From positions 7,066 to 71,065 of the forward strand of contig CAYTES010000001.1 in the NCBI GenBank assembly GCA_964436935.1: a DNA stretch of 64,000 nucleotides, given 5' to 3'. Positions 1 through 64,000 of the stretch are shown here, one piece after another. Below the pieces are notes generated by a model that searched no databases, was not told where the DNA came from, and saw only the letters and a program-made list of their open reading frames with translations. The translations under genes were made by a program, and so were the position numbers. This DNA comes from an uncultured Candidatus Peribacteria bacterium. Its GTDB lineage: Bacteria; Patescibacteriota; Gracilibacteria; UBA1369; UBA12473. Positions within the stretch are counted from its first letter, which is position 1; each line of letters starts with the position of its first letter.

Positions 1-11
1 ACGAATTTGCA

Positions 12-1055
12 ATGGACGAGCACTCAACTTTGGAGAGTAGAACACTAGATAAATTAAAACAAATTCAGCAATGTATTCTTTTTAAGAAGATCAGTCTCGC
101 AGGCATGAGCATATTGAATGAAAAGGCAGAATGGAAAGAAATTCCGAGGGGAACTCAGTTGTTTTCTCGAAAAGGAAAGGGAGATCATCCTAACACCCTT
201 CGCCTAATCCCCTCGGAAACGCGATTTCAAATCAAAGTGGTTGAATTTGCAGAGCCACAATCCATCGTCAAGCCCGCAGGCAGTTATATGGGGGAATTTT
301 CATTCATGGAAATGAAAGATGAAACCAATCCCTTCATCAATAAAAGACTTCCGGCTTCGGTTGATGTTTTTACACAAGAGGAAACAACTCTTTTAGAAAT
401 AAATGGAGAGGCTTTTAGCCAACTGACCCCGCATGACCAAATTCAGCTCATCGAAAATATCGTCTCAAATACAGAATATTTAGGAGATGCAACGCAAGAA
501 TTGATCGCCCTACTAGAGCAGAATCCATCATTTCGAAATGGAAATGTGGTGCCGAGAGCAATTGAAAAAGGGATGGAGGAAAATGACGTTGAAAGACGAG
601 TATTTAGAGGAAAAGAAATGATTTTACCAAAGGAAGGATGCATCACCGTGATTCAAGAAGGAACCTTTCAAATTGAAAAAATGGAGATTCAAGCAATGCT
701 TGAACTTGAAGAAGAGCGTTCAAGCACAAAGGTCATTGCACGGGTTGAAGCGCCAGAAGTGGTCCATGAGAAATATGCCATTACCGGAAAGGCCGAAGGC
801 ATCTTAAGAGCCATAGGGCCTGTCTCTGTGGTATATGTACCCATTAAAACGGGAAGCTTGGAGGATCAAAAAGCAAAACTCATGGCAATTGCAGAAATTC
901 AACAACGGCATATTGTTACGACTCAAAAGGAAATTGAAAACCTCAAAATCAATCAAAAAAAAACCGAACAAGGAGCAGAGAAAGAGGTAGCAAATAATAG
1001 GATGGGGTTTGGTTCACGCTTAATGAGGTGGTTAAAATCTGGTAGTCAGAAATAA
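12..1055 (+). CDS. hypothetical protein, possible cyclic-nucleotide-binding-like N-terminal region
   Basis: 347-aa ORF. The frame stays open back to nt 3, so the true start may lie upstream of the window. The segment GEFSFME...NKRLPASVDVFTQEETTLLEI resembles the FGE...R.A.V.A core of cNMP-binding domains (by eye only). Confidence 0.55.
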   Translation: MDEHSTLESRTLDKLKQIQQCILFKKISLAGMSILNEKAEWKEIPRGTQLFSRKGKGDHPNTLRLIPSETRFQIKVVEFAEPQSIVKPAGSYMGEFSFMEMKDETNPFINKRLPASVDVFTQEETTLLEINGEAFSQLTPHDQIQLIENIVSNTEYLGDATQELIALLEQNPSFRNGNVVPRAIEKGMEENDVERRVFRGKEMILPKEGCITVIQEGTFQIEKMEIQAMLELEEERSSTKVIARVEAPEVVHEKYAITGKAEGILRAIGPVSVVYVPIKTGSLEDQKAKLMAIAEIQQRHIVTTQKEIENLKINQKKTEQGAEKEVANNRMGFGSRLMRWLKSGSQK

Positions 1056-1119
1056 GGGGAGAATATCCAAAATAACGTCGAATCGCTCGGCTTATAGGTA
1101 CAAGCACAGGTTCCCGTAA

Positions 1120-3102
1120 TCAAAGCCCCGCCTCCTCCTTCATCAGATCAATTTCATCCCGCAACTCAGCGGCTTTCTCAAATTCCATATTTTGGGCGGC
1201 CAAATCCATTTCGGCTTCCAAGGAACGGATGAGGCGCTGAATTTCATCCTTAGGAACCTTCTTCACATCATAATGACGCACCTGTTTCTTGGCCTCATTC
1301 TCTTTATGCATGGCCAGATCCCGAATGGCTTTCACAATCGTTTCAGGGGTGATGCCATGCTTTTCATTGTGAGCCAACTGAATCACTCGACGCCGGTTGG
1401 TTTCATCAATGGCCGCCTGCATGGATCGAGTCATATTATTCGCATACATGATGACAAATCCATTCACGTGCCGTGCCGCCCGTCCAATGGTCTGGATGAG
1501 TGACGTTTCGGATCGAAGAAACCCTTCTTTATCCGCATCCAAAATGGCGATCAACGACACCTCCGGTAAATCCAACCCTTCGCGAAGTAAGTTGATTCCA
1601 ATCAACACATCAAATTTTCCCAACCGTAGATCGCGTAAAATTTCAATTCGTTCCATGGTATCGATATCAGAATGGAGGTAACGCACTTTGATTCCCTTAT
1701 CCACAAAGAAATCGGTCAAATCCTCGGCAGAGCGCTTGGTGAGGGTCGTGACCAAAATACGTTCTCGTCGATCAATCCGAGCATGAATCTCATCCAAAAG
1801 ATCCAAAATTTGGCCCTCTTTAGGACGAATGACCACTTCGGGATCCAACAAGCCGGTCGGCCGGATGATCTGCTGAGCAATCCATTTTTTAGGGGTATTC
1901 GCATACTCATACTTCCCGGGAGTGGCGGAAACAAAAATCGCTTGATCAATGTGTTTTTCAAATTCTTCAAACTTGAGAGGGCGATTGTCGTGCGCCGAAG
2001 GCAAACGAAATCCATACTCCACCAAATTTTGTTTACGGCTGTAATTCCCATTATGCATGGCTCCAATCTGAGGAATAGTGATATGAGACTCATCCACCAC
2101 CATCAAAAAATCATCCGGAAAATAATCGATAAGCGTAGCAGGTTGTTCACCGGCTTCCCGCGCATTCAAATAACGAGTGTAGTTTTCAATCCCGCTACAA
2201 TATCCAGTTTCCTGTAAAATCTCTAAATCGTATTCCGTACGCGTTTTCAACCGTTCCGCCTCCAAGCCTTTCCCGATCGACTGGAGCTGCTTGTAGCGGA
2301 TCTCCAAATCGGCACGGATGGGGGCAATCGCCGCATCGATCCTTTCGCGTGTCGTCACATCATGCTTGGCCGGAAACACATGAATGGACTCCATTTCATG
2401 CAGCACCTCGCCGGTAAAACAATCCGCTTCAACAATTTTTTCAATATCATCTCCAAAAAATTCCAAACGATAAATCGTGTCCTGACCGGGAGGGAAAATT
2501 TCCACCACATCTCCCAACACATGAAACATCCCCTGTTTAAAATCGGTGGACGAACGAACATATTGAAGATCCGTGAGATGACGGAGCAATTTATCTCGTT
2601 TGCGATCCTCTCCCACTTTAATCTCCAAACTCAAATTCTTATACTCATCCGGTGATCCCAATCCGTAAATACACGAAACCGACGCCACAATAATCACATC
2701 GCGCCGCGTCAATAAATGGGCCGTCGCCGCATGGCGAAACTTATTAATCTCTTCATTGATGGCAGAATCTTTTTCAATGTAAGTGTCCGTTCGGGGGTTA
2801 TATGCCTCCGGCTGATAATAATCATAGTAAGACACAAAATAATGGACCGAATTTTTAGGGAAAAACTCACGAAATTCGGTACACAGTTGAGCGGCCAGTG
2901 TTTTATTATGGGCAATCACCAAGGTCGGTTTTTGAACTTGTGCAATAACGGAAGCGATCGAAAAGGTTTTACCCGTTCCCGTTGCCCCCAATAAAGTTTG
3001 GTATTTTTGACCGGCCTTAAGCCCTTTCATCATGGCCTCAATAGCGGCGGGCTGATCACCTTTTGGTGTAAATTCGGAAAGCAGTTCAAAACGTTGAGAC
3101 AT
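1120..3102 (-). CDS. uvrB: excinuclease ABC subunit B
   Basis: Walker A GATGTGKT, helicase box VVDESH, C-terminal UVR motif [12 protein letters not shown]. Start moved to the internal ATG (cat at 3100-3102), giving [11 protein letters not shown]. The 23 upstream codons of the tracked ORF look non-coding. Confidence 0.95.
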
Positions 3103-3198
3103 AAAAACGATAAAAAGATAAACCCGAATGTAGGGCTTAAGGACTTTAGCAAAGATAATCGAAAAGGACAAGTTATACCCCCCGCAACAAGAATTTAG

Positions 3199-3226
3199 TT
3201 TACAAAAAAAAATGATGTGGTAAAAT
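3199..3226 (+). promoter_or_regulatory. candidate sigma-70 promoter with extended -10
   Basis: TTTACA (3199-3204), 16-nt spacer, TGgTAAAAT (TG at 3218-3219, hexamer 3221-3226), just upstream of the next CDS. Confidence 0.3.
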
Positions 3227-3237
3227 GCAAAACCTTA

Positions 3238-4413
3238 ATGATAAAATCAACTATGGCAACGTCATTTCAGGGATACATTGAAGGGACAGGAGGAAGAGAA
3301 CCCCAAGAAGAATCCATTGTAGAAGAAGGAATTGAAGATCCACGACTAAGAAAAGTAGGCATTGTTGTAGAAAAATTGGTTCGGTTTCTAGCAAAACATG
3401 TGGACCCCAGCCTTGAAGAAATTGTAGGCCTTTTTGGAACGGACGGACTGAATTTAGTTGAAATTCTGAAAGAAATCGATCGAGAACTAGAAGAATTTGA
3501 AGAAATCCGCGCACCGCAACTGCTCACACAAGAACGTATTCATAAAGTTATTTTCATCAAAGGCGTGCCGAATGCCCTATGGCGTTTAGATGCGGGAGTC
3601 TACGGATACCTAAAGCAAATAATCCGAATTTTAATAACAGCATTGATCCAAGCTTCTAAAAAAGGAGAAAAAAATCGAATCGAATTCAAGGAAATTCCTT
3701 GGGTGCTCAAAAGCGGTTCTCATCCCACCCTTGGGGAAAAAGCACATTTGCATGTCAGAGGAATGGCTGAATATCCTCGCGCCTATCAAAATGAGGAGCA
3801 TTTCAAAGAAAGAATTTTAAATAATGTCCTGTGTGAATTCATTATGGCGGCCCTTGATAAAGAAGATAACATACTCCAAGAAAGCATTTTGGAAGCGATT
3901 CGAGACAACGATGTAGCGTTCATCAATGAAATATTGAAAGATACAGGAGAAAAAAAAGTTGAAACCATACTTTGGCTGTTGGGGCACAGCTTTGGGCCCA
4001 AAATCATCCTCGACGCGCTGCTCAAAATGAAACGCATGGGGATCAAACTGCCTAAAAATGTAAAAATTGTAATGGGCGGCTTTGCTCCAGCGCTTAACCC
4101 TAAGTTATGTGGAATAAAATTTCTTCAGAAATTAAGTCCCGAAACCACTCCGGCCGAATTGGAAGAGGTTCTTGAAATGGTGGATGGTGCTTTTTATGCA
4201 GGATTAGAGCCGGATCAATTATTCGGAGTTCCCCAAATTGACCCAACCAAATTCAAGCATGTAAAAATAGTAGAACTAAAGGGAAGAAAGTGGGAAAGGA
4301 GAGGATTGATTTTAGCCCACATGAGCGCCATGACCAATCCTGAAATACTGGACGAATGGAGGAGTTTCATTCAAGAATTGCTTCAAGACCTATTTGCAGA
4401 GGTCGAACAATAA
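3238..4413 (+). CDS. hypothetical protein with alpha/beta-hydrolase-type nucleophile elbow
   Basis: Long ORF with a G-x-S-x-G motif in WLLGHSFGPKII. The tracked start at 3217 is GTG inside the putative -10 element, so ATG 3238 (or 3253) is preferred. Confidence 0.6.
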   Translation: MIKSTMATSFQGYIEGTGGREPQEESIVEEGIEDPRLRKVGIVVEKLVRFLAKHVDPSLEEIVGLFGTDGLNLVEILKEIDRELEEFEEIRAPQLLTQERIHKVIFIKGVPNALWRLDAGVYGYLKQIIRILITALIQASKKGEKNRIEFKEIPWVLKSGSHPTLGEKAHLHVRGMAEYPRAYQNEEHFKERILNNVLCEFIMAALDKEDNILQESILEAIRDNDVAFINEILKDTGEKKVETILWLLGHSFGPKIILDALLKMKRMGIKLPKNVKIVMGGFAPALNPKLCGIKFLQKLSPETTPAELEEVLEMVDGAFYAGLEPDQLFGVPQIDPTKFKHVKIVELKGRKWERRGLILAHMSAMTNPEILDEWRSFIQELLQDLFAEVEQ

Positions 4414-4478
4414 GATCAATGCATTAAAAATGAAGCGCCCTAGAAACAAAAGGTGTTTTTCTTTAAAATGAAAGTCCC

Positions 4479-6236
4479 ATGGAAAACCACTACTTCTTTC
4501 TCATTAAAACCGCATGGGCGTTTGCAAGGCATCATCGCACCACAATGGTAGTGGTGTATGTGATGTTCGTGATAGCCAATCTTATCGCCATGAGCGAGCC
4601 GTTGGTTTTGGGATTATTTTTAAATAAGCTCCAAGAGGGAGGAGATGATCTGCTTCATATGTCGATTCTCTATCTGGGATTTTATGCCAGTTTGGAATTT
4701 TTCTTTTGGATTTTCCATGGAAATGCCCGTGTAATGGAACGACAAATCGGATTCGATATCGTACGAAATTTCAAAGAACAATTATTCAAAGAAGTCGCGA
4801 GTCTTCCGCTCAAATGGCACAAAGACCACCATTCGGGAGGAGTGGTGAGCCGCATCGAAAAAGCAACCAAGGCATTAAACGGATTCACACAAGACAGCTA
4901 TATATTCATCGAAACGATTGTACGTTTTATCGTCTGCATCGTGGCCTTTTTCCTCATCTTACCCGCCTCGGGATTCATGGCCTTGGGGATGGGAATCCTT
5001 ATTGTAATCACCATTTTTAAATTTGATCGCATTTTGATCAGCACCCTAAAAGCCGTGAATGAAAAAATTCATCTTTCGGATTCCACCTTCTATGACTATA
5101 TGAGCAACATCATGACCGTCATCACCTTACGGTTGGAAAATCTCGCCCGAAGCGAATTGGTGAACAAAATAAATGCAATTTTCCCCATCTGGAGAAAAAA
5201 TATCAGGGTGAATGAAGTGAAATGGTTTTCGATCAGCATGGGCCTGGCACTCACCAACTTTGCCATCCTCATTTTTTATATTTATTCCGAAACCAAAGGA
5301 GGTGGGGTCATCATGATCGGGAGCTTCATCGCATTGTATCAATACACGTCCCGCTTCATCGAGGTCTTCTTCGGACTTGCATGGAAATACGAACAATTGG
5401 TTTGGTACAGCACCGATTTGAAGTCGGTAAATCCCATTCGAAAAACATTTGAAAAAATGGAAAAAAAAGATCAAACCAAACCTCCAACGGACTGGGATAC
5501 CATCACGATCAAAAATCTTTATTTCCGCTATGAAGATGAAAAAAACGAAAAACACAATCTGGACAATATCAACCTAGAACTCAAGCGAAGCCTCAAAATC
5601 GCCTTCATCGGCGAAAGTGGAAGCGGAAAAAGCACGTTGATGACCCTACTTCGCGGACTGGAAAATCCAAATAAGGTAAAAGTCCTGATCGATGGAAAAC
5701 GCTTTGAAACCCTCAAGTCAATTTCCAACTGGGTCACGTTGATCCCCCAAGAAGCCGAGATTTTTGAAAATACGATTGAATACAATGTGACGGCAGGAGT
5801 GGCCCATAAAAAAACGGAAGTGGTGAAAGCGTGCGAACTGGCCTGTTTCAATAAAGTACTCAAGCGGCTTCCCAAAGGAATAAAAACCAACATCAAAGAA
5901 AAAGGGGTTAACCTTTCCGGCGGCGAAAAACAGCGCTTGGCATTGGCGCGAGGACTGTTTGCGGGCCAAAACAGCAGCATTCTGATTCTCGACGAACCCA
6001 CCAGCAGTATGGATACGAAAAACGAACTCGAAATTTACGACAATTTATTTCATGAATTCAAAGATCGTTGCATTGTGGCGTCGGTACATCGACTGCACTT
6101 ACTCAAAAAATTCGATGTGATCTATCTATTTGATGGAGGAAAATTGATAGAACGCGGCAATTTTGAACTATTAAAAAAGAACGAAATGTTTCAAAAAATC
6201 TGGAAGATTTATGAAAAAAGTTTAAAGTCAGAGTAA
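4479..6236 (+). CDS. ABC exporter, fused permease/ATPase (MsbA-type architecture)
   Basis: N-terminal six-TM-like hydrophobic half. Walker A GESGSGKST, signature LSGGEKQRLALARGL, Walker B ILILDEPTS. Confidence 0.9.
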   Translation: MENHYFFLIKTAWAFARHHRTTMVVVYVMFVIANLIAMSEPLVLGLFLNKLQEGGDDLLHMSILYLGFYASLEFFFWIFHGNARVMERQIGFDIVRNFKEQLFKEVASLPLKWHKDHHSGGVVSRIEKATKALNGFTQDSYIFIETIVRFIVCIVAFFLILPASGFMALGMGILIVITIFKFDRILISTLKAVNEKIHLSDSTFYDYMSNIMTVITLRLENLARSELVNKINAIFPIWRKNIRVNEVKWFSISMGLALTNFAILIFYIYSETKGGGVIMIGSFIALYQYTSRFIEVFFGLAWKYEQLVWYSTDLKSVNPIRKTFEKMEKKDQTKPPTDWDTITIKNLYFRYEDEKNEKHNLDNINLELKRSLKIAFIGESGSGKSTLMTLLRGLENPNKVKVLIDGKRFETLKSISNWVTLIPQEAEIFENTIEYNVTAGVAHKKTEVVKACELACFNKVLKRLPKGIKTNIKEKGVNLSGGEKQRLALARGLFAGQNSSILILDEPTSSMDTKNELEIYDNLFHEFKDRCIVASVHRLHLLKKFDVIYLFDGGKLIERGNFELLKKNEMFQKIWKIYEKSLKSE

Positions 6237-6255
6237 GTTAGTCTTAAATTCTTCA

Positions 6256-7395
6256 ATGTTTAATTTCAACTCAAAAAAATCCTGGCAGTTTTTCTTACTC
6301 ATGATGGGAGGAATCGTATTGAGTATGGGAAGTGGCCATTCTCTAACACGGGCCCAAGAGACGGAAACTACAACACCAATAGTAACCGATTATGACGAAC
6401 AGTTCTATCAAGGGGAGGTGGTTGAAATTATGGAAGAAAGTGAAAGCGAAGGATGGGAAGGGACAACCAACCATCAAACCCTTCAAGTGGAAATCGAAAA
6501 TGGAGAGCTGAAAGGGGAAATTCTAACCCTGGAATACGAATCCACAGCGAATTCTCAAAAAAGTTTAGAGGTGGGTGATCGTGTCGTGATCGTGGAACAT
6601 GCAGGAGCGGAGCAAAAGGAATACACCATTTTTGAAGCGTACCGGGTTCCCAGCTTGGCCTGGCTGTTTATGATTTTCGTAGGACTCACCGCCCTAATTT
6701 CGGGGAAAAAAGGCCTCTCATCCCTCCTGGGACTCGCCTTCACCTTCCTGGTACTGATCGAAGGCGCGGTTCCGCTCATCATAAAAGGTTGGGATCCTCT
6801 CGGGGTAAGTTTTGGAGCCGCACTACTCATCATGGTTATTTCAATTTCACTAGCACATGGATTTCACAAGCGCACCTTTTTGGCAATCGTGAGCACCGCC
6901 ATCACGTTGCATTTGGCCTTAGCCTTGGGATGGATGGCTGTTTCCTTCTCCAAACTATTTGGTCTGGGATCGGAAGATGCGGTGTTCTTGAGTTTTGGTG
7001 AATTCTCAAATATTGATTTGAAGGGACTCCTTCTCGGAGCCATCGTGATCGGATCGTTGGGAGTACTGGATGACATCACCACCGCCCAAACCGCGACCAT
7101 CGAAGAAATCCACAAAGCCAACACCAAGCTTCATTTCAAAGACCTCTACCAACGCGGACTTTCCGTGGGCAAAGAACACATTGCCTCACTAGTAAACACT
7201 CTTATTTTGGCTTACGTGGGAGCCAGCTTCCCCATTTTAATTCTTCTCGTCAGCTCCACGACTCCCCTGTGGGTCACGCTCAATAACGAGTTCATGGCGG
7301 AAGAGATCGTGAGAACCTTAATCGGAAGCATCACACTCATCACGGCTGTACCAATTTCAACGGTACTGGCAGCGTGGATGTATGGGAGGAAATAA
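6256..7395 (+). CDS. YibE/F-like integral membrane protein
   Basis: Signal/TM helix, a soluble ~110-aa domain, then multiple TM helices. GVLDDITTAQTATIEEI resembles the conserved YibE/F segment. Confidence 0.7.
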   Translation: MFNFNSKKSWQFFLLMMGGIVLSMGSGHSLTRAQETETTTPIVTDYDEQFYQGEVVEIMEESESEGWEGTTNHQTLQVEIENGELKGEILTLEYESTANSQKSLEVGDRVVIVEHAGAEQKEYTIFEAYRVPSLAWLFMIFVGLTALISGKKGLSSLLGLAFTFLVLIEGAVPLIIKGWDPLGVSFGAALLIMVISISLAHGFHKRTFLAIVSTAITLHLALALGWMAVSFSKLFGLGSEDAVFLSFGEFSNIDLKGLLLGAIVIGSLGVLDDITTAQTATIEEIHKANTKLHFKDLYQRGLSVGKEHIASLVNTLILAYVGASFPILILLVSSTTPLWVTLNNEFMAEEIVRTLIGSITLITAVPISTVLAAWMYGRK

Positions 7396-7405
7396 CGATT
7401 TAAAT

Positions 7406-8094
7406 ATGAACAAAAATATTAAGGATGTTATGAGACTAATCTATCTAGCAGATATAAATTTTCTCATCTGTAAAAAAATTTATGACTATCTAGATCCTCA
7501 AAATAGAAAAGAAAATTATGATTTCTTACTTTTGTCGGCAAATAATGCCTTTATGGAATCAATCGGAATTATCCATACGCTTATAGCTTCAACAAAAAAG
7601 AAGAAGTTCGCATAAAACCACTTTTAGAAGAAATAATAAAAAAAGAAAAAACGTCGATGCCAAAAATTTTGGATCAAAAAGTTTATGAATTTTTGAGAAA
7701 AATTGAAGAAGATTATCCAATTATTGATTTTTATTCAGAAAAATATAGTTTCCTACAGGTAGCAGACGCTCGACCACGAGGAAATATAATGGCTGATATA
7801 AGAAAGAAAAAAAGAATAACAGCTGGCTTAGATGAACTAGAAAAACTAAAAATAGAATTCGAAAAAGCAAAATTCCATAAAATTAGACATCAAAGCGGAG
7901 CACACAAAAATAAACTTTTACCCGAACCCGGAGGCGCAACTTTTATGTTAATAAGACCTACATTGATTAATGAATTGGAAATAATAATAAAAAAAATAAG
8001 AATAAGTGGAAGTATATGGTTTGACTATTCTTATGATAATCCATTTAGAAACACGATTATTTCTTTAGAAAAAATACTCACTGCATCAACGTGA
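7406..8094 (+). pseudogene. HEPN (AbiU2-like) gene split by a frameshift
   Basis: Two adjacent ORFs (7406-7615 and 7657-8094) lie in different frames. The downstream frame is open from at least 7561. A single -1 shift in the A6 run at 7594-7599 joins ...GIIHTLIASTKK to EEVRIKPLLEEIIKKEKTSMPKILDQ.... The C-terminal part carries R-x5-H (KIRHQSGAHKNK), like the Rx4-6H of HEPN nucleases. The region is visibly AT-richer than its flanks. Confidence 0.4.
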
Positions 8095-8097
8095 GCC

Positions 8098-8125
8098 ATT
8101 TGTGGATCTCGTAGGTCCCACAAAT
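8098..8125. terminator. hairpin between convergent AbiU2-like ORF and tRNA
   Basis: ATTTGTGG (8098-8105) pairs with CCACAAAT (8118-8125), with a 12-nt loop. It starts 4 nt after the stop at 8094. There is no clear U-tract. Confidence 0.3.
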
Positions 8126-8184
8126 ACGAACAACCTTATTAGGGAAAGGGGTCCCCACCGCTAGGTTGTCCCTTATCGCTATTT

Positions 8185-8261
8185 TGGTGGGCAATACAGG
8201 GCTCGAACCTGTGACCTTTGGCTCCGCAAGCCAACGCTCTATCCACCTGAGCTAATTGCCC
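8185..8261 (-). tRNA. tRNA-Arg (anticodon GCG)
   Basis: The reverse complement folds as a cloverleaf: acceptor GGGCAAT/ATTGCCC, D stem GCTC/GAGC, anticodon stem TTGGC/GCCAA with loop TTGCGGA (U33, GCG, G37), T arm ACAGG-TTCGAGC-CCTGT, discriminator A, encoded CCA. Length 77 nt. Confidence 0.9.
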
Positions 8262-8285
8262 GTAACCTTACCCTAATGTGAGGGA

Positions 8286-8313
8286 ATTATACGTTGGAAC
8301 AAAGGAAAATCAA
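8286..8313 (-). promoter_or_regulatory. candidate promoter of tRNA-Arg
   Basis: On the minus strand: TTGATT (8313-8308), 16-nt spacer, TATAAT (8291-8286). The -10 element ends 24 nt upstream of the mature tRNA 5' end. Confidence 0.45.
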
Positions 8314-8377
8314 GAGAAGTGAAATCGATCCATGTTTAAATTTTAGAAAAGCGTCTATGGGGATTTCATCTTCACAA

Positions 8378-8445
8378 GAAATTTTACTGTTTTCCAAGTG
8401 AGCCTGAGTCCGCGTACTGACGAACGAGGGAAATAGTAAAATTTC
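8378..8445 (+). repeat. conserved-core long hairpin element, copy R1
   Basis: Arms GAAATTTTACTGTTTTCC and GGGAAATAGTAAAATTTC pair at 18 positions, 2 of them G-T. The arms plus apex read TTTTCCAAGTGAGCCTGAGTCCGCG..CGAACGAGGGAAAT, which is shared with other copies. The element lies 19 nt downstream of the rpe stop. Confidence 0.7.
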
Positions 8446-8463
8446 TCGCCATAAAATAAAAAC

Positions 8464-9111
8464 TTATCTCAAATTCAACCCCCTCAACGTATTTATCGCC
8501 GCCACCCGATCCGCCGCACTAAAAATATAAGACCCGGCAACCAACGCATTTGCCCCGGCATCCAGTGCTTGCTGACCCGTTTCCGCATTGATCCCTCCGT
8601 CCATACAAATATCCAACTCCGGATAACGTTCTCGAATCCAGGATACTTTAGATAAAGCCTCAGGAATAAAGGACTGTCCGCCAAACCCCGGATTCACGGT
8701 CATGACCAAAACCTGATCCACCAAACTCAGATAAGGAACAATAGCTTCAATTTCAGTCGGTGGATTGAGCGACAAGGCCGGCTTAACACCCAAGACACGA
8801 ATTGCTTTCAACACCTCGGCAGTATTTTCTTGCGTGGCTTCCCAATGAATAGTAATCATCCAGGCCCCCGCCTTCGCAAAATCTTCAATATACCGCTCCG
8901 GCTCCGAAATCATCAAATGACACTCCAACGGAACTCGACTCTTCAAGCATTTCACGACCGGGGCTCCCAACGTTAAATTCGGCACAAAATGACCATCCAT
9001 CACATCGACATGAATAAAATCCACATGCTCATCCACCGAAGCAATTTCGGCATTCAATTGTCCAAAATCAGCCGATAAGATGGAAGGCGCAATTTTGAGA
9101 GAAAGAGGCAT
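8464..9111 (-). CDS. rpe: ribulose-phosphate 3-epimerase
   Basis: HVDVMDGHFVPN and MTVNPGFGGQSF motifs; full-length 215 aa. Confidence 0.95.
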   Translation of the reverse strand: MPLSLKIAPSILSADFGQLNAEIASVDEHVDFIHVDVMDGHFVPNLTLGAPVVKCLKSRVPLECHLMISEPERYIEDFAKAGAWMITIHWEATQENTAEVLKAIRVLGVKPALSLNPPTEIEAIVPYLSLVDQVLVMTVNPGFGGQSFIPEALSKVSWIRERYPELDICMDGGINAETGQQALDAGANALVAGSYIFSAADRVAAINTLRGLNLR

Positions 9112-9119
9112 AAAAAAAT

Positions 9120-9560
9120 CTATTCGTGGTCCATTTGATTGATTTTTTCCACCCGCGATTCATGGCGTCCTCCCTCAAAAGGAGTTTCCAAAAAGACTTT
9201 CAACATCGCCTTGGCCACTTCCTCGCCCACAATTCGTTCCCCCATACAAATGACATTCGCATTGTTGTGAGCCCTTGCATACCGCGCCAAAGTTTCATTG
9301 GTGCACGAAGCCGCCCGAATTCCTTTCTGTTTATTCGCAGCCATACACATCCCGGTTCCACTCCCACAAACCAAAAGACCAAAACTACCCTCATTCTCAT
9401 ACACTTTTTCCGAAACTTCACGAGCAATATCCGGATAATCCCGAGTGCCTCCCTCAAACACACCCAAATCGGTCGTTTCAATCTTCAAACTCTCGGCATA
9501 CTCTTTCAAAACATTTTTAAGACGATAACCCGCATGATCGGAACCAAGATAGAGCCGCAT
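9120..9560 (-). CDS. rpiB: ribose-5-phosphate isomerase B
   Basis: GSDHAGYRLK N-terminus and active-site region LVCGSGTGMCMAANK; 146 aa. Confidence 0.93.
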   Translation of the reverse strand: MRLYLGSDHAGYRLKNVLKEYAESLKIETTDLGVFEGGTRDYPDIAREVSEKVYENEGSFGLLVCGSGTGMCMAANKQKGIRAASCTNETLARYARAHNNANVICMGERIVGEEVAKAMLKVFLETPFEGGRHESRVEKINQMDHE

Positions 9561-9590
9561 AGAAAAAAATTTAAAATAAATAAAACCGTA

Positions 9591-10541
9591 CTAAGATTTC
9601 ATGATAGGACTGATGGAACGATCTTCATGCACATAATGAATCACCTTTCCTAACAAGGGAGCAACCGTTAAAAATCTCATATTGGGCAAACGCTTTTCAG
9701 GCGACAAAGGCAAGGAATCCGTCACAATAATTTCCTTAAAATTGGCTTGCCTCAAGCGATCCACGCAAGGCGGAGAAAAAACAGCGTGAATGGACCCGAG
9801 ATAAATTTCATCCTGAGCCCCGGCTTCACGAAGGGCTTGAGCCGCCGCAACAACCGACCCTCCGGTATCAATCATGTCATCAAAAATAATGGGAATCTTT
9901 CCCTTCACATCCCCCACGATAGAAAGCACTTCCACCTGATTATGACCGGGCCGATTCTTATTCACAATCGCAATATCCGTATTCAAACAGTCCGCCAAAC
10001 GCTTCGCCGCCTTGGCACCTCCGGCATCGGTCGCCACCATCACCACATTCTTCAATTTCTTCTTTTTAAAATAATCGGCAAAGAGCGTATGGGCATGCAA
10101 ATTATCCACCGGAAAACTAAAGAATCCCTGGGTTTGACCGGAATGCAACGACAACGTGATCAAATGGGTAGCCCCGGCAGTGGAAATAAGATCCGCCATC
10201 AACCGCGCCGAAATGGGTTCGCGCGGAGAGGCCACACGATCTTGTCGTCCATAAGCGTAGTACGGCATCACCACATGAATACTATGAGCAAATGACCGCT
10301 TAAAGGCATCCAGCATGATAAAGAGCTCCATCATGTCTTCATTCACCCGTTCCGTGGCGGATTGAATCACAAAAACATCACAACCGCGGACCGATTCTCC
10401 GGGTTTTGCATAAATCTCTCCACTCGCAAAACACTTAATCTCCATGGGAGAAAGAGGCATTTTGAGATGATCGGCAATGGCCTGCGCCAACTGAGGGTGA
10501 GAGCTTCCGGAAAAAATTTTAAGCGGATTGCGCTGGGCCAT
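9591..10541 (-). CDS. prs: ribose-phosphate pyrophosphokinase
   Basis: LHSGQTQGFF, VATDAGGAKAAKRLA, and PRPP loop IIFDDMIDTGGS; 316 aa. Confidence 0.95.
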   Translation of the reverse strand: MAQRNPLKIFSGSSHPQLAQAIADHLKMPLSPMEIKCFASGEIYAKPGESVRGCDVFVIQSATERVNEDMMELFIMLDAFKRSFAHSIHVVMPYYAYGRQDRVASPREPISARLMADLISTAGATHLITLSLHSGQTQGFFSFPVDNLHAHTLFADYFKKKKLKNVVMVATDAGGAKAAKRLADCLNTDIAIVNKNRPGHNQVEVLSIVGDVKGKIPIIFDDMIDTGGSVVAAAQALREAGAQDEIYLGSIHAVFSPPCVDRLRQANFKEIIVTDSLPLSPEKRLPNMRFLTVAPLLGKVIHYVHEDRSISPIMKS

Positions 10542-10581
10542 ATGTAAAAATGAAGGACATCATTATTATAGCCTATTTTTA

Positions 10582-10778
10582 TAAGGATCTCCCGCAAAAT
10601 ACAATTAACTTTGAAAAATCATAAATTTTCGGTCGCTTCAAGGCAAAGCGAGGAAGGCCGGGCCCCCTTGAAAGGGGCGCGATTAGATACGTTGACGAGC
10701 TCGGGCCCCCGAAGGGGAGCGGAAGCGGACGGAAAGAATGATTTTTTCATGGTAAGGGTATTTTGCGGGAGATCCTTA
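10582..10778 (+). repeat. ~200-nt extended hairpin element, copy R2
   Basis: Perfect 21-bp terminal inverted repeat: TAAGGATCTCCCGCAAAATAC (10582-10602) and its complement (10758-10778). A second imperfect arm pair lies at 10612-10639 and 10721-10749, with T-G pairs. The GC-rich apex holds two small hairpins (GCCCC-TTGAAA-GGGGC and CCCC-GAA-GGGG). Confidence 0.7.
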
Positions 10779-10827
10779 AGTGAGAAAACAACAGATTAAG
10801 AAGCTTAAACTTCCTCTTAGGCTCTTG

Positions 10828-10967
10828 AACGAAATAAGTTGATAAAATTGAAACGTAGACACCCAATCGGCTAGGCGCGAAGAGCAAGCATGCCAAAATA
10901 TGTAAGCCATGAGCAACGAAGTCCGTGAGGGATTGATACGTTTCCAAGGTCGTAAGTTATTTCGTTA
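10828..10967 (+). repeat. conserved-core hairpin element, divergent copy R5
   Basis: Outer arms AACGAAATAA(G)TT (10828-10840) and AA(G)TTATTTCGTT (10954-10966). Inner stem GAAACGTA/TACGTTTC. The core GAGCAAGCAT...CGTGAGGGATTG resembles the 5' and 3' boxes of R4b. The element ends 7 nt from the stop of the DUF192 gene. Confidence 0.5.
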
Positions 10968-10974
10968 CAGAGCC

Positions 10975-11496
10975 TTAGTCTTGTTGCTCTTGAAGCTGAA
11001 TCGTATCGCCAATAGAAATCCCTTCTGCATCCGCCATACCCCCGGTGATCTCAAGCGCGTATTTCACTTTTTCAACGGAGCTCGTGTATTCACAATTTTT
11101 CTGTTCAGGATCGACTTGAAAACAAGGAGGTAAATTTTGGGCGATGCTCACCACTTTAAATTTTGAATCCACAAAAAGAATATCCAAAGGAATAAGAGTA
11201 TCCTTCATCCAAAAAGTCTTCACCGTTTCATCTTGAAACACAAACCACATCCCCTGATTACTTCCTAAATGAGCCACATACTGAAGTCCACGCTTACGCT
11301 CTTCAAATGAATCGGCAATGACGACCTCAAAATCAACCACATCCCCATCCATCTGAACTACGGAAAGCGGCTTCAATTGATAATACTCATCCACCAAGTC
11401 GGAACCGCGAGAAGCAAAAGGATTTCCAAATATAAAAAATAATCCACCCCCCACAAGTAAACCCAAAATAAAAGTAACGGCAGGACGGAGAGACAT
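10975..11496 (-). CDS. DUF192 (COG1430) family protein
   Basis: N-terminal TM/signal, then RKRGLQYV...NQGMWFVF...FWMKDTLIPLDILFVD, typical of DUF192. Confidence 0.8.
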   Translation of the reverse strand: MSLRPAVTFILGLLVGGGLFFIFGNPFASRGSDLVDEYYQLKPLSVVQMDGDVVDFEVVIADSFEERKRGLQYVAHLGSNQGMWFVFQDETVKTFWMKDTLIPLDILFVDSKFKVVSIAQNLPPCFQVDPEQKNCEYTSSVEKVKYALEITGGMADAEGISIGDTIQLQEQQD

Positions 11497-11499
11497 AAT

Positions 11500-12312
11500 T
11501 TAAACAATAGAAGATAGGAAACGTTTCGCCTCTTCCACTTCAAAAGAAGAAAAAGCCGTATCGGCATAATAATCTTTTCCCTCGGCAAACGGAACACCTT
11601 TTCCCAAAAGAGAGGGCAGGAAAACAAACGTGGGACGACGATGATCTTCTTTAGCCTTCAACAGTGCAAATAAAATTTGCTCGTGATCCTGGCCATCCAA
11701 CGCTTTAATGATCCTCCATCCAAATGCCTGGAACTTGTCCGCCACCGGTTGAAGTTTAGCAAGGCCAGTATGAACTCCAAGCGCGACCACATGACCCAAT
11801 CGCTCATAGGCAATGTCCATGGCCGCTTCCCAAGTACTTCCATTAATCAAATCATCGTCATCCAAAAGGACATAAACCAAATTTGATTTTTTATGGCTAA
11901 AAAGTTCGCGCGCCAATTCATGCGCGTGCCGAAGTCCTTCCCCTGAAGCTTGAATCGTCTTCTCCACTCCGGGAACTTCTGACGAAATTCCATTGGGCAA
12001 TAGACCCCCAAACTGCCCAAAAGATTCCAGCAATCGCTCATCAAAAAAACGGGCCCTCGCCAAACACGCATAAAATGCCGTGACTACCTTGGGACAAGAT
12101 AACAAAAGATAATCTCGCTGCTCCCAAAGGGGACGGGAGGAATCATAATTAAAAAGCGGCCGACGATTCAAATTCCCAAAATAAAGCACGGTCAAAAGAT
12201 CCACATACGCCAGGGACCGACCGGTATATCCAAATCCGGCACGATGAATCATCTCCAAAATCTGAAGTCGAAATCCATCAGCCAGAGAATTAAGCTCGGG
12301 AAGATTCATCAT
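11500..12312 (-). CDS. transketolase N-terminal-subunit-like protein, probably catalytically degenerate
   Basis: Aligns by eye to split transketolase N subunits (VYVLLDDDDLINGSTWEAAM, KFQAFGWRII..DGQDHEQI, GKGVPFAE), but the GDG of the ThDP motif reads DDD and the conserved His positions are substituted. The start is ambiguous (ATG at 12336, 12312 or 12309) and overlaps the folK 3' end. Confidence 0.7.
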   Translation of the reverse strand: MMNLPELNSLADGFRLQILEMIHRAGFGYTGRSLAYVDLLTVLYFGNLNRRPLFNYDSSRPLWEQRDYLLLSCPKVVTAFYACLARARFFDERLLESFGQFGGLLPNGISSEVPGVEKTIQASGEGLRHAHELARELFSHKKSNLVYVLLDDDDLINGSTWEAAMDIAYERLGHVVALGVHTGLAKLQPVADKFQAFGWRIIKALDGQDHEQILFALLKAKEDHRRPTFVFLPSLLGKGVPFAEGKDYYADTAFSSFEVEEAKRFLSSIV

Positions 12313-12820
12313 ACAAACGCACTGTATCAAGGGCATCGCAACGATTCAATAGCTCGAAAAAAGAACATTTAAAAACCGGATGAATTCCCTCGGAAGCAAT
12401 TTCACACAAAGGCATAAGATCATAGCGACGAGCATAAAAACGAGGGTGGGGAAGTTCCAAGCTTTCGTCACGAAAAATCAAATGATCCATCATCAACACA
12501 TCAATATCAATGATACGCGAGAAATAAGTGGGCTGACCGATAAACGATTCTGTTTTACGCTCGCGGCCCAACCGTCGCTCAATGCTTTGCGTTATGGCTA
12601 AAACATCCTTGGGCAACTTATCCCATTCGCCCATGACCACTTGATTTAAAAACCAAGGCACTTGACCGGCTTCGGGCGAAAAACCGACAGGCTCCGTTTC
12701 ATAAACAGAAGAAGCTTTGATCAAGTTGAAATCATGCTGCTGCAAATAAAAAATAGCATCTCGAAGGCAGCGAGAGCGATCTCCCAGATTGGAACCCAAA
12801 CTCAAATAAACAGAAGCCAT
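12290..12820 (-). CDS. folK: 2-amino-4-hydroxy-6-hydroxymethyldihydropteridine pyrophosphokinase
   Basis: VYLSLGSNLGDR start, SSVYETEPVG, RIIDIDVL pattern; 176 aa. Confidence 0.9.
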   Translation of the reverse strand: MASVYLSLGSNLGDRSRCLRDAIFYLQQHDFNLIKASSVYETEPVGFSPEAGQVPWFLNQVVMGEWDKLPKDVLAITQSIERRLGRERKTESFIGQPTYFSRIIDIDVLMMDHLIFRDESLELPHPRFYARRYDLMPLCEIASEGIHPVFKCSFFELLNRCDALDTVRLYDESSRA

Positions 12821-12885
12821 AAAATCAATTTATTGCCAAATCCATAATCTGTCGAATAAATGGCAACTATGATAGCCTTTCGAGC

Positions 12886-14274
12886 ATGCACCTGCTTTTT
12901 GTTAATCCTCCCAACAGTCCCTTTACAGAAAAAAGTCTTCTCATCGAGCCCGTCGATATTGTGGGATTGGCCTCGTACATGGAATCCATCGGACACACCA
13001 TTACTCTGGTGGATATGGACGTAAAACAATTAAAATCCGATCAACTTGAAAAATCAATTGATGCACTCAATCCCGACTGTGGAATTATTATTTTTGATTA
13101 TCATATCCCCCTCCATACGAGCGAATGCCTCCCGGAAATTCAAGCCATTGCCAAAGCCTTCAAACGCAAAGGGAAAAAAGTAATCGTGGGAGGAAAATAT
13201 GCCACCTACCATCCCGAATTTTTTCTATTTGAAGGTTCTCCCGTCGACATCACCGTATCTCATGAAATGGAAATGGGATTACAAAGTATACTTTCAAAGC
13301 CAAATTGGAATAACATCTCATTAAAAAATACGAAAGGGATTGCATTTTGGGATGGAAAGAAAATAGTACAGACGCCAAGGAACACGATGAAATTCGATTT
13401 AAATCTCTCGCCCGTCACAAATCGTAAAATACTAGAGCTGGAGGACTATATCGACGTTCGGACGATTCTCTCAAGCCGAGGATGCTTCATGAAATGCGAC
13501 TTCTGTCACGTGCCTGGATTTTGGGGACAATGGAGAGCTCAATCCGCGGAAAAAGTGGTGGATGAAATCGAAAATTTGGCCCTCAATTACGGCGCTTACA
13601 AAATTTTATTTTTAGATGACAATGCAACGGCAAACCCAAAAAGAATGCGCGACATTTCAAAATCCATCCTAAAACGAAATTTAAAAGTACGCCTGGGCTG
13701 CCTGGGAACGATTGCCTCGTTTGAAGCATCCACAATGAAACTGATGTTTGAGGCCGGCTTCAGATGGATCCATTACGGGATAGAATCCGGTGACGACAGC
13801 ATGCTCAAGGCCATCCATAAACGGACCAACCACGAAAAAATAAAAGACGTAATTCATCAAACAAAAAAAATGGGCTTCAGGGTACGAACCAGCTGGATAC
13901 TGGATTTACCCCATACCACCGCCGAGACCCTACAAAACACCTACAACTTAATGATGTCACTTGAAAGCGATGAAATTCGCATTCACTATTTGGCGTTAAG
14001 AATGGGAAGTCACTACTACGAAAAATATGGAGAAAAACAACTCACGCAACAATACATTCACAAAGGACGGCCCAATGTTTTTTTAACCCAAGAGGATGTG
14101 GATTTGAATGCGTTTGAAAACAAATTGATTGAGCAACTTCAATCCAAAAACTACACACTCGTTCGAAATGCAAAAGATTTTTCCAACCTGGATGAACTCA
14201 AGAAAAAAAATCCGAAAATGAAAATAGTTTCCACCTGCCCGCTTCGTTATGGAATTAACTGGGAAAACCAATGA
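12886..14274 (+). CDS. B12-binding-domain radical SAM protein
   Basis: N-terminal LLFVNPP..VDIVGLASY..TLVDMD (cobalamin-binding-like Rossmann segment), followed by the CxxxCxxC cluster SRGCFMKCDFCHV. Confidence 0.85.
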   Translation: MHLLFVNPPNSPFTEKSLLIEPVDIVGLASYMESIGHTITLVDMDVKQLKSDQLEKSIDALNPDCGIIIFDYHIPLHTSECLPEIQAIAKAFKRKGKKVIVGGKYATYHPEFFLFEGSPVDITVSHEMEMGLQSILSKPNWNNISLKNTKGIAFWDGKKIVQTPRNTMKFDLNLSPVTNRKILELEDYIDVRTILSSRGCFMKCDFCHVPGFWGQWRAQSAEKVVDEIENLALNYGAYKILFLDDNATANPKRMRDISKSILKRNLKVRLGCLGTIASFEASTMKLMFEAGFRWIHYGIESGDDSMLKAIHKRTNHEKIKDVIHQTKKMGFRVRTSWILDLPHTTAETLQNTYNLMMSLESDEIRIHYLALRMGSHYYEKYGEKQLTQQYIHKGRPNVFLTQEDVDLNAFENKLIEQLQSKNYTLVRNAKDFSNLDELKKKNPKMKIVSTCPLRYGINWENQ

Positions 14275-14948
14275 CCTATTCACGCTATTGCCTTGGAGTC
14301 ACGGGTGGAATCGCAACGGGAAAAAGCTCCGTTTGCGACTATTTTTTAAAGTTGACCAAAGAAAAAAAAGCACCCTGCCAAGTGATCTCGATTGACGAAT
14401 TGAGACGCTTTATCCTCACACGATCCAAATCGATAAAAAATATTGAACTGAGAAAAAAGCTGTCACAAAAATTGAACCTAAAAGCAGGGGCACCCTTTTT
14501 TTATATTGGAGGAGAAGCACTCGGCAATCGAATTTTTTATGACGAAAAATCAATGGATCAGTATCGTTCACTCCTTTTACCTGAGCTTCACGATGTTTTG
14601 TCAAAAAAACTCAAAAAAGCAAAAAGCATGATCATTATCGAATGGGCTTGTTTGATCGAAGACAATTTTCTCCCCTTAACAAGCCACCTCATTCTAACCC
14701 ACTGTCCTCCCAAAGTGCAAAAAAAGAGACTCGCGATGAATGCCGATATCTCCCTGGCTCAATTGAAGAAACGTCTCGCCGGTCAATCATCATTCATTTG
14801 GAAAAAATCGGCATTTAAAAAATATTGTGACAGCGTTCCAATAAAGGACCGACCTCAACTCTCTATCCTGGATACGAGCGTTCCGAACGAAAAATCTTAT
14901 CAAAACCTTTTTAATTTGATTCTAAAAAACTCATATCATGAGCTTTAA
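14271..14948 (+). CDS. dephospho-CoA-kinase-like P-loop kinase
   Basis: GVTGGIATGKSSV P-loop at the N-terminus, as in CoaE. Its start overlaps the upstream stop (ATGA). Confidence 0.65.
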   Translation: MTYSRYCLGVTGGIATGKSSVCDYFLKLTKEKKAPCQVISIDELRRFILTRSKSIKNIELRKKLSQKLNLKAGAPFFYIGGEALGNRIFYDEKSMDQYRSLLLPELHDVLSKKLKKAKSMIIIEWACLIEDNFLPLTSHLILTHCPPKVQKKRLAMNADISLAQLKKRLAGQSSFIWKKSAFKKYCDSVPIKDRPQLSILDTSVPNEKSYQNLFNLILKNSYHEL

Positions 14949-16851
14949 AACAAAAAAATACTCCTTTTGTCTCTTCCGCATTCCAGAAAAAGGAGGGCGC
15001 ATCATCTGGGAAATCACCAATACATGCAACTATTCCTGCTCCTATTGCATATTCAGTTCGGATTATCACCAAAAACCAAACGAATTGGGAACAGAAGAAG
15101 TAAAAAGGGTACTGAATGAACTATGGGAAGCCAACTTCCGCTACATCAAATTCACCGGAGGTGAACCGTTCATGCGAAAAGACTTTCTCGATATTTTACA
15201 ATACGCTTACGATAAAGGATTTGAGTTGGACATCTCGACCAATGCCTCATTCATCAACGAAGAAACACTCATCAAACTGAAAGAAATTAAAATCCCAATG
15301 GTTCACGTGAGTCTCGATGGCCCCAATACTGAGACTCAAGAATTGGTGAGAGGAAAAGGCACGTTCAAACGAACGCTCGAAGGCATCGAAAAACTAACAC
15401 GGGAAGGATTACACGTACGAATAGGAACCGTTATTTTCAAGGAAAATCAGGACCAATTGGAAGAAATAGCAAGATTGTGTTGTGCCCTCAATGCAAAAGA
15501 GCTCCTTTTTTCACGGATGGAGCCGGTAGGTCGAATGCGCGGAGACGAAAGTCATGTCACCACCTATTCCAATGAAAAACTAATTGAAAAAATTGAATTT
15601 CTAGAAAAAAAATATGCTTCTCAGATTGAAATTCAACACCGATTTTCAGAAAATTCACCGGCGGGCTGCGGACAATGCCCGGGTGGAGACAAATTTCTTT
15701 ACATCGATCATAAAGGACGAGTTTCACCTTGCACGTGGGTGTCGGAATTCTTTCCTCAGTATGTGGACGAAAAAACGCTTCACAAAATGTCGCTTTCAAA
15801 TCTATTGGAAGAAAAAGCCATGAAGCATTATAAAAAACTGACCGGAAATTTAAAAACGTTGGGATGCCCGGCAAAATTCCCTAAAGAAATAAAAAAAATA
15901 GAAGCGTTGGAAGGGATATTTAAAGACATGGAAAACACGGTAAAAAACGGCCCGCGTTTTTCAAAATATTCAGCACTTTATGCGTTCACCACAGAAAATA
16001 TTGCCGACTACTACACGCATTTAGACTTTGAAAATAAGGATATTTTAATGATTGGCGGCTCGGGAGATCATTTGGTCAACGCCTATCTATTGGGAGCAAA
16101 ATCCATAGTATGCTGCGACTCAAACCAATTGGCGGAATTTTATGTGAATCTCAAAATTGAAGCTCTAAAAAAATTGAACTTTAACGATTTTAAGAAATTC
16201 TTTTTACGGAATAATGAAGAAAAAAGTAACGTATTTTCCTATACCATTTATAAGGAATTAAGAAGCGACCTAACCGCATCCAGTCGGTATTTCTTTGATC
16301 ATATTTATAAAAAATTCAACTTTGACGGCCAAAAAATAAGAGAATCTTATCTCTTCAACAACAAATATGACCTGTCGATAAAAAAAATAAGATACAACCT
16401 CTATTTAAAAAACGAAAAAAGATACCAAAAAACACAAAAAATGCTCCTCGATAAAAAAATGGAATGGATAGCCCATCCCATCGAATCAGTGGTACAAAAC
16501 AGACTGATGCTTTTAAAGGATCGTCAATTCGATATCATCCTGCTCTCGAATATTGCCGATTATAGCTCCGCTCATGATCCACAAGGAGATTACCTCACCG
16601 AGTTTAAGAAAAAAATCATCGATCCCCTCTCTCAAAGACTTAAACCTAAGGGAATACTGGCACTGGCCTATCTCTACAAAACCGATTTCACCTCATCACG
16701 ACTCCATTCGGGATTATATCGCTCCGCCATCGATAATCCCTTGGAGCGCAAGCGTGTGTTTAAAGCGTCAACCTCCGATACATATAAAGAAATGACATTC
16801 AAAAGTGCCATTCGAGGAAAAGACAGCCTCTTCTGCCTCATTAAAAATTGA
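14938..16851 (+). CDS. radical SAM / SPASM-twitch protein fused to a DUF3419 (BtaA-like) SAM-binding domain
   Basis: NTCNYSCSYCIF (CxxxCxxC), GGEPFMRKD, and an auxiliary Cys cluster CGQCPGG..HKGRVSPC..LGCP. The C-terminal half (DILMIGGSGDHLVNAYLLGAKSIVCCDSNQLAEFYVNLK) resembles DUF3419/BtaA. Confidence 0.7.
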   Translation: MSFKTKKYSFCLFRIPEKGGRIIWEITNTCNYSCSYCIFSSDYHQKPNELGTEEVKRVLNELWEANFRYIKFTGGEPFMRKDFLDILQYAYDKGFELDISTNASFINEETLIKLKEIKIPMVHVSLDGPNTETQELVRGKGTFKRTLEGIEKLTREGLHVRIGTVIFKENQDQLEEIARLCCALNAKELLFSRMEPVGRMRGDESHVTTYSNEKLIEKIEFLEKKYASQIEIQHRFSENSPAGCGQCPGGDKFLYIDHKGRVSPCTWVSEFFPQYVDEKTLHKMSLSNLLEEKAMKHYKKLTGNLKTLGCPAKFPKEIKKIEALEGIFKDMENTVKNGPRFSKYSALYAFTTENIADYYTHLDFENKDILMIGGSGDHLVNAYLLGAKSIVCCDSNQLAEFYVNLKIEALKKLNFNDFKKFFLRNNEEKSNVFSYTIYKELRSDLTASSRYFFDHIYKKFNFDGQKIRESYLFNNKYDLSIKKIRYNLYLKNEKRYQKTQKMLLDKKMEWIAHPIESVVQNRLMLLKDRQFDIILLSNIADYSSAHDPQGDYLTEFKKKIIDPLSQRLKPKGILALAYLYKTDFTSSRLHSGLYRSAIDNPLERKRVFKASTSDTYKEMTFKSAIRGKDSLFCLIKN

Positions 16852-16855
16852 ATCC

Positions 16856-17545
16856 ATGAGCCTCTCGGGGAAATCGCCTTTTTACTTCGAAAATACAGAG
16901 CTCTACAAACGTTTTTCCGAAACGGAAGATTTTCAGGGAAAAATCGTAAGCCTCCTCGGTCCGATACTCAAAGACAAAGTCGTATTGGATGTGGGGTGCG
17001 GATCGGGAAAATACTTGAAGCTTTTTGCTCCTTACGCAAAAAAAATGATAGGAATCGACCACTCTCCTTATCAGATCGAACACGCCAAAAAACAAACAAA
17101 AAATCTAAAAAATACTCAGGCAATGGAGGAAAAAGCCGAGGCATTACCTTTTGCTGAAAAAGAATTTGATATTATTTTTGCGTCGTGGGTCTTGGGAACC
17201 ATTCCTCAAAAAAGAGTCCAAAAAAAAGCAGTACTGGAGATGAAACGTGTGTTAAAAAAAGGAGGCACCCTTTTGCTAGTCGAAAACGATTCAAAAGGTA
17301 GTTTTGAGTGGATTCGGGGACGCGCCACGAATGGCTCGGGACCAACTAATGACTACAACCGTTGGCTCATCGAAAAAAATGATTTCGTCATCCACAAAAA
17401 AATGAAAACCTGCTTTCAATTTGAATCGCTCAAAGAAGCCAAGCGGGTTTTCGGGGGAATTTGGGGAGATTCAGCGGCAAAAAAAATAAAAAAATCGCAC
17501 ATAGCGCATGACCTTATCATTTTAAAATACGTAAAAATTGACTGA
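16856..17545 (+). CDS. class I SAM-dependent methyltransferase
   Basis: Motif I VLDVGCGSGKY, and LLLVEND post-motif. Start set to ATG 16856, directly after the upstream stop (16849-16851). Confidence 0.85.
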   Translation: MSLSGKSPFYFENTELYKRFSETEDFQGKIVSLLGPILKDKVVLDVGCGSGKYLKLFAPYAKKMIGIDHSPYQIEHAKKQTKNLKNTQAMEEKAEALPFAEKEFDIIFASWVLGTIPQKRVQKKAVLEMKRVLKKGGTLLLVENDSKGSFEWIRGRATNGSGPTNDYNRWLIEKNDFVIHKKMKTCFQFESLKEAKRVFGGIWGDSAAKKIKKSHIAHDLIILKYVKID

Positions 17546-17595
17546 GTAAGAGATAAGGAGTATAATTATACGATTAAAATTAAAAACAAAAACTC

Positions 17596-27316: not shown

Positions 27317-27763
27317 TCATACTCCGCGGTAAGCCACCCCACTATTTTCCGTCTCCCACAGTTTAACCTCGAACAAACGTACCTGGGGGTCGCCCAGAGT
27401 ACAGTCCAAGGAAAGAGTTTGATTCAAATAACGTTTCAAATCTTCACCCAAATTGGGGTCTTTCAACTCTTGTTGCAAAAGCGAGGCCAAAGGGAATAAA
27501 CGATCCCAAATCCAACGACACACCAATTCCGCCGAAGGATTCTCAAAATGATCATTCAAATTCTGGTGATCCAACACGCCCAAAATCTGTCGCTGAACAA
27601 TTCGCTTTAAAATCACAAAATCAATCACCAGGCCGTTGGAATCCATCTCCCCCTCGACCGTCACCTCCAAACGGTATGTATGACCATGCACATTCTCGCA
27701 TTTCCCGTAGTAACGGGTAAGCGCATGAGCGGCATCGAAAATAAAAATCTTTGTAATAAGCAT
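27317..27763 (-). CDS. 6-pyruvoyl-tetrahydropterin synthase / QueD family protein
   Basis: FDAAHAL...GKCENVHGHTYRLEVTV (Cys-x3-His-Gly-His). Start set to the internal ATG, giving MLITKIFIF. Confidence 0.88.
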   Translation of the reverse strand: MLITKIFIFDAAHALTRYYGKCENVHGHTYRLEVTVEGEMDSNGLVIDFVILKRIVQRQILGVLDHQNLNDHFENPSAELVCRWIWDRLFPLASLLQQELKDPNLGEDLKRYLNQTLSLDCTLGDPQVRLFEVKLWETENSGVAYRGV

Positions 27764-27845
27764 AAAAAGGGATTGGGATAACCCAATTTTTCCACAAAAA
27801 ATCAAAAAAGCACAGAAAAATCAAAGGAAATCCCGCAAAAGCATC

Positions 27846-28697
27846 TCACCCCTGTCGATAGGCACTATAAAATTGCAACAATCGATAGGTTTCCTTCACA
27901 TCATGGACACGCAACAAATTCACTCCATGGCTCAAGGCCACCCAAGCGGCGGCCAAAGAGCCTTCCAAACGATCTTGCGGTCCAATGCCGCCACAAATTT
28001 CTCCAATAAAGCCCTTGCGAGAAGCTCCCACCAAAACCGGAAAGCCGATCTCCGTCAACTCCCCCAATCGTTTGAGAATATCCAAACTGACACGCGGATC
28101 ACCACTGACAAAAGCGCCCATTCCCGGATCCACAATAAGCTGAGATCGCTGAATTCCACCTTTCTGAAAAACAGCCCATCGCTCGTCAAAAAAAGAAATT
28201 AAAGTTTGAATAATATCGTCGTAATGAACCACTTTTCGCGTGGTGCGAGGCGTCGCATCCTTAGAATACATGACCACCACGGGAACTTTTTTTTCGGCAA
28301 TAAGCGAAACCATGGCCGAATCACCCCGTAGTCCCGTCACATCATTGACCATATCAGCCCCCGCCTCCAACGCCTGACGTGCCACATCCTCTTTCCACGT
28401 ATCGATCGAGATCCAAACCTCGGCATCTCGAATGCGCAGTTCCCGAATCACAGGAATAACACGATTCAACTCCTCTTCCTGGGAAACGTCCTGCGATTCG
28501 GGTCCCGTAGATTCCCCTCCCACATCAATAATAGAAGCCCCTTCGGAAATCATCTGTAAACCTCGTTCCACAGCAGACTCCACTCCTCCATATTGTCCTC
28601 CATCCGAAAAAGAGTCCGGCGTCACATTCAAAATCCCCATAATCTGAGGAGAAGACAAATCCAACTGCTTTGATCCGGACCGTAAAAAATTCCGCAT
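27846..28697 (-). CDS. folP: dihydropteroate synthase
   Basis: IMGILNVTPDSFSDGG, IIDVGGESTGP, GASRKGFIG. Confidence 0.93.
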   Translation of the reverse strand: MRNFLRSGSKQLDLSSPQIMGILNVTPDSFSDGGQYGGVESAVERGLQMISEGASIIDVGGESTGPESQDVSQEEELNRVIPVIRELRIRDAEVWISIDTWKEDVARQALEAGADMVNDVTGLRGDSAMVSLIAEKKVPVVVMYSKDATPRTTRKVVHYDDIIQTLISFFDERWAVFQKGGIQRSQLIVDPGMGAFVSGDPRVSLDILKRLGELTEIGFPVLVGASRKGFIGEICGGIGPQDRLEGSLAAAWVALSHGVNLLRVHDVKETYRLLQFYSAYRQG

Positions 28698-28709
28698 AAA
28701 AAATTCCTA

Positions 28710-29534
28710 TCAAATAAATCGATCCATCAATCGATGAGTGATGGGTCCAACCTTCCCCTCTCCAATCAAAACCCCGTCCACTCGCACCACCGGTAAGATT
28801 CCACGAGGCGCATTGCACACAAACAGTTCATCACTTCTTAAAATCTCCGACTTTAAAATCGAGCTTTCAAGTACTGAAATTTTCAATTCACGAGCAACCT
28901 CAAGAATCCGATCCCTCATCGTTCCGGGAAGCATATGATCTTTCGGCGTAATCAAAACTCCCTCTTTAATCTGAAAAACATTCGTAATGGAACCTTCCGT
29001 GACAAACCCCTCATGATTCACCAATAACACTTCTTCCGCACCCGCTCGACGCATAGCTCGACGTGCCAATAAAGCCGGGAGTAAATGTGTGGTTTTGATT
29101 TCCGGAAAAAAACGCTCCACGACAAAAGTAATCACCGAAATACCATCCATTGAGGCCACGGAAGAATCCGGCAACAAAGAAACCGTGATTAAAATCGTGG
29201 GCTGACTCGAATTTTGATCAAAATCATGAATGCCTCCACTCACGGTCAACCGAATTCTGGATTCATTTCCCTGATCCCAATACGCATTTCGATCCACGGT
29301 TTCCTGGAGCCACGCTTCCAGTTCTTCCAACGGAGGCAATGGGATGCAAACCACTTGCGCCGAAGCTTTCAAGCGATTGAGGTGAGCCGAAACCTGGGCG
29401 ACTTTTCCACCTTCGGTCCTCAAGGTTTCATAAATCCCTTCGCCATACAAAAATCCCGCATCCCAAATGGAAAACGAGGCGTCGGATTCTTCCAGATAAC
29501 GGCCATTCAAAAAAACAATCGCCATACGTTTCAA
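28710..29534 (-). CDS. pabC: class IV aminotransferase, likely aminodeoxychorismate lyase
   Basis: FLYGEGIYETLR and the class IV fold pattern. Context between folP and pabB supports PabC rather than IlvE/Dat. Confidence 0.75.
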   Translation of the reverse strand: MKRMAIVFLNGRYLEESDASFSIWDAGFLYGEGIYETLRTEGGKVAQVSAHLNRLKASAQVVCIPLPPLEELEAWLQETVDRNAYWDQGNESRIRLTVSGGIHDFDQNSSQPTILITVSLLPDSSVASMDGISVITFVVERFFPEIKTTHLLPALLARRAMRRAGAEEVLLVNHEGFVTEGSITNVFQIKEGVLITPKDHMLPGTMRDRILEVARELKISVLESSILKSEILRSDELFVCNAPRGILPVVRVDGVLIGEGKVGPITHRLMDRFI

Positions 29535-29539
29535 TAAAA

Positions 29540-30025
29540 TTAAGGAAGGATCGACCCCGCCCGTCCATCCACTTCAAGTTTTTGAATAAAGGCTCGGAGC
29601 AATTGATCCACCTTAGGATCTTTCAATGCCAGTATGCGAGCGGCCAAAAGACCGGCATTTTTAGCATTATTGATTCCCACCGTTGCCACGGGAACCCCTC
29701 CCGGCATCTGCACAATCGCCAACAAAGCATCCAGTCCGTTCAGACTTCCGGATTGAATCGGAACCCCAATCACCGGCAAAGGCGTCAACGCCGCAATGAC
29801 ACCCGGCAAATGAGCCGCACCTCCGGCTCCGGCAATAAAAATTTCAATTCCCCTCCCGGAAGCTTCTTTCACATATTCATGCAACAACGAGGGAGTACGA
29901 TGAGCGGAAATAACACGGGATTCGGAAGGTATTCCCAATTCGGACAAAATGGTTTTCGCCGCTTCCATAGTGGGCCAATCGGATTTACTACCCATAAGAA
30001 TGGCAACACGAGGAGAAGAAATCAT
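29540..30025 (-). CDS. purE: N5-carboxyaminoimidazole ribonucleotide mutase
   Basis: VAILMGSKSDW, SAHRTP, AGGAAHLPGV. Start moved to the internal ATG (cat at 30023-30025). Confidence 0.92.
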   Translation of the reverse strand: MISSPRVAILMGSKSDWPTMEAAKTILSELGIPSESRVISAHRTPSLLHEYVKEASGRGIEIFIAGAGGAAHLPGVIAALTPLPVIGVPIQSGSLNGLDALLAIVQMPGGVPVATVGINNAKNAGLLAARILALKDPKVDQLLRAFIQKLEVDGRAGSILP

Positions 30026-30119
30026 ACAAGTGAATTTAAAGAAAATACAATTCAATTATGGCGTGGAACAGTAAATATGCAAGGGCTCAGTGTATTCAAA
30101 ACACTTATCCAGATAAGGA

Positions 30120-31268
30120 TCAAAAATCAACATTTTGGCGATAATCGTATCCTGAATAAGCGGTATCAACTACAATCACATTCATTCCATAAAAGGCTAA
30201 GGCATCAGAAATGGGTAAGGGATGAGGACTATCTTGATTTGGAAATAATTCATGAGCACTACCCACAGTAACGATAGCCACCTTTTCTGAAGATTTCCCC
30301 ATGGATTCCGCCAAATTGGAAGCCATGAACACATTATGAGCTGTCGCACGATACCATATGGATGTATCACCCTTTTTTACTTGTTGCTTCAAAACTTCAC
30401 AATCGTAGCCACGAAGCTTAAAATTTGATAATTCTCCAGATAAATTGGTAGGCTTTTCTTCGCTCCCATTTATCAAATTATAGACTCCTTCATCATAAAA
30501 ATCCCTACTTAAACCTTGCTTATAAGCAAGGTTTATTATTTTCGATATTCTGCCATTGGATTCCTTTGGAGTAAATTCTCTAGCGGTTGCCCGTAAAATA
30601 GAATCGTATTGTTTGGCATGTGTTAACTCTTCGCTATCAGCTATCCCATATTCGAGTTTAACAGGTTTAGCATGCTTACTTTCTAATAATAAAACAACTG
30701 TTTTTGCCCGTGGATTTTTAGATACAACCGCGTACGCAGGATTTATTCCGATAGCCCTAAAGGCCTCAATAATATCTATAAAATCACGTGACCCCATTTG
30801 CTTAGCCATGCCTTCAAAATTCATTGACATATAGGCTTTTACGCCGTTTTTTCTTATCAATGGTGGCATTCCTTCTACAATACGCCTCAATGTAGTGTCC
30901 ACCATTAGCGGTCGCTTATTCGTAAAATCAGCCATTAAATCTTGGTACATTTCTCCAAAAACATACGCATCCGGATCATCCGAAGCGATTTTTTTTAATC
31001 GAACTAAATTAATTTTTACAGTTTCTAAAATTTTTTTAACATCAAACGAACCTTCCGGAGTTATCAATTTAAACAAATCAATTCTTAAACTATGCTTCAA
31101 AAATTCAACTCCCCTTACATCGCAACCGTCCTGCAATTGCGCCAGTTCAAATCTACTTTTTTTATAGATATCGCCCTCATCAAAATGATCTACGGTTTTA
31201 AAAACCGGCAAATCCACTTTTTCATTTCTTGATATTTCTCCGAAATTTAATTTTTTTACCATAAACAC
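30120..31268 (-). CDS. hypothetical protein
   Basis: 382-aa ORF, visibly AT-richer than its neighbours. The C-terminal VAIVTVGSAHELF..GMNVIVVD loosely recalls TraB/GumN/ChaN-type proteins (weak). Confidence 0.6.
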   Translation of the reverse strand: MFMVKKLNFGEISRNEKVDLPVFKTVDHFDEGDIYKKSRFELAQLQDGCDVRGVEFLKHSLRIDLFKLITPEGSFDVKKILETVKINLVRLKKIASDDPDAYVFGEMYQDLMADFTNKRPLMVDTTLRRIVEGMPPLIRKNGVKAYMSMNFEGMAKQMGSRDFIDIIEAFRAIGINPAYAVVSKNPRAKTVVLLLESKHAKPVKLEYGIADSEELTHAKQYDSILRATAREFTPKESNGRISKIINLAYKQGLSRDFYDEGVYNLINGSEEKPTNLSGELSNFKLRGYDCEVLKQQVKKGDTSIWYRATAHNVFMASNLAESMGKSSEKVAIVTVGSAHELFPNQDSPHPLPISDALAFYGMNVIVVDTAYSGYDYRQNVDF

Positions 31269-31280
31269 GCATAGATTATA

Positions 31281-32504
31281 TTATTTTTTAGCTTTTATAA
31301 AATTAAGTATCGCATTTTGTAGCACAGCCGCCTTATGCAAAGTTTCTTCATACTCCTCTTGCGCCGTGGAATCCATCACAACAGCCCCTCCGGAGTGAAA
31401 GCTGAGCTGACCGGAACGACGATCCAACGCCATCGTACGAATTAAAATATTGAAACAAAACTCACCATTCGGAGAAATCCATCCTGCGGATCCGGTATAA
31501 ACACCGCGAGGAACCGGCTCCAATTGCTGAATCAATTCCATCGTTCTTTTCTTGGGTGCCCCGGTCACCGAACCACCGGGAAAAACCGATTCTAAAACCT
31601 CCCGCCAACCCAATCCTTTCTCTAAAATTCCAGTCACATGAGACATCGTATGGTGAACATGAGAATAGGACTCCACCACCCGATGCTCGGGAACCTGAAC
31701 GGAGCCCACACGACAAACGCGTCCCAAATCATTGCGCGCCAAATCCACAATCATATTGAGTTCCGCTTCAATCTTAGGATTGGCTAAAAGCTCCTTTTTT
31801 AACTTTTCATCCTCCTTAAAATTTTGCCCTCGAGGTACCGTCCCTTTAATGGGACGAGTTTCCACGACCATCTCATGATTGCCATTCCACGCCCCGCGCA
31901 CCAATAATTCCGGAGAACAACTCACCACGGTAATCGGATCAAAATCCAGATAACACGCGTACGGAGAAGGATTCATTTGCATTAACCCTTGAAAAAACCC
32001 CCAGGGATCGCCTTTGAATTGAGCGTCAAAACGATAAGCAAAATTAAGTTCGTAGGTTTCTCCCTTTCTCAAATAATCATGAATGCGGTCAATACCCGCA
32101 GCATAATCGGAAAAACTCATTTGAGGCACAGGAACGGTCGAGCTAAAATCGGTTTGAATATCTGAAAAAAACTCCGGAGAAAGGCAGTCGCGGACCATCA
32201 CTTTTTCAGGCAATACAAAATGGAGCAAAGGGGTGGATGATGACTCGCAGCGGAAGGGAAGACCTTCCAAAGCACGTCCCAATTCATAACTCAAATATCC
32301 AAACACGCTGCTCTCAAAACCTCCTGCTGAAGCTCCCCCTCGGTGTTGATTTAAAAAAGCTTGAATGGACTCAAGCGCCTCAAAAGCCTCATGAAAAGTA
32401 TAGGCCTTCCATTCCCGTTTAAGACCAAACCCCCACAAAAAGTAGGGTCGGGCAGTGGGATAGCCATGTTGAAATTGGAAAAAAAAACCGGGGGAGGGCT
32501 CCAT
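31281..32504 (-). CDS. pabB: chorismate-binding enzyme, likely aminodeoxychorismate synthase component I
   Basis: C-terminal chorismate-binding core: SPELLV, RPIKGT, PGGSVTGAPK, RGVYTGSAGW. The PabB call rests on the folate context. Confidence 0.75.
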   Translation of the reverse strand: MEPSPGFFFQFQHGYPTARPYFLWGFGLKREWKAYTFHEAFEALESIQAFLNQHRGGASAGGFESSVFGYLSYELGRALEGLPFRCESSSTPLLHFVLPEKVMVRDCLSPEFFSDIQTDFSSTVPVPQMSFSDYAAGIDRIHDYLRKGETYELNFAYRFDAQFKGDPWGFFQGLMQMNPSPYACYLDFDPITVVSCSPELLVRGAWNGNHEMVVETRPIKGTVPRGQNFKEDEKLKKELLANPKIEAELNMIVDLARNDLGRVCRVGSVQVPEHRVVESYSHVHHTMSHVTGILEKGLGWREVLESVFPGGSVTGAPKKRTMELIQQLEPVPRGVYTGSAGWISPNGEFCFNILIRTMALDRRSGQLSFHSGGAVVMDSTAQEEYEETLHKAAVLQNAILNFIKAKK

Positions 32505-32509
32505 GGAAT

Positions 32510-33427
32510 TTATTTTACCGGTGATTCAAAAAAATAATACACCGATCCCCATTCATCTTCCAAACGATAGGCTGGACCATCCGTAGGAGGCCTGGAAACA
32601 ACCTCAATCCTTCGAATACGAGGCTGAGGGTGAACGGAAAAAACAGCGTCCCCCTGTAAATTTTTTCGGGGTTTCTCTCTGTAAAATTCAATCAAAGAGC
32701 CGGTTCGAATAGGGTTCAAGTTTGTACCAGAAGGAACATCAAAAGCTTTTGATTCAAAAATAAAAGGCGCGCCCTTGCGGTCTTCATGGTAAGTAACACG
32801 CGTGGGAAAGATAAAAACCGTAAAAGGTTTTTTGAGAAAATCGCTCGGAACTTTGGGAGCAGAAACCGATTCCTTCCGATTAAAACCGGATGAGGGACCA
32901 GGGTTGGAATTCAAAAAAGAGTTTAAGCGGGACTGAAAAGAATATTCGAGAGGTTTAAGAGGAGGTTTAACGTCAACCAACATGGGAGCTCTCTTCAAAA
33001 GCCGCACCAAATCCAATCGGCGCAATTCATATTCCTGTTGATCTTGCGTAGTGATTACATAACGAGTCACAATATGCCCCTCTTCTCTTTCGGAAATTTG
33101 CACAATATCTTGAACCGGAGCAGTAACTTGTTGCAATTCGGCGGGCCAAAAAAAGATAGACTCTCCCACTCGAATAGGCTCAGCAACAAGGCCACGAAAA
33201 GAACGATTGGCATTAGTCCCGCCAAGCTCAATAACCACATTGCGAGTAAAAGATTCAGGTAAAGCGTCTAAAGAAAATTGCCCCAAGGATTCAACAATTT
33301 GTGGCCGAACGAGAGAAGGGTCCGAACCGGAAACAACATCCGTTCGTTCCAAATGAACTGTTTCTCCTCCACGCTCAGGAACGAACTCCAGCTCCTCTTG
33401 AACAAAGGGATCGGCAAATTCAGCCAT
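32510..33427 (-). CDS. hypothetical protein
   Basis: 305-aa ORF, 5 nt from the pabB start. No motif recognised. Confidence 0.6.
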   Translation of the reverse strand: MAEFADPFVQEELEFVPERGGETVHLERTDVVSGSDPSLVRPQIVESLGQFSLDALPESFTRNVVIELGGTNANRSFRGLVAEPIRVGESIFFWPAELQQVTAPVQDIVQISEREEGHIVTRYVITTQDQQEYELRRLDLVRLLKRAPMLVDVKPPLKPLEYSFQSRLNSFLNSNPGPSSGFNRKESVSAPKVPSDFLKKPFTVFIFPTRVTYHEDRKGAPFIFESKAFDVPSGTNLNPIRTGSLIEFYREKPRKNLQGDAVFSVHPQPRIRRIEVVSRPPTDGPAYRLEDEWGSVYYFFESPVK

Positions 33428-33541
33428 AAAAATGGTATTTATAAAGGCTAAGCCTATATAATAAACAGAAAATTAAATTAGTCAAAATAATTCAACTCCA
33501 ATCTCAACAAATGTGTATTAAAAGCCTTAGGTGAACAGCTC

Positions 33542-34003
33542 CTAACGCTCCTCCTCATTGTAAACATGCTCGTACTCCGTTTTGGCGTAAGAATACAGTT
33601 CATCTTGGCTGAAGAACCGTTTCACCTCCTGCTCGGCATTTTCAACGGTGTCCGAAGCATGAATCACATTGCAAGATAAACTCATGGCCAAATCTCCTCG
33701 AATAGACCCCGCCTCAGCCGCTCGGGCCTTGGTGATTCCGCATAAAATTCGAACCGCCTGAACCACCTCGACTCCCTCCAAACAGATGGCGATAACGGGA
33801 GAACTCATCATGAACTGTTCCACACCGGGATAAAAGCTTTTATCCGCAATATGCGAATAATGCTCTCGTAAAATCGCTTCATCGAGCGACATCATTTTCA
33901 TGCCAATGAGCTTCAAGCCTTTACGCTCAAATCGAGAAACAATCTCCCCCACAAGCCCGCGCTGAATGGCATCCGGCTTAATCAAAATCAAAGTACGTTC
34001 CAT
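33542..34003 (-). CDS. ndk: nucleoside diphosphate kinase
   Basis: ERTLILIKPDA and NVIHASD active-site His context; 153 aa. Confidence 0.95.
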   Translation of the reverse strand: MERTLILIKPDAIQRGLVGEIVSRFERKGLKLIGMKMMSLDEAILREHYSHIADKSFYPGVEQFMMSSPVIAICLEGVEVVQAVRILCGITKARAAEAGSIRGDLAMSLSCNVIHASDTVENAEQEVKRFFSQDELYSYAKTEYEHVYNEEER

Positions 34004-34051
34004 AAAAACTTGTAAAAAAAATAAATAATTGTAAAAAAATTGTAAGAGGAG

Positions 34052-34387
34052 TTGAATAAATACGCAAGAATAGATTTTTTAAACTCAAACGCCACGAGAA
34101 TGGATCATCCCTCATTTATACCCTCCATCAAAGAAGCGCAGGAGATATGGCCCCCCTTGAAAAATGATAGGCTCATTAAAAAGGAAAATGGCCCATTCAA
34201 ATACGAGGTCAAACGGTCCCTCTGGTCTCAGGATCTCAGCCTCGAAGAAGTGATACAAAGATTATCCGAAAAAGAGTTACTCACCCTACGAGAAGACCAC
34301 CACGGTCCGAGATACCATAAAATGCTAGAAACCCCGGAAGGAAAACGATTTCTAGTACAAGTAAAAGTACAACAAATTTTAGGATAA
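34052..34387 (+). CDS. hypothetical protein
   Basis: 111-codon ORF with a TTG start. An alternative ATG lies at 34100. Confidence 0.45.
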   Translation: MNKYARIDFLNSNATRMDHPSFIPSIKEAQEIWPPLKNDRLIKKENGPFKYEVKRSLWSQDLSLEEVIQRLSEKELLTLREDHHGPRYHKMLETPEGKRFLVQVKVQQILG

Positions 34388-34400
34388 TGGATTTAAAATA

Positions 34401-34745
34401 CTAGGCACGAAAGAGCAAAAAAATCGCCAATACCATCAACAGGATATAAACCATCATCAAAATACTCCCAATGACTTTAGAGGTTTTTACCAGCGTCAAA
34501 TCAAACAAAATGGTCTTCACACGATAAAAACTGTGGTACAACATCACTCCAAATAAAATGATGAAATACAGTGGATAAAAAAATCCATCCAACTTCATTT
34601 CATACCCGGCTTGAAGTGCAAGGATATGAACAGGCAAAATAAAAGCGGATAGCATGGCTGTTGCCGAGAAGACAAACCACAGCATTCCTTTTAAAAAAGC
34701 GGGGCGAGGAGAGCGGCGGGGAATATCAACGAATTCCGTGGACAT
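34401..34745 (-). CDS. frdD: fumarate reductase membrane anchor subunit D-like
   Basis: ~115 aa with three hydrophobic helices. The pattern RS..P.F......SA.ILPV matches E. coli FrdD by eye. Start at the internal ATG MSTEF. Confidence 0.6.
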   Translation of the reverse strand: MSTEFVDIPRRSPRPAFLKGMLWFVFSATAMLSAFILPVHILALQAGYEMKLDGFFYPLYFIILFGVMLYHSFYRVKTILFDLTLVKTSKVIGSILMMVYILLMVLAIFLLFRA

Positions 34746-35100
34746 AAAACAACTGCAATAAGAAATAAGAAACAACCGTCCATACCACAATCAATCCCAC
34801 AAAGCCGAGCCGTTCCGCCCAGCGGGGCAAATCGAAAGGGGTGACTTTAAGGGTCACCGCAAACCAAGTGAAAGAATGAAAAAAAGCGGAAACCAAACCG
34901 ATCCAAGTGGCAATTTGGAGAACTATATTGTGCAAATCATTGAGGGCCCACGAAAGAATAAAAACAATCGCATAAAAGGCAATTCCAATGCCGGTCAATT
35001 CACGCAAAAAATAAATCCAACCGGTGAGGTTTACCGTCCACCACAAGGGAGTGGGGTGATACTCCGCAAGGACGGAACGTCGAGAATCAGAATGTTTCAT
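34726..35100 (-). CDS. frdC: fumarate reductase membrane anchor subunit C-like
   Basis: 124 aa. PLWWTVNLTGWIYFLRELTG parallels the FrdC WW...Y.F.LRE.T segment. It follows frdB with a 4-nt overlap. Confidence 0.65.
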   Translation of the reverse strand: MKHSDSRRSVLAEYHPTPLWWTVNLTGWIYFLRELTGIGIAFYAIVFILSWALNDLHNIVLQIATWIGLVSAFFHSFTWFAVTLKVTPFDLPRWAERLGFVGLIVVWTVVSYFLLQLFYVHGIR

Positions 35101-35930
35101 TTTTTCTTTTTTAAGAGATCGGTGAGCGGTTTAGTAACCATCCGCATAGAGCCCATCACTTTCAATCGTTGCAACGCTTTGGCCGGATCAACACGCTTCG
35201 GACAGGCCACCGAACACTCTCCCACAAAACTACACCCCCACACGCTATTTTTCTCTCCCACCAGCTGATCCAAACGTTCTCCCGTGGCATTGTCGCGAGA
35301 ATCCGCCACATAGCGGTAAGCCAAAGCACCGGCACCTGGTCCCACAAAATCTTTTTCCTGACCATAAACCGGACAAGCCGAATAGCAAAGCATACACTTG
35401 ATGCACTGACTGGTTTGGTCAATACGCTCCCTTTGTTTTTTGGACTGCTTGGACGGCACACCTTCCTCCACATCAACACGATCCATATACGGCATGACTG
35501 AACGCATTTTTTCCATGGGATCATCAATATCCACAATCAAATCTTTCAAAATCGGCATATTGCGCATCGGCTCAATACGAATAAACCCTTTCTTAACAAC
35601 ATCCTTGCAATACGTTGAACAGGCTAAAACCGGCTTTCCATTAATGATCATGCCACAACTCCCACAAATCCCCATCCGACACGACCAACGATAACTCACG
35701 CTCCCGTCTTGCTGATCTTTAACCTGCTGCAAGGCATCCAACACCGTGGTATTGTCGTCCGCCTCGATCAAAAAAATTTCCAAATGAGGAGCCTGTTTCA
35801 AGGTTCCCTGATCGGGGGTATAACGCTGAATGGATAGCTGAACGGAAAATTTTTTAACCACCCTTGGAGTATAAGACAAAAAAGGCCCAAAACAAAAAAG
35901 TTCCTTAAAATTTTGCACTATGTTTGCCAT
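35097..35930 (-). CDS. frdB: fumarate reductase / succinate dehydrogenase iron-sulfur subunit
   Basis: 2Fe-2S CRMGICGSCGMIINGKPVLAC, 4Fe-4S CIKCMLCYSACP, 3Fe-4S CSFVGECSVACP. The 65-codon N-terminal extension of the tracked ORF was removed, but the start remains uncertain. Confidence 0.9.
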   Translation of the reverse strand: MANIVQNFKELFCFGPFLSYTPRVVKKFSVQLSIQRYTPDQGTLKQAPHLEIFLIEADDNTTVLDALQQVKDQQDGSVSYRWSCRMGICGSCGMIINGKPVLACSTYCKDVVKKGFIRIEPMRNMPILKDLIVDIDDPMEKMRSVMPYMDRVDVEEGVPSKQSKKQRERIDQTSQCIKCMLCYSACPVYGQEKDFVGPGAGALAYRYVADSRDNATGERLDQLVGEKNSVWGCSFVGECSVACPKRVDPAKALQRLKVMGSMRMVTKPLTDLLKKKK

Positions 35931-36282
35931 AAACGTCCTTAACCGCTGCCACAAATTGCTTGGTTGCCTCCAAAAGTTCCGGATGCTCCATGACAGGTCC
36001 ATACCGATGATGTCCCTGTTCATCCAACCCCAAAAGCACAGCCGCCGCCTTAATGGTGTCCAAAGCGCCCAATTCACCATCCGAAAAACGCCACAAACGA
36101 AAACGTAAATTATCAAAAATTTCACGAAGAGCCCCTTCTAAGCGATAATCCCCCGGAGCCTCTTCAACCTGTTCACCGAGTTTTCGAAGAAGCCCTTGAG
36201 TAATTCGTCGATGCAACGGCAGAGAATGCTCTGAAATACGATGCCTTTGTAAATCCGCGGAATCTTGTTCTGAAAGTGTCAT
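35905..36282 (-). CDS. hypothetical protein
   Basis: 125-aa ORF immediately upstream of frdB, overlapping its start by 26 nt. Confidence 0.5.
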   Translation of the reverse strand: MTLSEQDSADLQRHRISEHSLPLHRRITQGLLRKLGEQVEEAPGDYRLEGALREIFDNLRFRLWRFSDGELGALDTIKAAAVLLGLDEQGHHRYGPVMEHPELLEATKQFVAAVKDVYGKHSAKF

Positions 36283-36300
36283 ATTTTTAGATTTTAAAGA

Positions 36301-36720
36301 TTAAAAAGAAATGCCATCTTGTTCAAAAACTTCCTTAACCAACTCAATCAATCGGTCACGTTCCGCATCAATCCTCATATCCCCCTCGTTTCTATACACC
36401 GATTGATCAGGGTAAGGCACACCATCACCATCCAATGCCGGTTTTTGCTTTCTCAACAAAGGCTCTACAGCCCTCAAAACATCGTAACTGGACAATTCTC
36501 CGGATTTAACCTCATCAAGACACTCCGAAATTTCCGTCAACATATCCAATAGAAGCGCTTTTAAACCAGGCTTGGCAGAACGAACTTGCAGAGAAAACTG
36601 ATGCAAAGCATCCATCAAAAATTGATCGACCGCTAATTCATCGGAAACTTTCATTTTAATCTCCAATCCTGCACGAGTTTCTCCAGAAGCAATAGGAGTG
36701 GGAGTTGGTTGATCGACCAT
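36301..36720 (-). CDS. hypothetical protein
   Basis: 139-aa ORF. No motif recognised. Confidence 0.55.
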   Translation of the reverse strand: MVDQPTPTPIASGETRAGLEIKMKVSDELAVDQFLMDALHQFSLQVRSAKPGLKALLLDMLTEISECLDEVKSGELSSYDVLRAVEPLLRKQKPALDGDGVPYPDQSVYRNEGDMRIDAERDRLIELVKEVFEQDGISF

Positions 36721-36840
36721 AAACCACGATTTTTTAATGGTAAGCGTAAAATATTAAAATATAATTAACATTAAGTCAATAAATATTTGCCAAATTAAGA
36801 AATAGAGGATTAAAATAAAATCCATTCTTTAAAATGAACT

Positions 36841-37782
36841 ATGACTGAACGACCAGAGAATCAAACAATGGATGATGCTAGAAATAGAATAAAATCCATA
36901 GAAATCAATGATACAACACTAAGTACTTTCTATCATAGCGTATTGAATTGGCTCATGGAGGAGAACCCCGATCCTGAAAATTTGATCGATTGGTGCCGAT
37001 ATCCTCCGCAAACTTCTCGAGACATGGAGCCTAACAACCTTTGGATTGTTAGAGCTCTAGAGTTTATACAAAATCCCGAAGATTTAAGGATGGCAAAAAA
37101 CAGACTCGCCTCGGTTCTCAAAAGAATTTTTTCACAAATGCCAGACACTCAATGGTTCGATAAAACATCACCCGAAAGACAGTCCCGCGGACCTCATTTC
37201 AGACCGGCAGAAGTACTGTCCAACCTTTTAGAGCTGGCCTCTTTTGCCAACTGCCCGGATGAACTTGAAGCAGAGTTGATTACCATGCATACAAGAAAAA
37301 AATTCCCGAAAGACAAAGAAAAATATGACCCTGATCCTAGCACCTATGATGTTTGGCGGCTAAGAATGGCATGGAGAAACGCCAGAATAGCAAATCAATC
37401 GGATCGTCGATGGAAAGAAACCTATTTGAAACTATTGAGAGAAGAACCAATAGAAGATGATTTCGAGGAAGGAAATCCATATGATGGACTCAACGGAATA
37501 ATGGCAATACCGAATATAACGATTGAAGAAATTGCAGAAGCACTGTGTTTAATTATATTAATTGTGGATAGAGAAAAAACCGATTGGGGTTATAGTGACA
37601 TACATTATATATTAATCGACATCCAAAAAAAGCCCCCTGCATCCGAATATGAAAAAATAAAGGCAATATTGAAAACAGCCTTAACGGAAAACAGATTACC
37701 GGAGTGGGTAGGAAAATTCATTACATCCCCCGAAGATATAACTGAAGAAATCCAAGAACGAATAGATTCTACACTTTCCTAA
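36841..37782 (+). CDS. hypothetical protein
   Basis: 313-aa ORF on the opposite strand to the frd genes. Visibly AT-rich. Confidence 0.6.
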   Translation: MTERPENQTMDDARNRIKSIEINDTTLSTFYHSVLNWLMEENPDPENLIDWCRYPPQTSRDMEPNNLWIVRALEFIQNPEDLRMAKNRLASVLKRIFSQMPDTQWFDKTSPERQSRGPHFRPAEVLSNLLELASFANCPDELEAELITMHTRKKFPKDKEKYDPDPSTYDVWRLRMAWRNARIANQSDRRWKETYLKLLREEPIEDDFEEGNPYDGLNGIMAIPNITIEEIAEALCLIILIVDREKTDWGYSDIHYILIDIQKKPPASEYEKIKAILKTALTENRLPEWVGKFITSPEDITEEIQERIDSTLS

Positions 37783-37832
37783 GTGAGCGAAATATTCACT
37801 TATCGTATCTTTTCACAAATCCCACCTAATTT

Positions 37833-37919
37833 TTGAAATTTTTCCGAGCGAGCCTGAGTCCTCCTATTTTTCCATTTAAAGAAACCGCCATGTTCTCGAA
37901 CGAGCATTTCCAGAAAGGG
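37833..37919 (+). repeat. conserved-core element, degenerate copy R3a
   Basis: TTTTCCGAGCGAGCCTGAGTCC matches R1 at 20 of 22 positions. After a ~35-nt insert there is CGAACGAG. No clean outer stem was found. Confidence 0.5.
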
Positions 37920-37950
37920 CTATTTTATCATATTCTTCTTCCTATTCCAC

Positions 37951-38025
37951 CTGATTTTTTATATTTCTTGAGTGAGGGATTGAGTCCGCGAAACTCTCGC
38001 GAACGAAGGGAATGTAAAAAATCAG
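37951..38025 (+). repeat. conserved-core long hairpin element, copy R3b
   Basis: Arms CTGATTTTTTATATTTCTT and AGGGAATGTAAAAAATCAG pair at 19 positions, 3 of them T-G. The core reads TTGAGTGAGGGATTGAGTCCGCG..CGAACGAAGGGAAT. The 3' arm overlaps the frdA stop codon (38022-38024). Confidence 0.7.
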
Positions 38026-39725
38026 TATTTGCGCTCCTGCGGCTCCCACTTCGTCATCGTCACCGGCAAGTTCGACCAGCTCATTTTTCCATCCTTCATT
38101 TGAGCCAACTGATGGTGCAAAAACCGCTCATCCTCTCGATTAGGAAAATCAGTACGTACGTGACTACCACGACTCTCTTCACGCGCCACGGCAGCGGTCA
38201 AAAGACACTCGGACACATCCAACATGTGGCCCAACTCAAGCACCAAAATCCACTCCGTATTGAACACATGCCCATGATCCGACACCCCAATGTTGAGATA
38301 CCGCATTTTTAAATTCCGGATCTCTTCAATCCCTTTTTCCATGCGTGTACGATCCCTAATAATTCCTCCGGCCCGTTCCATGACATCATTCAAAATATCG
38401 CGCAAAACGGCTACTTTTTCATGTCCCGAAGCGGTTCGTAAAGCCTCCAACCGCTCTTCTTCTTCACGAATAGAATCATCGTCCACAGTCACGACTCCCT
38501 GACCCTGCACAAACGCAGCCGCCTCTTCTCCCGCCACTCGCCCAAAAACCAAACACTCGGAAAGGGAATTCGACCCCAAACGATTCGCCCCATTGATCGT
38601 CACGCACGCAGTTTCTCCGGCCGCATAAAGCGCCTTCAAGGACGTTTCTGCTTTTAAATTTGTATGAACTCCACCCATAAAATAATGCAGCACCGGTCGC
38701 ACCGGAATCGGCTCCTTCACCGGATCTACATTCTGATAATCAATCGAAATCTCCCGAATCAACGGCAAGCGCTCATTGATCAATTTTTCTCCCAAATGCC
38801 TCAAATCCAGATGGACACACGGTCCATACGGGGTATCAATTCCACGACCCGCCTCAATCTCAGAAACAATCGCGCGTGAAATCAAATCCCTAGGCCCCAA
38901 TTCCATTTTCGAAGGCATATAATCTTTCAAAAAACGATCTCCGGTTTTATTGATCAAATAGCCGCCTTCCCCACGGGCCGCCTCCGTAATCAAAATTCCG
39001 GTTCGCACCAAGCCCGTGGGATGAAATTGAACAAACTCCATGTCCTTCAACAGAGCTCCGGCCCGCAACGCCAAAGACATCCCATCCCCTGTTTTAATAT
39101 TTCCATTCGTGGTGAAACGATAGGTTCGTCCCGCCCCCCCGGTCGCCAAAATGATCGCCTTGCCCGAAAAGGCCACCGTTTCCCCTGTGCGTTGCTGAAT
39201 CGCCACCACCCCCGTCGCACGCTCACCCGTCATTAAAATTTTACTCACATACCACTCGTCATACCGCACAATTTGAGGATATTTCAGACTGCGCTCAAAC
39301 AGACTATGCAGCATATAAAAACCCGTTTTATCCGCCGCATACACCGTGCGCTTCACCGTCATACCACCAAAGGCCCTTACCGCTACCTGACCATCTTCTT
39401 CTCGACTCCACGGACACCCCCAATGTTCCAAATTGGCAATTTCCTTAGGCGCCTCTCGCACAAAAAACTCCACTGCATCTTGATCCGCTAAATAATCGCT
39501 CCCCTTGATCGTATCAAACGCATGAGAATCGAAGTCGTCATAATCCCGAAGCACTCCGGCCAAGCCCCCTTCCGCCGAAACCGTGTGACTGCGAATCGGA
39601 TAAACTTTGGAAATAAGCCCCACGGAAAGCTCAGGATTTTTCTCCACCGCCGCGATCGCCGCACGCAATCCGGCAGCCCCTCCTCCAATGACCAAAATAT
39701 CATGCTGATCGATGAGTTTCATCAA
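38022..39725 (-). CDS. frdA: fumarate reductase / succinate dehydrogenase flavoprotein subunit
   Basis: DILVIGGGAAGLRAA, RSHTVSAEGG (covalent-FAD His context), HPTG, ANRLGSNSL; 567 aa. Confidence 0.93.
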   Translation of the reverse strand: MMKLIDQHDILVIGGGAAGLRAAIAAVEKNPELSVGLISKVYPIRSHTVSAEGGLAGVLRDYDDFDSHAFDTIKGSDYLADQDAVEFFVREAPKEIANLEHWGCPWSREEDGQVAVRAFGGMTVKRTVYAADKTGFYMLHSLFERSLKYPQIVRYDEWYVSKILMTGERATGVVAIQQRTGETVAFSGKAIILATGGAGRTYRFTTNGNIKTGDGMSLALRAGALLKDMEFVQFHPTGLVRTGILITEAARGEGGYLINKTGDRFLKDYMPSKMELGPRDLISRAIVSEIEAGRGIDTPYGPCVHLDLRHLGEKLINERLPLIREISIDYQNVDPVKEPIPVRPVLHYFMGGVHTNLKAETSLKALYAAGETACVTINGANRLGSNSLSECLVFGRVAGEEAAAFVQGQGVVTVDDDSIREEEERLEALRTASGHEKVAVLRDILNDVMERAGGIIRDRTRMEKGIEEIRNLKMRYLNIGVSDHGHVFNTEWILVLELGHMLDVSECLLTAAVAREESRGSHVRTDFPNREDERFLHHQLAQMKDGKMSWSNLPVTMTKWEPQERKY

Positions 39726-39743
39726 AAAAGATCATAGCACAAA

Positions 39744-40256
39744 TCATCGAAATCCTTGAATTTGATCCAATCGAATCCCTAAGCTCTCCATACGTTGAGC
39801 CGCATCAATCAATAAGGGCGTCAAACGTGAATGAATAGAAAAATACAATAAATCAAACCCGGAAACAGCAGCAAATGCATCCGCTCCTTCGAAATCACGT
39901 ACATTGATCAATCGAATAACCTCATCACGAATAGGATCTTCAACAAAAACCATCACCTCATAAATAGGCTTCATTTTCACTAAAAAATTCTCATTTTCTT
40001 GCACAAATCGTTCCATTAATCCTGGAAATTTCTTTTCCAATTGTGAAAAATAACTCCAAGATTCATTAAAAGGCTGAAAGCCAAAAACCTCGGCAAAAAG
40101 ATTCCAAAAATTGTTGCGAAAACGAGGAGGTTTTTCAGCAGAAATAGATCCATGGGGATCAACACCCCATTCTCGCAAAAGCGCATGCGCCCGATCTACA
40201 ACGGGTTTCAAAACTTCAGGAATAGGATAGGAAGAAAACTCCTCGGGAAGCAACAT
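39744..40256 (-). CDS. hypothetical protein
   Basis: 170-aa ORF directly upstream of frdA on the same strand. Confidence 0.6.
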   Translation of the reverse strand: MLLPEEFSSYPIPEVLKPVVDRAHALLREWGVDPHGSISAEKPPRFRNNFWNLFAEVFGFQPFNESWSYFSQLEKKFPGLMERFVQENENFLVKMKPIYEVMVFVEDPIRDEVIRLINVRDFEGADAFAAVSGFDLLYFSIHSRLTPLLIDAAQRMESLGIRLDQIQGFR

Positions 40257-40294
40257 AGAAAAAATTCTAATCTAAAACCCGAATTTAAAGAAAT

Positions 40295-43200
40295 TTAGAA
40301 AATAGCTCGAATCAACTCAACTAAGCTGGCATACAAACCCTGTTTTTCAAAGGAAATTTCTTCCGAGGATTCAAACAGTTCATTGGTTTCTTTCCAGTCC
40401 TGAACCCGCTGAATGATGGTCGAGGTTTCCGCACGATTGAGGCCGTTATAAAGGTCGGCATTTCCCGTGTCTCCCTGTCCCTCAATAATTCCGGCGGCGT
40501 AGAGTGCCTCCGCAGCATGCCAATAGGCATCATCCGGAGCCACATCGGGGAAGTATCCTTCGAAAACAGTGGGAGGTTCCATGCCTTCCTTCTGTCCCAA
40601 TTCGAGCATCAATTGCATCATTTCCGCGCGATTCACCATTTGACTCAGATCGGAATAGGCAATGGAAAGATTCAATGCTTTGGCTTTATTTTCATACGGA
40701 GTCCACCACACCTCTCCTCCTTCTCCAGCGACTTCGTAATCAAAAGCGAACAACGCCATTTTCAAGACTTCGGCCCGTCTTGTGCCGTCACTGGGGCCAA
40801 AATTGTAGGTTCGATTGCCGTTTCCATCTTTGTATCCTCCCAAAATGCCTTCCTGGGCAGATTCGATCACATGACCGGCATACCAGTATTCTGCAGGAGA
40901 CGCATTGTAGGCATCATTAAAAATATACGGAACGTCATGAAACTCATACCCATACTCAAATTTAGACTGCTCCGCTTGCTCCAAAAGTTTTTGCAAATCA
41001 TCAATATAAGTTTGCAACTCAGCCTTAGAGGTTTCCTCATTGAGGGTATTGTTGATCGATTCCCATTGATCCGCGATTTCAGCGGCCAAATCCTCGTCAG
41101 GATAAGGCAGATTGGCAAACAATTCCTTAAACTCGGAAAGTGTTTCCAATTCTTGCGTGTTTTCATTCTCAATTTGTTCAAAATCCAGCGCCGTCACTTG
41201 TTCAAAAACAAGATTATTATTCTCCAACAACGCTTCACCTTGTGCTAAATTCTGAAAATTTTCCATCAGGCGATTGGTGAGTTTTTCCGTTAAATCGATC
41301 TCTAAAAACTTAACCAACTCTTCCATCACCGCCGCTTTAACCACGCGCACAATGTCTTCCAAAAGACTTTCCGTGATGCGGCTCACCAACTCATCCGCGA
41401 TATTTTGACCATATATTTGTTGCAAACGATTGCAGTTTCGGCCACAGTCTGGCCCGGATCCATAAAACTCATTTGAGTCATCAACCAAAATGGCGAACAT
41501 GGCCCAAACAGATTCCCATTCTCGATCCGTTAAAGTTAAACCGGATTGATGCCCGTTCACATAAAGAGAAATTTTTTCAATCTTCGGATCGATGAAGGAC
41601 GCCCATTTGTCCAATTGATTCCAAAAATGTTCCATAGATTTTTCAAGTTCATAAGGTTCACCATTAAAATCATCAAGCAAAGACTGCATGTCTTCTAACA
41701 TTTCTCTAGCATCAGGCATGACCTTAGAAATTTCGTTGAGAAAATTTTGATTCTTTTTATCCAATCGGCCATTTAAAACATCGACGGCAGCTTCAATAAC
41801 CTCAATTTCGTCTTGAAGGACAACCAGCTCTTCCTCGATCCATTGCGATTGAACGAGAGAGTTTTGCAATCGGTGAAGTGGCCCAAGGGCCTCCCACAAA
41901 AGACTGTTGTCTTGGCTATGAAAAGCAAAATCTTCACGGGTCCAGCCCAAATCGGCCCACATTTCATTCAATTCTTCGTCAAAATAGGAGCGTACCGTTT
42001 GACGTTCTTCGGAATCCGTCAGTTCATCAATCGTGCTAAAAGTAGGCATCTCCTCGATGCCGGATTCAAGCGCATCGCCAGAAATTAAAAACTCATCATA
42101 AAGTTGATAAAATTCATCCAGCCAATCTAAGGCATCCGTCAAAGCCCTCTCATCCTGGGATTCCAACTCAATATTCATGGCGTCCAAATGGACGAATAAC
42201 TTATTTTTCTCACGTTTCCATTCTAAAATATTGGTCACATTATCATAAAAGCTCAATTTTCCTTCGACGATATCCCGTTTCATTTGATAAACATCTGTTT
42301 TTCTCAAAATCAATACAGCGGCATCAAGATGATCCCACGTTAAATCTTTTTTATTTTTAAGATAAGTGAGCAGATCATTTTGAGCCTCAAGTTCGTTTGA
42401 AAACGCCTCCGACTCCTCTTGAACATAAAGCAAGAGCTCCTCCAAGGCAGCAATATCTTCCTCAAATTCACCCTTCACCTCATCGAGAAGTTCTGGCGAC
42501 AATCCTTCTTGCTCCAACCCCATCTCATCTTGTTCAACAAACTCGATCCGATCTTCAAAATCTTTAATTTTGCGTTCAATGCGTTTAGAGAATTGTCCAA
42601 AATATTTCAAATCCCGTTCCTTCCAGCGTAACCCTTCTTTCATCTCACTCAATTGTCGACCGGCCTCTTCGGGGTCGATAAGGTTACCATCATTTTGCTG
42701 ATCACAGGAGCCACTTTGAACGTTGCCTTTATCATCCTTACAGATTTCGCACCAGACTCCATCGCCATCCTCATCATTCCATTCACAGCGATTTTGATCG
42801 GGCTCTTCACAATACTGCGTGGTATAATTCCCTTTTTCATCGTAACAAGTTTTACACTCAAGACCCTGTCGGTCGACATAATAATCGCAGCGTCCTTGTT
42901 CAGAATCATCGCCATCATCCCAATCACCCTCTTGATCATCACAAGTATTTTTCAATACCGTCCCATCCGGCTTGGTGCAAGTTTCGCACCAAAAATAGCC
43001 ACCGGTATTTTCATACTCACAATGCGCATTGAGATCAAAATACTCCTCATTGGAATTATACGAATCATCATCAGCGCTATCTTGCCAACACGAACGATTG
43101 GTTACAGTTCCGTTGTTGTCATAACATTTCATGCACTGCAAACCATCCTGCCAAAAATAGTCACAAGAATTGGAACTCATGGATCCGCTTGAACTAGTGC

Positions 43201-45148
43201 TGGTCATCCAACACGAATCATTTTGTTTCACACCTTTATCGTCATAACACACGTTGCATTGCAAACCGTCGGCCTCATAACTTTCACATTGGGCAGAACC
43301 GTAGTAATTAGTTGTCGCGGTGCCATCGGCCGTGATGGTTGTCGTACCAACGATCGTACTGGTGTTGTTTGAAGAAATGGTACCACTGGTCGAACCTGTT
43401 CCCGAACCCGTATTGGTTGAAGTATTTGAAGTATTGTTGCTGGTGGTGGTTCCGCTGGTCGTGCTGGTTGACCCGGTTCCACTCGTAATTAAGGTGGTTC
43501 CCGTTGAAGTATTGTTGTTGGTGGTTCCCGTGTTGTTTGATCCCGTTGTGGCCGTACACGTATTTTTAATTTGCGTTCCATCTTGATAGGAACATTTTTG
43601 ACATTGAGTTCCATCGGAATTTTGCAAAAATTCACAATAAGCGTTTTTGGTGAAGTAATCATCGGGATATTCCGAGGCGTTGGAATAACACCATTCGGTA
43701 CGCAAATAACCCGAGGGGTCATAAAAGGAGGCGCACTCCATGTCGTTCGATTTTCTAAAATACACATTTTTGATGGTGTAACTGTAGCTGACGCTGCAAT
43801 AGGAACTTGATGTTTTTGAGCCCTGAGAACAGGTGGTGCACACCATGTCATTCACACTATTGTTCGTGACGCACTGTTGCGTTGAGGTTGTTGCTGAGGT
43901 TGAGCCCGTGGAGCCGGTAGTTCCACTGGAGGTTTCCGGTTCATACGCGTCACACATTTTCCCGATTCCATCCCCATCCGTATCTTTTTGATCGCTATTC
44001 GCGACTTCAATACAATTATCAGTATTATCCATCACTCCATCTTTATCCGTATCGGTGGTGGAAGATCCCGTAATAGTGACTAAAATGGAATTGCTATAGC
44101 CTAATCCACACTCCTCATTAGTACAGGTACGAATCATCCACGATCCGTTCATTTTAGGCGTTATCCCCGAAAGAGTTTGAATTCCGGTGGACGTTGTGGA
44201 CGTGAGTGTCGTGAGAGTAGTCACCGTACTTGCCGGAGAAGGACTGATAACCTGAATTTTAACATTGATCGGAACCCCGTTCGTGGGAGAGGCGCAGGTA
44301 TAAGTCAATTTAATACTTTCCGAAAAAGTATAGCTTGATTTGTCGGTAGCCAAATAAAATCCGGTGCAGGCCGGATAGGGAGTGGAATCACATTTGTCTC
44401 CTATTTTGTCACCATCGGTATCTTTTTGATCACTATTCGAGGCGTACATACAGTTATCAGTAGCATCCAAAATTCCATCGTAATCAAAATCCGCAGGGCA
44501 ATCCGTGGCACAAACCGTCGAATTTTCACCCGTTTGACAAATGTTATTTCCACAACTCGCCGTATTTTGGGTACTGACGCGATGCGCCGAAACCAAAGCC
44601 TGTTGCGCGGTCAAATCGCAAGCACCTTCATATTTAAATACAGAATAATCATGATCACTTCGACAATGATAGGTTGCCCCCAAATCGTCCACATACAGGC
44701 GCATATTGGTATTCACGTTACTTACCGCCGAAACATTGATATTGACCGACACATTTTTTCCCTCTTTACTCACTCCGGAAATGGTTAACGTTTGCGCACC
44801 AATCGCATCCGCGGCACCGATGGCAATGCCTCCGCTGCATGTATTGCGATTTTCCCATAATCCAGCGTCATTCAAATGACCGCATTCGGTATAGGGTGTT
44901 GGAAAATCTCCGGTCCAAATGGAAATTCCATAATTCAAATTACCCGGAGAATTGCCACCGGGATTGGTCGAAGAAACACTCGTGATTTTAGACAATTGCA
45001 AGAGTTGAACTCCTTCACTGCTGGCAATCACATCCGTTTTCAAAAAAGAACCATATGATCCACCCAATAAATCCCATCCGGTTAGGGTAGCCGCCACAAG
45101 TCCGGCAACCATTAAAAATTTAGGGTTCAATGAAGAAAAAAATTTCAC
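40295..45148 (-). CDS. giant secreted surface protein: TSP3-type Ca-binding repeats, four-Cys repeat array, coiled-coil region, C-terminal SLH domains
   Basis: The N-terminal hydrophobic signal is followed by these parts:
- DxDxDGxxDxxDNC...DQKDTDGDxIGxxCD twice (about 44387-44488 and 43949-44053)
- seven C-x9-11-C-x2-C-x11-12-C units
- T/S/G/N-rich linkers
- a long acidic helical region
- C-terminal FHDVP...GGYKDG...RAEVLKM and YFPDVA...GIIEG...RAETSTI (SLH-like, about 40403-40942). Confidence 0.85.
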   Translation of the reverse strand: MKFFSSLNPKFLMVAGLVAATLTGWDLLGGSYGSFLKTDVIASSEGVQLLQLSKITSVSSTNPGGNSPGNLNYGISIWTGDFPTPYTECGHLNDAGLWENRNTCSGGIAIGAADAIGAQTLTISGVSKEGKNVSVNINVSAVSNVNTNMRLYVDDLGATYHCRSDHDYSVFKYEGACDLTAQQALVSAHRVSTQNTASCGNNICQTGENSTVCATDCPADFDYDGILDATDNCMYASNSDQKDTDGDKIGDKCDSTPYPACTGFYLATDKSSYTFSESIKLTYTCASPTNGVPINVKIQVISPSPASTVTTLTTLTSTTSTGIQTLSGITPKMNGSWMIRTCTNEECGLGYSNSILVTITGSSTTDTDKDGVMDNTDNCIEVANSDQKDTDGDGIGKMCDAYEPETSSGTTGSTGSTSATTSTQQCVTNNSVNDMVCTTCSQGSKTSSSYCSVSYSYTIKNVYFRKSNDMECASFYDPSGYLRTEWCYSNASEYPDDYFTKNAYCEFLQNSDGTQCQKCSYQDGTQIKNTCTATTGSNNTGTTNNNTSTGTTLITSGTGSTSTTSGTTTSNNTSNTSTNTGSGTGSTSGTISSNNTSTIVGTTTITADGTATTNYYGSAQCESYEADGLQCNVCYDDKGVKQNDSCWMTSTSSSGSMSSNSCDYFWQDGLQCMKCYDNNGTVTNRSCWQDSADDDSYNSNEEYFDLNAHCEYENTGGYFWCETCTKPDGTVLKNTCDDQEGDWDDGDDSEQGRCDYYVDRQGLECKTCYDEKGNYTTQYCEEPDQNRCEWNDEDGDGVWCEICKDDKGNVQSGSCDQQNDGNLIDPEEAGRQLSEMKEGLRWKERDLKYFGQFSKRIERKIKDFEDRIEFVEQDEMGLEQEGLSPELLDEVKGEFEEDIAALEELLLYVQEESEAFSNELEAQNDLLTYLKNKKDLTWDHLDAAVLILRKTDVYQMKRDIVEGKLSFYDNVTNILEWKREKNKLFVHLDAMNIELESQDERALTDALDWLDEFYQLYDEFLISGDALESGIEEMPTFSTIDELTDSEERQTVRSYFDEELNEMWADLGWTREDFAFHSQDNSLLWEALGPLHRLQNSLVQSQWIEEELVVLQDEIEVIEAAVDVLNGRLDKKNQNFLNEISKVMPDAREMLEDMQSLLDDFNGEPYELEKSMEHFWNQLDKWASFIDPKIEKISLYVNGHQSGLTLTDREWESVWAMFAILVDDSNEFYGSGPDCGRNCNRLQQIYGQNIADELVSRITESLLEDIVRVVKAAVMEELVKFLEIDLTEKLTNRLMENFQNLAQGEALLENNNLVFEQVTALDFEQIENENTQELETLSEFKELFANLPYPDEDLAAEIADQWESINNTLNEETSKAELQTYIDDLQKLLEQAEQSKFEYGYEFHDVPYIFNDAYNASPAEYWYAGHVIESAQEGILGGYKDGNGNRTYNFGPSDGTRRAEVLKMALFAFDYEVAGEGGEVWWTPYENKAKALNLSIAYSDLSQMVNRAEMMQLMLELGQKEGMEPPTVFEGYFPDVAPDDAYWHAAEALYAAGIIEGQGDTGNADLYNGLNRAETSTIIQRVQDWKETNELFESSEEISFEKQGLYASLVELIRAIF

Positions 45149-45265
45149 GAGGTTGGATTTTAATTTTTATTTTTTGATGACCGAGATATTCCCAAGGCAT
45201 CATATTATTATAGTACTTTTTTAATTTTAAGTCAAATTTTTATGCCCCCAATTCCACCCCCCCAC

Positions 45266-45294
45266 TTGATTCAATTTTTAAAATAAGTTAAACT
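45266..45294 (+). promoter_or_regulatory. candidate promoter of the toxin-antitoxin pair
   Basis: TTGATT (45266-45271), 17-nt spacer, TAAACT (45289-45294), 22 nt upstream of the antitoxin ATG. Confidence 0.3.
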
Positions 45295-45316
45295 TAAGAT
45301 AATCTAATAAAAAAAT

Positions 45317-45586
45317 ATGATTGCCATTTCCACCAAAGAGCTACGTCTAAAAATGCCTTTTGTAAGGAGTGAACTCAAAAAAGGCACTACTTTCTTATTG
45401 ATTCACAAAAGCCAACTCATTGGCGAAATAAAACCGATTAAAAAAGATCAAAAATTGACTGAGATCGATGAAGAACAAAAGATGTGGGAACAAGCCGCGA
45501 TCGAAGATTTAGGAAACGAAGATTGGCTAACACAGGAGGAAATTAATTATTATCTCTCTTTACCCGACTATGACGAATCCATTTAA
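45317..45586 (+). CDS. type II antitoxin (Phd/YefM-like N-terminus)
   Basis: 89-aa ORF overlapping the MazF-like gene by 17 nt, with an acidic C-terminal half. Confidence 0.6.
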   Translation: MIAISTKELRLKMPFVRSELKKGTTFLLIHKSQLIGEIKPIKKDQKLTEIDEEQKMWEQAAIEDLGNEDWLTQEEINYYLSLPDYDESI

Positions 45587-45911
45587 ATTAGGTGAAATTT
45601 ATCTTGTAAGATTTGATCCCAGCGTAGGAAAAGAATACAAAAAAATCCGCCCCGGACTGATCGTTCAAAATGAAAATATAACTTCAAATTATATTACCGT
45701 GGTTCCGATAAGTTCAAAAATAGAACACTGCAAAATGCCGGATATACTCATTGAAAGAAATGGCAAAAATCGACTGGAATTTGATTCGAGAATTATTGTT
45801 CAGCAAATCTCTTCATTTGATCATAGTCGATTCATCAAAAAAATCGGTGCCGTTTCCAGCCCTGTCTTACGCCAAGTGAGAGGCTATTTGAGACGTCATT
45901 TCTTACTGTAA
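45570..45911 (+). CDS. mazF: PemK/MazF-family endoribonuclease toxin
   Basis: GEIYLVRFDPSVGKEYKKIRPGLIV...ITVVPISSK, typical of MazF/PemK; 113 aa. Confidence 0.88.
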   Translation: MTNPFKLGEIYLVRFDPSVGKEYKKIRPGLIVQNENITSNYITVVPISSKIEHCKMPDILIERNGKNRLEFDSRIIVQQISSFDHSRFIKKIGAVSSPVLRQVRGYLRRHFLL

Positions 45912-45929
45912 ATACTAGGAACAACTGAC

Positions 45930-48071
45930 TTAAAGCGTCAACCGCCGAACGGGAACTTTTTCGGGAACATGCATCGCTGATTTTTTCTTTAAAATTAAAG
46001 TATACTCGTCCATAGCCTCACCAAGTTGCCCCAATGAAAAAGAGTCTCGTCGACCGCCCGACGATTGATAATAAATCTCAATTTTTTTAGGACAAAACTT
46101 ACTCCCCAAAACAGATTTGGAAAGATCCAATTGAAGCTTAGGTCGAGACAAATTGGGCGTTTCAAGCTGTGCCAAAGAATCTAAAATAGCCCGCAAAATA
46201 GGTTTAAAGACAACTTGATTCCGACGATAAAATTGAGCCGGTCGATGAAGTTGAAGCATGGCGGTGAGATAAGGAGATCCATTTTTTTGACTTTGATAAG
46301 ACATCTGTTCCACGTCCGTAGCAATAAACTGTCCCCTTAATGCCGACATAGCCAAAGTCCGAAAAGAGGTCGCGATATCAAAAGCATTAGGAAGTTGAAG
46401 TGATTGCTCAAATTTTCTTACTAAATCATCAACAATACGCAACGAAACATCTGCCATAGTAGAACCAACATCCAAGGCATCTTTACCATCAAAAAGAGAA
46501 AACTTGGAAATTTCCTCCCTGAAAAGCCACGAATGAAAGGAATTTATGCCCGCATGCGCTCCAACCAAATAAGGATACGCATCAAATCGATTTTCAGCGA
46601 TGGGAGCACCTTCTTTAAATAAGCTCATTTTATAACGTTGCAAAAGATCAGAAACAACTGACAAATTTTCTACTCCATCTATGATTGAAAGCATTTCTTT
46701 ATTACTACTTGGCCCGGCCAATTCATGCCACCAACCGGAAACCTTGGGGTCTCGACGCGACAAAACATTCATGGCCACCTTTGCATTATCGGCCAAAGAC
46801 AAAGATTGCAACGTATTAATGGTACTTGGACTCACCGGCCCCGGAAAATCCAACATCACCACATCAAAGGGACCATATTCCTCAATCACTTCTTCCAAAG
46901 GCTCTGAAATTCCCCTAATTCCATAACGAGCCGCATTTTCCATAAATTCTTTCTGCACTCGCTTGCTGGATTCAAAACCATAAATCTTCCCCGGAGAAAA
47001 TCCCGCCTCCAAATAACCGGGAATTTCTAAACACTTTCGCCCTGGCAAACATGCAACCTTCAACTGTTTCCGCCCCTTACGCGGAACATGGTTCTCAATA
47101 AAACGCATCCATTCCCTCCGCCATAATTTCTTCATCTTCGTATCATAATCAAACACATCACCTTCACCTTCAAAAGATTCGATCACTTCAATTCGACCCG
47201 GAGTGGAATCATCAAGAATTTCAGAAGGTAAATTCACTTCCGGAAAATTATCCAAGACCATTTCAGGGGCCTGAGGTTCAACCTCAGAAGTCTCCACAAG
47301 CAAAACCTCCTCCGTAAATTCACCCCCTTCACCTTCAGGCAACGCAGACTCCTCATCAAGAACCTCGGAGTGACCATTGTTTTCACCATCCATAGCAATT
47401 TCTTCAGCTTCAACCCGACCACCAAACCCCTCCACCGCCTGAATCGCTTTTTCCTTTAAACTTCCAGGCTTAATCTTTAAACGAAAATCCCCATAAAAAT
47501 GAGCCAATATCGACTTGAACGCACGTGATTCCATTCCAAAAAACGGCGCAACCTGCTGAACAAAATCTCCACCAAACCCGGAAGGTGGCAAAGAGGTGAG
47601 CACGTAAACCCAACATCGAAACGCTTCATTGCGCACAAAACGACCATCGACCGATTCCGGCTGCCAAACTCGAATGAGACTCAATCGTCCGGCATCGGCA
47701 TCCGACCACAGAGCATATAAATTCTCAAGATCAACGGAATGTTCCGCACCATTCAAAGACAATTTTTCTTGAGCACTCCTCAACGCTTCCGTACCACTCA
47801 AGGGTAATTTTTTCTCAGCACCTCCAACACGGCCACTACCTACCCCTCGAGGCTTCTTTTCTTTTTTAACACCACCCTTCGACAAAAGATCTCGCGCCAA
47901 TTCTTCAACACTTTCTTCCGCTCCATCCAAAGAGTCCGACCGCCACGCCTTGGCCGCACTCACTTGCCCTTCCGAAAGACAAAACAAAGTCTGACATTGA
48001 GCTCTAAAATGTTCCCAATTCCCGGCTCGCTTCGCGTACTCTTGCCTAATAAAAGCCCCTTCAAGCGGCAA
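45930..48071 (-). CDS. hypothetical 713-aa protein with central acidic linker
   Basis: Long ORF. It has an acidic stretch EVLDEESALPEGEGGEFTEE.... A beta-alpha-beta-like segment LKVACLPGRKCLEIPGYL..IYGFESS..FDVVMLDFPGP is vaguely Rossmann/methyltransferase-like but lacks a GxG motif. Confidence 0.65.
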   Translation of the reverse strand: MPLEGAFIRQEYAKRAGNWEHFRAQCQTLFCLSEGQVSAAKAWRSDSLDGAEESVEELARDLLSKGGVKKEKKPRGVGSGRVGGAEKKLPLSGTEALRSAQEKLSLNGAEHSVDLENLYALWSDADAGRLSLIRVWQPESVDGRFVRNEAFRCWVYVLTSLPPSGFGGDFVQQVAPFFGMESRAFKSILAHFYGDFRLKIKPGSLKEKAIQAVEGFGGRVEAEEIAMDGENNGHSEVLDEESALPEGEGGEFTEEVLLVETSEVEPQAPEMVLDNFPEVNLPSEILDDSTPGRIEVIESFEGEGDVFDYDTKMKKLWRREWMRFIENHVPRKGRKQLKVACLPGRKCLEIPGYLEAGFSPGKIYGFESSKRVQKEFMENAARYGIRGISEPLEEVIEEYGPFDVVMLDFPGPVSPSTINTLQSLSLADNAKVAMNVLSRRDPKVSGWWHELAGPSSNKEMLSIIDGVENLSVVSDLLQRYKMSLFKEGAPIAENRFDAYPYLVGAHAGINSFHSWLFREEISKFSLFDGKDALDVGSTMADVSLRIVDDLVRKFEQSLQLPNAFDIATSFRTLAMSALRGQFIATDVEQMSYQSQKNGSPYLTAMLQLHRPAQFYRRNQVVFKPILRAILDSLAQLETPNLSRPKLQLDLSKSVLGSKFCPKKIEIYYQSSGGRRDSFSLGQLGEAMDEYTLILKKKSAMHVPEKVPVRRLTL

Positions 48072-48783
48072 CCAACACTTGAGCCTTAAACCCGGAAACC
48101 GCTTGTAATAATTCTAAACTTTTCCATAAATCCGCCCCCGCCAATTCTGAAATTTCTTTATCTAAAGAACGAATATCATCTCTTGAATCAGTCAAAATTT
48201 CTTTATGATCCTCCGTCCACTCTTGTTCGGAAAGACGCAATGTTTGAACAAATTCAGCCTGATGAGCACACCGTTCATTCACAAGATCATCCAAAACACG
48301 ATGCTTAAACGCAATCAAGCGTTGAGACAAAGGATAAAAAGTTTCCAAAAGCGCCAATATCAAATCCCGACAACGAGCAGGAGTTTCAAATTCTTGAAGC
48401 CGAGTATATGCCCAAGTCAAAATAGAATTTCTCGCTCCTCGTTTTTCCACCGCAGGAGGCGCTTGTTCGAATAATATTCCCACGGCACGATCGTAATCTT
48501 TTTCCGTTAAGTTTGAGGTATAAATATTGGCTTGTTTGGCAATATTCCATAAAAATTCTTTCAATTCGCCTCCTCCATTAAGTGGCGGCGGCGATTCCGC
48601 TTGAAATCGCAACATCTCGATCGCCTCTGCTGAACTTCCCTCCATAACGATTCGAACATAGTGGGCTACCTTATCGGAAATCCCACCAACCCCTTGCCCG
48701 GAAGAAACACTTTGAATCCGCTCATAAAGAGAACGAGCAAGAGAAGGATCGGCCAGAAGCTCGGGAATATTTGGATGGATCAC
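48061..48783 (-). CDS. hypothetical protein
   Basis: 240-aa ORF overlapping the downstream 713-aa gene by 11 nt (likely co-translated operon). Confidence 0.6.
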   Translation of the reverse strand: MIHPNIPELLADPSLARSLYERIQSVSSGQGVGGISDKVAHYVRIVMEGSSAEAIEMLRFQAESPPPLNGGGELKEFLWNIAKQANIYTSNLTEKDYDRAVGILFEQAPPAVEKRGARNSILTWAYTRLQEFETPARCRDLILALLETFYPLSQRLIAFKHRVLDDLVNERCAHQAEFVQTLRLSEQEWTEDHKEILTDSRDDIRSLDKEISELAGADLWKSLELLQAVSGFKAQVLVAA

Positions 48784-48878
48784 AGCAACAAAGGGTTTAA
48801 ATAAAAGGTTATAATTTAAAACTAAATATTTATTTAGTCAACAAAAAGGCCCCGCTAAATTGGGTAAAAGCTTAACTT

Positions 48879-48944
48879 GGCAGTTCGGATTGTTTTTTGA
48901 GGGAGCATTTTATTTTGCGACCGAGAGAAATGATCCGAACTGCC
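48879..48944 (+). repeat. conserved-core hairpin element, copy R4a
   Basis: Perfect 12-bp arms GGCAGTTCGGAT and ATCCGAACTGCC flank TGTTTTTTGAGGGAGCATTTTATTTTGCGACCGAGAGAAATG. Confidence 0.75.
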
Positions 48945-49024
48945 CCAAACTCCCCTAGCCCAAACCAAACCTCCTCTCTTCCCCTCACCCCTGCTTAAAT
49001 TTCAGAAAAGCTTATATCAGGACT

Positions 49025-49098
49025 TTGAATTGTTTTCCGAGTAAGCATTTTGTTCTGCGCACGAGGGAAATGATTAAAAGTCCTGATAACATAGAAGT
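49025..49098 (+). repeat. conserved-core hairpin element, copy R4b
   Basis: Perfect 12-bp arms TATCAGGACTTT and AAAGTCCTGATA flank GAATTGTTTTCCGAGTAAGCATTTTGTTCTGCGCACGAGGGAAATGATTA. The element ends 4 nt from the stop of the M16 peptidase gene. Confidence 0.75.
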
Positions 49099-49102
49099 TT
49101 CT

Positions 49103-50368
49103 CTAAAATTTAAGCAATTTTGCAAACCGCTCTTTCTCCTCCCAAGGCCCAATACCAGCGAGATAAAGGCGATCTTCCTGGAACAGGTCTCGAGCGATGC
49201 ACTCCACCTCACTCACCGTCACCACATCCACTTTGGCCGCAATCTCCTCCTCTGTCAACACCTCCCCATACAGCACCTCATGCTTGGCCAAAAGATGAGC
49301 CATCTCTTCAGAATCCTCCAACTTCAACACCATTTTCCCCTTCAAATAGTCTTTGGCTTTCTGCAACTCCGCTTCGGTAATACCCTCATCTCTCAACAGT
49401 TTATACTGCTCCACAATCGCCTCCACCGCCATATCCACACGATTCAGATCCACACCCGCCCGAGTCGATAAAATCCCAGTATCGGTATAATCATCCGTCG
49501 AGGTCTGAATATAATACGAAAGGCCTTTGGCTTCGCGCACGCCCAAAAACATCCGCGAACTCATATTGCCGCCCAAAATAATAGCGAGCAATTTAACCGC
49601 AAAATGCCCTCCGGAATGTTCGGCGTACGCCGGAAATCCGATCACGACATGCCCCTGCTCCGTTTTCTTATTTTGTAAAATCACGCGATCGGTCGCCTCA
49701 TTGGATTTCAACCCCAACCATTCAAAGGTGGTCTCTTTCTTTTCCATGGGAAAAAGTTTTTCCACTTCTTTCACCACCTCCTCATGTTCCACATCCCCCG
49801 CCACCGCAATCACAATATTATCCGAACGGTAGAGTTCATTTTGATAGGCCAAGAAATCATCCCGCGTCACTCCCATGATGACGTCCTTCAAACCAATCTG
49901 ATCCCATCCCAACGGCTGATCTCCAAAAATCAATTTTTCAAAATCCCAACCCACCTGATACATCGGCGTGTCCTGATACATATTGTACTCTTCCATGATC
50001 ACGCCTCGCTCTTTATCGATCTCCACAGGATCATGTTTAGAGTGCAGCAACATGTCAGACAAAACATCCATCGCAATCCCGCGATGTTGAGACGCCACTT
50101 TCACATAATAACCCACATACTCTTTCCCGGTAAACGCATTGAACTCTCCTCCTACACTATCAATAGCTTCGGACACGGACTTGGTATCCGGATACTTGTC
50201 GGCGCCTTTAAAAAACATGTGCTCTAGAAAGTGCGAAATGCCACGAATTTTCTGGGTTTCACAACGAGATCCAGCTTTAACCAAAATCAAAACCGTCACC
50301 GCCTTAGTGCTTTCCAATTTTTGAGTGACCACACGGAGTCCGTTAGGGAGAATCGTTTTATGATGCAT
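49103..50368 (-). CDS. M16-family zinc peptidase
   Basis: Inverted zincin motif HFLEH in GISHFLEHMFFKG; 421 aa. Confidence 0.9.
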   Translation of the reverse strand: MHHKTILPNGLRVVTQKLESTKAVTVLILVKAGSRCETQKIRGISHFLEHMFFKGADKYPDTKSVSEAIDSVGGEFNAFTGKEYVGYYVKVASQHRGIAMDVLSDMLLHSKHDPVEIDKERGVIMEEYNMYQDTPMYQVGWDFEKLIFGDQPLGWDQIGLKDVIMGVTRDDFLAYQNELYRSDNIVIAVAGDVEHEEVVKEVEKLFPMEKKETTFEWLGLKSNEATDRVILQNKKTEQGHVVIGFPAYAEHSGGHFAVKLLAIILGGNMSSRMFLGVREAKGLSYYIQTSTDDYTDTGILSTRAGVDLNRVDMAVEAIVEQYKLLRDEGITEAELQKAKDYLKGKMVLKLEDSEEMAHLLAKHEVLYGEVLTEEEIAAKVDVVTVSEVECIARDLFQEDRLYLAGIGPWEEKERFAKLLKF

Positions 50369-50524
50369 GGAAAAAAATTAAATAAAAGTTGAACTCATTA
50401 TACTATAAGGAAGCACCCAAAGACACACCATCTAAAAAACAAGTTGGCAACTTCAAATAAAAATAAACTGTAATAAATCAAGTGAAATATTGTTTTAAAT
50501 AATGAAAACTTTAAACACGTTGCC

Positions 50525-53077
50525 ATGAAAAAATCGCTTCTTTCAACGGGCCTCATTCTTGGAATTCTGTTGACCCTCAATCCACTCACACCGTCGCCGG
50601 TACACGCCGAAACAACCTTTTCAGATCTTGAAGAAACCGATCCGAGTAAGGAAGCCGTCACTTATCTGAAAGAAGAAGGCATCGTGGATGGCTATTCCGA
50701 TGGAACCTTTCGCTCAACCCACAAAATCAATAGGGCGGAATTCATGAAAGTGGTGATAGGGACACTCACCGACAATCCCAGCGGATCATTCTGCTTTTCG
50801 GATGTGAACGAGGAATGGTTCGCGCCCTACATTTGTGAAGGAAAAACAAGAGGACTGGTGAACGGCTACGCCGATGGAAGCTTTCATCCGGAAGAAGAGA
50901 TTAATTTTGCCGAAGCCAGTAAAATTTTATCGAATGCCTTTGAATTGGAAGGAGAAACGCTGAATGACGAATGGTACGCCTCCTTCGTGAGTGCGCTCGA
51001 CGAAGAAAATGCGATTCCCACCTCCATCACCGATTTCGACAAATTCATCGCCCGTGGAGAAATGGCCGAAATGGTATGGCGAATTGAAGAAGGAACGGGA
51101 GAGGCGGTCGAGTCTCTCAAATATGAAGAGTTGGAAGGTACGATGGTGAACATCGAATCCTGCGAAGAACTCAAAGAACTCTTCTTGAGCAACCCCTACA
51201 ACTATTCCCCCATCACGATGTATGAAGAAATGGACGGAGATAGTGTTAGTGCCGAACCGGAAAGTGCTCCAACAGAGGATGCAAGCAGCAATGAAGTAAA
51301 ATCCTCGGACGACTACTCCACCACCAATATCCAAGTGACCGGGGTCGACGAATCCGACATCGTTAAAAACGATGGACAATATATTTACGCCATCCGCGAT
51401 CAAATGGTGGAAATTATCGAAGCGTACCCCCTGGAAAATTTAAGATCCGTGTCCAAAATTGAATTTGAAAATGAGGAAGAAATGTTTTGGCCTTCACAAC
51501 TCTATTTGGATGGAGACACTCTTGTTGTGATCGGCTCTCAATCCACCTACGAAACTTATGATTATGACTACGAGTATAAAGAAATATGGTTTCCCGAATA
51601 TCATCAAAATCGTACCGGAGTTTACATTTACGACATCAGCGACCGTAGCAATCCGACATTAAAACGAAACCTCACCCTAGACGGCAGTTATAGCAATTCG
51701 CGCAAAGTGGATGACACGCTCTATCTCATCTTAAACAAATACGACTTCCCCTATTATGGATACGATCCTGAAACGCTGGAAGTAGAGGAGGTATTGCCAC
51801 GCTACTACGATTCATTGAATGGAGAAGAAAAAGTGTTGGCCGACTGCAACGACATTCGATATATGCCACGAGAACGCACCCTCAATTACATCATTGCCAG
51901 TGCCATTCCAATCGACTCAGACGCCACGATCGATTCCGAAGTATTGATCGGAAACAGTGAAAACCTTTATTCCAGCCAAGAAAATCTATACATCGCCAGC
52001 ACCAATTATGAAAGTTCCGAGGACTATTATATGGACTGGGGAAACGCAAAAACCTGGCTGTACCGTTTTGGCCTGACTCCAGGAAAAATCACTTATGAAC
52101 GACGAGCAAAAGTGCCGGGCACTATCCTCAATCAATTCAGCATGGATGAACATGAGAATTATTTTCGCATTGCCACCACGCAACATGGAAGTTGGAATTG
52201 GATGTCGGACATCCAAACGGAATCCAGCAATAATCTTTATGTCCTCAATGAAAACATGGAAACCGTGGGGCAGATTGAAAACATTGCCCCCGGAGAACAG
52301 CTTTACTCCACTCGCTTCATGGGAGATAGAGGCTACTTGGTGACCTTTGAACAGATTGACCCTTTCTTTGTCGTGGATCTTTCGCAACCCACGGCGCCCA
52401 AAATCGTGGGCGAACTCAAAATCCCGGGGTATAGCGATTACCTCCATCCCTATGACGAAAATCATATTTTAGGATTTGGGAAAGACACCACGGATGCGGA
52501 AACAGAGAACCTTTTGGAGGAAGAAGCGGAATCCATGAACTGGTCATGGTATCAAGGGATGAAAGTGGGACTGTTCGACGTGACAGATCCTAGCAATCCC
52601 AAACAGATATTCAGTCTAGGCATCGGAGATCGCGGCACGGAAAGTGAACTGCTATATAACCACAAGGCCCTGCTCTTCAATGCCTCCAAAAATCTACTGG
52701 CCTTCCCCATTTCGGTAGCGGAGGTTGAAGAAAAATATGCCGATGATCCCATGGCATATGGCGAGACCATTTTCCAAGGTGCCTATGTTTATACGATCGA
52801 CCTTGAAAATGGTTTCACGCCTCGAGGCACCATCACGCATTATGATGAAAGTGCCGAAGGAAGCTATTGGGACTGGTATGACTATCTCAAAGAGATCAGC
52901 CGCATCCTCTACATCGATGAACATCTATACACGGTCTCCGAAGGAGCGATCAAAGCCAGTGACATTTTAACCACGGAGGAACAAGGAGAGTTGATCCTAG
53001 AAACCTCGTCAACCGATATCTACGACTATCCGGAAGGCGAAGTGGAAAGTGAAAGTTCGCAGGAAACGGAGTTGTAA
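50525..53077 (+). CDS. secreted SLH-domain protein with C-terminal beta-propeller domain (COG4880-like)
   Basis: Signal peptide. Two or three SLH-like units (FSDLEE..GIVDGYSDGTFRS..INRAEFMKV; FSDVNEEWFAPYI..GYADGSFHP). TTNIQVTGVDESDIVKNDGQYIYAI is typical of the Beta_propel family. Confidence 0.8.
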   Translation: MKKSLLSTGLILGILLTLNPLTPSPVHAETTFSDLEETDPSKEAVTYLKEEGIVDGYSDGTFRSTHKINRAEFMKVVIGTLTDNPSGSFCFSDVNEEWFAPYICEGKTRGLVNGYADGSFHPEEEINFAEASKILSNAFELEGETLNDEWYASFVSALDEENAIPTSITDFDKFIARGEMAEMVWRIEEGTGEAVESLKYEELEGTMVNIESCEELKELFLSNPYNYSPITMYEEMDGDSVSAEPESAPTEDASSNEVKSSDDYSTTNIQVTGVDESDIVKNDGQYIYAIRDQMVEIIEAYPLENLRSVSKIEFENEEEMFWPSQLYLDGDTLVVIGSQSTYETYDYDYEYKEIWFPEYHQNRTGVYIYDISDRSNPTLKRNLTLDGSYSNSRKVDDTLYLILNKYDFPYYGYDPETLEVEEVLPRYYDSLNGEEKVLADCNDIRYMPRERTLNYIIASAIPIDSDATIDSEVLIGNSENLYSSQENLYIASTNYESSEDYYMDWGNAKTWLYRFGLTPGKITYERRAKVPGTILNQFSMDEHENYFRIATTQHGSWNWMSDIQTESSNNLYVLNENMETVGQIENIAPGEQLYSTRFMGDRGYLVTFEQIDPFFVVDLSQPTAPKIVGELKIPGYSDYLHPYDENHILGFGKDTTDAETENLLEEEAESMNWSWYQGMKVGLFDVTDPSNPKQIFSLGIGDRGTESELLYNHKALLFNASKNLLAFPISVAEVEEKYADDPMAYGETIFQGAYVYTIDLENGFTPRGTITHYDESAEGSYWDWYDYLKEISRILYIDEHLYTVSEGAIKASDILTTEEQGELILETSSTDIYDYPEGEVESESSQETEL

Positions 53078-53243
53078 AGTCCGCCACCGAATATCCGTGC
53101 ACAATAAGCCTAGAAACAATTCATCACCTAGGCTCAAACGAATCATAGCTGCAGAAGAAGCGCCTATTTCGAAAACTTGAAGAAAACCTCGCTTTGATTT
53201 AGGATAAGATCTCTTGCTCTCGCTCTTCAACGACACCGCCTCC

Positions 53244-55613
53244 ATGTCTTATAGGAAACATTTTCGTGCACTCCCCTTGAACCGCATCACCCTCATGATG
53301 GGGATTGGATTTTTTATGGGATTTATTATCTTTTCTCGACTTTTCTACCTCCAAATTGTGAAAGGAAACTATTATCAAGAAATCGCTTTTGAAAAAAATC
53401 AGGGCTATACGGAAATTCCCGCACGGCGGGGAGAAATTCTCATTCAAGACAGTCATTCCGGAGAACCCTATGCCTTAGCCACAAACACCACACTCAATCT
53501 TCTATATGCCGACCCTTCTCTCATTGAAGATCCCGGCTATGTAGGAGGAAAATTGGCACCATTGCTCTTTGACTTGGAAAGTGAAAAAGAAAGAGACAAA
53601 GAACGGTATGAAAATCTGATGTCCGACTTAAGAAAAGCACAAAGAAAAGAGATGGAGGAACCGGCCACTCCCATGGAAGAAACCACCGGCACAGAAACTC
53701 CAACAACAACAAATCCCGAAAGCTCCCCCGCTCCCTCTCTAAATCTTCCCCCAAGCGACCCCACCGCCCCTCCTTCCTATGGTGACTTTCGCCTTCATAC
53801 GGACGACGAACTTTTCGCACTCTACCAAAGAGATTTAATTGATACATTAAGTCAAAAAACCCGTTCCGTGATCCTCCTAACGGAAGACCTCGATGAAGGG
53901 CTGGCCAAAACCATTCGGGACAAAGCGATCACCGGCGTGGAAGTCACCGAAAACGGAAAACTATACACCTATCCTTCCCAAATCAGCGATAAAGACAGAA
54001 CGTCAAAAACACTCGCTGACATTTTAGATATGGAATGGGAAAGACTCCAACAAATTTTAATCGGCCGCAATCGGTATGCCGTATTGAAACGAAAACTTGC
54101 ACCCGAAATTTCAGACCAAATCGAAAAACTGATCCATGAGGAACCGAAAGCTTTTTTTGGAATACGAATGAAGGAAGAATATTTTCGATTCTATCCCGAA
54201 GGCTCTTTGGCGGCTCAAGTACTGGGATACGTCAATCATAAAAATAACGGACAATACGGAATTGAAGGAACTTTCGATGACCAACTGGAGGGAAAAAGTG
54301 GTTACTTCAGTTCCCAAATTGATGCCAGCGGAAAACAAATCACTGTAGGAGACAGTGAAATCGTGGATGCGGTAAACGGGGCAAACATTACGTTAACCTT
54401 AGATCGATCCATTCAAGCGGAAGCGGAAAAATTAATCGCAAAAGGCGTTGAAAATTTTCAGGCCGATAGCGGTCAAATCATTGTCCAAGAAACAAAAACC
54501 GGCCGGATACTGGCCATGGCCCACTATCCAACGTTTGATCCCAATACCTATGGCGATATATTTAAACTCGAAGAAGTCGAACTCAGTCAAAACGACCGAG
54601 AAAATTTATACCGGGTGGGCGAAGGAGAAAATGAAAAGTTGTACCTTTACATCCGCAAAGATCCCGATGTTCGCATTGAAATCTTTTATGACAAAGACAA
54701 GGATAAATATTATAAATATGCGAATAACGTCGGACCGGAAGTCTATCAACTCAAAGCGGTCACGCTTCCTTATGAACCCGGATCGGTCTTCAAGGCCGTT
54801 GCCATGGCCTCCGGAGTAGATGCCGATGAGGTAACCCCGTACACAACATTTTTCAGCGACGGGCCGGTCCAGGTGGATGAGTATGAAATTCACACGTTCA
54901 ATGACGAATATTACGGCACCTCGACTATGACGGAAGTCTTGATTCATTCCGACAACACGGGAATGGTATTCGTGGCACGAAAATTGGGACGAGCCCTTTT
55001 TTATGACTATCTGAAAAACTTCGGATTCGGCAAAAAAACCAATATTGAATTCGAAGGAGAAAATGCAGGACGCGTAGAGTATTACGATTACTGGGCGGAA
55101 TCGGAACTCGTAACCAAAGCGTTCGGACAAGGTATTACGGTCACTCCCATCCAGCTCATCACCGCCATTTCAGCCGTCGGAAACGGCGGGCTGCTCATGC
55201 AACCTTATATTGTGGACTCCATGGACGAAGCCAACGGTAAAAACATTGAATTTGAACCACATGTGGTACAACGGGTTCTCAAAGAAGAAACCTCCGATCA
55301 AGTCACCTCAATGATGATTGCGGTCGTAGAAAACGGAGCGCCCAATACCGTAATGGAGGACCACTTCATTGCGGGAAAAAGCGGAACCGCTCAAACCTAT
55401 AAATATGGAAAAGCACTAAAAGGAAAAGGGACCACCATCGCCTCATTCACGGGCTTTGCTCCGGTCAAAGATCCCCAATTCACCATCTTGGTAAAGTTAG
55501 ATCGCCCCAAAACCTCCGAATGGGCCGAAGGAACCTCAGGTAAAATCTTTAAAGAAATGGCACAGTTCTTATTCCAGTACTACAACATTCCACCCGATAA
55601 AAACCTAAAATGA
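53244..55613 (+). CDS. penicillin-binding protein 2 / FtsI-type transpeptidase
   Basis: N-terminal TM anchor; SVFK, SDN and KSGT motifs. A P/T/E-rich insert (EEPATPMEETTGTETPTTTNPESSPAPS) lies in the N-terminal module. Start set to ATG 53244. Confidence 0.9.
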   Translation: MSYRKHFRALPLNRITLMMGIGFFMGFIIFSRLFYLQIVKGNYYQEIAFEKNQGYTEIPARRGEILIQDSHSGEPYALATNTTLNLLYADPSLIEDPGYVGGKLAPLLFDLESEKERDKERYENLMSDLRKAQRKEMEEPATPMEETTGTETPTTTNPESSPAPSLNLPPSDPTAPPSYGDFRLHTDDELFALYQRDLIDTLSQKTRSVILLTEDLDEGLAKTIRDKAITGVEVTENGKLYTYPSQISDKDRTSKTLADILDMEWERLQQILIGRNRYAVLKRKLAPEISDQIEKLIHEEPKAFFGIRMKEEYFRFYPEGSLAAQVLGYVNHKNNGQYGIEGTFDDQLEGKSGYFSSQIDASGKQITVGDSEIVDAVNGANITLTLDRSIQAEAEKLIAKGVENFQADSGQIIVQETKTGRILAMAHYPTFDPNTYGDIFKLEEVELSQNDRENLYRVGEGENEKLYLYIRKDPDVRIEIFYDKDKDKYYKYANNVGPEVYQLKAVTLPYEPGSVFKAVAMASGVDADEVTPYTTFFSDGPVQVDEYEIHTFNDEYYGTSTMTEVLIHSDNTGMVFVARKLGRALFYDYLKNFGFGKKTNIEFEGENAGRVEYYDYWAESELVTKAFGQGITVTPIQLITAISAVGNGGLLMQPYIVDSMDEANGKNIEFEPHVVQRVLKEETSDQVTSMMIAVVENGAPNTVMEDHFIAGKSGTAQTYKYGKALKGKGTTIASFTGFAPVKDPQFTILVKLDRPKTSEWAEGTSGKIFKEMAQFLFQYYNIPPDKNLK

Positions 55614-55625
55614 TAATGGAATGAT

Positions 55626-56021
55626 TCAATCTGGGATAAAAGATAAAATCAAATGCTCAATATAGTAACAAGCCCTTCTTGCTGCGAAAACGCGTGATTT
55701 AAAAACATTCAATTGAGGATCTCGCTCCAAAATGGCTTCCATCTTAGAAATTTTCCCACTTAAAATTTCTAGCGTATCGCGAACATCGCGAAATAAATTC
55801 AGGCGACCATACAATCCGCTCTCTATACAATCAAATAAAGTATTGCGATCCGTTTCAATAAGCTCAATCACCCCCGATAATTCATACTGCATTTGATCTA
55901 AATACTGTGAAACGACTAAAGAATCTTCGACTTTAGAAACTTTTAAAACAGCCCATTCCGCTTCCAATGAATTTGAAAGCGATTCCCTACTATCAACTGA
56001 ATCCTCAGCATGCTCTACCAT
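55626..56021 (-). CDS. hypothetical protein
   Basis: 131-aa ORF. No motif recognised. Confidence 0.5.
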   Translation of the reverse strand: MVEHAEDSVDSRESLSNSLEAEWAVLKVSKVEDSLVVSQYLDQMQYELSGVIELIETDRNTLFDCIESGLYGRLNLFRDVRDTLEILSGKISKMEAILERDPQLNVFKSRVFAARRACYYIEHLILSFIPD

Positions 56022-56138
56022 AAATTATGATTTTATAAATTTTTGCCTTTTTAAATCTAAGAATTATACACGATAAAAAAATATACGTCAATAAAACCCG
56101 TTCAACTTATTTCCGAAAAGAAGTCATAATAAAAATAC

Positions 56139-57281
56139 ATGGTCACCAAAAAGTCTCCTCAAAAAAACCGCGCGCCCAAGCCCACTTTGATTGAAATAAA
56201 ATCATCCAATACCGTGATTCAAGATATTCCCAAATATTTTATCTTGGGTGGGCTATTGATTTTTATGATCGCCATCTTATGGGTGATCAAACCATTCATG
56301 ATGCCACTCATCATTGGAGCGGTCATTGCCACCGGTTTTAATCCTCTCCAAGAAAGAATAAAATTAAAAATCCCCAATCGGACCCTCAGTGCACTCCTGG
56401 GATTTTTTATTATCCTGGTCATCATTATGGTTCCGGTGTCCTGGTTCATCTCCTATATCACCCAACAGGCCATTGAAACCTACCTCTTCATCGAATCAAA
56501 AGTATCGGAACTTTTAGCCATCGATGTCACTCTCATTCCAAAAATCATCAAAAACAGCTTTGTCGGCCCCTATCTGCTTCAGGTGGAAGAATACCTTCCT
56601 CAACCCACCGAAATCGCGGGTTTTGTCACGGATATGATCAAAAATCTGAGCCAGTTTTTGGTGAATCAAAGCACCAACTTTGCCAAACAACTCTCGGTTT
56701 TAGCCTTTCATATTTTTGTACTCCTGCTTTCCATCTTTTTCTTTTTAAGAGATGGAGATCGAGTGGTGGGAGAAATCAAAGAACTCATGCCTCTAGCACA
56801 TAAATACAAAGAAGAAGTGTTCAGCAAGCTCAAAGACATGAGCCGCGGGATTCTCTACGGGGTGTTCGGAGGTGCCATTGCGCAAGGATTTTTGGGAGGA
56901 GTGGGCATGGCCATTGTGGGCATTGAAAATGCCGCGTTTTGGGGAACGTTGATGTCTTTCTCCGCCTTGGTTCCCTTTGTAGGCCCCATGCTGATTTGGG
57001 TACCGGCCGCCATCACCCTGTTCGTCACCCAACATTGGATTGCAGGCCTTGTTTTAACCTTATGGGGCATCTTCGTGGTGGGAACCGTCGATAACATCAT
57101 CAAGCCCATCCTCATCGGAGAAAAAGCGCAAATTCATCCGCTCATGAGCTTTCTCACCATACTGGGAGGAATCTTCACAATGGGACTTCCTGGTTTGATC
57201 GTGGCTCCCTACCTGCTGTCTTTAGCGCTGACCTTTCTCCATATCTACAAATTGGAGTACAAGAGCATATTGGATCGATAA
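56139..57281 (+). CDS. AI-2E family transporter (PerM/UPF0118)
   Basis: Multi-TM protein with FFFLRDGDRV, VPFVGPMLIWVPAAI and GTVDNIIKPILIGEKAQIHPL, typical of the family. Confidence 0.85.
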   Translation: MVTKKSPQKNRAPKPTLIEIKSSNTVIQDIPKYFILGGLLIFMIAILWVIKPFMMPLIIGAVIATGFNPLQERIKLKIPNRTLSALLGFFIILVIIMVPVSWFISYITQQAIETYLFIESKVSELLAIDVTLIPKIIKNSFVGPYLLQVEEYLPQPTEIAGFVTDMIKNLSQFLVNQSTNFAKQLSVLAFHIFVLLLSIFFFLRDGDRVVGEIKELMPLAHKYKEEVFSKLKDMSRGILYGVFGGAIAQGFLGGVGMAIVGIENAAFWGTLMSFSALVPFVGPMLIWVPAAITLFVTQHWIAGLVLTLWGIFVVGTVDNIIKPILIGEKAQIHPLMSFLTILGGIFTMGLPGLIVAPYLLSLALTFLHIYKLEYKSILDR

Positions 57282-57365
57282 AAAGCGTACCCAAAACCAA
57301 ACGAAAAGATTGACTAAATTTTGATATAAGGATTAAGTAAAAAAAACTTAATCTCACTATTATTT

Positions 57366-57575
57366 ATGAAAGAACGAATTGTATTGCAAGAAGGATCCAT
57401 AAGTGAAAATTTATTGGGATCCATTGGAGGATCGAGCAGAATAGAAGTTGTGCTGAATCAAGATCCTGTCAACAGCCTTCGCGAAAAAACTCAATCTCGA
57501 GCAAATGCTACGGGAACATATGAAAGTCGAACCAACGACCCCAGATTAAATCGAAGCGGAAAAAGAAATCACTAA
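57366..57575 (+). CDS. hypothetical small protein
   Basis: 69-codon ORF. Only evidence is that it is open and non-overlapping. Confidence 0.25.
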   Translation: MKERIVLQEGSISENLLGSIGGSSRIEVVLNQDPVNSLREKTQSRANATGTYESRTNDPRLNRSGKRNH

Positions 57576-57619
57576 AATGATATGCTTTGTCGTTATCCTA
57601 GGGAAGGACCATCCTTCCT

Positions 57620-58351
57620 TTATTTCAAAAAATACGTCAAACCCAATAAAATCGGCTGATGCAAAAGATAAATAAAAAGCGAATGCCGGACAATAGCCTG
57701 TAAAAAAGTGTGAAGCCGCATCGGAAATGAATAAGGCAAAACAAATCGACGCCCATGCGCCTTATAAAACCAGCTCGCAAAACCCACTCCCTGCAAAAAA
57801 ATCCCAAACCACGGAAAAAGAGGGAAATAATCCAAGGACACAAAATCACCGGAATAAAATCCCAATGGAATCGCCCATAATCCGTCAAAAGAAATCGGAA
57901 AAAACTTCGAGAAAAGGAGAATCAAACTTCCAAAAAGAATATTCCAAACCCCAAAAGACAAAAGGGGAAGTGCCAGAAGGAGTGCAACCGCGTAAAAATG
58001 AAGTACCCCAAAAAAAACAGCTTGCTCACCAAAAAGCACCCACGTAATAAGAGTCACCATCATTGCGGCGACTAAAATTTTAACCGCATGCCGTAGACGT
58101 GGATACAACGCATAACTTACATTGCGCGCTTGAACCCTTCGAGTACTCAAAACCAAAGTGATACCGGTAGTGACCATAAAAGTCATTTGAACAAACCGGG
58201 CCAACGCCAGCCAGGCACCATGCGCTAAATCATAGGTGGTCACTCCCCAAAAATTCAAATCAAACGCGGCATGAAAGATAATCATTCCCAAAAGTGCGAA
58301 AAATCGAAAAAAATCAATTTCGGGATAACGGAAAGAAGAAGTGGGGTTCAT
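57620..58351 (-). CDS. DUF1624 (HGSNAT-like acyltransferase) membrane protein
   Basis: EIDFFRFFALLGMIIFHAAFDL followed by multiple TM helices. Start moved to the internal ATG MNPTSSF. Confidence 0.7.
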   Translation of the reverse strand: MNPTSSFRYPEIDFFRFFALLGMIIFHAAFDLNFWGVTTYDLAHGAWLALARFVQMTFMVTTGITLVLSTRRVQARNVSYALYPRLRHAVKILVAAMMVTLITWVLFGEQAVFFGVLHFYAVALLLALPLLSFGVWNILFGSLILLFSKFFPISFDGLWAIPLGFYSGDFVSLDYFPLFPWFGIFLQGVGFASWFYKAHGRRFVLPYSFPMRLHTFLQAIVRHSLFIYLLHQPILLGLTYFLK

Positions 58352-58562
58352 GATTAAAATTCTACCTGTTTGCATGAAAGGATGAAATGAAATCCAAAAA
58401 TACACCATCGGAGAAAAGGTGAGTTTAAAAATCGCGAGTAAAGGAGACGAAAAAAAAGTGGAGGTTACTTTTGAAAAAAGTCCCTTCTAGGAGAGATTCA
58501 ACTGGAACTTTGATGCGAAGAATATATAATGAAAGGTCCTTCATCCTTTAATCTCCATTTCT

Positions 58563-58763
58563 ATGGCGAACGAAGAAAATAGCAATGCAGGACTTACCGC
58601 ATTGATCGTTATTTTAGTAGGGGTCATCATCATAGGGGCCTTCTATTTCCTCAAACCACAGCCCAGCGGAAACGATGAAAATAACGATGACGTGAACATC
58701 ACCATCCCGGATACGGAAGAAGACATTTTACCGAATACGGAAAATGAAAATACATATAGATAA
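58563..58763 (+). CDS. small single-pass membrane protein
   Basis: 66 aa with one clear TM helix LTALIVILVGVIIIGAFYF and an acidic tail. Confidence 0.4.
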   Translation: MANEENSNAGLTALIVILVGVIIIGAFYFLKPQPSGNDENNDDVNITIPDTEEDILPNTENENTYR

Positions 58764-58772
58764 AAAACTCTA

Positions 58773-59402
58773 TTATTGCTGAAATCTCAAATCCGCACGT
58801 CGACGACGGCGTTGCCACAGCATGAGTCGATGATAAACACGTTTCAAGGATTCCCTCAAATCCAAAGGAATTTCATCGAAAGGAACATCGGCCAAGGCAA
58901 GAGGTTTTCCTGCAAATTCATGCAACGTATTCAAAAAAGCAGGCCCCTCTTTAGGATCGGAAAGAATTTCTCGAAGGGGGCCACTGATCTCTTCAGCAAA
59001 TTGACGCTCCAGTTCCTGCCGAACTTGTTCTTTTAATTTGGTAGGATCTGAACTTGCAAAATGAACTTCAGCCAAAAGCTCATCCCAGTGTCTTGAAATA
59101 AGTTGAGGCTCGGAAAATCGTTCAAACCAGGCCAATAAAGCCAACTGAAAAGCCATTTTATCTTTAAAGGGCGGTTCGTAAGGCAAGGACTCTCCTCCTC
59201 GTTGAGGACCCTCCGCGGGAGGTTCTTGATCCGAGTTGAGCAATTTAGATTCGCCATTCCAATACCAACCATCCTCAGAATGAGGCAACTCGTCCTCTTG
59301 CGTTGTTCCGGATTCAGAAAACTCCTTAACCTTAACCCGATCCCGATAAACCAAAGGATCGATGTCGCTCCCTAGTTTTTCAGAAGAATACCCTGAAACC
59401 AT
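58773..59402 (-). CDS. hypothetical protein
   Basis: 209-aa ORF. No motif recognised. Confidence 0.55.
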   Translation of the reverse strand: MVSGYSSEKLGSDIDPLVYRDRVKVKEFSESGTTQEDELPHSEDGWYWNGESKLLNSDQEPPAEGPQRGGESLPYEPPFKDKMAFQLALLAWFERFSEPQLISRHWDELLAEVHFASSDPTKLKEQVRQELERQFAEEISGPLREILSDPKEGPAFLNTLHEFAGKPLALADVPFDEIPLDLRESLKRVYHRLMLWQRRRRRADLRFQQ

Positions 59403-59592
59403 GATGCAACGGATTAATAAAATAATATTTAATAATTACTCTAGCACTATTTAAAACGAAGCCAAATCAATTTTGTTACAAAAGACATAAAAACCCATTT
59501 GTGCAATCAATAATAAAAAAAATGTAATAAATAAAGCCCATCATGATTATACTAGTATCAAGACGTTCTCTTTTATATCTTGCGTACCCCTT

Positions 59593-60162
59593 ATGATCCC
59601 CGAACAAGAGCAAGTGGCGATTGATGCCGCTAAAGAGAATAAATGCGCCTTCATAACCTTATATGATCAAAATTTCCATTGTATCTATGGATTTCTTCTG
59701 GCCCGGGGATTAAACCGCGAAACCGCAGAAGATTTAACGTCTGAAACCTTCTCACTCGCCCTCAAAAACATCGATCGCTATGTGTACACGGGGAAACCCT
59801 TCAAAGCTTGGCTCTATCGAATAGCCATCAATGAAATGAACAAACATTTCAAACGTCAACAACGGGACAAAAAAATCCTTATTATGGAAAAAAATCACTC
59901 CGAAATGACAACCGAAGCGGCAGATCAAGAATTGAAGCGAAAAGAAGAAGAGTTCGTACACGGCAAAAATAGGGCCGTACTACAAGACGCCTTAAAACAT
60001 CTCAAACCTAAAGAACAAGATCTCATTTCATTACGCTATTTCGAAGATCTTTCTTATAAAGAGATCGGCGACATCATGGGCATGCGCCTAAGCCATGTAG
60101 GAGTCAAACTCAACCGAACCCTAAAGCGTCTTTCCAAGCTCTGCACTTTTTACCCTTTATGA
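59593..60162 (+). CDS. ECF-type RNA polymerase sigma factor
   Basis: Region 2 (ETAEDLTSETFSLAL...FKAWLYRIAINEMNKHFKR) and region 4 HTH (LISLRYFEDLSYKEIGDIMGMRLSHVGVKLNRTLKRL). Confidence 0.9.
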   Translation: MIPEQEQVAIDAAKENKCAFITLYDQNFHCIYGFLLARGLNRETAEDLTSETFSLALKNIDRYVYTGKPFKAWLYRIAINEMNKHFKRQQRDKKILIMEKNHSEMTTEAADQELKRKEEEFVHGKNRAVLQDALKHLKPKEQDLISLRYFEDLSYKEIGDIMGMRLSHVGVKLNRTLKRLSKLCTFYPL

Positions 60163-60222
60163 ATCTAAAAATCAGGTTCCCTTCTTCAATTGTTTTTTAC
60201 CCACTCTAAACACGTGCCGATC

Positions 60223-63200
60223 ATGAATCCTCTGGAATTCTATCTCAAACAACTCGCTGCCATGGTCAAACGTAAAGCCAGACCACAATTCAAAGACGAA
60301 CTACGTCAAAAATTAATGCATCAAGCACGAGAATTGAATGAAAAACCAGCTTCTCGATGGAAAGAAGCCTGGAAAAACTTCCGAAACAGCATTTTCCAAG
60401 GACATCGTTGGGTTTCCGTGACCGCCGCAATGCTCATTTTGGTCATTGGAACACTGGCCATTAATCCCGGTGGATTCAAAAACAACCCCGTCCAGCTGGT
60501 CAATCTGGCTGAGGCCCAGGATTTTTATACCCTGACTCCCTCCCTTTCGGACACCAACGGAATTTCGGAAGAAACCACCTTCAAACTGGCCAGCAAAGAA
60601 AATCTCGACGTGGAAGAAGTGAAGCAAAATCTTTCCATCTCTCCCGAAATCGCCTTCGAGATTGACAAAACAGCAGGCAATACACTGGAAATTAAACCAC
60701 TGGGAACACTCGAACCCGGAACCGTCTACCAATTCAAATTGGAAGGCCAAAATTTAAAAAATAATCCTTTCCCCAAAGAATTCAGCTGGTCTTATGAGGT
60801 GTCCGAAGAATTCAAAATTACCGGAACCCTCCCAAAGAATCATGAAAATTATATTTATATAAACACCGGAATCGAAATCTCCTTCAATAGAAATGGCGTA
60901 GAGATTGAAAATTTCAAAAATCATTTTTCCATCACTCCGGCCGTGGAAGGAACGTTCGACGTCAAAGGAAAAACAGGGATTTTTATACCTAAAACGGAAG
61001 ACGGATTGAAGCCCTCAACCATTTATAAGGTCGCTATAAAATCGGGACTCGGAATAAAAAATAGCGAAAAGATATTACAAGAAAATTTTAACTTTGAATT
61101 CAAAACCCAAGAGGAGGGAAATGTCGAGGGAGAAGAAATTAGTTTTGATAAAGAAATTTATGATTTCAATCCAAACCTCAATCCAAACTTAGGAGTAAAC
61201 TATTATCGGATCGACACCTACAATGACGAGCAAAACGTCGAAGTCTCAATAAATCTGTACCGCTACCCTACGGGCGAAGCTTATCTTGAAGCATTAAGGG
61301 GTTATAGGGAAATAAGTCCGCAATGGGCCTACTACACAAACCGTATTTATGGCGATATTCCGACCGACGGGCTGGAAAAAGTACTGGAAATCCCGAAAAT
61401 AAACGCCGCCCTAAATCCCGCAAACTATGGACGTTGGATGTCGCTGCCTCAATCCTTAAACGAAGGATATTATCTCATCGAAATGCAAAAAGGGAACCTG
61501 AAAGATCAATCGTTTGTACAGGTATCCCCCCTTGCAAGCTATATTGCTTTCAGCAAAGAAAAATCCATCATTTGGGTCAACAACACAGCAACCAAAGGAC
61601 CGGTTGAAAATGCGACGGTGGAAATTCTCGACCATGATCTCGAAGCAAAAACAAATAATGAAGGAGTTGCTTCATTTGAAGAACTAAATTCCAAAATTAA
61701 ATTGCCCGAAGAAGACCAAACGGCACTTTATCTCAAAATCACTTCGGGTGAAAAAAACGTCTATTACGAAACGGTACTCAATCCAACAACTCCCAACGAA
61801 ACCAATGACACATGGCAGGTCCTTCAAACCGAACGAGAAGTCTATCGTCCGGATGATACGGTATTCTATTGGGGATTCTTACAGGGACGGGAGAAGCCGC
61901 TTCAAAAAAACGCGAAAATGGTGATCACTCCAAGTTATCTGACCTATGCAAAAGAAATAGCAGGTGAACAAGAAAAAAACACCATCCTCCATGAAGAAAA
62001 TATCGTGCTCAAAGATGGCGAAGCATTCGAAGGAAAGGTAAACCTGAAAAAATTCAATCCGGGATATTACATGATGTACATCATTCAAGACGATAATATT
62101 GTAAGTCGTACCGGATTTTCCGTAAGCAATTATATTAAACCGGCTTACCAAATTGTGGTGGACCCCGAAAAAACTGTACTTTTGGAAGGAGAATCCACAC
62201 CGGTAAAAATCACGGCACGTTTTTTTGAAGGAACCCCCGTGGCTCATACGAACTTACGATACGAAATGTGGGGAGAAACCCCTCAAGTGCTCACCACGGA
62301 CGAAAAAGGAGAAATCATTACCACCATGACCGCCAAAGTCGACTGTCCGGACATCAATTATTGTAGCTGGGAAAACTATCAGGGAATTTACGTGACTCCG
62401 GTACAAGAAGAATTGGCCGACATTCAAGGACAAACCACCGTACGAATCATAAGGAGCAAAGCGCATGCCAATCCTATTGAACTTTCGCACAAAGCCCTTT
62501 CGATGACGGTTCATACCGTGGATTTGGAAAAAATCAACCACAACAGTTCCAACTGGAAAGAAAGTAGTGACGTGGAAGCGGGCCCCTCGGCAAATACCCC
62601 CATAGAAGTGAGTATCACCCGTGTGGATTGGATTCAAATCGAAACCGGAGAATACTACGACAACATCGACAAGCAAATTCATAAAACGTATCAAAGCGTT
62701 CAAGAAGAAATACCCATGCCCGCCATTCAAGGAAAAACAGATGCAGAAGGGAAATTCAACTACAATCTGACGCTTGATCCGGCACACGACTATCGAATGG
62801 TGATAAAAATCACGGATGCGGAAGGTGCTTTTTATACTGAAAATAGTTGGTTGAGTAAAAAAACCCCTGATGGAAATACTGAATTTTTAATGCTCGAAAC
62901 CAATAAGGGCGGGACAACTGAGCGAGAAGTATTCAAACAAGGAGAGGAAGTTCAAATCTCAATGATCGGAGTAAGTGAAACCACGTCGAATCATTATCTT
63001 TTCTTACAAACACAGGATGGAATTTTGAACGAAAAAATAAGCACCGAGCCTCGATATGAATTCAAATTAAAAAAAGAACATATTCCGAATCTATGGATAA
63101 GCGGGGTCCAGTTTGATGGGACCTACTATCAAAGTGCCGGAGAAAAAAATATTGAATATGACGCGGAAGAGGAACGCTTGGACATCGAAATGCATAGCGA

Positions 63201-64000
63201 CAAAAAAGAGTATGAACCTGGAGAAAAAGTAACCCTGGACTTCAAAGTACAGGAAAAAAAGAGTGGAAAAGGCGTGCCGGCTCAAGTGAACTTGTCACTT
63301 GTCGACGAAGCCTACTACGAACTCTATCCGGAAAGCTTCAGGGATCCACTCGGATTTCTATATAACGATGTTTCCGGGAATGTAGAATTCAAATACGCCT
63401 CTCAAGTGAACCCGATGAACACTCAAGAAACGGGGGGCATGGGCGGCTGTTTCATAGCCGGGACTTTAATAAAGATGGCCGACGGAAGTACAAAAAAAAT
63501 TGAAAACATTCAAAAAGGAGATATCATCTTGACGCGAAAAGACGAATGGAGCAATAAAAAAATAGACGCCGAAGTGACGCAAACTTTTGAAAAAAAGGTT
63601 GGAGAATATCTGTGGATCAATGAAAATCTTGGAATCACGGAGGAACATATCCTCTTTGTGAATGGGCAATGGCAGTTAGCCGGTGAAATTAAAATCGGAG
63701 ATACTCTCATCAATGAATCCGGCAAGTCGGTAACAATCACATCGATTGAACAAAAAAGAAAATCCATAATGGTCTATAACTTCACGGTGGCCGACCATCA
63801 CACCTATTTCGCCAACGGAATTTATGTCCACAACGATAAAGGGGGAACACGGGAAGATTTCAGGGACACCGCAGTCTTCTCAGTGGTGTCCACCGATGCA
63901 AACGGATGGGGAACCTTCACCTTCACCTTACCGGACAATATCACTTCCTGGCAGGTTAGTGCCGGGGCGGTACGAGGAGGAGAAAAAGTTCAAGGCGGAT
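60223..64000 (+). CDS. membrane-anchored alpha-2-macroglobulin-like protein (3' end beyond window); NOT in supplied ORF track
   Basis: My own translation from ATG 60223 gives 1259 codons with no stop to the window edge. There is one TM helix (WVSVTAAMLILVIGTLAI, about 60409-60462). MG-domain-type motifs are present (EVYRPDDTVFYWGF, KEYEPGEKVTLDFKV, AQVNLSLVDEAYYEL), along with the A2M-domain signature FRDTAVFSVVSTDANGWGTFTFTLPDNITSWQV. All listed minus-strand ORFs in this span are antisense to it. Confidence 0.85.
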   Translation, partial: MNPLEFYLKQLAAMVKRKARPQFKDELRQKLMHQARELNEKPASRWKEAWKNFRNSIFQGHRWVSVTAAMLILVIGTLAINPGGFKNNPVQLVNLAEAQDFYTLTPSLSDTNGISEETTFKLASKENLDVEEVKQNLSISPEIAFEIDKTAGNTLEIKPLGTLEPGTVYQFKLEGQNLKNNPFPKEFSWSYEVSEEFKITGTLPKNHENYIYINTGIEISFNRNGVEIENFKNHFSITPAVEGTFDVKGKTGIFIPKTEDGLKPSTIYKVAIKSGLGIKNSEKILQENFNFEFKTQEEGNVEGEEISFDKEIYDFNPNLNPNLGVNYYRIDTYNDEQNVEVSINLYRYPTGEAYLEALRGYREISPQWAYYTNRIYGDIPTDGLEKVLEIPKINAALNPANYGRWMSLPQSLNEGYYLIEMQKGNLKDQSFVQVSPLASYIAFSKEKSIIWVNNTATKGPVENATVEILDHDLEAKTNNEGVASFEELNSKIKLPEEDQTALYLKITSGEKNVYYETVLNPTTPNETNDTWQVLQTEREVYRPDDTVFYWGFLQGREKPLQKNAKMVITPSYLTYAKEIAGEQEKNTILHEENIVLKDGEAFEGKVNLKKFNPGYYMMYIIQDDNIVSRTGFSVSNYIKPAYQIVVDPEKTVLLEGESTPVKITARFFEGTPVAHTNLRYEMWGETPQVLTTDEKGEIITTMTAKVDCPDINYCSWENYQGIYVTPVQEELADIQGQTTVRIIRSKAHANPIELSHKALSMTVHTVDLEKINHNSSNWKESSDVEAGPSANTPIEVSITRVDWIQIETGEYYDNIDKQIHKTYQSVQEEIPMPAIQGKTDAEGKFNYNLTLDPAHDYRMVIKITDAEGAFYTENSWLSKKTPDGNTEFLMLETNKGGTTEREVFKQGEEVQISMIGVSETTSNHYLFLQTQDGILNEKISTEPRYEFKLKKEHIPNLWISGVQFDGTYYQSAGEKNIEYDAEEERLDIEMHSDKKEYEPGEKVTLDFKVQEKKSGKGVPAQVNLSLVDEAYYELYPESFRDPLGFLYNDVSGNVEFKYASQVNPMNTQETGGMGGCFIAGTLIKMADGSTKKIENIQKGDIILTRKDEWSNKKIDAEVTQTFEKKVGEYLWINENLGITEEHILFVNGQWQLAGEIKIGDTLINESGKSVTITSIEQKRKSIMVYNFTVADHHTYFANGIYVHNDKGGTREDFRDTAVFSVVSTDANGWGTFTFTLPDNITSWQVSAGAVRGGEKVQGG
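63448..63834 (+). other. Hint / bacterial intein-like (BIL) domain embedded in the alpha-2-macroglobulin-like CDS
   Basis: 129 codons: Cys1 block A CFIAGTLIKMADGSTKKIENIQKGDIIL, block B GITEEHILF (TxxH), blocks F/G VYNFTVADHHTYFANGIYVHN. The next residue is Asp (DKGG). There is no endonuclease insert. Confidence 0.8.

What the first reader, a model, noticed from the sequence alone, without database searches (positions are those of the whole stretch)
48879..49098. Tandem pair of hairpin elements with a conserved apical core and copy-specific perfect arms (defines a repeat family seen at four other loci)
R4a (48879-48944) and R4b (49025-49098) share a ~45-nt core: TTGTTTTYYGAGKRAGCATTTTRTTYTGCGMMCGAGRGAAATGAT. 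Each core is embraced by a different perfect 12-bp inverted repeat (GGCAGTTCGGAT vs TATCAGGACTTT).

The same 5' box (TTTYCNAGNGAGC) and 3' box (CGARGGAAAT) recur at 8378-8445, 37833-37919 and 37951-38025, and in divergent form at 10582-10778 and 10828-10967. All copies are in the same orientation.

Arms that differ in sequence but stay complementary around a conserved core suggest either a structured RNA family or a small element that inserts into pre-existing hairpin loops. I cannot match it to any named repeat or ncRNA class.
Basis: seen in the sequence. Interest (0 to 1): 0.65.

Follow-up and report, generated by a model that had tools for sequence, protein, structure and literature searches.

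The report
Lineage-specific hairpin repeat family in Peregrinibacteria
A small groundwater bacterium of the candidate phylum Peregrinibacteria carries an undescribed family of 66-75-base hairpin repeats after gene ends, each with a shared core and its own perfectly matched outer stem; it resembles the small palindromic repeats of other bacteria more than any new kind of system.

Summary
The repeat is real. Four intact copies lie on the + strand: 8377-8446, 37951-38025, 48879-48944 and 49015-49088. One decayed copy lies at 37833-37919.

Each intact copy folds as a rod:
- an outer stem of 11-16 bp that is copy-specific and almost entirely Watson-Crick;
- a conserved 8-bp stem rich in G-U pairs;
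- two 2x2 purine loops, mostly GA/GA, separated by 2 bp;
- a short or long apex.

On the four-copy alignment 98.9% of cells pair and 14 pairs show changes on both sides. All 12 wobble pairs read as wobbles only on the + strand.

No Rfam family matches. Strict-pattern scans of genome, metagenome and viral collections gave only chance-level or no hits. About 123 kb from relatives with 70-78% protein identity holds no copy.

Its two "divergent" copies (10582-10778 and 10816-10978) are not supported as members. 10582-10778 has terminal inverted repeats like those of a second hairpin family seen in this genome and in one relative; 10816-10978 only resembles them.

Every hairpin locus abuts the stop codon of a minus-strand gene and coincides with a synteny break against relatives.

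Best reading (about 0.45): a lineage-restricted, non-autonomous palindromic repeat of the REP/MITE kind. A structured + strand RNA is the main rival. Function is untested.

The parts
8377..8446 (+). R1: intact hairpin copy with the long apex (CCUGAGUCCGCG...). It lies 18 nt after the stop codon of rpe (8464-9111, minus strand).
   Evidence: Covariance model 81.9 bits. Fold -24.5 kcal/mol, z = -3.9. Inverted repeat I6.
8333..8359 (+). Conserved 5' flank box of R1 (TGTTTAAATTTTAGAAAAGCGTCTATG). It is the partner of an imperfect outer inverted repeat whose other half lies about 8455-8480.
   Evidence: 22/27 identical to the complement of the R4b 3' flank. Motif search.
37833..37919 (+). R3a: decayed copy. 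Both boxes are present (TTTTTCCGAGCGAGCCTGAGTCC ... CGAACGAGC) but the interior is replaced and there is no hairpin.
   Evidence: z = +1.4; (21/22 identity to R1 over the 5' box).
37951..38025 (+). R3b: intact copy with the long apex. Its 3' arm overlaps the stop codon of the sdhA-like gene (38022-39725, minus strand).
   Evidence: Covariance model 79.5 bits. Fold -28.8 kcal/mol. Inverted repeat I12.
48850..48878 (+). 5' flank box of R4a (CCCCGCTAAATTGGGTAAAAGCTTAACTT), homologous to the R4b flank.
   Evidence: R4a/R4b local alignment, score 55, z = 19.
48879..48944 (+). R4a: intact copy with the short apex (GCAUUUUAUUUUGC).
   Evidence: Covariance model 78.8 bits. Fold -40.3 kcal/mol, z = -10.4 on +, against -25.9 on -.
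48945..48991 (.). C-rich spacer between the tandem copies. It reads as G-runs on the minus strand.
   Evidence: Read directly from the sequence.
48992..49116 (+). R4b with its outer imperfect inverted repeat (arms 48992-49017 and 49091-49116, 26 nt, 85% complementary). The right arm overlaps the last codons of the M16 peptidase gene (49103-50368, minus strand).
   Evidence: Inverted repeat I4. Fold of 48985-49120: -49.6 kcal/mol, z = -7.4.
49015..49088 (+). R4b: intact copy with the short apex.
   Evidence: Covariance model 73.8 bits. Fold -29.7 kcal/mol, z = -5.3. Inverted repeat I3.
48813..48841 (-). Sigma-70-like promoter (TTGACT-17-TAAATT) for the next minus-strand gene. It places R4b and R4a between a stop codon and a promoter.
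8286..8313 (-). Sigma-70-like promoter (TTGATT-16-TATAAT) upstream of tRNA-Arg (8185-8261, minus strand). It places R1 between a stop codon and a promoter.
10582..10778 (+). A long hairpin with a 21-bp perfect terminal inverted repeat. It is not a demonstrated member of the R family; it belongs to a second hairpin family.
10816..10978 (+). A second long hairpin. It is not a demonstrated member of the R family. Its arms resemble the second family's terminal repeat, and its 3' end overlaps the DUF192 stop codon.
   Evidence: The arm resemblance is read by eye.

Best explanation
The elements are a lineage-restricted family of small, non-coding palindromic repeats, in the same broad class as REP, BIME, MITE or Correia-type repeats. 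They have multiplied in this Peregrinibacteria genome (bin ACD28) by local duplication and by spread to new intergenic junctions.

What is shown:
- The rod-like fold.
- A conserved inner module: an 8-bp G-U-rich stem plus two tandem purine 2x2 loops.
- Copy-specific outer arms that are perfectly Watson-Crick.
- Placement immediately after stop codons and before the next promoter.
- Coincidence with synteny breaks.
- Absence from the relatives sampled.

What is inferred:
- The inner module is the part under sequence- and strand-specific selection. It may be the recognition site for whatever protein mobilises or binds the element, read as + strand RNA or as + strand single-stranded DNA.
- The outer arms are kept as perfect DNA palindromes by self-templated correction (hairpin or template-switch repair), so they drift fast but always in pairs.
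- Once in place and transcribed, the hairpins act as intercistronic or 3'-end stem-loops that insulate or stabilise the neighbouring transcripts.
For: Copies and structure:
- Four intact copies and one decayed copy in 64 kb.
- 98.9% of cells pair, 14 pairs changed on both sides, and 0 of 500 shuffles reach the observed values. RNAalifold predicts the same fold independently.

Outer arms behave like DNA palindromes:
- 49 Watson-Crick cells, 1 mismatch and 0 wobbles, against 12 wobbles in 32 cells of the inner stem (p = 3e-6).
- R4a and R4b are a tandem duplication of about 136 nt that includes the flank.
- Their arms differ at 5-6 of 12 positions against 9 of 42 in the core. Five arm positions changed on both arms with pairing kept, two of them G-C/C-G swaps; a sixth change leaves one G.A mismatch in R4b.

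All four hairpin loci are synteny breaks against relatives:
- R4b/R4a open a 9.4-kb insertion of ORFans plus a PemK toxin pair between the M16 peptidase gene and sdhA.
- R3b/R3a open a roughly 2-kb insertion between sdhA and sdhB.
- The two long hairpins replace a 139-aa gene, with no remnant by tblastn.
- R1 follows rpe where relatives have AlaDH.

Distribution:
- Zero model hits in about 123 kb of relatives, although about 7 would be expected at the window's density.
- Nothing real in the genome, metagenome, viral, plasmid or phage collections.

Related hairpins in the clade:
- L034 and L035 carry, downstream of rpe, a hairpin with a shared core but different perfect arms.
- A second hairpin family with conserved terminal repeats occurs in L036 and in this genome. 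One of its copies carries a clean 55-nt nested insertion.
- A contig from another sample leaves the window sequence inside the R4a core, which suggests a further copy or a recombinant.
Against: - No transposase, HUH/RAYT nuclease, integrase or reverse transcriptase was found among the ORFs scanned. Only about 71 kb of the genome could be seen.
- No target-site duplication flanks the hairpins (read from the sequence).
- Only two copies have clear conserved termini.
- G-U pairs and tandem G.A loops are classic RNA features and would equally fit a purely RNA-level function.
- If movement went through single-stranded DNA on the lagging-strand template, the folding strand would be expected to be the G-rich minus strand. 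It is the C-rich + strand.
- With only four copies, the statistics on strand and on arm evolution are modest.
Confidence: 0.45

Rival explanations
1. The elements are a family of structured RNAs expressed from the + strand. They could act in cis as antisense or 3'-end elements, or as small RNAs. The conserved G-U stem and the two tandem G.A loops would be a protein-binding site. The long basal duplex of about 20 bp would be needed only as a helix, for example as an RNase III substrate.
For: - All 12 wobble cells are G-U on + and would be A.C on -. Six column pairs against none (p = 0.03).
- The internal loops are purine-purine on + and pyrimidine-pyrimidine on -.
- All six intact hairpins are 4.5-15 kcal/mol more stable on +.
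- The 2-bp helix between the loops covaries: GU/AC in three copies, GG/CC in R4a.
- R3a and R3b lie in sense orientation in the 3' region of the + strand 313-aa gene.
Against: - No sigma-70-like + strand promoter was found upstream of R1, R3 or R4, and no U-tract follows the hairpins on either strand.
- The outer arms have no G-U pairs at all, which is unusual for a helix selected only as RNA.
- One copy has decayed.
- The family is absent from relatives and sits at synteny breaks, which is typical of selfish repeats rather than conserved RNA genes.
- No Rfam family matches.
Confidence: 0.28
2. The conserved core of about 50 nt is itself a tiny mobile module that integrates at the centre of pre-existing palindromes or hairpins. 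The copy-specific arms would then be host-derived.
For: - The arms are perfect, unique and of similar length (11-12 bp in three copies).
- In the second hairpin family of L036, one copy differs from its paralogue by a clean 55-nt insertion of two mini-hairpins near the apex.
- GC-rich mini-hairpin modules are shared between different host hairpins and between genomes.
- Perfect 13-bp palindromes with little or no loop exist in relatives.
Against: - In R1 and R4b the variable arms lie between a conserved outer repeat and the conserved core.
- The R4a and R4b arms are 7/12 identical in register within a tandem duplication. They diverged in place.
- The arms do not resemble the clade's canonical terminators, which have a GC stem with outer A and T runs.
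- No empty hairpin was found at orthologous sites in relatives.
Confidence: 0.15
3. The hairpins are unconventional, U-tract-less transcription terminators or processing and stabilising hairpins of the upstream minus-strand genes. They would have evolved in place, and the conserved core would be a large loop on the mRNA strand.
For: - Every locus starts within 18 nt of, or overlaps, the stop codon of a minus-strand gene.
- For R1 and R4 the hairpins are followed by a good minus-strand promoter for the next gene.
- No canonical terminator is present there.
- The L034 hairpin downstream of rpe has its wobbles on the mRNA strand (read).
Against: - Wobbles and purine loops favour the opposite strand for this family.
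- The genome uses ordinary intrinsic terminators elsewhere, for example about 23970.
- In-place evolution does not explain a shared 45-nt core at four unrelated loci.
Confidence: 0.1

Closest known systems
REP/BIME elements (repetitive extragenic palindromes mobilised by RAYT/TnpA-REP)
   Same: - Short non-coding imperfect palindromes in intergenic DNA, often just after stop codons and sometimes in clusters.
- The hairpin has strand-specific mismatches.
- Lineage-specific families.
   Different: - These elements are 66-75 nt (about 125 nt or more with the outer repeat where one is present), against 20-40 nt.
- No conserved GTAG-type 5' tetranucleotide.
- The arms differ between copies, whereas REP stems are the conserved part.
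- No RAYT gene was seen in the accessible sequence.
MITEs and Correia/ERIC-type elements
   Same: - Small non-autonomous repeats that fold as long hairpins when transcribed.
- They sit at gene junctions, can carry regulatory signals, and are associated with rearrangements.
   Different: - No target-site duplication.
- Conserved termini are evident only in R1 and R4b.
- The stem segment next to the core is copy-specific.
- No parent insertion sequence is known.
Subterminal hairpins of IS200/IS605 and related palindrome-associated elements
   Same: An imperfect hairpin on one strand, with non-Watson-Crick features, as the likely recognition module. All copies share one orientation within a replichore.
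   Different: - No TnpA or TnpB gene nearby.
- The folding strand is the C-rich strand, not the strand expected to be exposed on the lagging-strand template.
- No conserved cleavage tetra- or pentanucleotide was identified.
RNase III processing hairpins of phage T7 and bacterial operons
   Same: A duplex of about 20 bp interrupted by internal loops, placed between cistrons.
   Different: The better-folding strand is antisense to the adjacent genes at three of the four loci. No processing data exist.
Hairpins of related Peregrinibacteria found here (downstream of rpe in L034 and L035; the second family with terminal repeats in L036 and in this genome)
   Same: - The same architecture: a perfect outer stem and a conserved interior.
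- The same kind of site, directly after a stop codon.
- The same clade.
   Different: - Different core sequences.
- The covariance model and alignment statistics do not link them to the R family.
- The second family has conserved, not copy-specific, terminal repeats.

Membership tests
Any Rfam 15 RNA family | Match to a curated covariance model at its gathering score | tested here: not met
   The whole window at gathering score gives only a tRNA. E-value scans of the loci give only hairpin-shaped, sub-threshold microRNA and snoRNA matches at 13-31 bits, against cut-offs of 35-111.
REP/BIME | Short (20-40 nt) imperfect palindrome whose stem sequence is conserved among copies | tested here: not met
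   The elements are 66-75 nt and the outer stem is copy-specific.
REP/BIME | Conserved GT[AG]G tetranucleotide at the 5' base of the hairpin | tested here: not met
   The 5' ends read GGCAG, TATCAG, AGAAAT and CTGATT. No shared tetranucleotide.
REP/BIME | Cognate RAYT (Y1 HUH transposase, PF01797) in the genome | tested here: inconclusive
   None among the window ORFs scanned with Pfam. Only about 71 kb of the genome was accessible.
MITE | Terminal inverted repeats conserved among copies | tested here: inconclusive
   An outer imperfect inverted repeat with conserved sequence flanks R4b and R1. R4a has only the 5' box and R3b has none.
MITE | Target-site duplication flanking each copy | tested here: not met
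   No direct repeats at the hairpin boundaries of R1, R3b, R4a or R4b (read).
MITE | Related autonomous insertion sequence sharing the ends | tested here: inconclusive
   No transposase in the window or in the fetched loci of this genome. The rest of the genome was not available.
Intrinsic (Rho-independent) terminator | GC-rich stem with a short loop, followed directly by a U-tract | tested here: not met
   The terminator scan finds none at the R loci on either strand. The flanking sequence has no T-run within 2 nt of the stem.
Integron attC site | Conserved R''/R' boxes (RYYYAAC ... GTTRRRY) at the ends and an integron integrase nearby | tested here: not met
   The ends do not carry these boxes (read). 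No integrase among the scanned ORFs.
Structured RNA with tandem sheared G.A motifs (k-turn-like protein-binding site) | Non-canonical G.A pairs formed in the folded RNA and bound by a partner protein | not testable with these tools
   The sequence has GA/GA 2x2 loops in 7 of 8 loop positions of the four copies. Their geometry and any binding need experiments.

The most novel reading that the evidence does not exclude
The 12-bp stem lies between conserved basal and apical modules, is hypervariable, and is always perfectly complementary. It could be a copy-specific "barcode". One reading is that the hairpins are precursor duplexes processed (for example by RNase III) into copy-specific small guide RNAs. 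The other is that they represent a new kind of mobile hairpin that regenerates its own stem by self-templated synthesis at each move, with no terminal repeats, target duplication or linked transposase.
Probability: 0.07. Interest if true: 0.85.

Novelty: new variant of a known kind. Interest (0 to 1): 0.45.

Why it matters
- Bacteria of the candidate phyla radiation have small, streamlined genomes. My literature searches found no description of repeats of this kind in them. Here at least three hairpin-repeat families appear in one clade, placed exactly at operon breaks and gene replacements. Such elements may take part in, or mark, genome rearrangement in these organisms.
- A stem that changes faster than its surroundings yet stays perfectly paired, including through G-C/C-G swaps, is a clean natural case for studying how palindromes are maintained. 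The choice is between self-templated repair and selection on RNA.
- For annotation, the elements explain long "empty" intergenic regions. They may also explain some contig ends in assemblies of this organism.

Tried and rejected
Searches that found nothing:
- Strict core pattern in GTDB species genomes (9 hits), JGI metagenomes (13 hits) and IMG/VR (0 hits). On inspection the hits lack the flanking arms, come from unrelated taxa or from one unrelated locus repeated in many samples, and are about as many as chance predicts.
- blastn of the R4 locus against plasmids and phages: no match.

Ideas tested and dropped:
- Targets of the arms. The 12-mers of each arm do not recur in the window beyond chance, so there is no sign of a guide-target relation within 64 kb.
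- A remnant of the 139-aa gene under the two long hairpins: none by tblastn.
- Membership of the long hairpins and of the hairpin at L038 16458-16571 in the R family: under 5 bits with the model.
- A coding reading: no conserved small ORF across the copies (read from the sequence).
- Function of the ORFans next to the hairpins (313 aa, 240 aa, 713 aa and others): no hit in Pfam, NCBIfam or PHROGs for any of them, and none in PDB sequences for the two searched there, the 313-aa and 240-aa ORFs.
- The candidate 3'-box hit at 58566-58580 lies inside an apparent small ORF with no 5' box or arms and was rejected.

Attempts that fell short:
- Reaching more of the genome through the A2M-like protein failed because the exact protein was not returned. 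The sigma-factor look-up added only about 6 kb.
- Literature searches found no description of such repeats in Peregrinibacteria or other candidate phyla radiation bacteria.

Full report
**Observation**

The sequence at 48600-49400 contains two hairpins.
- R4a is at 48879-48944, with arms GGCAGTTCGGAT / ATCCGAACTGCC.
- R4b is at 49015-49088, with arms TATCAGGACTTT / AAAGTCCTGATA.
- Both enclose the shared core TTGTTTTYYGAGKRAGCATTTTRTTYTGCGMMCGAGRGAAATGAT.

Two further intact copies lie at 8377-8446 (R1) and 37951-38025 (R3b). The copy at 37833-37919 (R3a) keeps both boxes but has lost the fold.

A covariance model built from the four intact copies, run over the whole window with filters off, recovers exactly these four. 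They score 74-82 bits on the + strand and 18-27 bits on the - strand, and nothing else exceeds 16 bits. The 3' box is over-represented against shuffles: 8 matches against 2.5 +/- 1.6.

**Structure**

The four copies align in register. From the base upward each has:
- an outer stem of 11-16 bp that is copy-specific;
- a conserved 8-bp stem, UGUUUUCC / GGGAAAUR;
- a 2x2 loop (GA/GA; AA/GA in R1);
- 2 bp (GU/AC, or GG/CC in R4a);
- a second 2x2 loop (GA/GA; AA/GC in R4b);
- an apex that is short in R4a and R4b (GCAUUUURUUYUGC) or long in R1, R3b and R3a (containing UGAGUCC).

On this alignment 98.9% of cells form standard pairs. Fourteen pairs have changes on both sides. No shuffle in 500 reaches the observed values, and sliding the partners drops pairing to 41-55%. 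RNAalifold predicts the same structure on its own.

**Strand**
- All 12 wobble cells are G-U on + and would be A.C on -. They occupy six column pairs, against none for the other strand (binomial p = 0.03).
- The internal loops are purine-purine on +.
- All four intact R copies and both long hairpins at 10582-10978 fold 4.5-15 kcal/mol better on +.

The folding strand is therefore +, as RNA or as single-stranded DNA.

**The outer arms behave differently from the inner stem**
- They have 49 Watson-Crick cells, 1 mismatch and no wobble. The inner stem has 12 wobbles in 32 cells (Fisher p = 3e-6).
- R4a and R4b are a tandem duplication of about 136 nt that includes about 30 nt of 5' flank (local alignment z = 19).
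- Their arms are 7/12 identical in register. Five positions changed on both arms with pairing kept, two of them G-C/C-G swaps that have no wobble intermediate; a sixth change leaves one G.A mismatch in R4b.
- The arms have diverged at 5-6 of 12 positions and the core at only 9 of 42.

This looks like palindrome maintenance at the DNA level, through self-templated correction, with sequence constraint on the core.

In R4b and R1 the hairpin is further enclosed by an imperfect outer inverted repeat of conserved sequence, TGYTTAAATTTYAGARAA.... The variable arms therefore lie between two conserved segments.

**Context**

The organism is a Peregrinibacteria bin. The proteins are named ACD_28C..., and the contigs are LCJI01000019, AMFJ01 and Rifle ANAN16 scaffold_851.

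Each hairpin locus begins at or within 18 nt of the stop codon of a minus-strand gene: rpe, an sdhA-like gene, an M16 peptidase and DUF192. For R1 and R4, a good minus-strand promoter for the next gene follows. No canonical terminator is present at these loci, although the genome has ordinary ones elsewhere.

Relatives with 70-78% protein identity have these genes tightly packed. Their gene orders are M16-sdhA-sdhB...NDK, and HPPK-tkt-DUF192-139aa-prs-rpiB-rpe-AlaDH. In the window every hairpin locus is a break in that order:
- R4b/R4a open a 9.4-kb insertion of ORFans, a PemK toxin pair and a 1617-aa surface protein.
- R3b/R3a open a roughly 2-kb insertion between sdhA and sdhB.
- The two long hairpins (433 nt) replace the 139-aa gene with no remnant.
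- R1 follows rpe where relatives have AlaDH; here a tRNA-Arg gene follows.

No transposase, integrase, HUH nuclease or reverse transcriptase was found among the scanned ORFs.

**Distribution**
- Rfam gives nothing.
- Strict-pattern scans of GTDB genomes, JGI metagenomes and IMG/VR give only chance-like hits or none.
- Plasmid and phage collections give no match.
- The model finds no copy in about 123 kb from eight loci of relatives. About 7 would be expected at the window's density.
- About 6 kb of additional sequence from this genome adds none.
- A contig from another sample follows the window through R4b and half of R4a, then departs inside the R4a core into unrelated sequence. That hints at a further copy, a recombinant or a repeat-induced misassembly.

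**The two "divergent" copies**

The elements at 10582-10778 and 10816-10978 are strong hairpins. They score under 5 bits with the model and show no significant local similarity to the R family.

10582-10778 instead shares terminal inverted repeats and GC-rich mini-hairpin modules with other elements:
- a hairpin just beyond the window (L038 16458-16571);
- two copies flanking DUF192 in a relative (L036 1543-1726 and 2192-2413).

The repeat consensus is GGAASCTCTGAAAAATAC. The two L036 copies are about 92% identical apart from a clean 55-nt insertion of two mini-hairpins. Separately, L034 and L035 carry a hairpin downstream of rpe with about 70% conserved core but unrelated perfect arms; L033 lacks it.

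Hairpin repeats with perfect outer stems are therefore a recurring feature of this clade, and the R family is one lineage-specific member.

**Interpretation**

The best-supported reading (0.45) is a lineage-restricted, non-autonomous palindromic repeat of the REP/MITE kind.
- Its inner imperfect hairpin is the selected, strand-specific module.
- Its outer arms are maintained as DNA palindromes.
- It ends up at new gene junctions, where it probably serves as an intercistronic or 3'-end stem-loop.

The main rival (0.28) is a + strand structured RNA with a protein-binding tandem-G.A core. The wobble and loop evidence fits it well. The following argue against it:
- no promoter or terminator signals;
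- wobble-free arms;
- a decayed copy;
- absence from relatives;
- association with synteny breaks.

Nested insertion is real in a sister family, though. An origin in place as terminators (0.10) does not explain a shared core at unrelated loci and contradicts the strand evidence.

**Comparison with known families**

The family fails the defining tests for Rfam families, REP (size, conserved stem, GTAG), classic MITEs (target duplication), intrinsic terminators and attC sites. The tests that need the whole genome, namely a RAYT gene or a parent insertion sequence, are inconclusive.

**Verdict**

This is a real, apparently undescribed hairpin repeat: a new variant of a known kind. Its arm-evolution pattern is interesting and its function is untested.

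Noticed in passing
window 10582-10778 and 10816-10978; L038 16458-16571 (about window coordinate 66050-66163, beyond the right end); L036 1543-1726 and 2192-2413: A second hairpin-element family with conserved terminal inverted repeats of about 19-21 bp (GGAASCTCTGAAAAATAC). Copies share GC-rich mini-hairpin modules (CGGGCCCNCGAAGGGGAG; AGCCCCGCAWTSCGGGG). In L036 two copies flank DUF192 on both sides. One equals the other plus a clean 55-nt nested insertion.
   Followed up: partly
L034 6656-6746 and L035 6696-6797: Downstream of rpe in two relatives there is a hairpin with unrelated perfect 10-12-bp arms around a core that is about 70% conserved (TTGACAYGYTC.CTGARATTWAACCT..AAATGTG). A close relative, L033, lacks it. 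The architecture is the same as in the finding, but the core is different.
   Followed up: partly
L004 positions about 2741-2823, corresponding to window 48893 leftwards: A contig from another sample matches the window from the M16 stop through R4b and the 3' half of R4a, then switches inside the R4a core to unrelated sequence. This could be another copy elsewhere, a recombinant or a repeat-induced misassembly.
   Followed up: partly
window 39726-49102 and about 36126-38021: Two insertions relative to the M16-sdhA-sdhB operon of a relative (L028). The first is 9.4 kb with ORFans, a PemK/antitoxin pair (45317-45911) and a 1617-aa SLH/TSP3 protein. The second is about 2 kb with a 313-aa and a 139-aa ORFan.
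   Followed up: partly
window 10542-10974: A 139/140-aa hypothetical gene conserved between DUF192 and prs in five relatives is absent here. Two long hairpins of almost the same total length replace it. tblastn finds no remnant.
   Followed up: yes
window 60223 to beyond 64000: An A2M-like 1844-aa ORF runs off the right end and contains a Hint/intein-like insert (GGCFIAGT ... VHN; Pfam PT-HINT and Vint hits on the full protein).
   Followed up: no
window 48945-48991: The spacer between R4a and R4b is strongly C-rich on +. On the minus strand it reads as several GGGG/GGG runs with G-quadruplex potential.
   Followed up: no
window about 11538: By my coordinate mapping from the record ranges, one end of ENA scaffold_851 falls at about window 11538, some 560 nt from the long hairpins at 10582-10978. 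Repeat-related assembly breaks are a possibility only.
   Followed up: no
window 35097-36125: The sdhB-like ORF, as listed mechanically, is 342 aa, but its Fer2_3 domain starts at residue 97. The true start is probably about 90 codons downstream, so the intergenic region is longer than it appears.
   Followed up: no

Follow-up and report, generated by a model that had tools for sequence, protein, structure and literature searches.

Anti-sigma factors of the RsgI type require autoproteolysis of the ectodomain before RIP; in the SigI/RsgI systems of Bacillus and Clostridium, self-cleavage of the SEAL domain is followed by intramembrane cleavage by RasP/RseP (PMC10556640, PMC10328401). The locus described here, found in a 64-kb window (the whole stretch of DNA analyzed), resembles these systems in having a single-pass, N-in, putative anti-sigma factor encoded beside a sigma factor gene, and in a predicted self-cleaving module of the ectodomain that needs no enzyme and beyond which lies a large sensing part. 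The self-cleaving module of RsgI is juxtamembrane and SEA-like, whereas here it would be a Hint domain embedded in an alpha-2-macroglobulin (A2M) fold, approximately 1,000 residues away from the membrane. Moreover, the sigma factor is of the ECF type rather than the SigI type, no RsgI_N homology was found in the cytoplasmic tail, and both cleavage and RIP are proposed steps here.

Periplasmic self-cleavage of FoxR is an N-O acyl rearrangement, with the S41 protease Prc also taking part; chemically, it is the same kind of step as the Cys1 chemistry of Hint domains. The ECF regulator FecR undergoes sequential cleavages ending with RseP (PMC8144685). The present locus differs from FecR and FoxR in the absence of a FecR domain, and also in the ectodomain, the chemistry module (Hint) and the organism group (monoderm-like CPR).

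The superfamily fold of the ectodomain is common to complement C3, C4 and C5, which have an extra domain (anaphylatoxin, ANA) and a processing site at the bait-equivalent position, removal of this domain triggering a conformational change. The complement proteins are cut by external convertases or furin, whereas the domain inserted here could remove itself. As in bacterial A2M proteins (E. coli ECAM/YfhM and Salmonella A2M; PDB 4ZIQ, 4U4J), MG domains are followed by a bait-region domain, an A2M domain and a bMG10-like C-terminus, and the protein is membrane-anchored on the outer face. In contrast to them, the 1,844-aa window protein lacks the CxEQ thioester, and no TED model was detected in it; it is anchored by a TM helix with a cytoplasmic tail where they have a lipoprotein signal, its partner is a sigma factor and not PbpC, and its bait contains a Hint domain. 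A2M-domain membrane proteins of CPR have been proposed to act in defense against host proteases (PMC8080830).

The Hint domain shares with the BIL domains of C. thermocellum (2LWY) and Tetrahymena BUBL (BIL2, 6TMM), its best matches in both sequence and fold, the size (~130-150 aa), Cys1, the block-B TxxH, the terminal HN, a non-nucleophilic +1 residue and the lack of an endonuclease, whereas its host context, the A2M bait, is new for BIL domains. In BIL2, which is activated by zinc, the N-extein becomes conjugated to lysine amines (PMC8616854). No publication describing an A2M bait with a BIL or Hint domain in it was found; the family is undescribed and large, with at least 374 cluster representatives.

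The sigma factor gene and the open frame downstream

We read the locus, with a probability of about 0.6, as a two-gene, probably autoregulated ECF sigma/anti-sigma operon from a bacterium resembling Peregrinibacteria (Patescibacteria/CPR), the second gene encoding a self-processing tail-TM-A2M-like-Hint protein with a surface-exposed A2M-like body of the protease-trap type. The two genes are the following.

59593..60162, + strand: ECF (group IV) sigma-70 family sigma factor, 189 aa (Pfam Sigma70_r2 and Sigma70_r4_2)
60223..64000, + strand: first 3,778 nt of a 5,535-nt gene encoding the tail-TM-A2M-like-Hint protein (1,844 aa), running past the window end

The initial annotation had placed an ECF sigma gene upstream of an A2M-like frame, and this is borne out by the two Pfam matches and by NCBIfam TIGR02937 (95.7 bits with the cut-off of 42.9), no NCBIfam equivalog model being reached for the 189-aa protein. 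Identity among the sigma orthologues is 43-57%. Re-reading also confirmed that the frame starting at ATG 60223 has 1259 codons without a stop up to the window edge (63999/64000), and that the ORF track lists only short antisense ORFs in this region, the long frame being absent from it because the listing omits ORFs running off the end. Public contigs, GCA_000999445.1 LCJI01000019 among them, match segment 59593-64000 at 100% identity. An in-frame stop or a frameshift had been named beforehand as evidence against the proposal; since the gene reaches its stop at 1,844 aa on the public contigs, from several independent assemblies, neither is present. The intergenic gap between the sigma stop and ATG 60223 is 60 nt (60163-60222), and no + strand terminator-like site was found in it.

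The cytoplasmic tail and its association with the sigma gene

The N-terminal part of the second gene product contains three features.

60223..60408, + strand: cytoplasmic tail, residues 1-62, proposed sigma-binding (anti-sigma) module; 15 K/R and 6 D/E, net charge +9, no Cys
60283-60339, + strand: tail motif P.FK..LR..L, residues 21-39, amphipathic helix; F23 and L27 invariant in 20 tails
60409..60468, + strand: single transmembrane helix, approximately residues 63-82; best 19-residue Kyte-Doolittle window 63-81, mean 1.99

The earlier description of a ~60-aa cytoplasmic N-terminus with one TM helix agrees with the 62-aa tail and the single best window, and the net acidic segment after the helix fits the N-in topology. 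The zinc anti-sigma motif HxxxCxxC, noted as missing, is indeed absent from the Cys-free tail, and no known anti-sigma family or domain was matched by the tail in Pfam or PDB.

Conservation of the sigma/A2M pairing in relatives had been set beforehand as a test, and the pairing is conserved. In 28 distinct A2M-first loci from several Patescibacteria lineages, the gene immediately upstream is the sigma gene in the same orientation, usually with an overlap or a spacing of less than 30 nt; in the sigma-first look-ups, each of the four sigma orthologues (4/4) has the same 1.8-kaa Big_5/A2M_BRD/PT-HINT/A2M gene as its downstream neighbor. Genes flanking the paired loci vary, no neighbor but sigma being conserved. 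The tail is at least 41 aa long in 28/28 sigma-linked genes, while in sigma-less relatives its upper bound is at most 34 aa in 16/21 cases, and five have an N-terminal extension of at least 40 aa with a different type of sequence; the tail itself occurs in sigma-linked genes only. The F..L..h motif is present in 23/28 linked and 0/21 unlinked genes (Fisher p ~3e-9, with no phylogenetic correction). In the NJ tree of the protein, tail-less, sigma-less genes are nested among the linked ones at five or more places; the sigma gene and the tail have been gained or lost together repeatedly, at least 5 times.

These observations bear on a rather improbable alternative, in which the sigma factor is a dedicated activator of the A2M-like gene only, being controlled elsewhere or via its own transcription alone, and the tail serves insertion, localization or partner binding. 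Some ECF groups have no anti-sigma factors, and the lack of homology between the tail and any anti-sigma domain, as well as the extensions of the five sigma-less relatives, would agree with such an activator, but the joint gain and loss of the tail and the sigma gene would not, nor would the pairing of upstream sigma genes with two different tail types, the lack of any other conserved neighbor, and the overlapping or abutting arrangement of the genes, which suggests translational coupling. The anti-sigma reading of the tail is well supported by comparative genomics, and the 62-aa tail probably holds the sigma factor.

The ectodomain and the Hint domain at the bait position

The extracytoplasmic part encoded in the window is composed as follows.

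60808..61107, + strand: bacterial Ig-like domain (Big_5), residues 196-295, Pfam E 2.6e-13
61552..61911, + strand: macroglobulin-type domains (weak bMG3, MG2), residues 444-563, below Pfam cut-offs, consistent with the A2M-family fold matches
62917..63324, + strand: A2M bait-region domain (A2M_BRD), residues 899-1034, Pfam 43.2 bits (cut-off 22.7)
63370..63447, + strand: flexible Gly-rich linker ending in GG, residues 1050-1075, AlphaFold pLDDT <50
63448..63834, + strand: BIL-type Hint domain, residues 1076-1204, 129 aa, PT-HINT E 1e-19
63835..63999, + strand: post-Hint DKGG..R.DF.DTA segment and the start of the A2M (MG7-type) domain, residues 1205-1259, Pfam A2M, cut by the window end

The A2M-like character of the extracytoplasmic body, proposed initially, is upheld by the A2M_BRD score, by the Pfam A2M score of the full C-terminus (32.8 bits with the cut-off of 21) and by Foldseek matches to C4, C5, CD109, TEP1 and E. 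coli/Salmonella A2M; the bMG10 Pfam match in the 1,844-aa protein is weak. Residues 1205-1259 align with residues 718-769 of Xenopus A2M and overlap those 40-aa stretches that are best conserved in the family alignment.

The PT-HINT/BIL domain, missed in the initial annotation, is situated between A2M_BRD and the A2M domain, that is, at the protease bait position of macroglobulins. The earlier guess of an autoprocessing ectodomain was right in substance. The landmarks are Cys1 (C1076), block B (T1139..H1142), the C-terminal H1203-N1204 and Asp1205 at +1. PDB 2LWY matches the domain with E 8e-11, and the top Foldseek matches are 6TMM BIL2 and 2LWY. C1076, T1139, H1142, H1203, N1204, Gly1075 (-1) and K+2 are invariant in 50/50 sequences, Gly occupies +3 in 46/50, and the mean pairwise column identity is 0.46 in the Hint domain (the most conserved region) compared to 0.25-0.28 in the MG and BRD regions, although all A2M-first loci were gathered via Hint patterns, and hence conservation at 1070-1079 and 1193-1201 is inflated. 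The composition of the Hint domain matches that of the host gene. Hint-less relatives have a linker of ~50 aa at the bait position instead.

The best Pfam model, PT-HINT, and the NCBI name of one homologue, "polymorphic toxin-type HINT domain-containing protein", might suggest a polymorphic-toxin-style protein freeing a C-terminal effector by autoproteolysis. This is very improbable, and the domain content effectively refutes it: the Hint domain is followed by the conserved A2M/MG7-to-bMG10 half of the macroglobulin rather than by a variable toxin, and no conserved immunity-type gene is found downstream.

An unlikely but more serious alternative is that the BIL/Hint domain is a long-persisting neutral splicing element that excises itself after export, re-ligates its flanks without a +1 nucleophile, a reaction of which A-type BIL domains are capable, and plays no part in signaling. 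The mature protein would then be an ordinary single-chain A2M-like one whose bait is short and Gly-rich (..GGMGG-DKGG..); this could be compatible with the sigma/anti-sigma pairing. Every splicing-type catalytic residue is kept, and the closest solved relative, 2LWY, reportedly ligates without nucleophilic side chains. Endonuclease-free mini-inteins can persist because their imprecise loss is harmful, and purifying selection on an intein in a fast-evolving host would raise its apparent conservation above that of the host. On the other hand, nearly all sequences have D, E, Q or A at +1 (Cys/Ser/Thr in 9/118), no homing endonuclease is present, the length does not vary from 129 aa, and the flanking residues are invariant inside a normally hypervariable bait. 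Moreover, the domain is found in 5/5 relatives at 26-43% identity and at the same site in hundreds of cluster representatives, and it occupies the only place in the A2M fold at which cleavage sets off the conformational change.

A possible signaling route and the promoter-like motif

In the sigma/anti-sigma reading, the sigma factor would be sequestered at the membrane by the tail. The Hint domain would then perform an N-S acyl shift between Gly1075 and Cys1076 together with cyclization of Asn1204, so that the ectodomain would be cut or re-ligated at the bait without an outside protease, the Hint domain being a built-in trigger that would stand in for bait cleavage in A2M or ANA removal in C3. 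This rearrangement might require an additional stimulus, such as protease attack from a host cell, or pulling. In the next and weakest step, the two-chain or rearranged ectodomain might become a substrate of extracytoplasmic proteases and then of intramembrane proteolysis. The candidate proteases, PrsW and a C-terminal processing protease of the S41 type, are encoded by convergent genes downstream in one subclade; as both are absent from the 64-kb window and most loci, their proximity may reflect lineage synteny.

The link between Hint processing and sigma release is put forward as a hypothesis. The Hint cut would occur ~1,000 residues from the membrane and therefore alone cannot yield a short stub for site-2 proteases, and a BIL domain can also splice cleanly, leaving an ordinary single-chain protein. 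Since there exist Hint-bearing relatives with neither the tail nor the sigma gene, the domain is not specific to signaling and is part of the macroglobulin machine proper, whose state would be reported by the sigma/tail module as an add-on. More distant Hint-bearing relatives retain CxEQ and a PBP1-type neighbor.

Finally, destruction of the tail would free the sigma factor to transcribe its own operon, for which a candidate promoter was identified.

59523..59551, + strand: promoter-like motif TGTAAT-N18-TTATA, candidate autoregulated ECF-type promoter, 42 nt upstream of the sigma ATG

The -10-like element here is TTATAC, in contrast to CGT, typical of ECF promoters. The pattern TGTAAK-N17-19-TTATA has one match in the 64-kb window compared to 0.11 expected, and its loose version is found just upstream of the sigma gene in 18/28 loci, compared to 14 matches in 1.09 Mb elsewhere.

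The sigma factor gene and the long ORF downstream

The gene pair and the promoter-like element preceding it occupy the following window positions.

59523-59551: copy of the motif conserved 5' of the sigma genes
59593-60162, (+) strand: ORF of 189 aa, predicted sigma factor gene
60223 (ATG) to the window end and beyond, (+) strand: gene of a macroglobulin-like (A2M-like) protein

Judged by its sequence, the product of the first gene is an ECF (group IV) sigma-70 factor, as proposed in the initial annotation: it matches Sigma70_r2 and Sigma70_r4_2 (Pfam) and scores 95.7 bits against TIGR02937 (cut-off 42.9), and none of the equivalog or subfamily models (BldN, SigM, SigW and others) is above its cut-off. 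At 60300-63800 the ORF listing contains only short antisense ORFs. Translation agrees with the earlier reading of this region, as the frame of ATG 60223 contains 1259 stop-free codons up to the window end, and the reason suggested for its absence from the track (no stop inside the window) was correct, since the listing omits ORFs running off the source sequence. The choice of ATG 60223 as the start is supported by the N-termini of homologues (MIEKYLSKL.., MTNIEKYLNQL..).

A 71-kb ENA scaffold contains the segment 59593-64000 with 100% identity, and the identical sigma protein with the same gene pair occurs on several further assemblies, including NCBI GCA_000999445.1 LCJI01000019 and AMFJ01011091, both of Rifle-aquifer origin. 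These public contigs provide the downstream sequence, where the A2M-like gene runs to a stop codon after 1,844 aa; thus, the long ORF is real, with neither a frameshift nor a premature stop. The two genes are separated by 60 nt, and no terminator-like site was found on the + strand of this gap. Nor was a convincing terminator found 3' of the A2M-like gene on L001, one of the loci collected for the family.

The element TGTAA(T/G)-N17-19-(C/A)(G/T)TTATA is conserved 5' of the sigma genes. Its window copy is the sole match in 64 kb (0.11 expected), hence it does not represent the genome's general promoter type, and a housekeeping promoter was ruled out on the same ground. Of the 28 loci with a sigma gene preceding the A2M-like gene, 18 have a loose version of the motif shortly 5' of the sigma gene, with 14 matches elsewhere in 1.09 Mb. 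The motif resembles the ECF promoters of Bacillus (TGTAAC/TGAAAC-N16-17-CGTA). ECF operons are usually autoregulated, and the motif 5' of the sigma gene appears to fit this rule.

Some further copies and spacings were observed. L019 has another strong copy of this motif at 4423-4451 (+) (TGTAAGAAAAGTCGGGAGGCAGACTTATA), 20 nt 5' of a gene encoding a 162-aa multi-pass membrane protein (4471-4959), which makes the latter a candidate further regulon member. In three related loci (L032:9923, L040:9920, L041:9947, all on the + strand) a second TGTAA(T/C)-N-CGTTAT copy falls within the tail-coding part of the A2M-like gene and could be due to chance, coding constraint or an internal promoter. In L032, L040, L053 and L058, among several distant loci, the -10-like CGTTATA ends approximately 5-8 nt before the sigma ATG, and this spacing suggests leaderless or very short-leader transcripts.

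Other ORFs of interest in the window are the following.

40295-45112, (-) strand: second very large ORF, 1,605 aa
58563-58763, (+) strand: single-TM ORF of 66 aa, beside the 209-aa ORF
58773-59402, (-) strand: ORF of 209 aa, divergent from the sigma gene, without a Pfam match

The two small ORFs are found on the contigs with the identical sigma protein and are not kept beside the sigma gene in other lineages. The window genome also carries SLH-domain surface proteins and ordinary chromosomal genes; the Pfam family summary of window ORFs includes two SLH-domain proteins and one Beta_propel protein as further large surface proteins.

The macroglobulin-like ectodomain and its intein-like domain

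The A2M-like protein had been described as a cytoplasmic N-terminus of about 60 aa, one TM helix and a very large extracytoplasmic A2M-like body, and our analysis yields the same architecture. The tail of 62 aa is followed by a single hydrophobic helix (residues ~63-82) and a net-acidic segment, which indicates the N-in, C-out topology. By its fold and domains, the ectodomain belongs to the A2M / thioester-containing superfamily. It comprises a Big_5 Ig-like domain with weak bMG3 and MG2 matches in the N-terminal part, the bait-region domain A2M_BRD (residues 899-1034, 43.2 bits), the A2M domain starting from residue 1216 (32.8 bits), and a weak bMG10 match at the C-terminus (all Pfam), and the structural model is matched by Foldseek to C4, C5, CD109, TEP1 and ECAM / bacterial A2Ms. 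It has neither a thioester (no C.EQ motif throughout 1,844 aa, no match to the TED_complement model) nor a lipoprotein anchor, and carries an inserted intein-like domain (Hint) of the BIL type.

About 15-20 residues past the TM helix there is a conserved juxtamembrane motif, L(V/I)N(V/L)AEA(Q/K)D(Y/F)Y, whose core is AXA-like (window 60490-60525, residues ~90-101). It is common to the relatives with and without an upstream sigma gene. The first Ig-like domain may begin here, or the motif may be a processing site.

The Hint domain (residues 1076-1204, 129 aa) is situated between A2M_BRD and the A2M domain, starting at GG/CFIAGT and ending at YVHN/DKGG. It matches PT-HINT with E 1e-19 (71.6 bits, cut-off 27.7; Pfam), and among solved structures its best sequence match is 2LWY, a bacterial intein-like domain from C. 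thermocellum (full length, E 8e-11). AlphaFold modelled residues 890-1259 with a mean pLDDT of 70 and a folded Hint, and Foldseek with this model ranks Tetrahymena BIL2 (6TMM) and 2LWY at the top (TM(target) 0.75-0.85), followed by mini-inteins and then by C4, C5, CD109, TEP1 and bacterial A2Ms. Residues 1209-1262 align to positions 718-769 of Xenopus A2M, which we take, by A2M numbering, to be just past the bait. Moreover, the Hint-less relatives P0006 and P0007 have a linker of ~50 residues at the exact position of the Hint. Together with the flanking A2M domains, this places the Hint at the bait. The bait position is thus occupied by a folded domain flanked by low-confidence linkers of ~25 and 13 residues (pLDDT <50) that could still act as bait.

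Conservation was analyzed in 50 full-length members, with the caveat that their loci were retrieved via two Hint peptide patterns. Cys1076, block-B Thr1139 and His1142, His1203-Asn1204, Gly in position -1 and Lys in position +2 are invariant, T1139, H1142, H1203 and N1204 being outside both patterns. The Hint is the most conserved region of the protein, with the mean pairwise column identity of 0.46 vs. 0.25-0.28 for MG/BRD (MG, macroglobulin domain) and 0.19 for the tail. When the BRD-Hint-MG7 fragment was compared exhaustively with 1.84 billion cluster representatives, 374 matches were obtained at E up to 1e-30, so the family has at least 374 representatives; among the best 150 of the 374 matches, nearly all are 1.7-1.9 kaa long and align continuously over BRD, Hint and MG7. 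Another homologue search with this fragment returned only short Hint-only proteins. Among 121 full-length representatives, 99 have a Hint of exactly 129 aa, 72 a tail of at least 40 aa, and 12 CxEQ C-terminal to the Hint. CxEQ is also present in distant Hint-bearing relatives (L015, L066-L071, L074).

As far as our searches reach, this large family is undescribed: in the literature searched, no paper was found that joins Hint/BIL with A2M, or A2M with anti-sigma/ECF, one CPR paper naming A2M-domain membrane proteins mentions neither Hint nor sigma, and no relevant paper was found on ECF anti-sigma factors in Peregrinibacteria.

The Hint fold, Cys1, TxxH, the terminal His-Asn, the lack of an endonuclease and Asp in position +1 fit the A-type BIL domains and PT-HINT. 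A classical (class 1) intein, which needs Cys, Ser or Thr in position +1, was ruled out by the non-nucleophilic residue there (Asp1205). In the 50 members this residue is D in 26, E in 10, A in 7, Q in 6 and S in 1, and D, E, Q or A also prevail strongly across the family. From its sequence conservation, the Hint looks catalytically competent, old and fixed. A recent horizontal insertion was excluded, as GC and GC3 of the Hint-coding DNA match those of the host gene.

Given the PT-HINT match, release of a polymorphic toxin by a pretoxin-HINT domain was also considered. It was rejected on domain content and can be practically dismissed, because the half of the protein C-terminal to the Hint is conserved A2M/bMG10-type macroglobulin sequence rather than a variable toxin domain, and there is no conserved gene downstream, where an immunity gene would be expected.

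More canonical A2Ms with the same Hint at the bait were observed in two loci.

L015:3534-12396: region with an A2M of 2,131 aa with a CTEQ thioester and TED
L016:1875-10737: region with an A2M of 2,131 aa with a CTEQ thioester and TED

Both A2M genes adjoin a gene of a PBP1-type transglycosylase/transpeptidase (BiPBP_C), which is the classical bacterial A2M-PbpC pairing. Hence, the Hint insertion is not restricted to thioester-less or sigma-linked forms.

The cytoplasmic tail and its association with the sigma factor gene

The tail contains 15 K/R and 6 D/E residues. As noted initially, the zinc anti-sigma motif HxxxCxxC is absent: the tail has no Cys, and the only His residues are H33 and H61. 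Having neither the zinc motif nor a sequence match, it differs from the class I / zinc-binding anti-sigma families (ASD/ZAS, zf-HC2, RskA and similar). Comparison with Pfam yielded no relevant match for five single tails or for 20 aligned tails (E up to 1-10), and a tail profile had only chance matches in PDB. Two tail types can be distinguished. The first one, found in the window, has the motif P.FK..LR..L, with F23 and L27 invariant in 20 sequences. The second one, VDK..SK.YLW.YIQ (in a fuller form, ..NDRKVDK..VDKSK.YLW.YIQ.K..), is present in L033, L038, L039, L052 and L057, all five sigma-linked, and also in P0062-P0084 from the set of related proteins. In 30 of the 121 family representatives the tail is at least 40 aa long and lacks the first motif; the inspected examples belong to the second type.

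The pairing of the sigma and A2M-like genes, for which a check in related genomes was proposed initially, is conserved. The full-length homologues P0002-P0004 (34-41% identity) are directly preceded by an orthologous ECF sigma gene (43-50% identity), with the spacing of 23 nt, a 4-nt overlap and a 1-nt overlap. A wider scan of one genome per GTDB species produced 56 loci with Hint-bearing A2M-like genes, by record labels mostly from Patescibacteria (Peregrini-, Peri-, Gracili-, Magasaniki-, Portnoy-, Shapiro- and Roizman-bacteria), and scripted annotation identified a sigma ORF immediately upstream in 28 distinct loci. In all 28 sigma-linked genes the TM helix is preceded by a tail of 41 aa or more, while 16 of the 21 sigma-less loci with enough upstream sequence are limited to at most 34 residues there. 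The F..L..h motif is present in 23 of the 28 sigma-linked and in none of the 21 sigma-less loci (Fisher p ~3e-9, with loci counted without phylogenetic correction). The thioester-bearing L069, L070 and L074 are likewise sigma-linked and have a tail with this motif. In the NJ tree of the 50 full-length proteins, genes lacking the tail and the sigma gene branch within groups of linked ones in at least five places, which implies that the tail and the sigma gene have been repeatedly gained or lost together.

The same association is seen starting from the sigma factor: all four chosen orthologues (one of them on the same contig as L023) are followed, at most 57 nt away, by a 1.8-kaa Big_5/A2M_BRD/PT-HINT/A2M gene, and the genes flanking the pair differ among these loci. 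Based on this genomic co-occurrence, the tail probably (at roughly 80%) binds and sequesters the sigma factor. That the sigma factor acts solely as an activator and the tail is no anti-sigma factor seems quite improbable to us.

The gene, otherwise associated with Patescibacteria, also occurs in several MAG records labelled "uncultured Gammaproteobacteria" or "Pseudomonadales" (L037, L041, L048, L049, L055, L058, L068). Automated binning may have mislabelled their taxonomy, or the bins may be host-associated.

A possible route from Hint processing to sigma factor release

CPR/Patescibacteria have tiny genomes with few regulators, and many of them are attached to host cells. About 6 kb of such a genome is spent here on one surface protein and a dedicated sigma factor. 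Many Hint-bearing genes lack the tail or the sigma gene. The Hint thus belongs to the macroglobulin machine, to which the sigma factor and the tail add an optional reporter of its state.

Judging by its conserved residues, the Hint is likely active after export, performing the N-S acyl shift and Asn cyclization. The ectodomain would then be processed at the bait position with no external protease involved. Neutral splicing, in which the BIL domain excises and its flanks re-ligate into a normal single-chain protein, is rather unlikely. Under the processing scheme, the Hint cut, alone or combined with protease attack or mechanical load, would alter the macroglobulin body and cause stepwise decay of the membrane-proximal part, and the latter would lead to intramembrane cleavage and release of the sigma factor. 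This sequence of events is tentative, though reasonable given the RsgI and FecR precedents: autoproteolysis of the ectodomain is a precondition for intramembrane proteolysis of RsgI anti-sigma factors (PMC10556640, PMC10328401), and FecR undergoes sequential cleavages, the last one by RseP (PMC8144685).

The window system, known here from its genes, would work like the known pairs of ECF sigma factors and single-pass anti-sigma factors with autoproteolytic ectodomains. The resemblance to the RsgI-type autoproteolytic anti-sigma factors is functional only, since the SEA-like (SEAL) juxtamembrane domain and RsgI_N have no Pfam match in the tail or the whole protein. With the defining sequence features absent, the protein is outside the ZAS/ASD, RsgI and FecR families. 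If the model holds, it would represent a new class of ECF-signalling sensors with a macroglobulin-type ectodomain, a further example of a bacterial transmembrane signalling protein with its own autoprocessing step, and the first intein-like domain described at the site that acts as the trigger in the A2M/complement fold, the bait. Specialists may be surprised to find an intein-like domain fixed at the bait in hundreds of macroglobulin-like proteins, and such a protein apparently coupled to a sigma factor. The model also bears on how uncultured CPR bacteria sense host attack or contact.

A2M-domain membrane proteins of the CPR bacterium Vampirococcus have a proposed protective role against host proteases (PMC8080830).

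Hint processing may also have a different outcome. Tetrahymena BIL2 conjugates its own N-extein to amines (PMC8616854). By analogy, the Gly1075-Cys1076 thioester might serve as a trap warhead that moves the anchored N-terminal 1,075 residues onto a lysine or another amine of an attacking host protein, which we consider unlikely. The Hint thioester would then stand in for CxEQ, lost by most family members, and in sigma-linked forms the conjugation event itself would free the sigma factor. If true, CPR episymbionts would carry a covalent capture-and-report receptor on their surface. In practical terms, the Hint could be a fixed-size self-cleaving or self-conjugating module for protein engineering.

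As to release by stepwise proteolysis, the Hint cut would generate a new C-terminus, where an S41 C-terminal processing protease would naturally start. RsiW, an anti-sigma factor of B. subtilis, is a substrate of PrsW and tail-specific proteases. Genes of the PrsW family and Peptidase_S41 (CtpB-like, PDZ) are absent from the window and L001 (tblastn), and were thus weighed lightly as lineage-restricted. In one subclade they are convergent just 3' of the sigma/A2M operon, being immediately adjacent in L013.

Positions of the PrsW/S41 genes
L011:14618-16568
L012:13593-15517
L013:6531-8549
L025:17822-19758

Follow-up and report, generated by a model that had tools for sequence, protein, structure and literature searches.

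What does a Hint domain, the self-processing module of inteins and bacterial intein-like (BIL) proteins, do in the bait of an alpha-2-macroglobulin (A2M)? The question is raised by an open reading frame (ORF) at positions 60223..63999 of the forward strand in the 64-kb stretch of DNA analysed here (the window). No stop codon occurs up to the window end, leaving 1259 residues visible and the 3' end beyond the window.

Identity of the Hint domain and its host protein

The Hint domain, the only one in the 64-kb window, comprises 129 residues of the type-A BIL / PT-HINT class (63448..63834, forward strand), as delimited by codons, profiles and homologues. Its 387 nt form 129 codons in the same frame as the host ORF starting at 60223. 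The catalytic residues follow in the order Cys1, T64-x-x-H67 (block B, GITEEH), V-Y-N (block F) and His128-Asn129, with TGT for Cys1 at 63448-63450, CAC AAC for His-Asn at 63829-63834 and GAT for Asp at position +1 (63835-63837). Block F of class-1 inteins usually has Asp, where the Hint here has Asn. Cys1, which is Cys1076 of the host ORF, is one of only three cysteines in the 1259 residues seen.

In Pfam searches, PT-HINT (PF07591) matched the host ORF over residues 1082-1205 (E=1e-19, 71.6 bits, cut-off 27.7) and the Hint segment alone with E=1.7e-21 and 77.3 bits, while Vint, Hom_end_hint, Hint_2 and Intein_splicing gave weaker matches. The NCBIfam profile intein_Cterm (TIGR01443, cut-off 15.6) gave 18.3 bits for the whole ORF and 22.2 for the Hint segment by itself. 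The best PDB sequence match of the Hint is a BIL, 2LWY (E=1.3e-9), and its best structural matches in Foldseek are BIL2 6Y75 (E=6e-12) and the Clostridium thermocellum BIL 2LWY (TM 0.84, rmsd 1.8 Å), with true inteins and hedgehog ranking below both. The domain thus shares with type-A BILs the N-terminal Cys and C-terminal His-Asn within Hint blocks, the non-nucleophilic +1 residue (Asp) and a closer relationship to BILs than to inteins. From class-1 inteins it lacks the Cys, Ser or Thr at +1 used for transesterification, GAT encoding Asp, but shares a fixed site with contiguous homologues devoid of the domain (P0169, P0170 and P0173). Judged from its sequence, the segment is a type-A BIL-like mini-Hint with all catalytic residues intact, its matches lying far beyond chance. 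Profile, codon and structure matches therefore agree with the original prediction that this is a Hint/BIL-type domain in which no catalytic block is missing and Asp occupies +1. A recent acquisition was also considered and rejected, because the GC content of the Hint (0.393) falls inside the range of the ORF (0.418 ± 0.03).

The host ORF encodes, in order, a cytoplasmic N-terminal segment of ~64 residues, one TM helix, Big_5/MG domains, a bait-region domain (BRD), the Hint and the start of an A2M domain. The A2M_BRD domain (PF07703, E=6.5e-11) covers ORF residues 899-1034 (62917..63324, forward strand) and ends with LSLVDEAYYEL. It is joined to the variable bait end by a linker of conserved length (63325..63411, forward strand) bearing the motif Y-x-L-Y-x-E-x-F-R-D-P-L-x-x-L-Y in our alignment (A1); among the 126 representatives measured, 121 have Cys1 40-49 residues after VDEA. 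The A2M domain, of the MG7 type, starts at 63868 and is seen to 63975 (forward strand), where it contains LPDNITSWQV; PF00207 matches ORF residues 1216-1251 with 22.4 bits (cut-off 21), this start aligns to residues 718-759 of the A2M chain 7S62, and the domain continues past the window end. An AF2 model of residues 85-1259 had ECAM (5A42, E=3.7e-32) and SaA2M (4U48, 2.2e-31) as its best PDB matches in Foldseek. Both profiles exceeding their cut-offs and the fold being ECAM/SaA2M-like, the host is an A2M homologue, as had been predicted. The window stops short of the TED region, and the C-terminal domains of the window protein are known only through orthologues 35-43% identical to it, namely the full-length P0001-P0004 (1768-1813 aa), which lack CxEQ; in orthologues, the region after the Hint consists of A2M MG7, a TED-like region and bMG10. 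An exact 46-mer of the window end had no match in the genome or metagenome contig collections.

The Hint lies in the Gly-run that closes the bait, five residues ahead of the Arg-x-x-Phe of the alpha'NT. On its N-terminal side is a tether formed by the variable bait end with the Gly-run (PMNTQETGGMGG; 63412..63447, forward strand), in which Gly-Gly at -2/-1 is the predicted acyl donor of a thioester. On its C-terminal side, codons and family counts define a junction and alpha'NT reading Asp(+1)-Lys(+2)-Gly-Gly-Thr-Arg(+6)-Glu-Asp-Phe(+9)-Arg (63835..63864, forward strand). In the AF2 model the Hint is confident and both tethers have pLDDT <50. An R-x-x-[FYW] motif occurs 4-12 residues past the Hint in 141/149 representatives, and the alpha'NT R and F, invariant in alignment A1, were paired by eye with R732/F735 of human A2M (PMC9352918). 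In native A2M-family proteins, the alpha'NT Arg-x-x-Phe threads the MG2-MG3 channel. The bait was mapped onto SaA2M/ECAM by means of phmmer alignments, in which SaA2M residues 916 and 984 bracket the Hint, together with the alpha'NT motif. The claim that the Hint occupies the bait position is upheld by its location between the A2M_BRD and A2M domains, immediately before the alpha'NT.

Directly upstream of the host ORF is an ECF-type sigma-70 gene (59593..60162, forward strand; Sigma70_r2 and r4 matches), a pairing conserved at the orthologous loci L001, L002, L003, L007 and L009. Genes for PrsW, an S41 peptidase or Memo are found downstream of orthologues, and the four closest orthologues, all without CxEQ, have the ECF sigma gene upstream in place of PBP1c. 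The gene context therefore differs from the six-gene mag operon of type II (MagD) A2Ms. A class-B PBP gene in the window (53214-55613), encoding a transpeptidase without a transglycosylase domain, is not adjacent to the host ORF. No anti-sigma domain was detected by Pfam in the N-terminal 126 residues of the host; from the gene context, the N-terminus may have an anti-sigma role.

Conservation of the insertion site and Hint-less relatives

An exhaustive search of representatives (50% identity clusters) gave hundreds of matches, from which the best 150 were taken. At least 142 of these carry one Hint at the identical site, the named sources being bacteria of the candidate phyla radiation (CPR). 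Cys1 is invariant (142/142) and VHN nearly so (141/142); the five catalytic residues C1, T64, H67, H128 and N129 do not vary among 149 representatives whose mutual identity is ≤50%. The flanks are also conserved, with Gly at -1 in 137/142 and at -2 in 129/142, and Lys at +2 in 134/142. Position +1 among the 142 homologues is mostly Asp (74), Gln (31) or Glu (19), a nucleophile (Ser/Thr) being present in only 7. CxEQ is kept in 36 of 133 full-length Hint-bearing proteins and missing from the other 97; each of the 36 that keep it shows GG at -2/-1 together with Lys at +2.

Mean identity is 45% for the Hint versus 32% for the host flanks. At least three separate host clades share the Hint site, and between clades the Hint retains 43% identity versus 19-25% for the hosts. 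Such a domain, without a homing endonuclease and more uniform between clades than its hosts, is not predicted for a purely parasitic passenger, which hints at a selected function. Neighbour-joining trees of host and Hint are rough, given a 129-aa Hint and saturated distances, and fit several gains as well as several losses. BILs reportedly reside in hypervariable regions of non-conserved proteins (an observation ascribed to Amitai et al. 2003). The host region here is the variable bait loop of a surface protein, and the insertion point is residue-exact in at least 142 representatives and three host clades. As far as sequences can define it, the family is one of CPR-wide, membrane-anchored A2M-like proteins with a Hint resident at one fixed site.

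Hint-less relatives reveal the empty site. P0169 reads AEKGG-EGGAERRDF and P0170 AEKGG-DGGGVRADF, compared with GGKGG, the Hint and DKGGTREDF in the Hint-bearing form. After in-silico excision of the Hint, the linker from VDEA to Arg is 47-52 aa (50 in the window protein), versus 48-50 in the nearest Hint-less relatives. Sequence and linker length of these relatives thus look as would be expected from precise excision. The gene neighbourhood can also be shared with or without the Hint: an ECF sigma gene precedes, and a Memo gene follows, both the Hint-less P0176 and the Hint-bearing P0125. Gly-runs at the bait end are common in Hint-less bacterial A2Ms too. Import of the GG and Asp flanks together with a Hint cassette was largely rejected, because Hint-less A2Ms share the KGG-D/E-GG motif. 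The only flank feature that tracks with the Hint is Lys+2: the gap-free alignment gives Gly at this position in the Hint-less P0170, and 110/128 Hint-bearing proteins, compared with 12/34 Hint-less ones, have a Lys no more than six residues from the alpha'NT Arg.

Proposed processing and its alternatives

Our best reading, a tentative one to which we give slightly less than an even chance, is that the Hint excises itself and that the host halves are rejoined by amine-mediated ligation. For the chemistry, the attacking amine and the outcome in vivo, we infer the following course. The ectodomain would be exported and the Hint would fold between its two flexible tethers. An N-S acyl shift of Cys1076 onto Gly1075 would produce a Gly thioester, and cyclisation of Asn1204 would cut the Asn-Asp bond, releasing a 14.7-kDa Hint. 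Canonical transesterification is impossible for the host halves because +1 is Asp; instead, an amine would attack the Gly thioester and rejoin them. Following the C. thermocellum BIL, this would be the alpha-amine freed on Asp+1; following Tetrahymena BIL2, it would be the epsilon-amine of the near-invariant Lys+2. A continuous bait of ~50 residues, like that of Hint-less relatives, would thereby be restored and the spring-loaded native A2M state would be reachable, while molecules not religated would become two-chain and pre-triggered. Native A2M requires covalent continuity upstream of the alpha'NT (PMC9352918), so re-ligation would keep the host functional.

There are precedents for such a ligation. 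Type-A BILs with a C-terminal His-Asn join their flanks without a +1 nucleophile, via the freed alpha-amine (PMC4031507), and in Tetrahymena BIL2 a Lys epsilon-amine forms an isopeptide with a C-terminus (PMC8616854). The statement in the original prediction that BILs cleave rather than splice is therefore too strong. Conservation at both junctions fits excision rather than a single cut, and Gly at -1 (96%), which would give the least hindered thioester, also counts for excision and re-ligation, as do Lys at +2 (94%), the empty-site relatives and the invariant catalytic residues. On the other side, cleavage products of type-A BILs outweigh splicing in vitro (PMC4031507), and Ser, Thr or Cys at +1 would be expected commonly if efficient splicing were selected, while only 7/142 have such a residue.

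These last two points also bear on the reading in which cleavage is the purpose, which we regard as less likely than excision with re-ligation but as its main rival. The Hint would then be a protease-independent cleavable moiety at the place of the anaphylatoxin (ANA) domain of C3/C4/C5, either plugging the alpha'NT until the Asn-Asp cut fires the A2M or turning the protein into a mature two-chain molecule like C3; where a sigma gene is linked, the cut might also set the ECF sigma factor free. Besides the type-A BILs that mostly cleave in vitro (PMC4031507) and the non-nucleophilic +1 residue in 95%, this reading draws on the C-terminal junction lying five residues ahead of the alpha'NT Arg, and on the report that a discontinuity upstream of the alpha'NT is the trigger and a cut N-terminal of a folded ANA is not (PMC9352918). 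It is also in line with a Hint conserved above its host in at least three host clades, and with conserved gene neighbours, an ECF sigma gene before the host gene and genes for PrsW and a CtpB-like protease after it. However, Hint-less relatives, including P0176 with its sigma and Memo neighbours, have an ordinary continuous bait of equal length, and the Hint is therefore dispensable to the host. A trap that cut itself constitutively would always be sprung, the sequence shows no evident regulatory cue, and the invariance of Cys1 would be unneeded if the C-terminal cut alone mattered. The Hint could go further and be a functional part of the trap, combining an autocatalytic equivalent of the anaphylatoxin domain with a BUBL-like conjugation device: a Lys epsilon-amine would attack and resolve the Gly~Cys thioester, and Asn cyclisation would free the alpha'NT, setting or firing the macroglobulin spring without an external convertase. 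We think this rather improbable. With its own Lys+2 as the source of the amine, the bait would be stapled by an isopeptide and Asp would be left as a free N-terminus; with a Lys of a target protein, the result would be covalent capture. In sigma-linked members, an extracytoplasmic event could then reach the ECF sigma factor via the N-terminal cytoplasmic segment. The novel trap mechanism proposed originally is not specifically favoured, since the empty-site relatives, one of them in a sigma/Memo context, favour intein-like self-removal at least equally.

Capture or conjugation on its own, the covalent-capture idea of the original prediction, with the Gly~Cys1 thioester resolved by an external amine (from a Lys of an attacking protease, from peptidoglycan or a lipid, or from a partner protein), would attach the membrane-anchored N-terminal chain to a target, as BIL2 attaches ubiquitin-like domains. 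The GG-Cys junction does resemble the ubiquitin-like GG-Cys of BIL2, the top structural match, whose conjugation targets are Lys residues in other proteins (PMC8616854), and 97/133 full-length hosts have no CxEQ thioester. But the 36/133 that keep CxEQ each have the same GG and Lys+2, the Hint therefore being no substitute for the TED thioester and replacement of the latter being rejected as a general rule; the invariant His-Asn would be superfluous for N-terminal conjugation alone, and the GG run is host-derived and found in Hint-less A2Ms as well. We consider this reading improbable. Still less probable is a non-processing Hint that is merely tolerated or acts as a folded spacer in a flexible bait. 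The bait is a permissive disordered loop in the AF2 model and C3, C4 and C5 tolerate a folded domain at this place (PMC9352918), yet five catalytic residues are invariant in 149 representatives versus ~45% identity for the rest of the domain, and Cys1 is retained in a nearly Cys-free host protein. Finally, the NCBI name 'polymorphic toxin-type HINT domain-containing protein', applied to P0001 and P0165, and PT-HINT as the top Pfam family would suggest a pretoxin HINT that releases a C-terminal toxin. This is very hard to credit, because A2M MG7, the TED-like region and bMG10 rather than a toxin module lie downstream in full-length orthologues, the structural matches are ECAM and SaA2M, and no immunity-like gene was noted downstream at the loci examined.

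Relation to known systems and significance

Among known Hint domains, the C. thermocellum BIL (2LWY) is similar in being a mini-Hint of ~130-140 aa with Cys1, TxxH, a block-F VYNF...HTY, a C-terminal His-Asn and no +1 nucleophile, and type-A BILs, like the family here, occur in secreted or surface proteins. Classical BILs, however, lie in hypervariable regions of non-conserved proteins and often in tandem, whereas here a single fixed site in a conserved multidomain host has empty-site homologues, as for a true intein, and strongly conserved flanks (GG before the Hint, xKGG after it). BIL2 of Tetrahymena thermophila BUBL (6Y75/6TMM) has a similar acyl donor, Gly-Gly before Cys, and its product is a Lys epsilon-amine isopeptide, to which the near-invariant Lys+2 known from sequence may be compared; BIL2 differs in being eukaryotic, with ubiquitin-like flanks, and in conjugating other proteins, the flanks here being A2M bait and alpha'NT. 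Class-1 mini-inteins (Ssp DnaB, gp41-1) share the fold, blocks A, B, F and G, a fixed site with contiguous intein-less homologues and the absence of a homing endonuclease, but have Cys, Ser or Thr at +1 instead of Asp, Gln or Glu, and reside in replication/repair enzymes rather than in an extracytoplasmic, fast-evolving host.

Like the Hint, the ANA domain of C3/C4/C5 is a folded domain at the bait position, directly N-terminal of the alpha'NT, and a cut on its C-terminal side frees the alpha'NT and leads to a conformational change. ANA has an unrelated fold and depends on an external convertase for its removal; the Hint could bring about its own. Bacterial A2Ms of type I (ECAM/SaA2M, with CxEQ and a PBP1c operon) and type II (MagD, with no CxEQ and the mag operon) resemble the host in MG architecture, BRD and A2M domains, membrane anchor and Gly-rich bait end. 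Unlike them, the window's clade combines the lack of CxEQ (judged from orthologues) and of a mag operon with a cytoplasmic extension at the N-terminus, a TM helix and a preceding ECF sigma gene. A Hint is also present in P0005, which belongs to a classical type-I gene pair (PBP1c upstream, CTEQ).

No characterised bacterial A2M with a Hint in its bait was found, and full-text literature searches returned no description of a Hint inside an A2M bait. The combination of a Hint with a macroglobulin bait thus appears to be undescribed, in agreement with the original prediction, and could alter how a protease trap is armed or fired. The family blurs the categories of intein and BIL, having the fixed site and empty-site alleles of the former, the Asp, Gln or Glu at +1 of the latter, and conserved Gly-Gly and Lys flanks. 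With at least 142 clusters at 50% identity showing such mixed traits, it would therefore offer a natural system in which to study protein ligation by amines without a nucleophile at +1, and perhaps also bacterial isopeptide splicing. A2M and complement biology gain a case in which a predicted self-cleaving domain stands exactly at the place of the cleavable moiety of the bait or ANA, one turn before the alpha'NT plug. For CPR biology, the family stands out as an abundant group of surface proteins, frequently paired with an ECF sigma factor, which may help these bacteria survive the proteases of hosts or competitors.

The Hint domain and its position in the window protein

The Hint segment opens with the Cys1 codon TGT (63448-63450, forward strand) and closes with His-Asn codons (63829-63834, forward strand), followed by GAT encoding Asp at +1. 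Its 387 nt, or 129 codons, share the frame of the host ORF, which starts with the ATG at 60223 on the forward strand and runs to the window end without a stop codon (1,259 aa visible). In a Pfam search of the translated ORF, proposed as a check with the original prediction, PT-HINT (PF07591) matched residues 1082-1205 (E = 1e-19, 71.6 bits; cut-off 27.7), with further Hint models matching more weakly, A2M_BRD matched residues 899-1034 (E = 6.5e-11), and the A2M domain was recognized from residue 1216 (22.4 bits; cut-off 21), its match being cut by the window end. Both parts of the prediction, Hint blocks with Asp behind them and flanks of A2M type, were thus borne out, and an NCBIfam intein C-terminal model also scored above its cut-off on the ORF. 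No second Hint was found in a search across the 64-kb window. The GC content of the segment is unremarkable relative to the host ORF, so the Hint did not arrive recently in the window. An 85-aa ORF on the reverse strand (63510-63767), wholly within the Hint-coding segment, has most likely arisen by chance, the coding DNA being AT-rich. Only three Cys occur among the 1,259 residues, namely Hint Cys1 (residue 1076) and a C-x5-C pair (residues 708 and 714) that is kept in the family consensus.

The host belongs to the A2M superfamily. Residues 85-1259 were modelled with AlphaFold2 from an input alignment of 43 sequences (mean pLDDT 82.7), and the best PDB matches of the model are ECAM of E. coli (5A42, E = 3.7e-32) and the Salmonella A2M 4U48. 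The protein appears to fit neither described type of bacterial A2M, of which type I combines the thioester motif CxEQ with a PBP1c partner and type II belongs to the mag operon (PMC5764988). In the model, low confidence near the Hint is limited to 12 residues before Cys1 and 6 after the terminal Asn, and the Hint is predicted to be a folded domain held by two flexible tethers.

By sequence, the Hint is closest among solved structures to 2LWY, a bacterial intein-like domain (BIL) from Clostridium thermocellum (E = 1.3e-9). When ranked structurally from a separate 300-residue model, Tetrahymena BIL2 (6Y75, E = 6e-12, TM 0.79) came first and 2LWY (E = 5.6e-11, TM 0.84, rmsd 1.8 Å) second, followed by the DnaB, gp41-1 and RecA mini-inteins and then hedgehog. 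Because it carries Cys1, block-B T-x-x-H, block F VYNF...HTY and a terminal His-Asn, and lacks the +1 nucleophile of class-1 inteins, the Hint is classed on its motifs as a putative type-A BIL by the testable criteria (summarised in PMC4031507), in agreement with the BIL-type chemistry originally proposed. It belongs to the Hint superfamily, lies outside a pretoxin context despite matching PT-HINT by sequence, and, in the manner characteristic of inteins, occupies a fixed site for which empty-site alleles exist.

In the A2M family, a cleavable moiety, which is the bait or, in C3/C4/C5, the ANA domain, precedes the alpha'NT segment, whose conserved R732 and F735 pass through a channel of MG2, MG3 and the linker; the trigger is a backbone discontinuity upstream of alpha'NT, and a furin cut N-terminal to the folded ANA domain causes no triggering (PMC9352918). 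In the window protein, ...GGMGG precedes Cys1 and VHN is followed by D-K-G-G-T-R-E-D-F-R-D-T. When this sequence is set beside the human alpha'NT sequence ETVRKYFPET, the conserved Arg falls on position +6 and the Phe on +9. Both residues are invariant in the family alignment, and R-x-x-[FYW] lies 4-12 residues past the Hint in 141 of 149 sequences. Mapping by phmmer through the thioester-bearing relative P0005 aligned the flanks of the Hint to Salmonella A2M residues ≤916 and ≥984, and the residue after it to about human A2M residue 721-723. The Hint therefore sits just before the alpha'NT R-x-x-F, within the 916-984 gap, as expected from the predicted bait position.

Distribution, conservation and empty sites

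A profile running from the end of the BRD through the Hint into the start of the A2M domain was searched against 1.84 billion representatives (clusters at 50% identity), giving 812 matches at E ≤ 1e-30, the best 150 of which (weakest E-value 3e-80) were analysed. Of these 150, 142 are A2M-like proteins with a single Hint at a common position. Among these 142, the Hint is exactly 129 aa long in 131, begins with Cys1 and Phe2 in all, and ends in VHN in 141, flanked by Gly at -1 (137) and -2 (129), Lys at +2 (134) and Gly at +3 (117). Position +1 is variable (D74, Q31, E19, S5, A5, N3, K2, T2, I1), with a nucleophile in only 7 of the 142. C1, T64, H67, H128 and N129 are invariant in 149 Hint sequences, and mean pairwise identity is 45% for the Hint versus 32% for the host flank (255 residues). 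Named members are from Peregrinibacteria, Gracilibacteria, Nomurabacteria and the "Patescibacteria group"; databases give members the labels "polymorphic toxin-type HINT domain-containing" or "Ig-like domain-containing". The best match of the window protein is only 43% identical, and the window DNA had no match in two contig collections scanned. The feature is real and widespread. It appears undescribed: no Hint, BIL or intein in a macroglobulin bait, and no macroglobulin in the candidate phyla radiation, was found described in the full-text literature searched, where subscription journals are thinly covered. Four non-A2M proteins of the same lineage (P0053, P0059, P0032 and P0035) consist of tandem Hints with minimal linkers (HN-KG-C, HN-KGG-C, HN-KGGG-C), some copies being broken by inserts; in P0021 and P0133 the Hint is a variant that ends ...HTY-NVVWG, without His-Asn.

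A profile of full-length family members recovered close Hint-less relatives (P0168-P0178, 598-1483 bits), about 130-170 aa shorter, the two named ones being from Uhrbacteria and Clostridiales. Their empty sites read AEKGG-EGGAERRDF, AEKGG-DGGGVRADF, EGGG-EGGSERKDF and similar, and occupied sites read (A/G)(E/G)KGG-Hint-DKGGxREDF. After in-silico excision, 47-52 residues (50 in the window) separate the VDEA strand from the alpha'NT Arg, versus 48-50 in the nearest Hint-less relatives. A Gly-run 8-15 residues ahead of this Arg is common across Hint-less bacterial A2Ms generally, so the GG-D/E context is host-derived. Of the junction features, only Lys+2 tracks with the Hint, a Lys within 6 residues of the alpha'NT Arg being present in 110 of 128 Hint-bearing versus 12 of 34 Hint-less proteins.

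When hosts were placed in a rough NJ tree after deletion of the Hint, the Hint-bearing ones fell into at least three clades, mixed with Hint-less ones: classical type-I A2Ms that have CTEQ and a neighbouring PBP1c gene (P0005); a 34-member clade of about 1650-1780 aa, most with CxEQ; and a sigma-linked clade without CxEQ that includes the orthologues of the window protein. Hint identity is 47% within and 43% between clades, versus 33-46% and 19-25% for hosts. Either the Hint was gained or exchanged at this specific site several times, or it was inserted long ago and then precisely lost several times, with strong constraint in both cases. CxEQ is kept in 36 of 133 full-length Hint-bearing hosts, all 36 with GG and Lys+2, so the Hint is not, as a general rule, a stand-in for the A2M thioester.

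Gene neighbourhood

The A2M-like gene is immediately preceded by an ECF-type sigma-70 gene (59593-60162, forward strand), as in homologous loci L001 (7438-8004), L002 (7417-7977), L003 (653-1228), L007 (5466-6035) and L009 (3448-4008). In these six loci, one of which carries a Hint-less relative, the two genes overlap or lie ≤60 nt apart. The CxEQ-less Hint-bearing proteins have a first TM-like segment starting at about residue 58 (median), preceded in those examined by a common cytoplasmic motif, L..L..M(R/L)KKR..F...LR..L. The sigma-linked protein looks like an anti-sigma factor with the macroglobulin as sensor domain. Pfam found no anti-sigma domain in it, and no macroglobulin-type anti-sigma factor was found described in the same literature. 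At three orthologous loci (L001 15593-17517, L002 16618-18568, L003 6531-8492), the sigma-A2M pair is followed downstream by genes for a PrsW-family protease and a CtpB-like S41/PDZ peptidase; the window ends before the equivalent region. In Bacillus, PrsW carries out the site-1 cleavage of an anti-sigma factor.

A Memo-family gene (PF01875) lies directly 3' of the A2M-like gene in L007 (11829-12731), L008 (8851-9726) and L009 (9151-10029), with an overlap at two of these loci, and the pairing is seen for both Hint-bearing (P0125) and Hint-less (P0168, P0176) proteins. P0125 and P0176 share the ECF sigma gene upstream as well as Memo downstream, so the host system works with or without the insert. 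Elsewhere in the window, two S-layer-homology-domain proteins, one of 1,617 aa with a thrombospondin type-3 repeat (40295-45148, reverse strand) and one of 850 aa with a Beta_propel domain (50525-53077, forward strand), point to an S-layer-bearing envelope in the source organism. In L002 (69-1370), some 7 kb upstream of the P0003 locus, reverse-transcriptase fragments and a bAvd gene resemble a diversity-generating retroelement, probably unrelated to the Hint.

Possible fates of the Hint

Both junction chemistries of the Hint are under selection, making an inert passenger unlikely. If kept on alpha'NT, the folded Hint should, like ANA, keep proteases from triggering retraction. Four observations would suit a C-terminal cut that is itself the trigger or a maturation step: the position is ANA-like, Ser/Thr/Cys are consistently avoided at +1, type-A BILs mostly cleave in vitro, and the Hint is unusually well conserved across host clades. 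We consider this reading rather unlikely; intermolecular capture by the Hint is more doubtful still.

We tentatively favour self-excision with amine-mediated rejoining, because native A2M needs covalent continuity and because empty-site homologues, equal linker length, a gene context common to Hint-bearing and Hint-less members, and Gly at -1 all argue for self-excision. The Hint would excise itself from the bait, and an amine would then join the host halves again, so that a normal bait is restored. The original prediction that BIL domains cannot ligate was mistaken: rejoining via the alpha-amine of the +1 residue has been proposed for type-A BILs (PMC4031507), and the Tetrahymena BIL2 product is a K(epsilon-NH2)-C-terminus isopeptide (PMC8616854). 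The candidate amines here would accordingly be the alpha-amine of Asp+1, in type-A BIL style, or the epsilon-amine of Lys+2, in BIL2 style. Self-excision and a triggering C-terminal cut are both self-consistent, the chemistry of either being predicted for the Hint-A2M family. The new trap mechanism originally suggested is unproven, and the empty-site relatives make ordinary self-removal the leading reading of the Hint in these macroglobulins.
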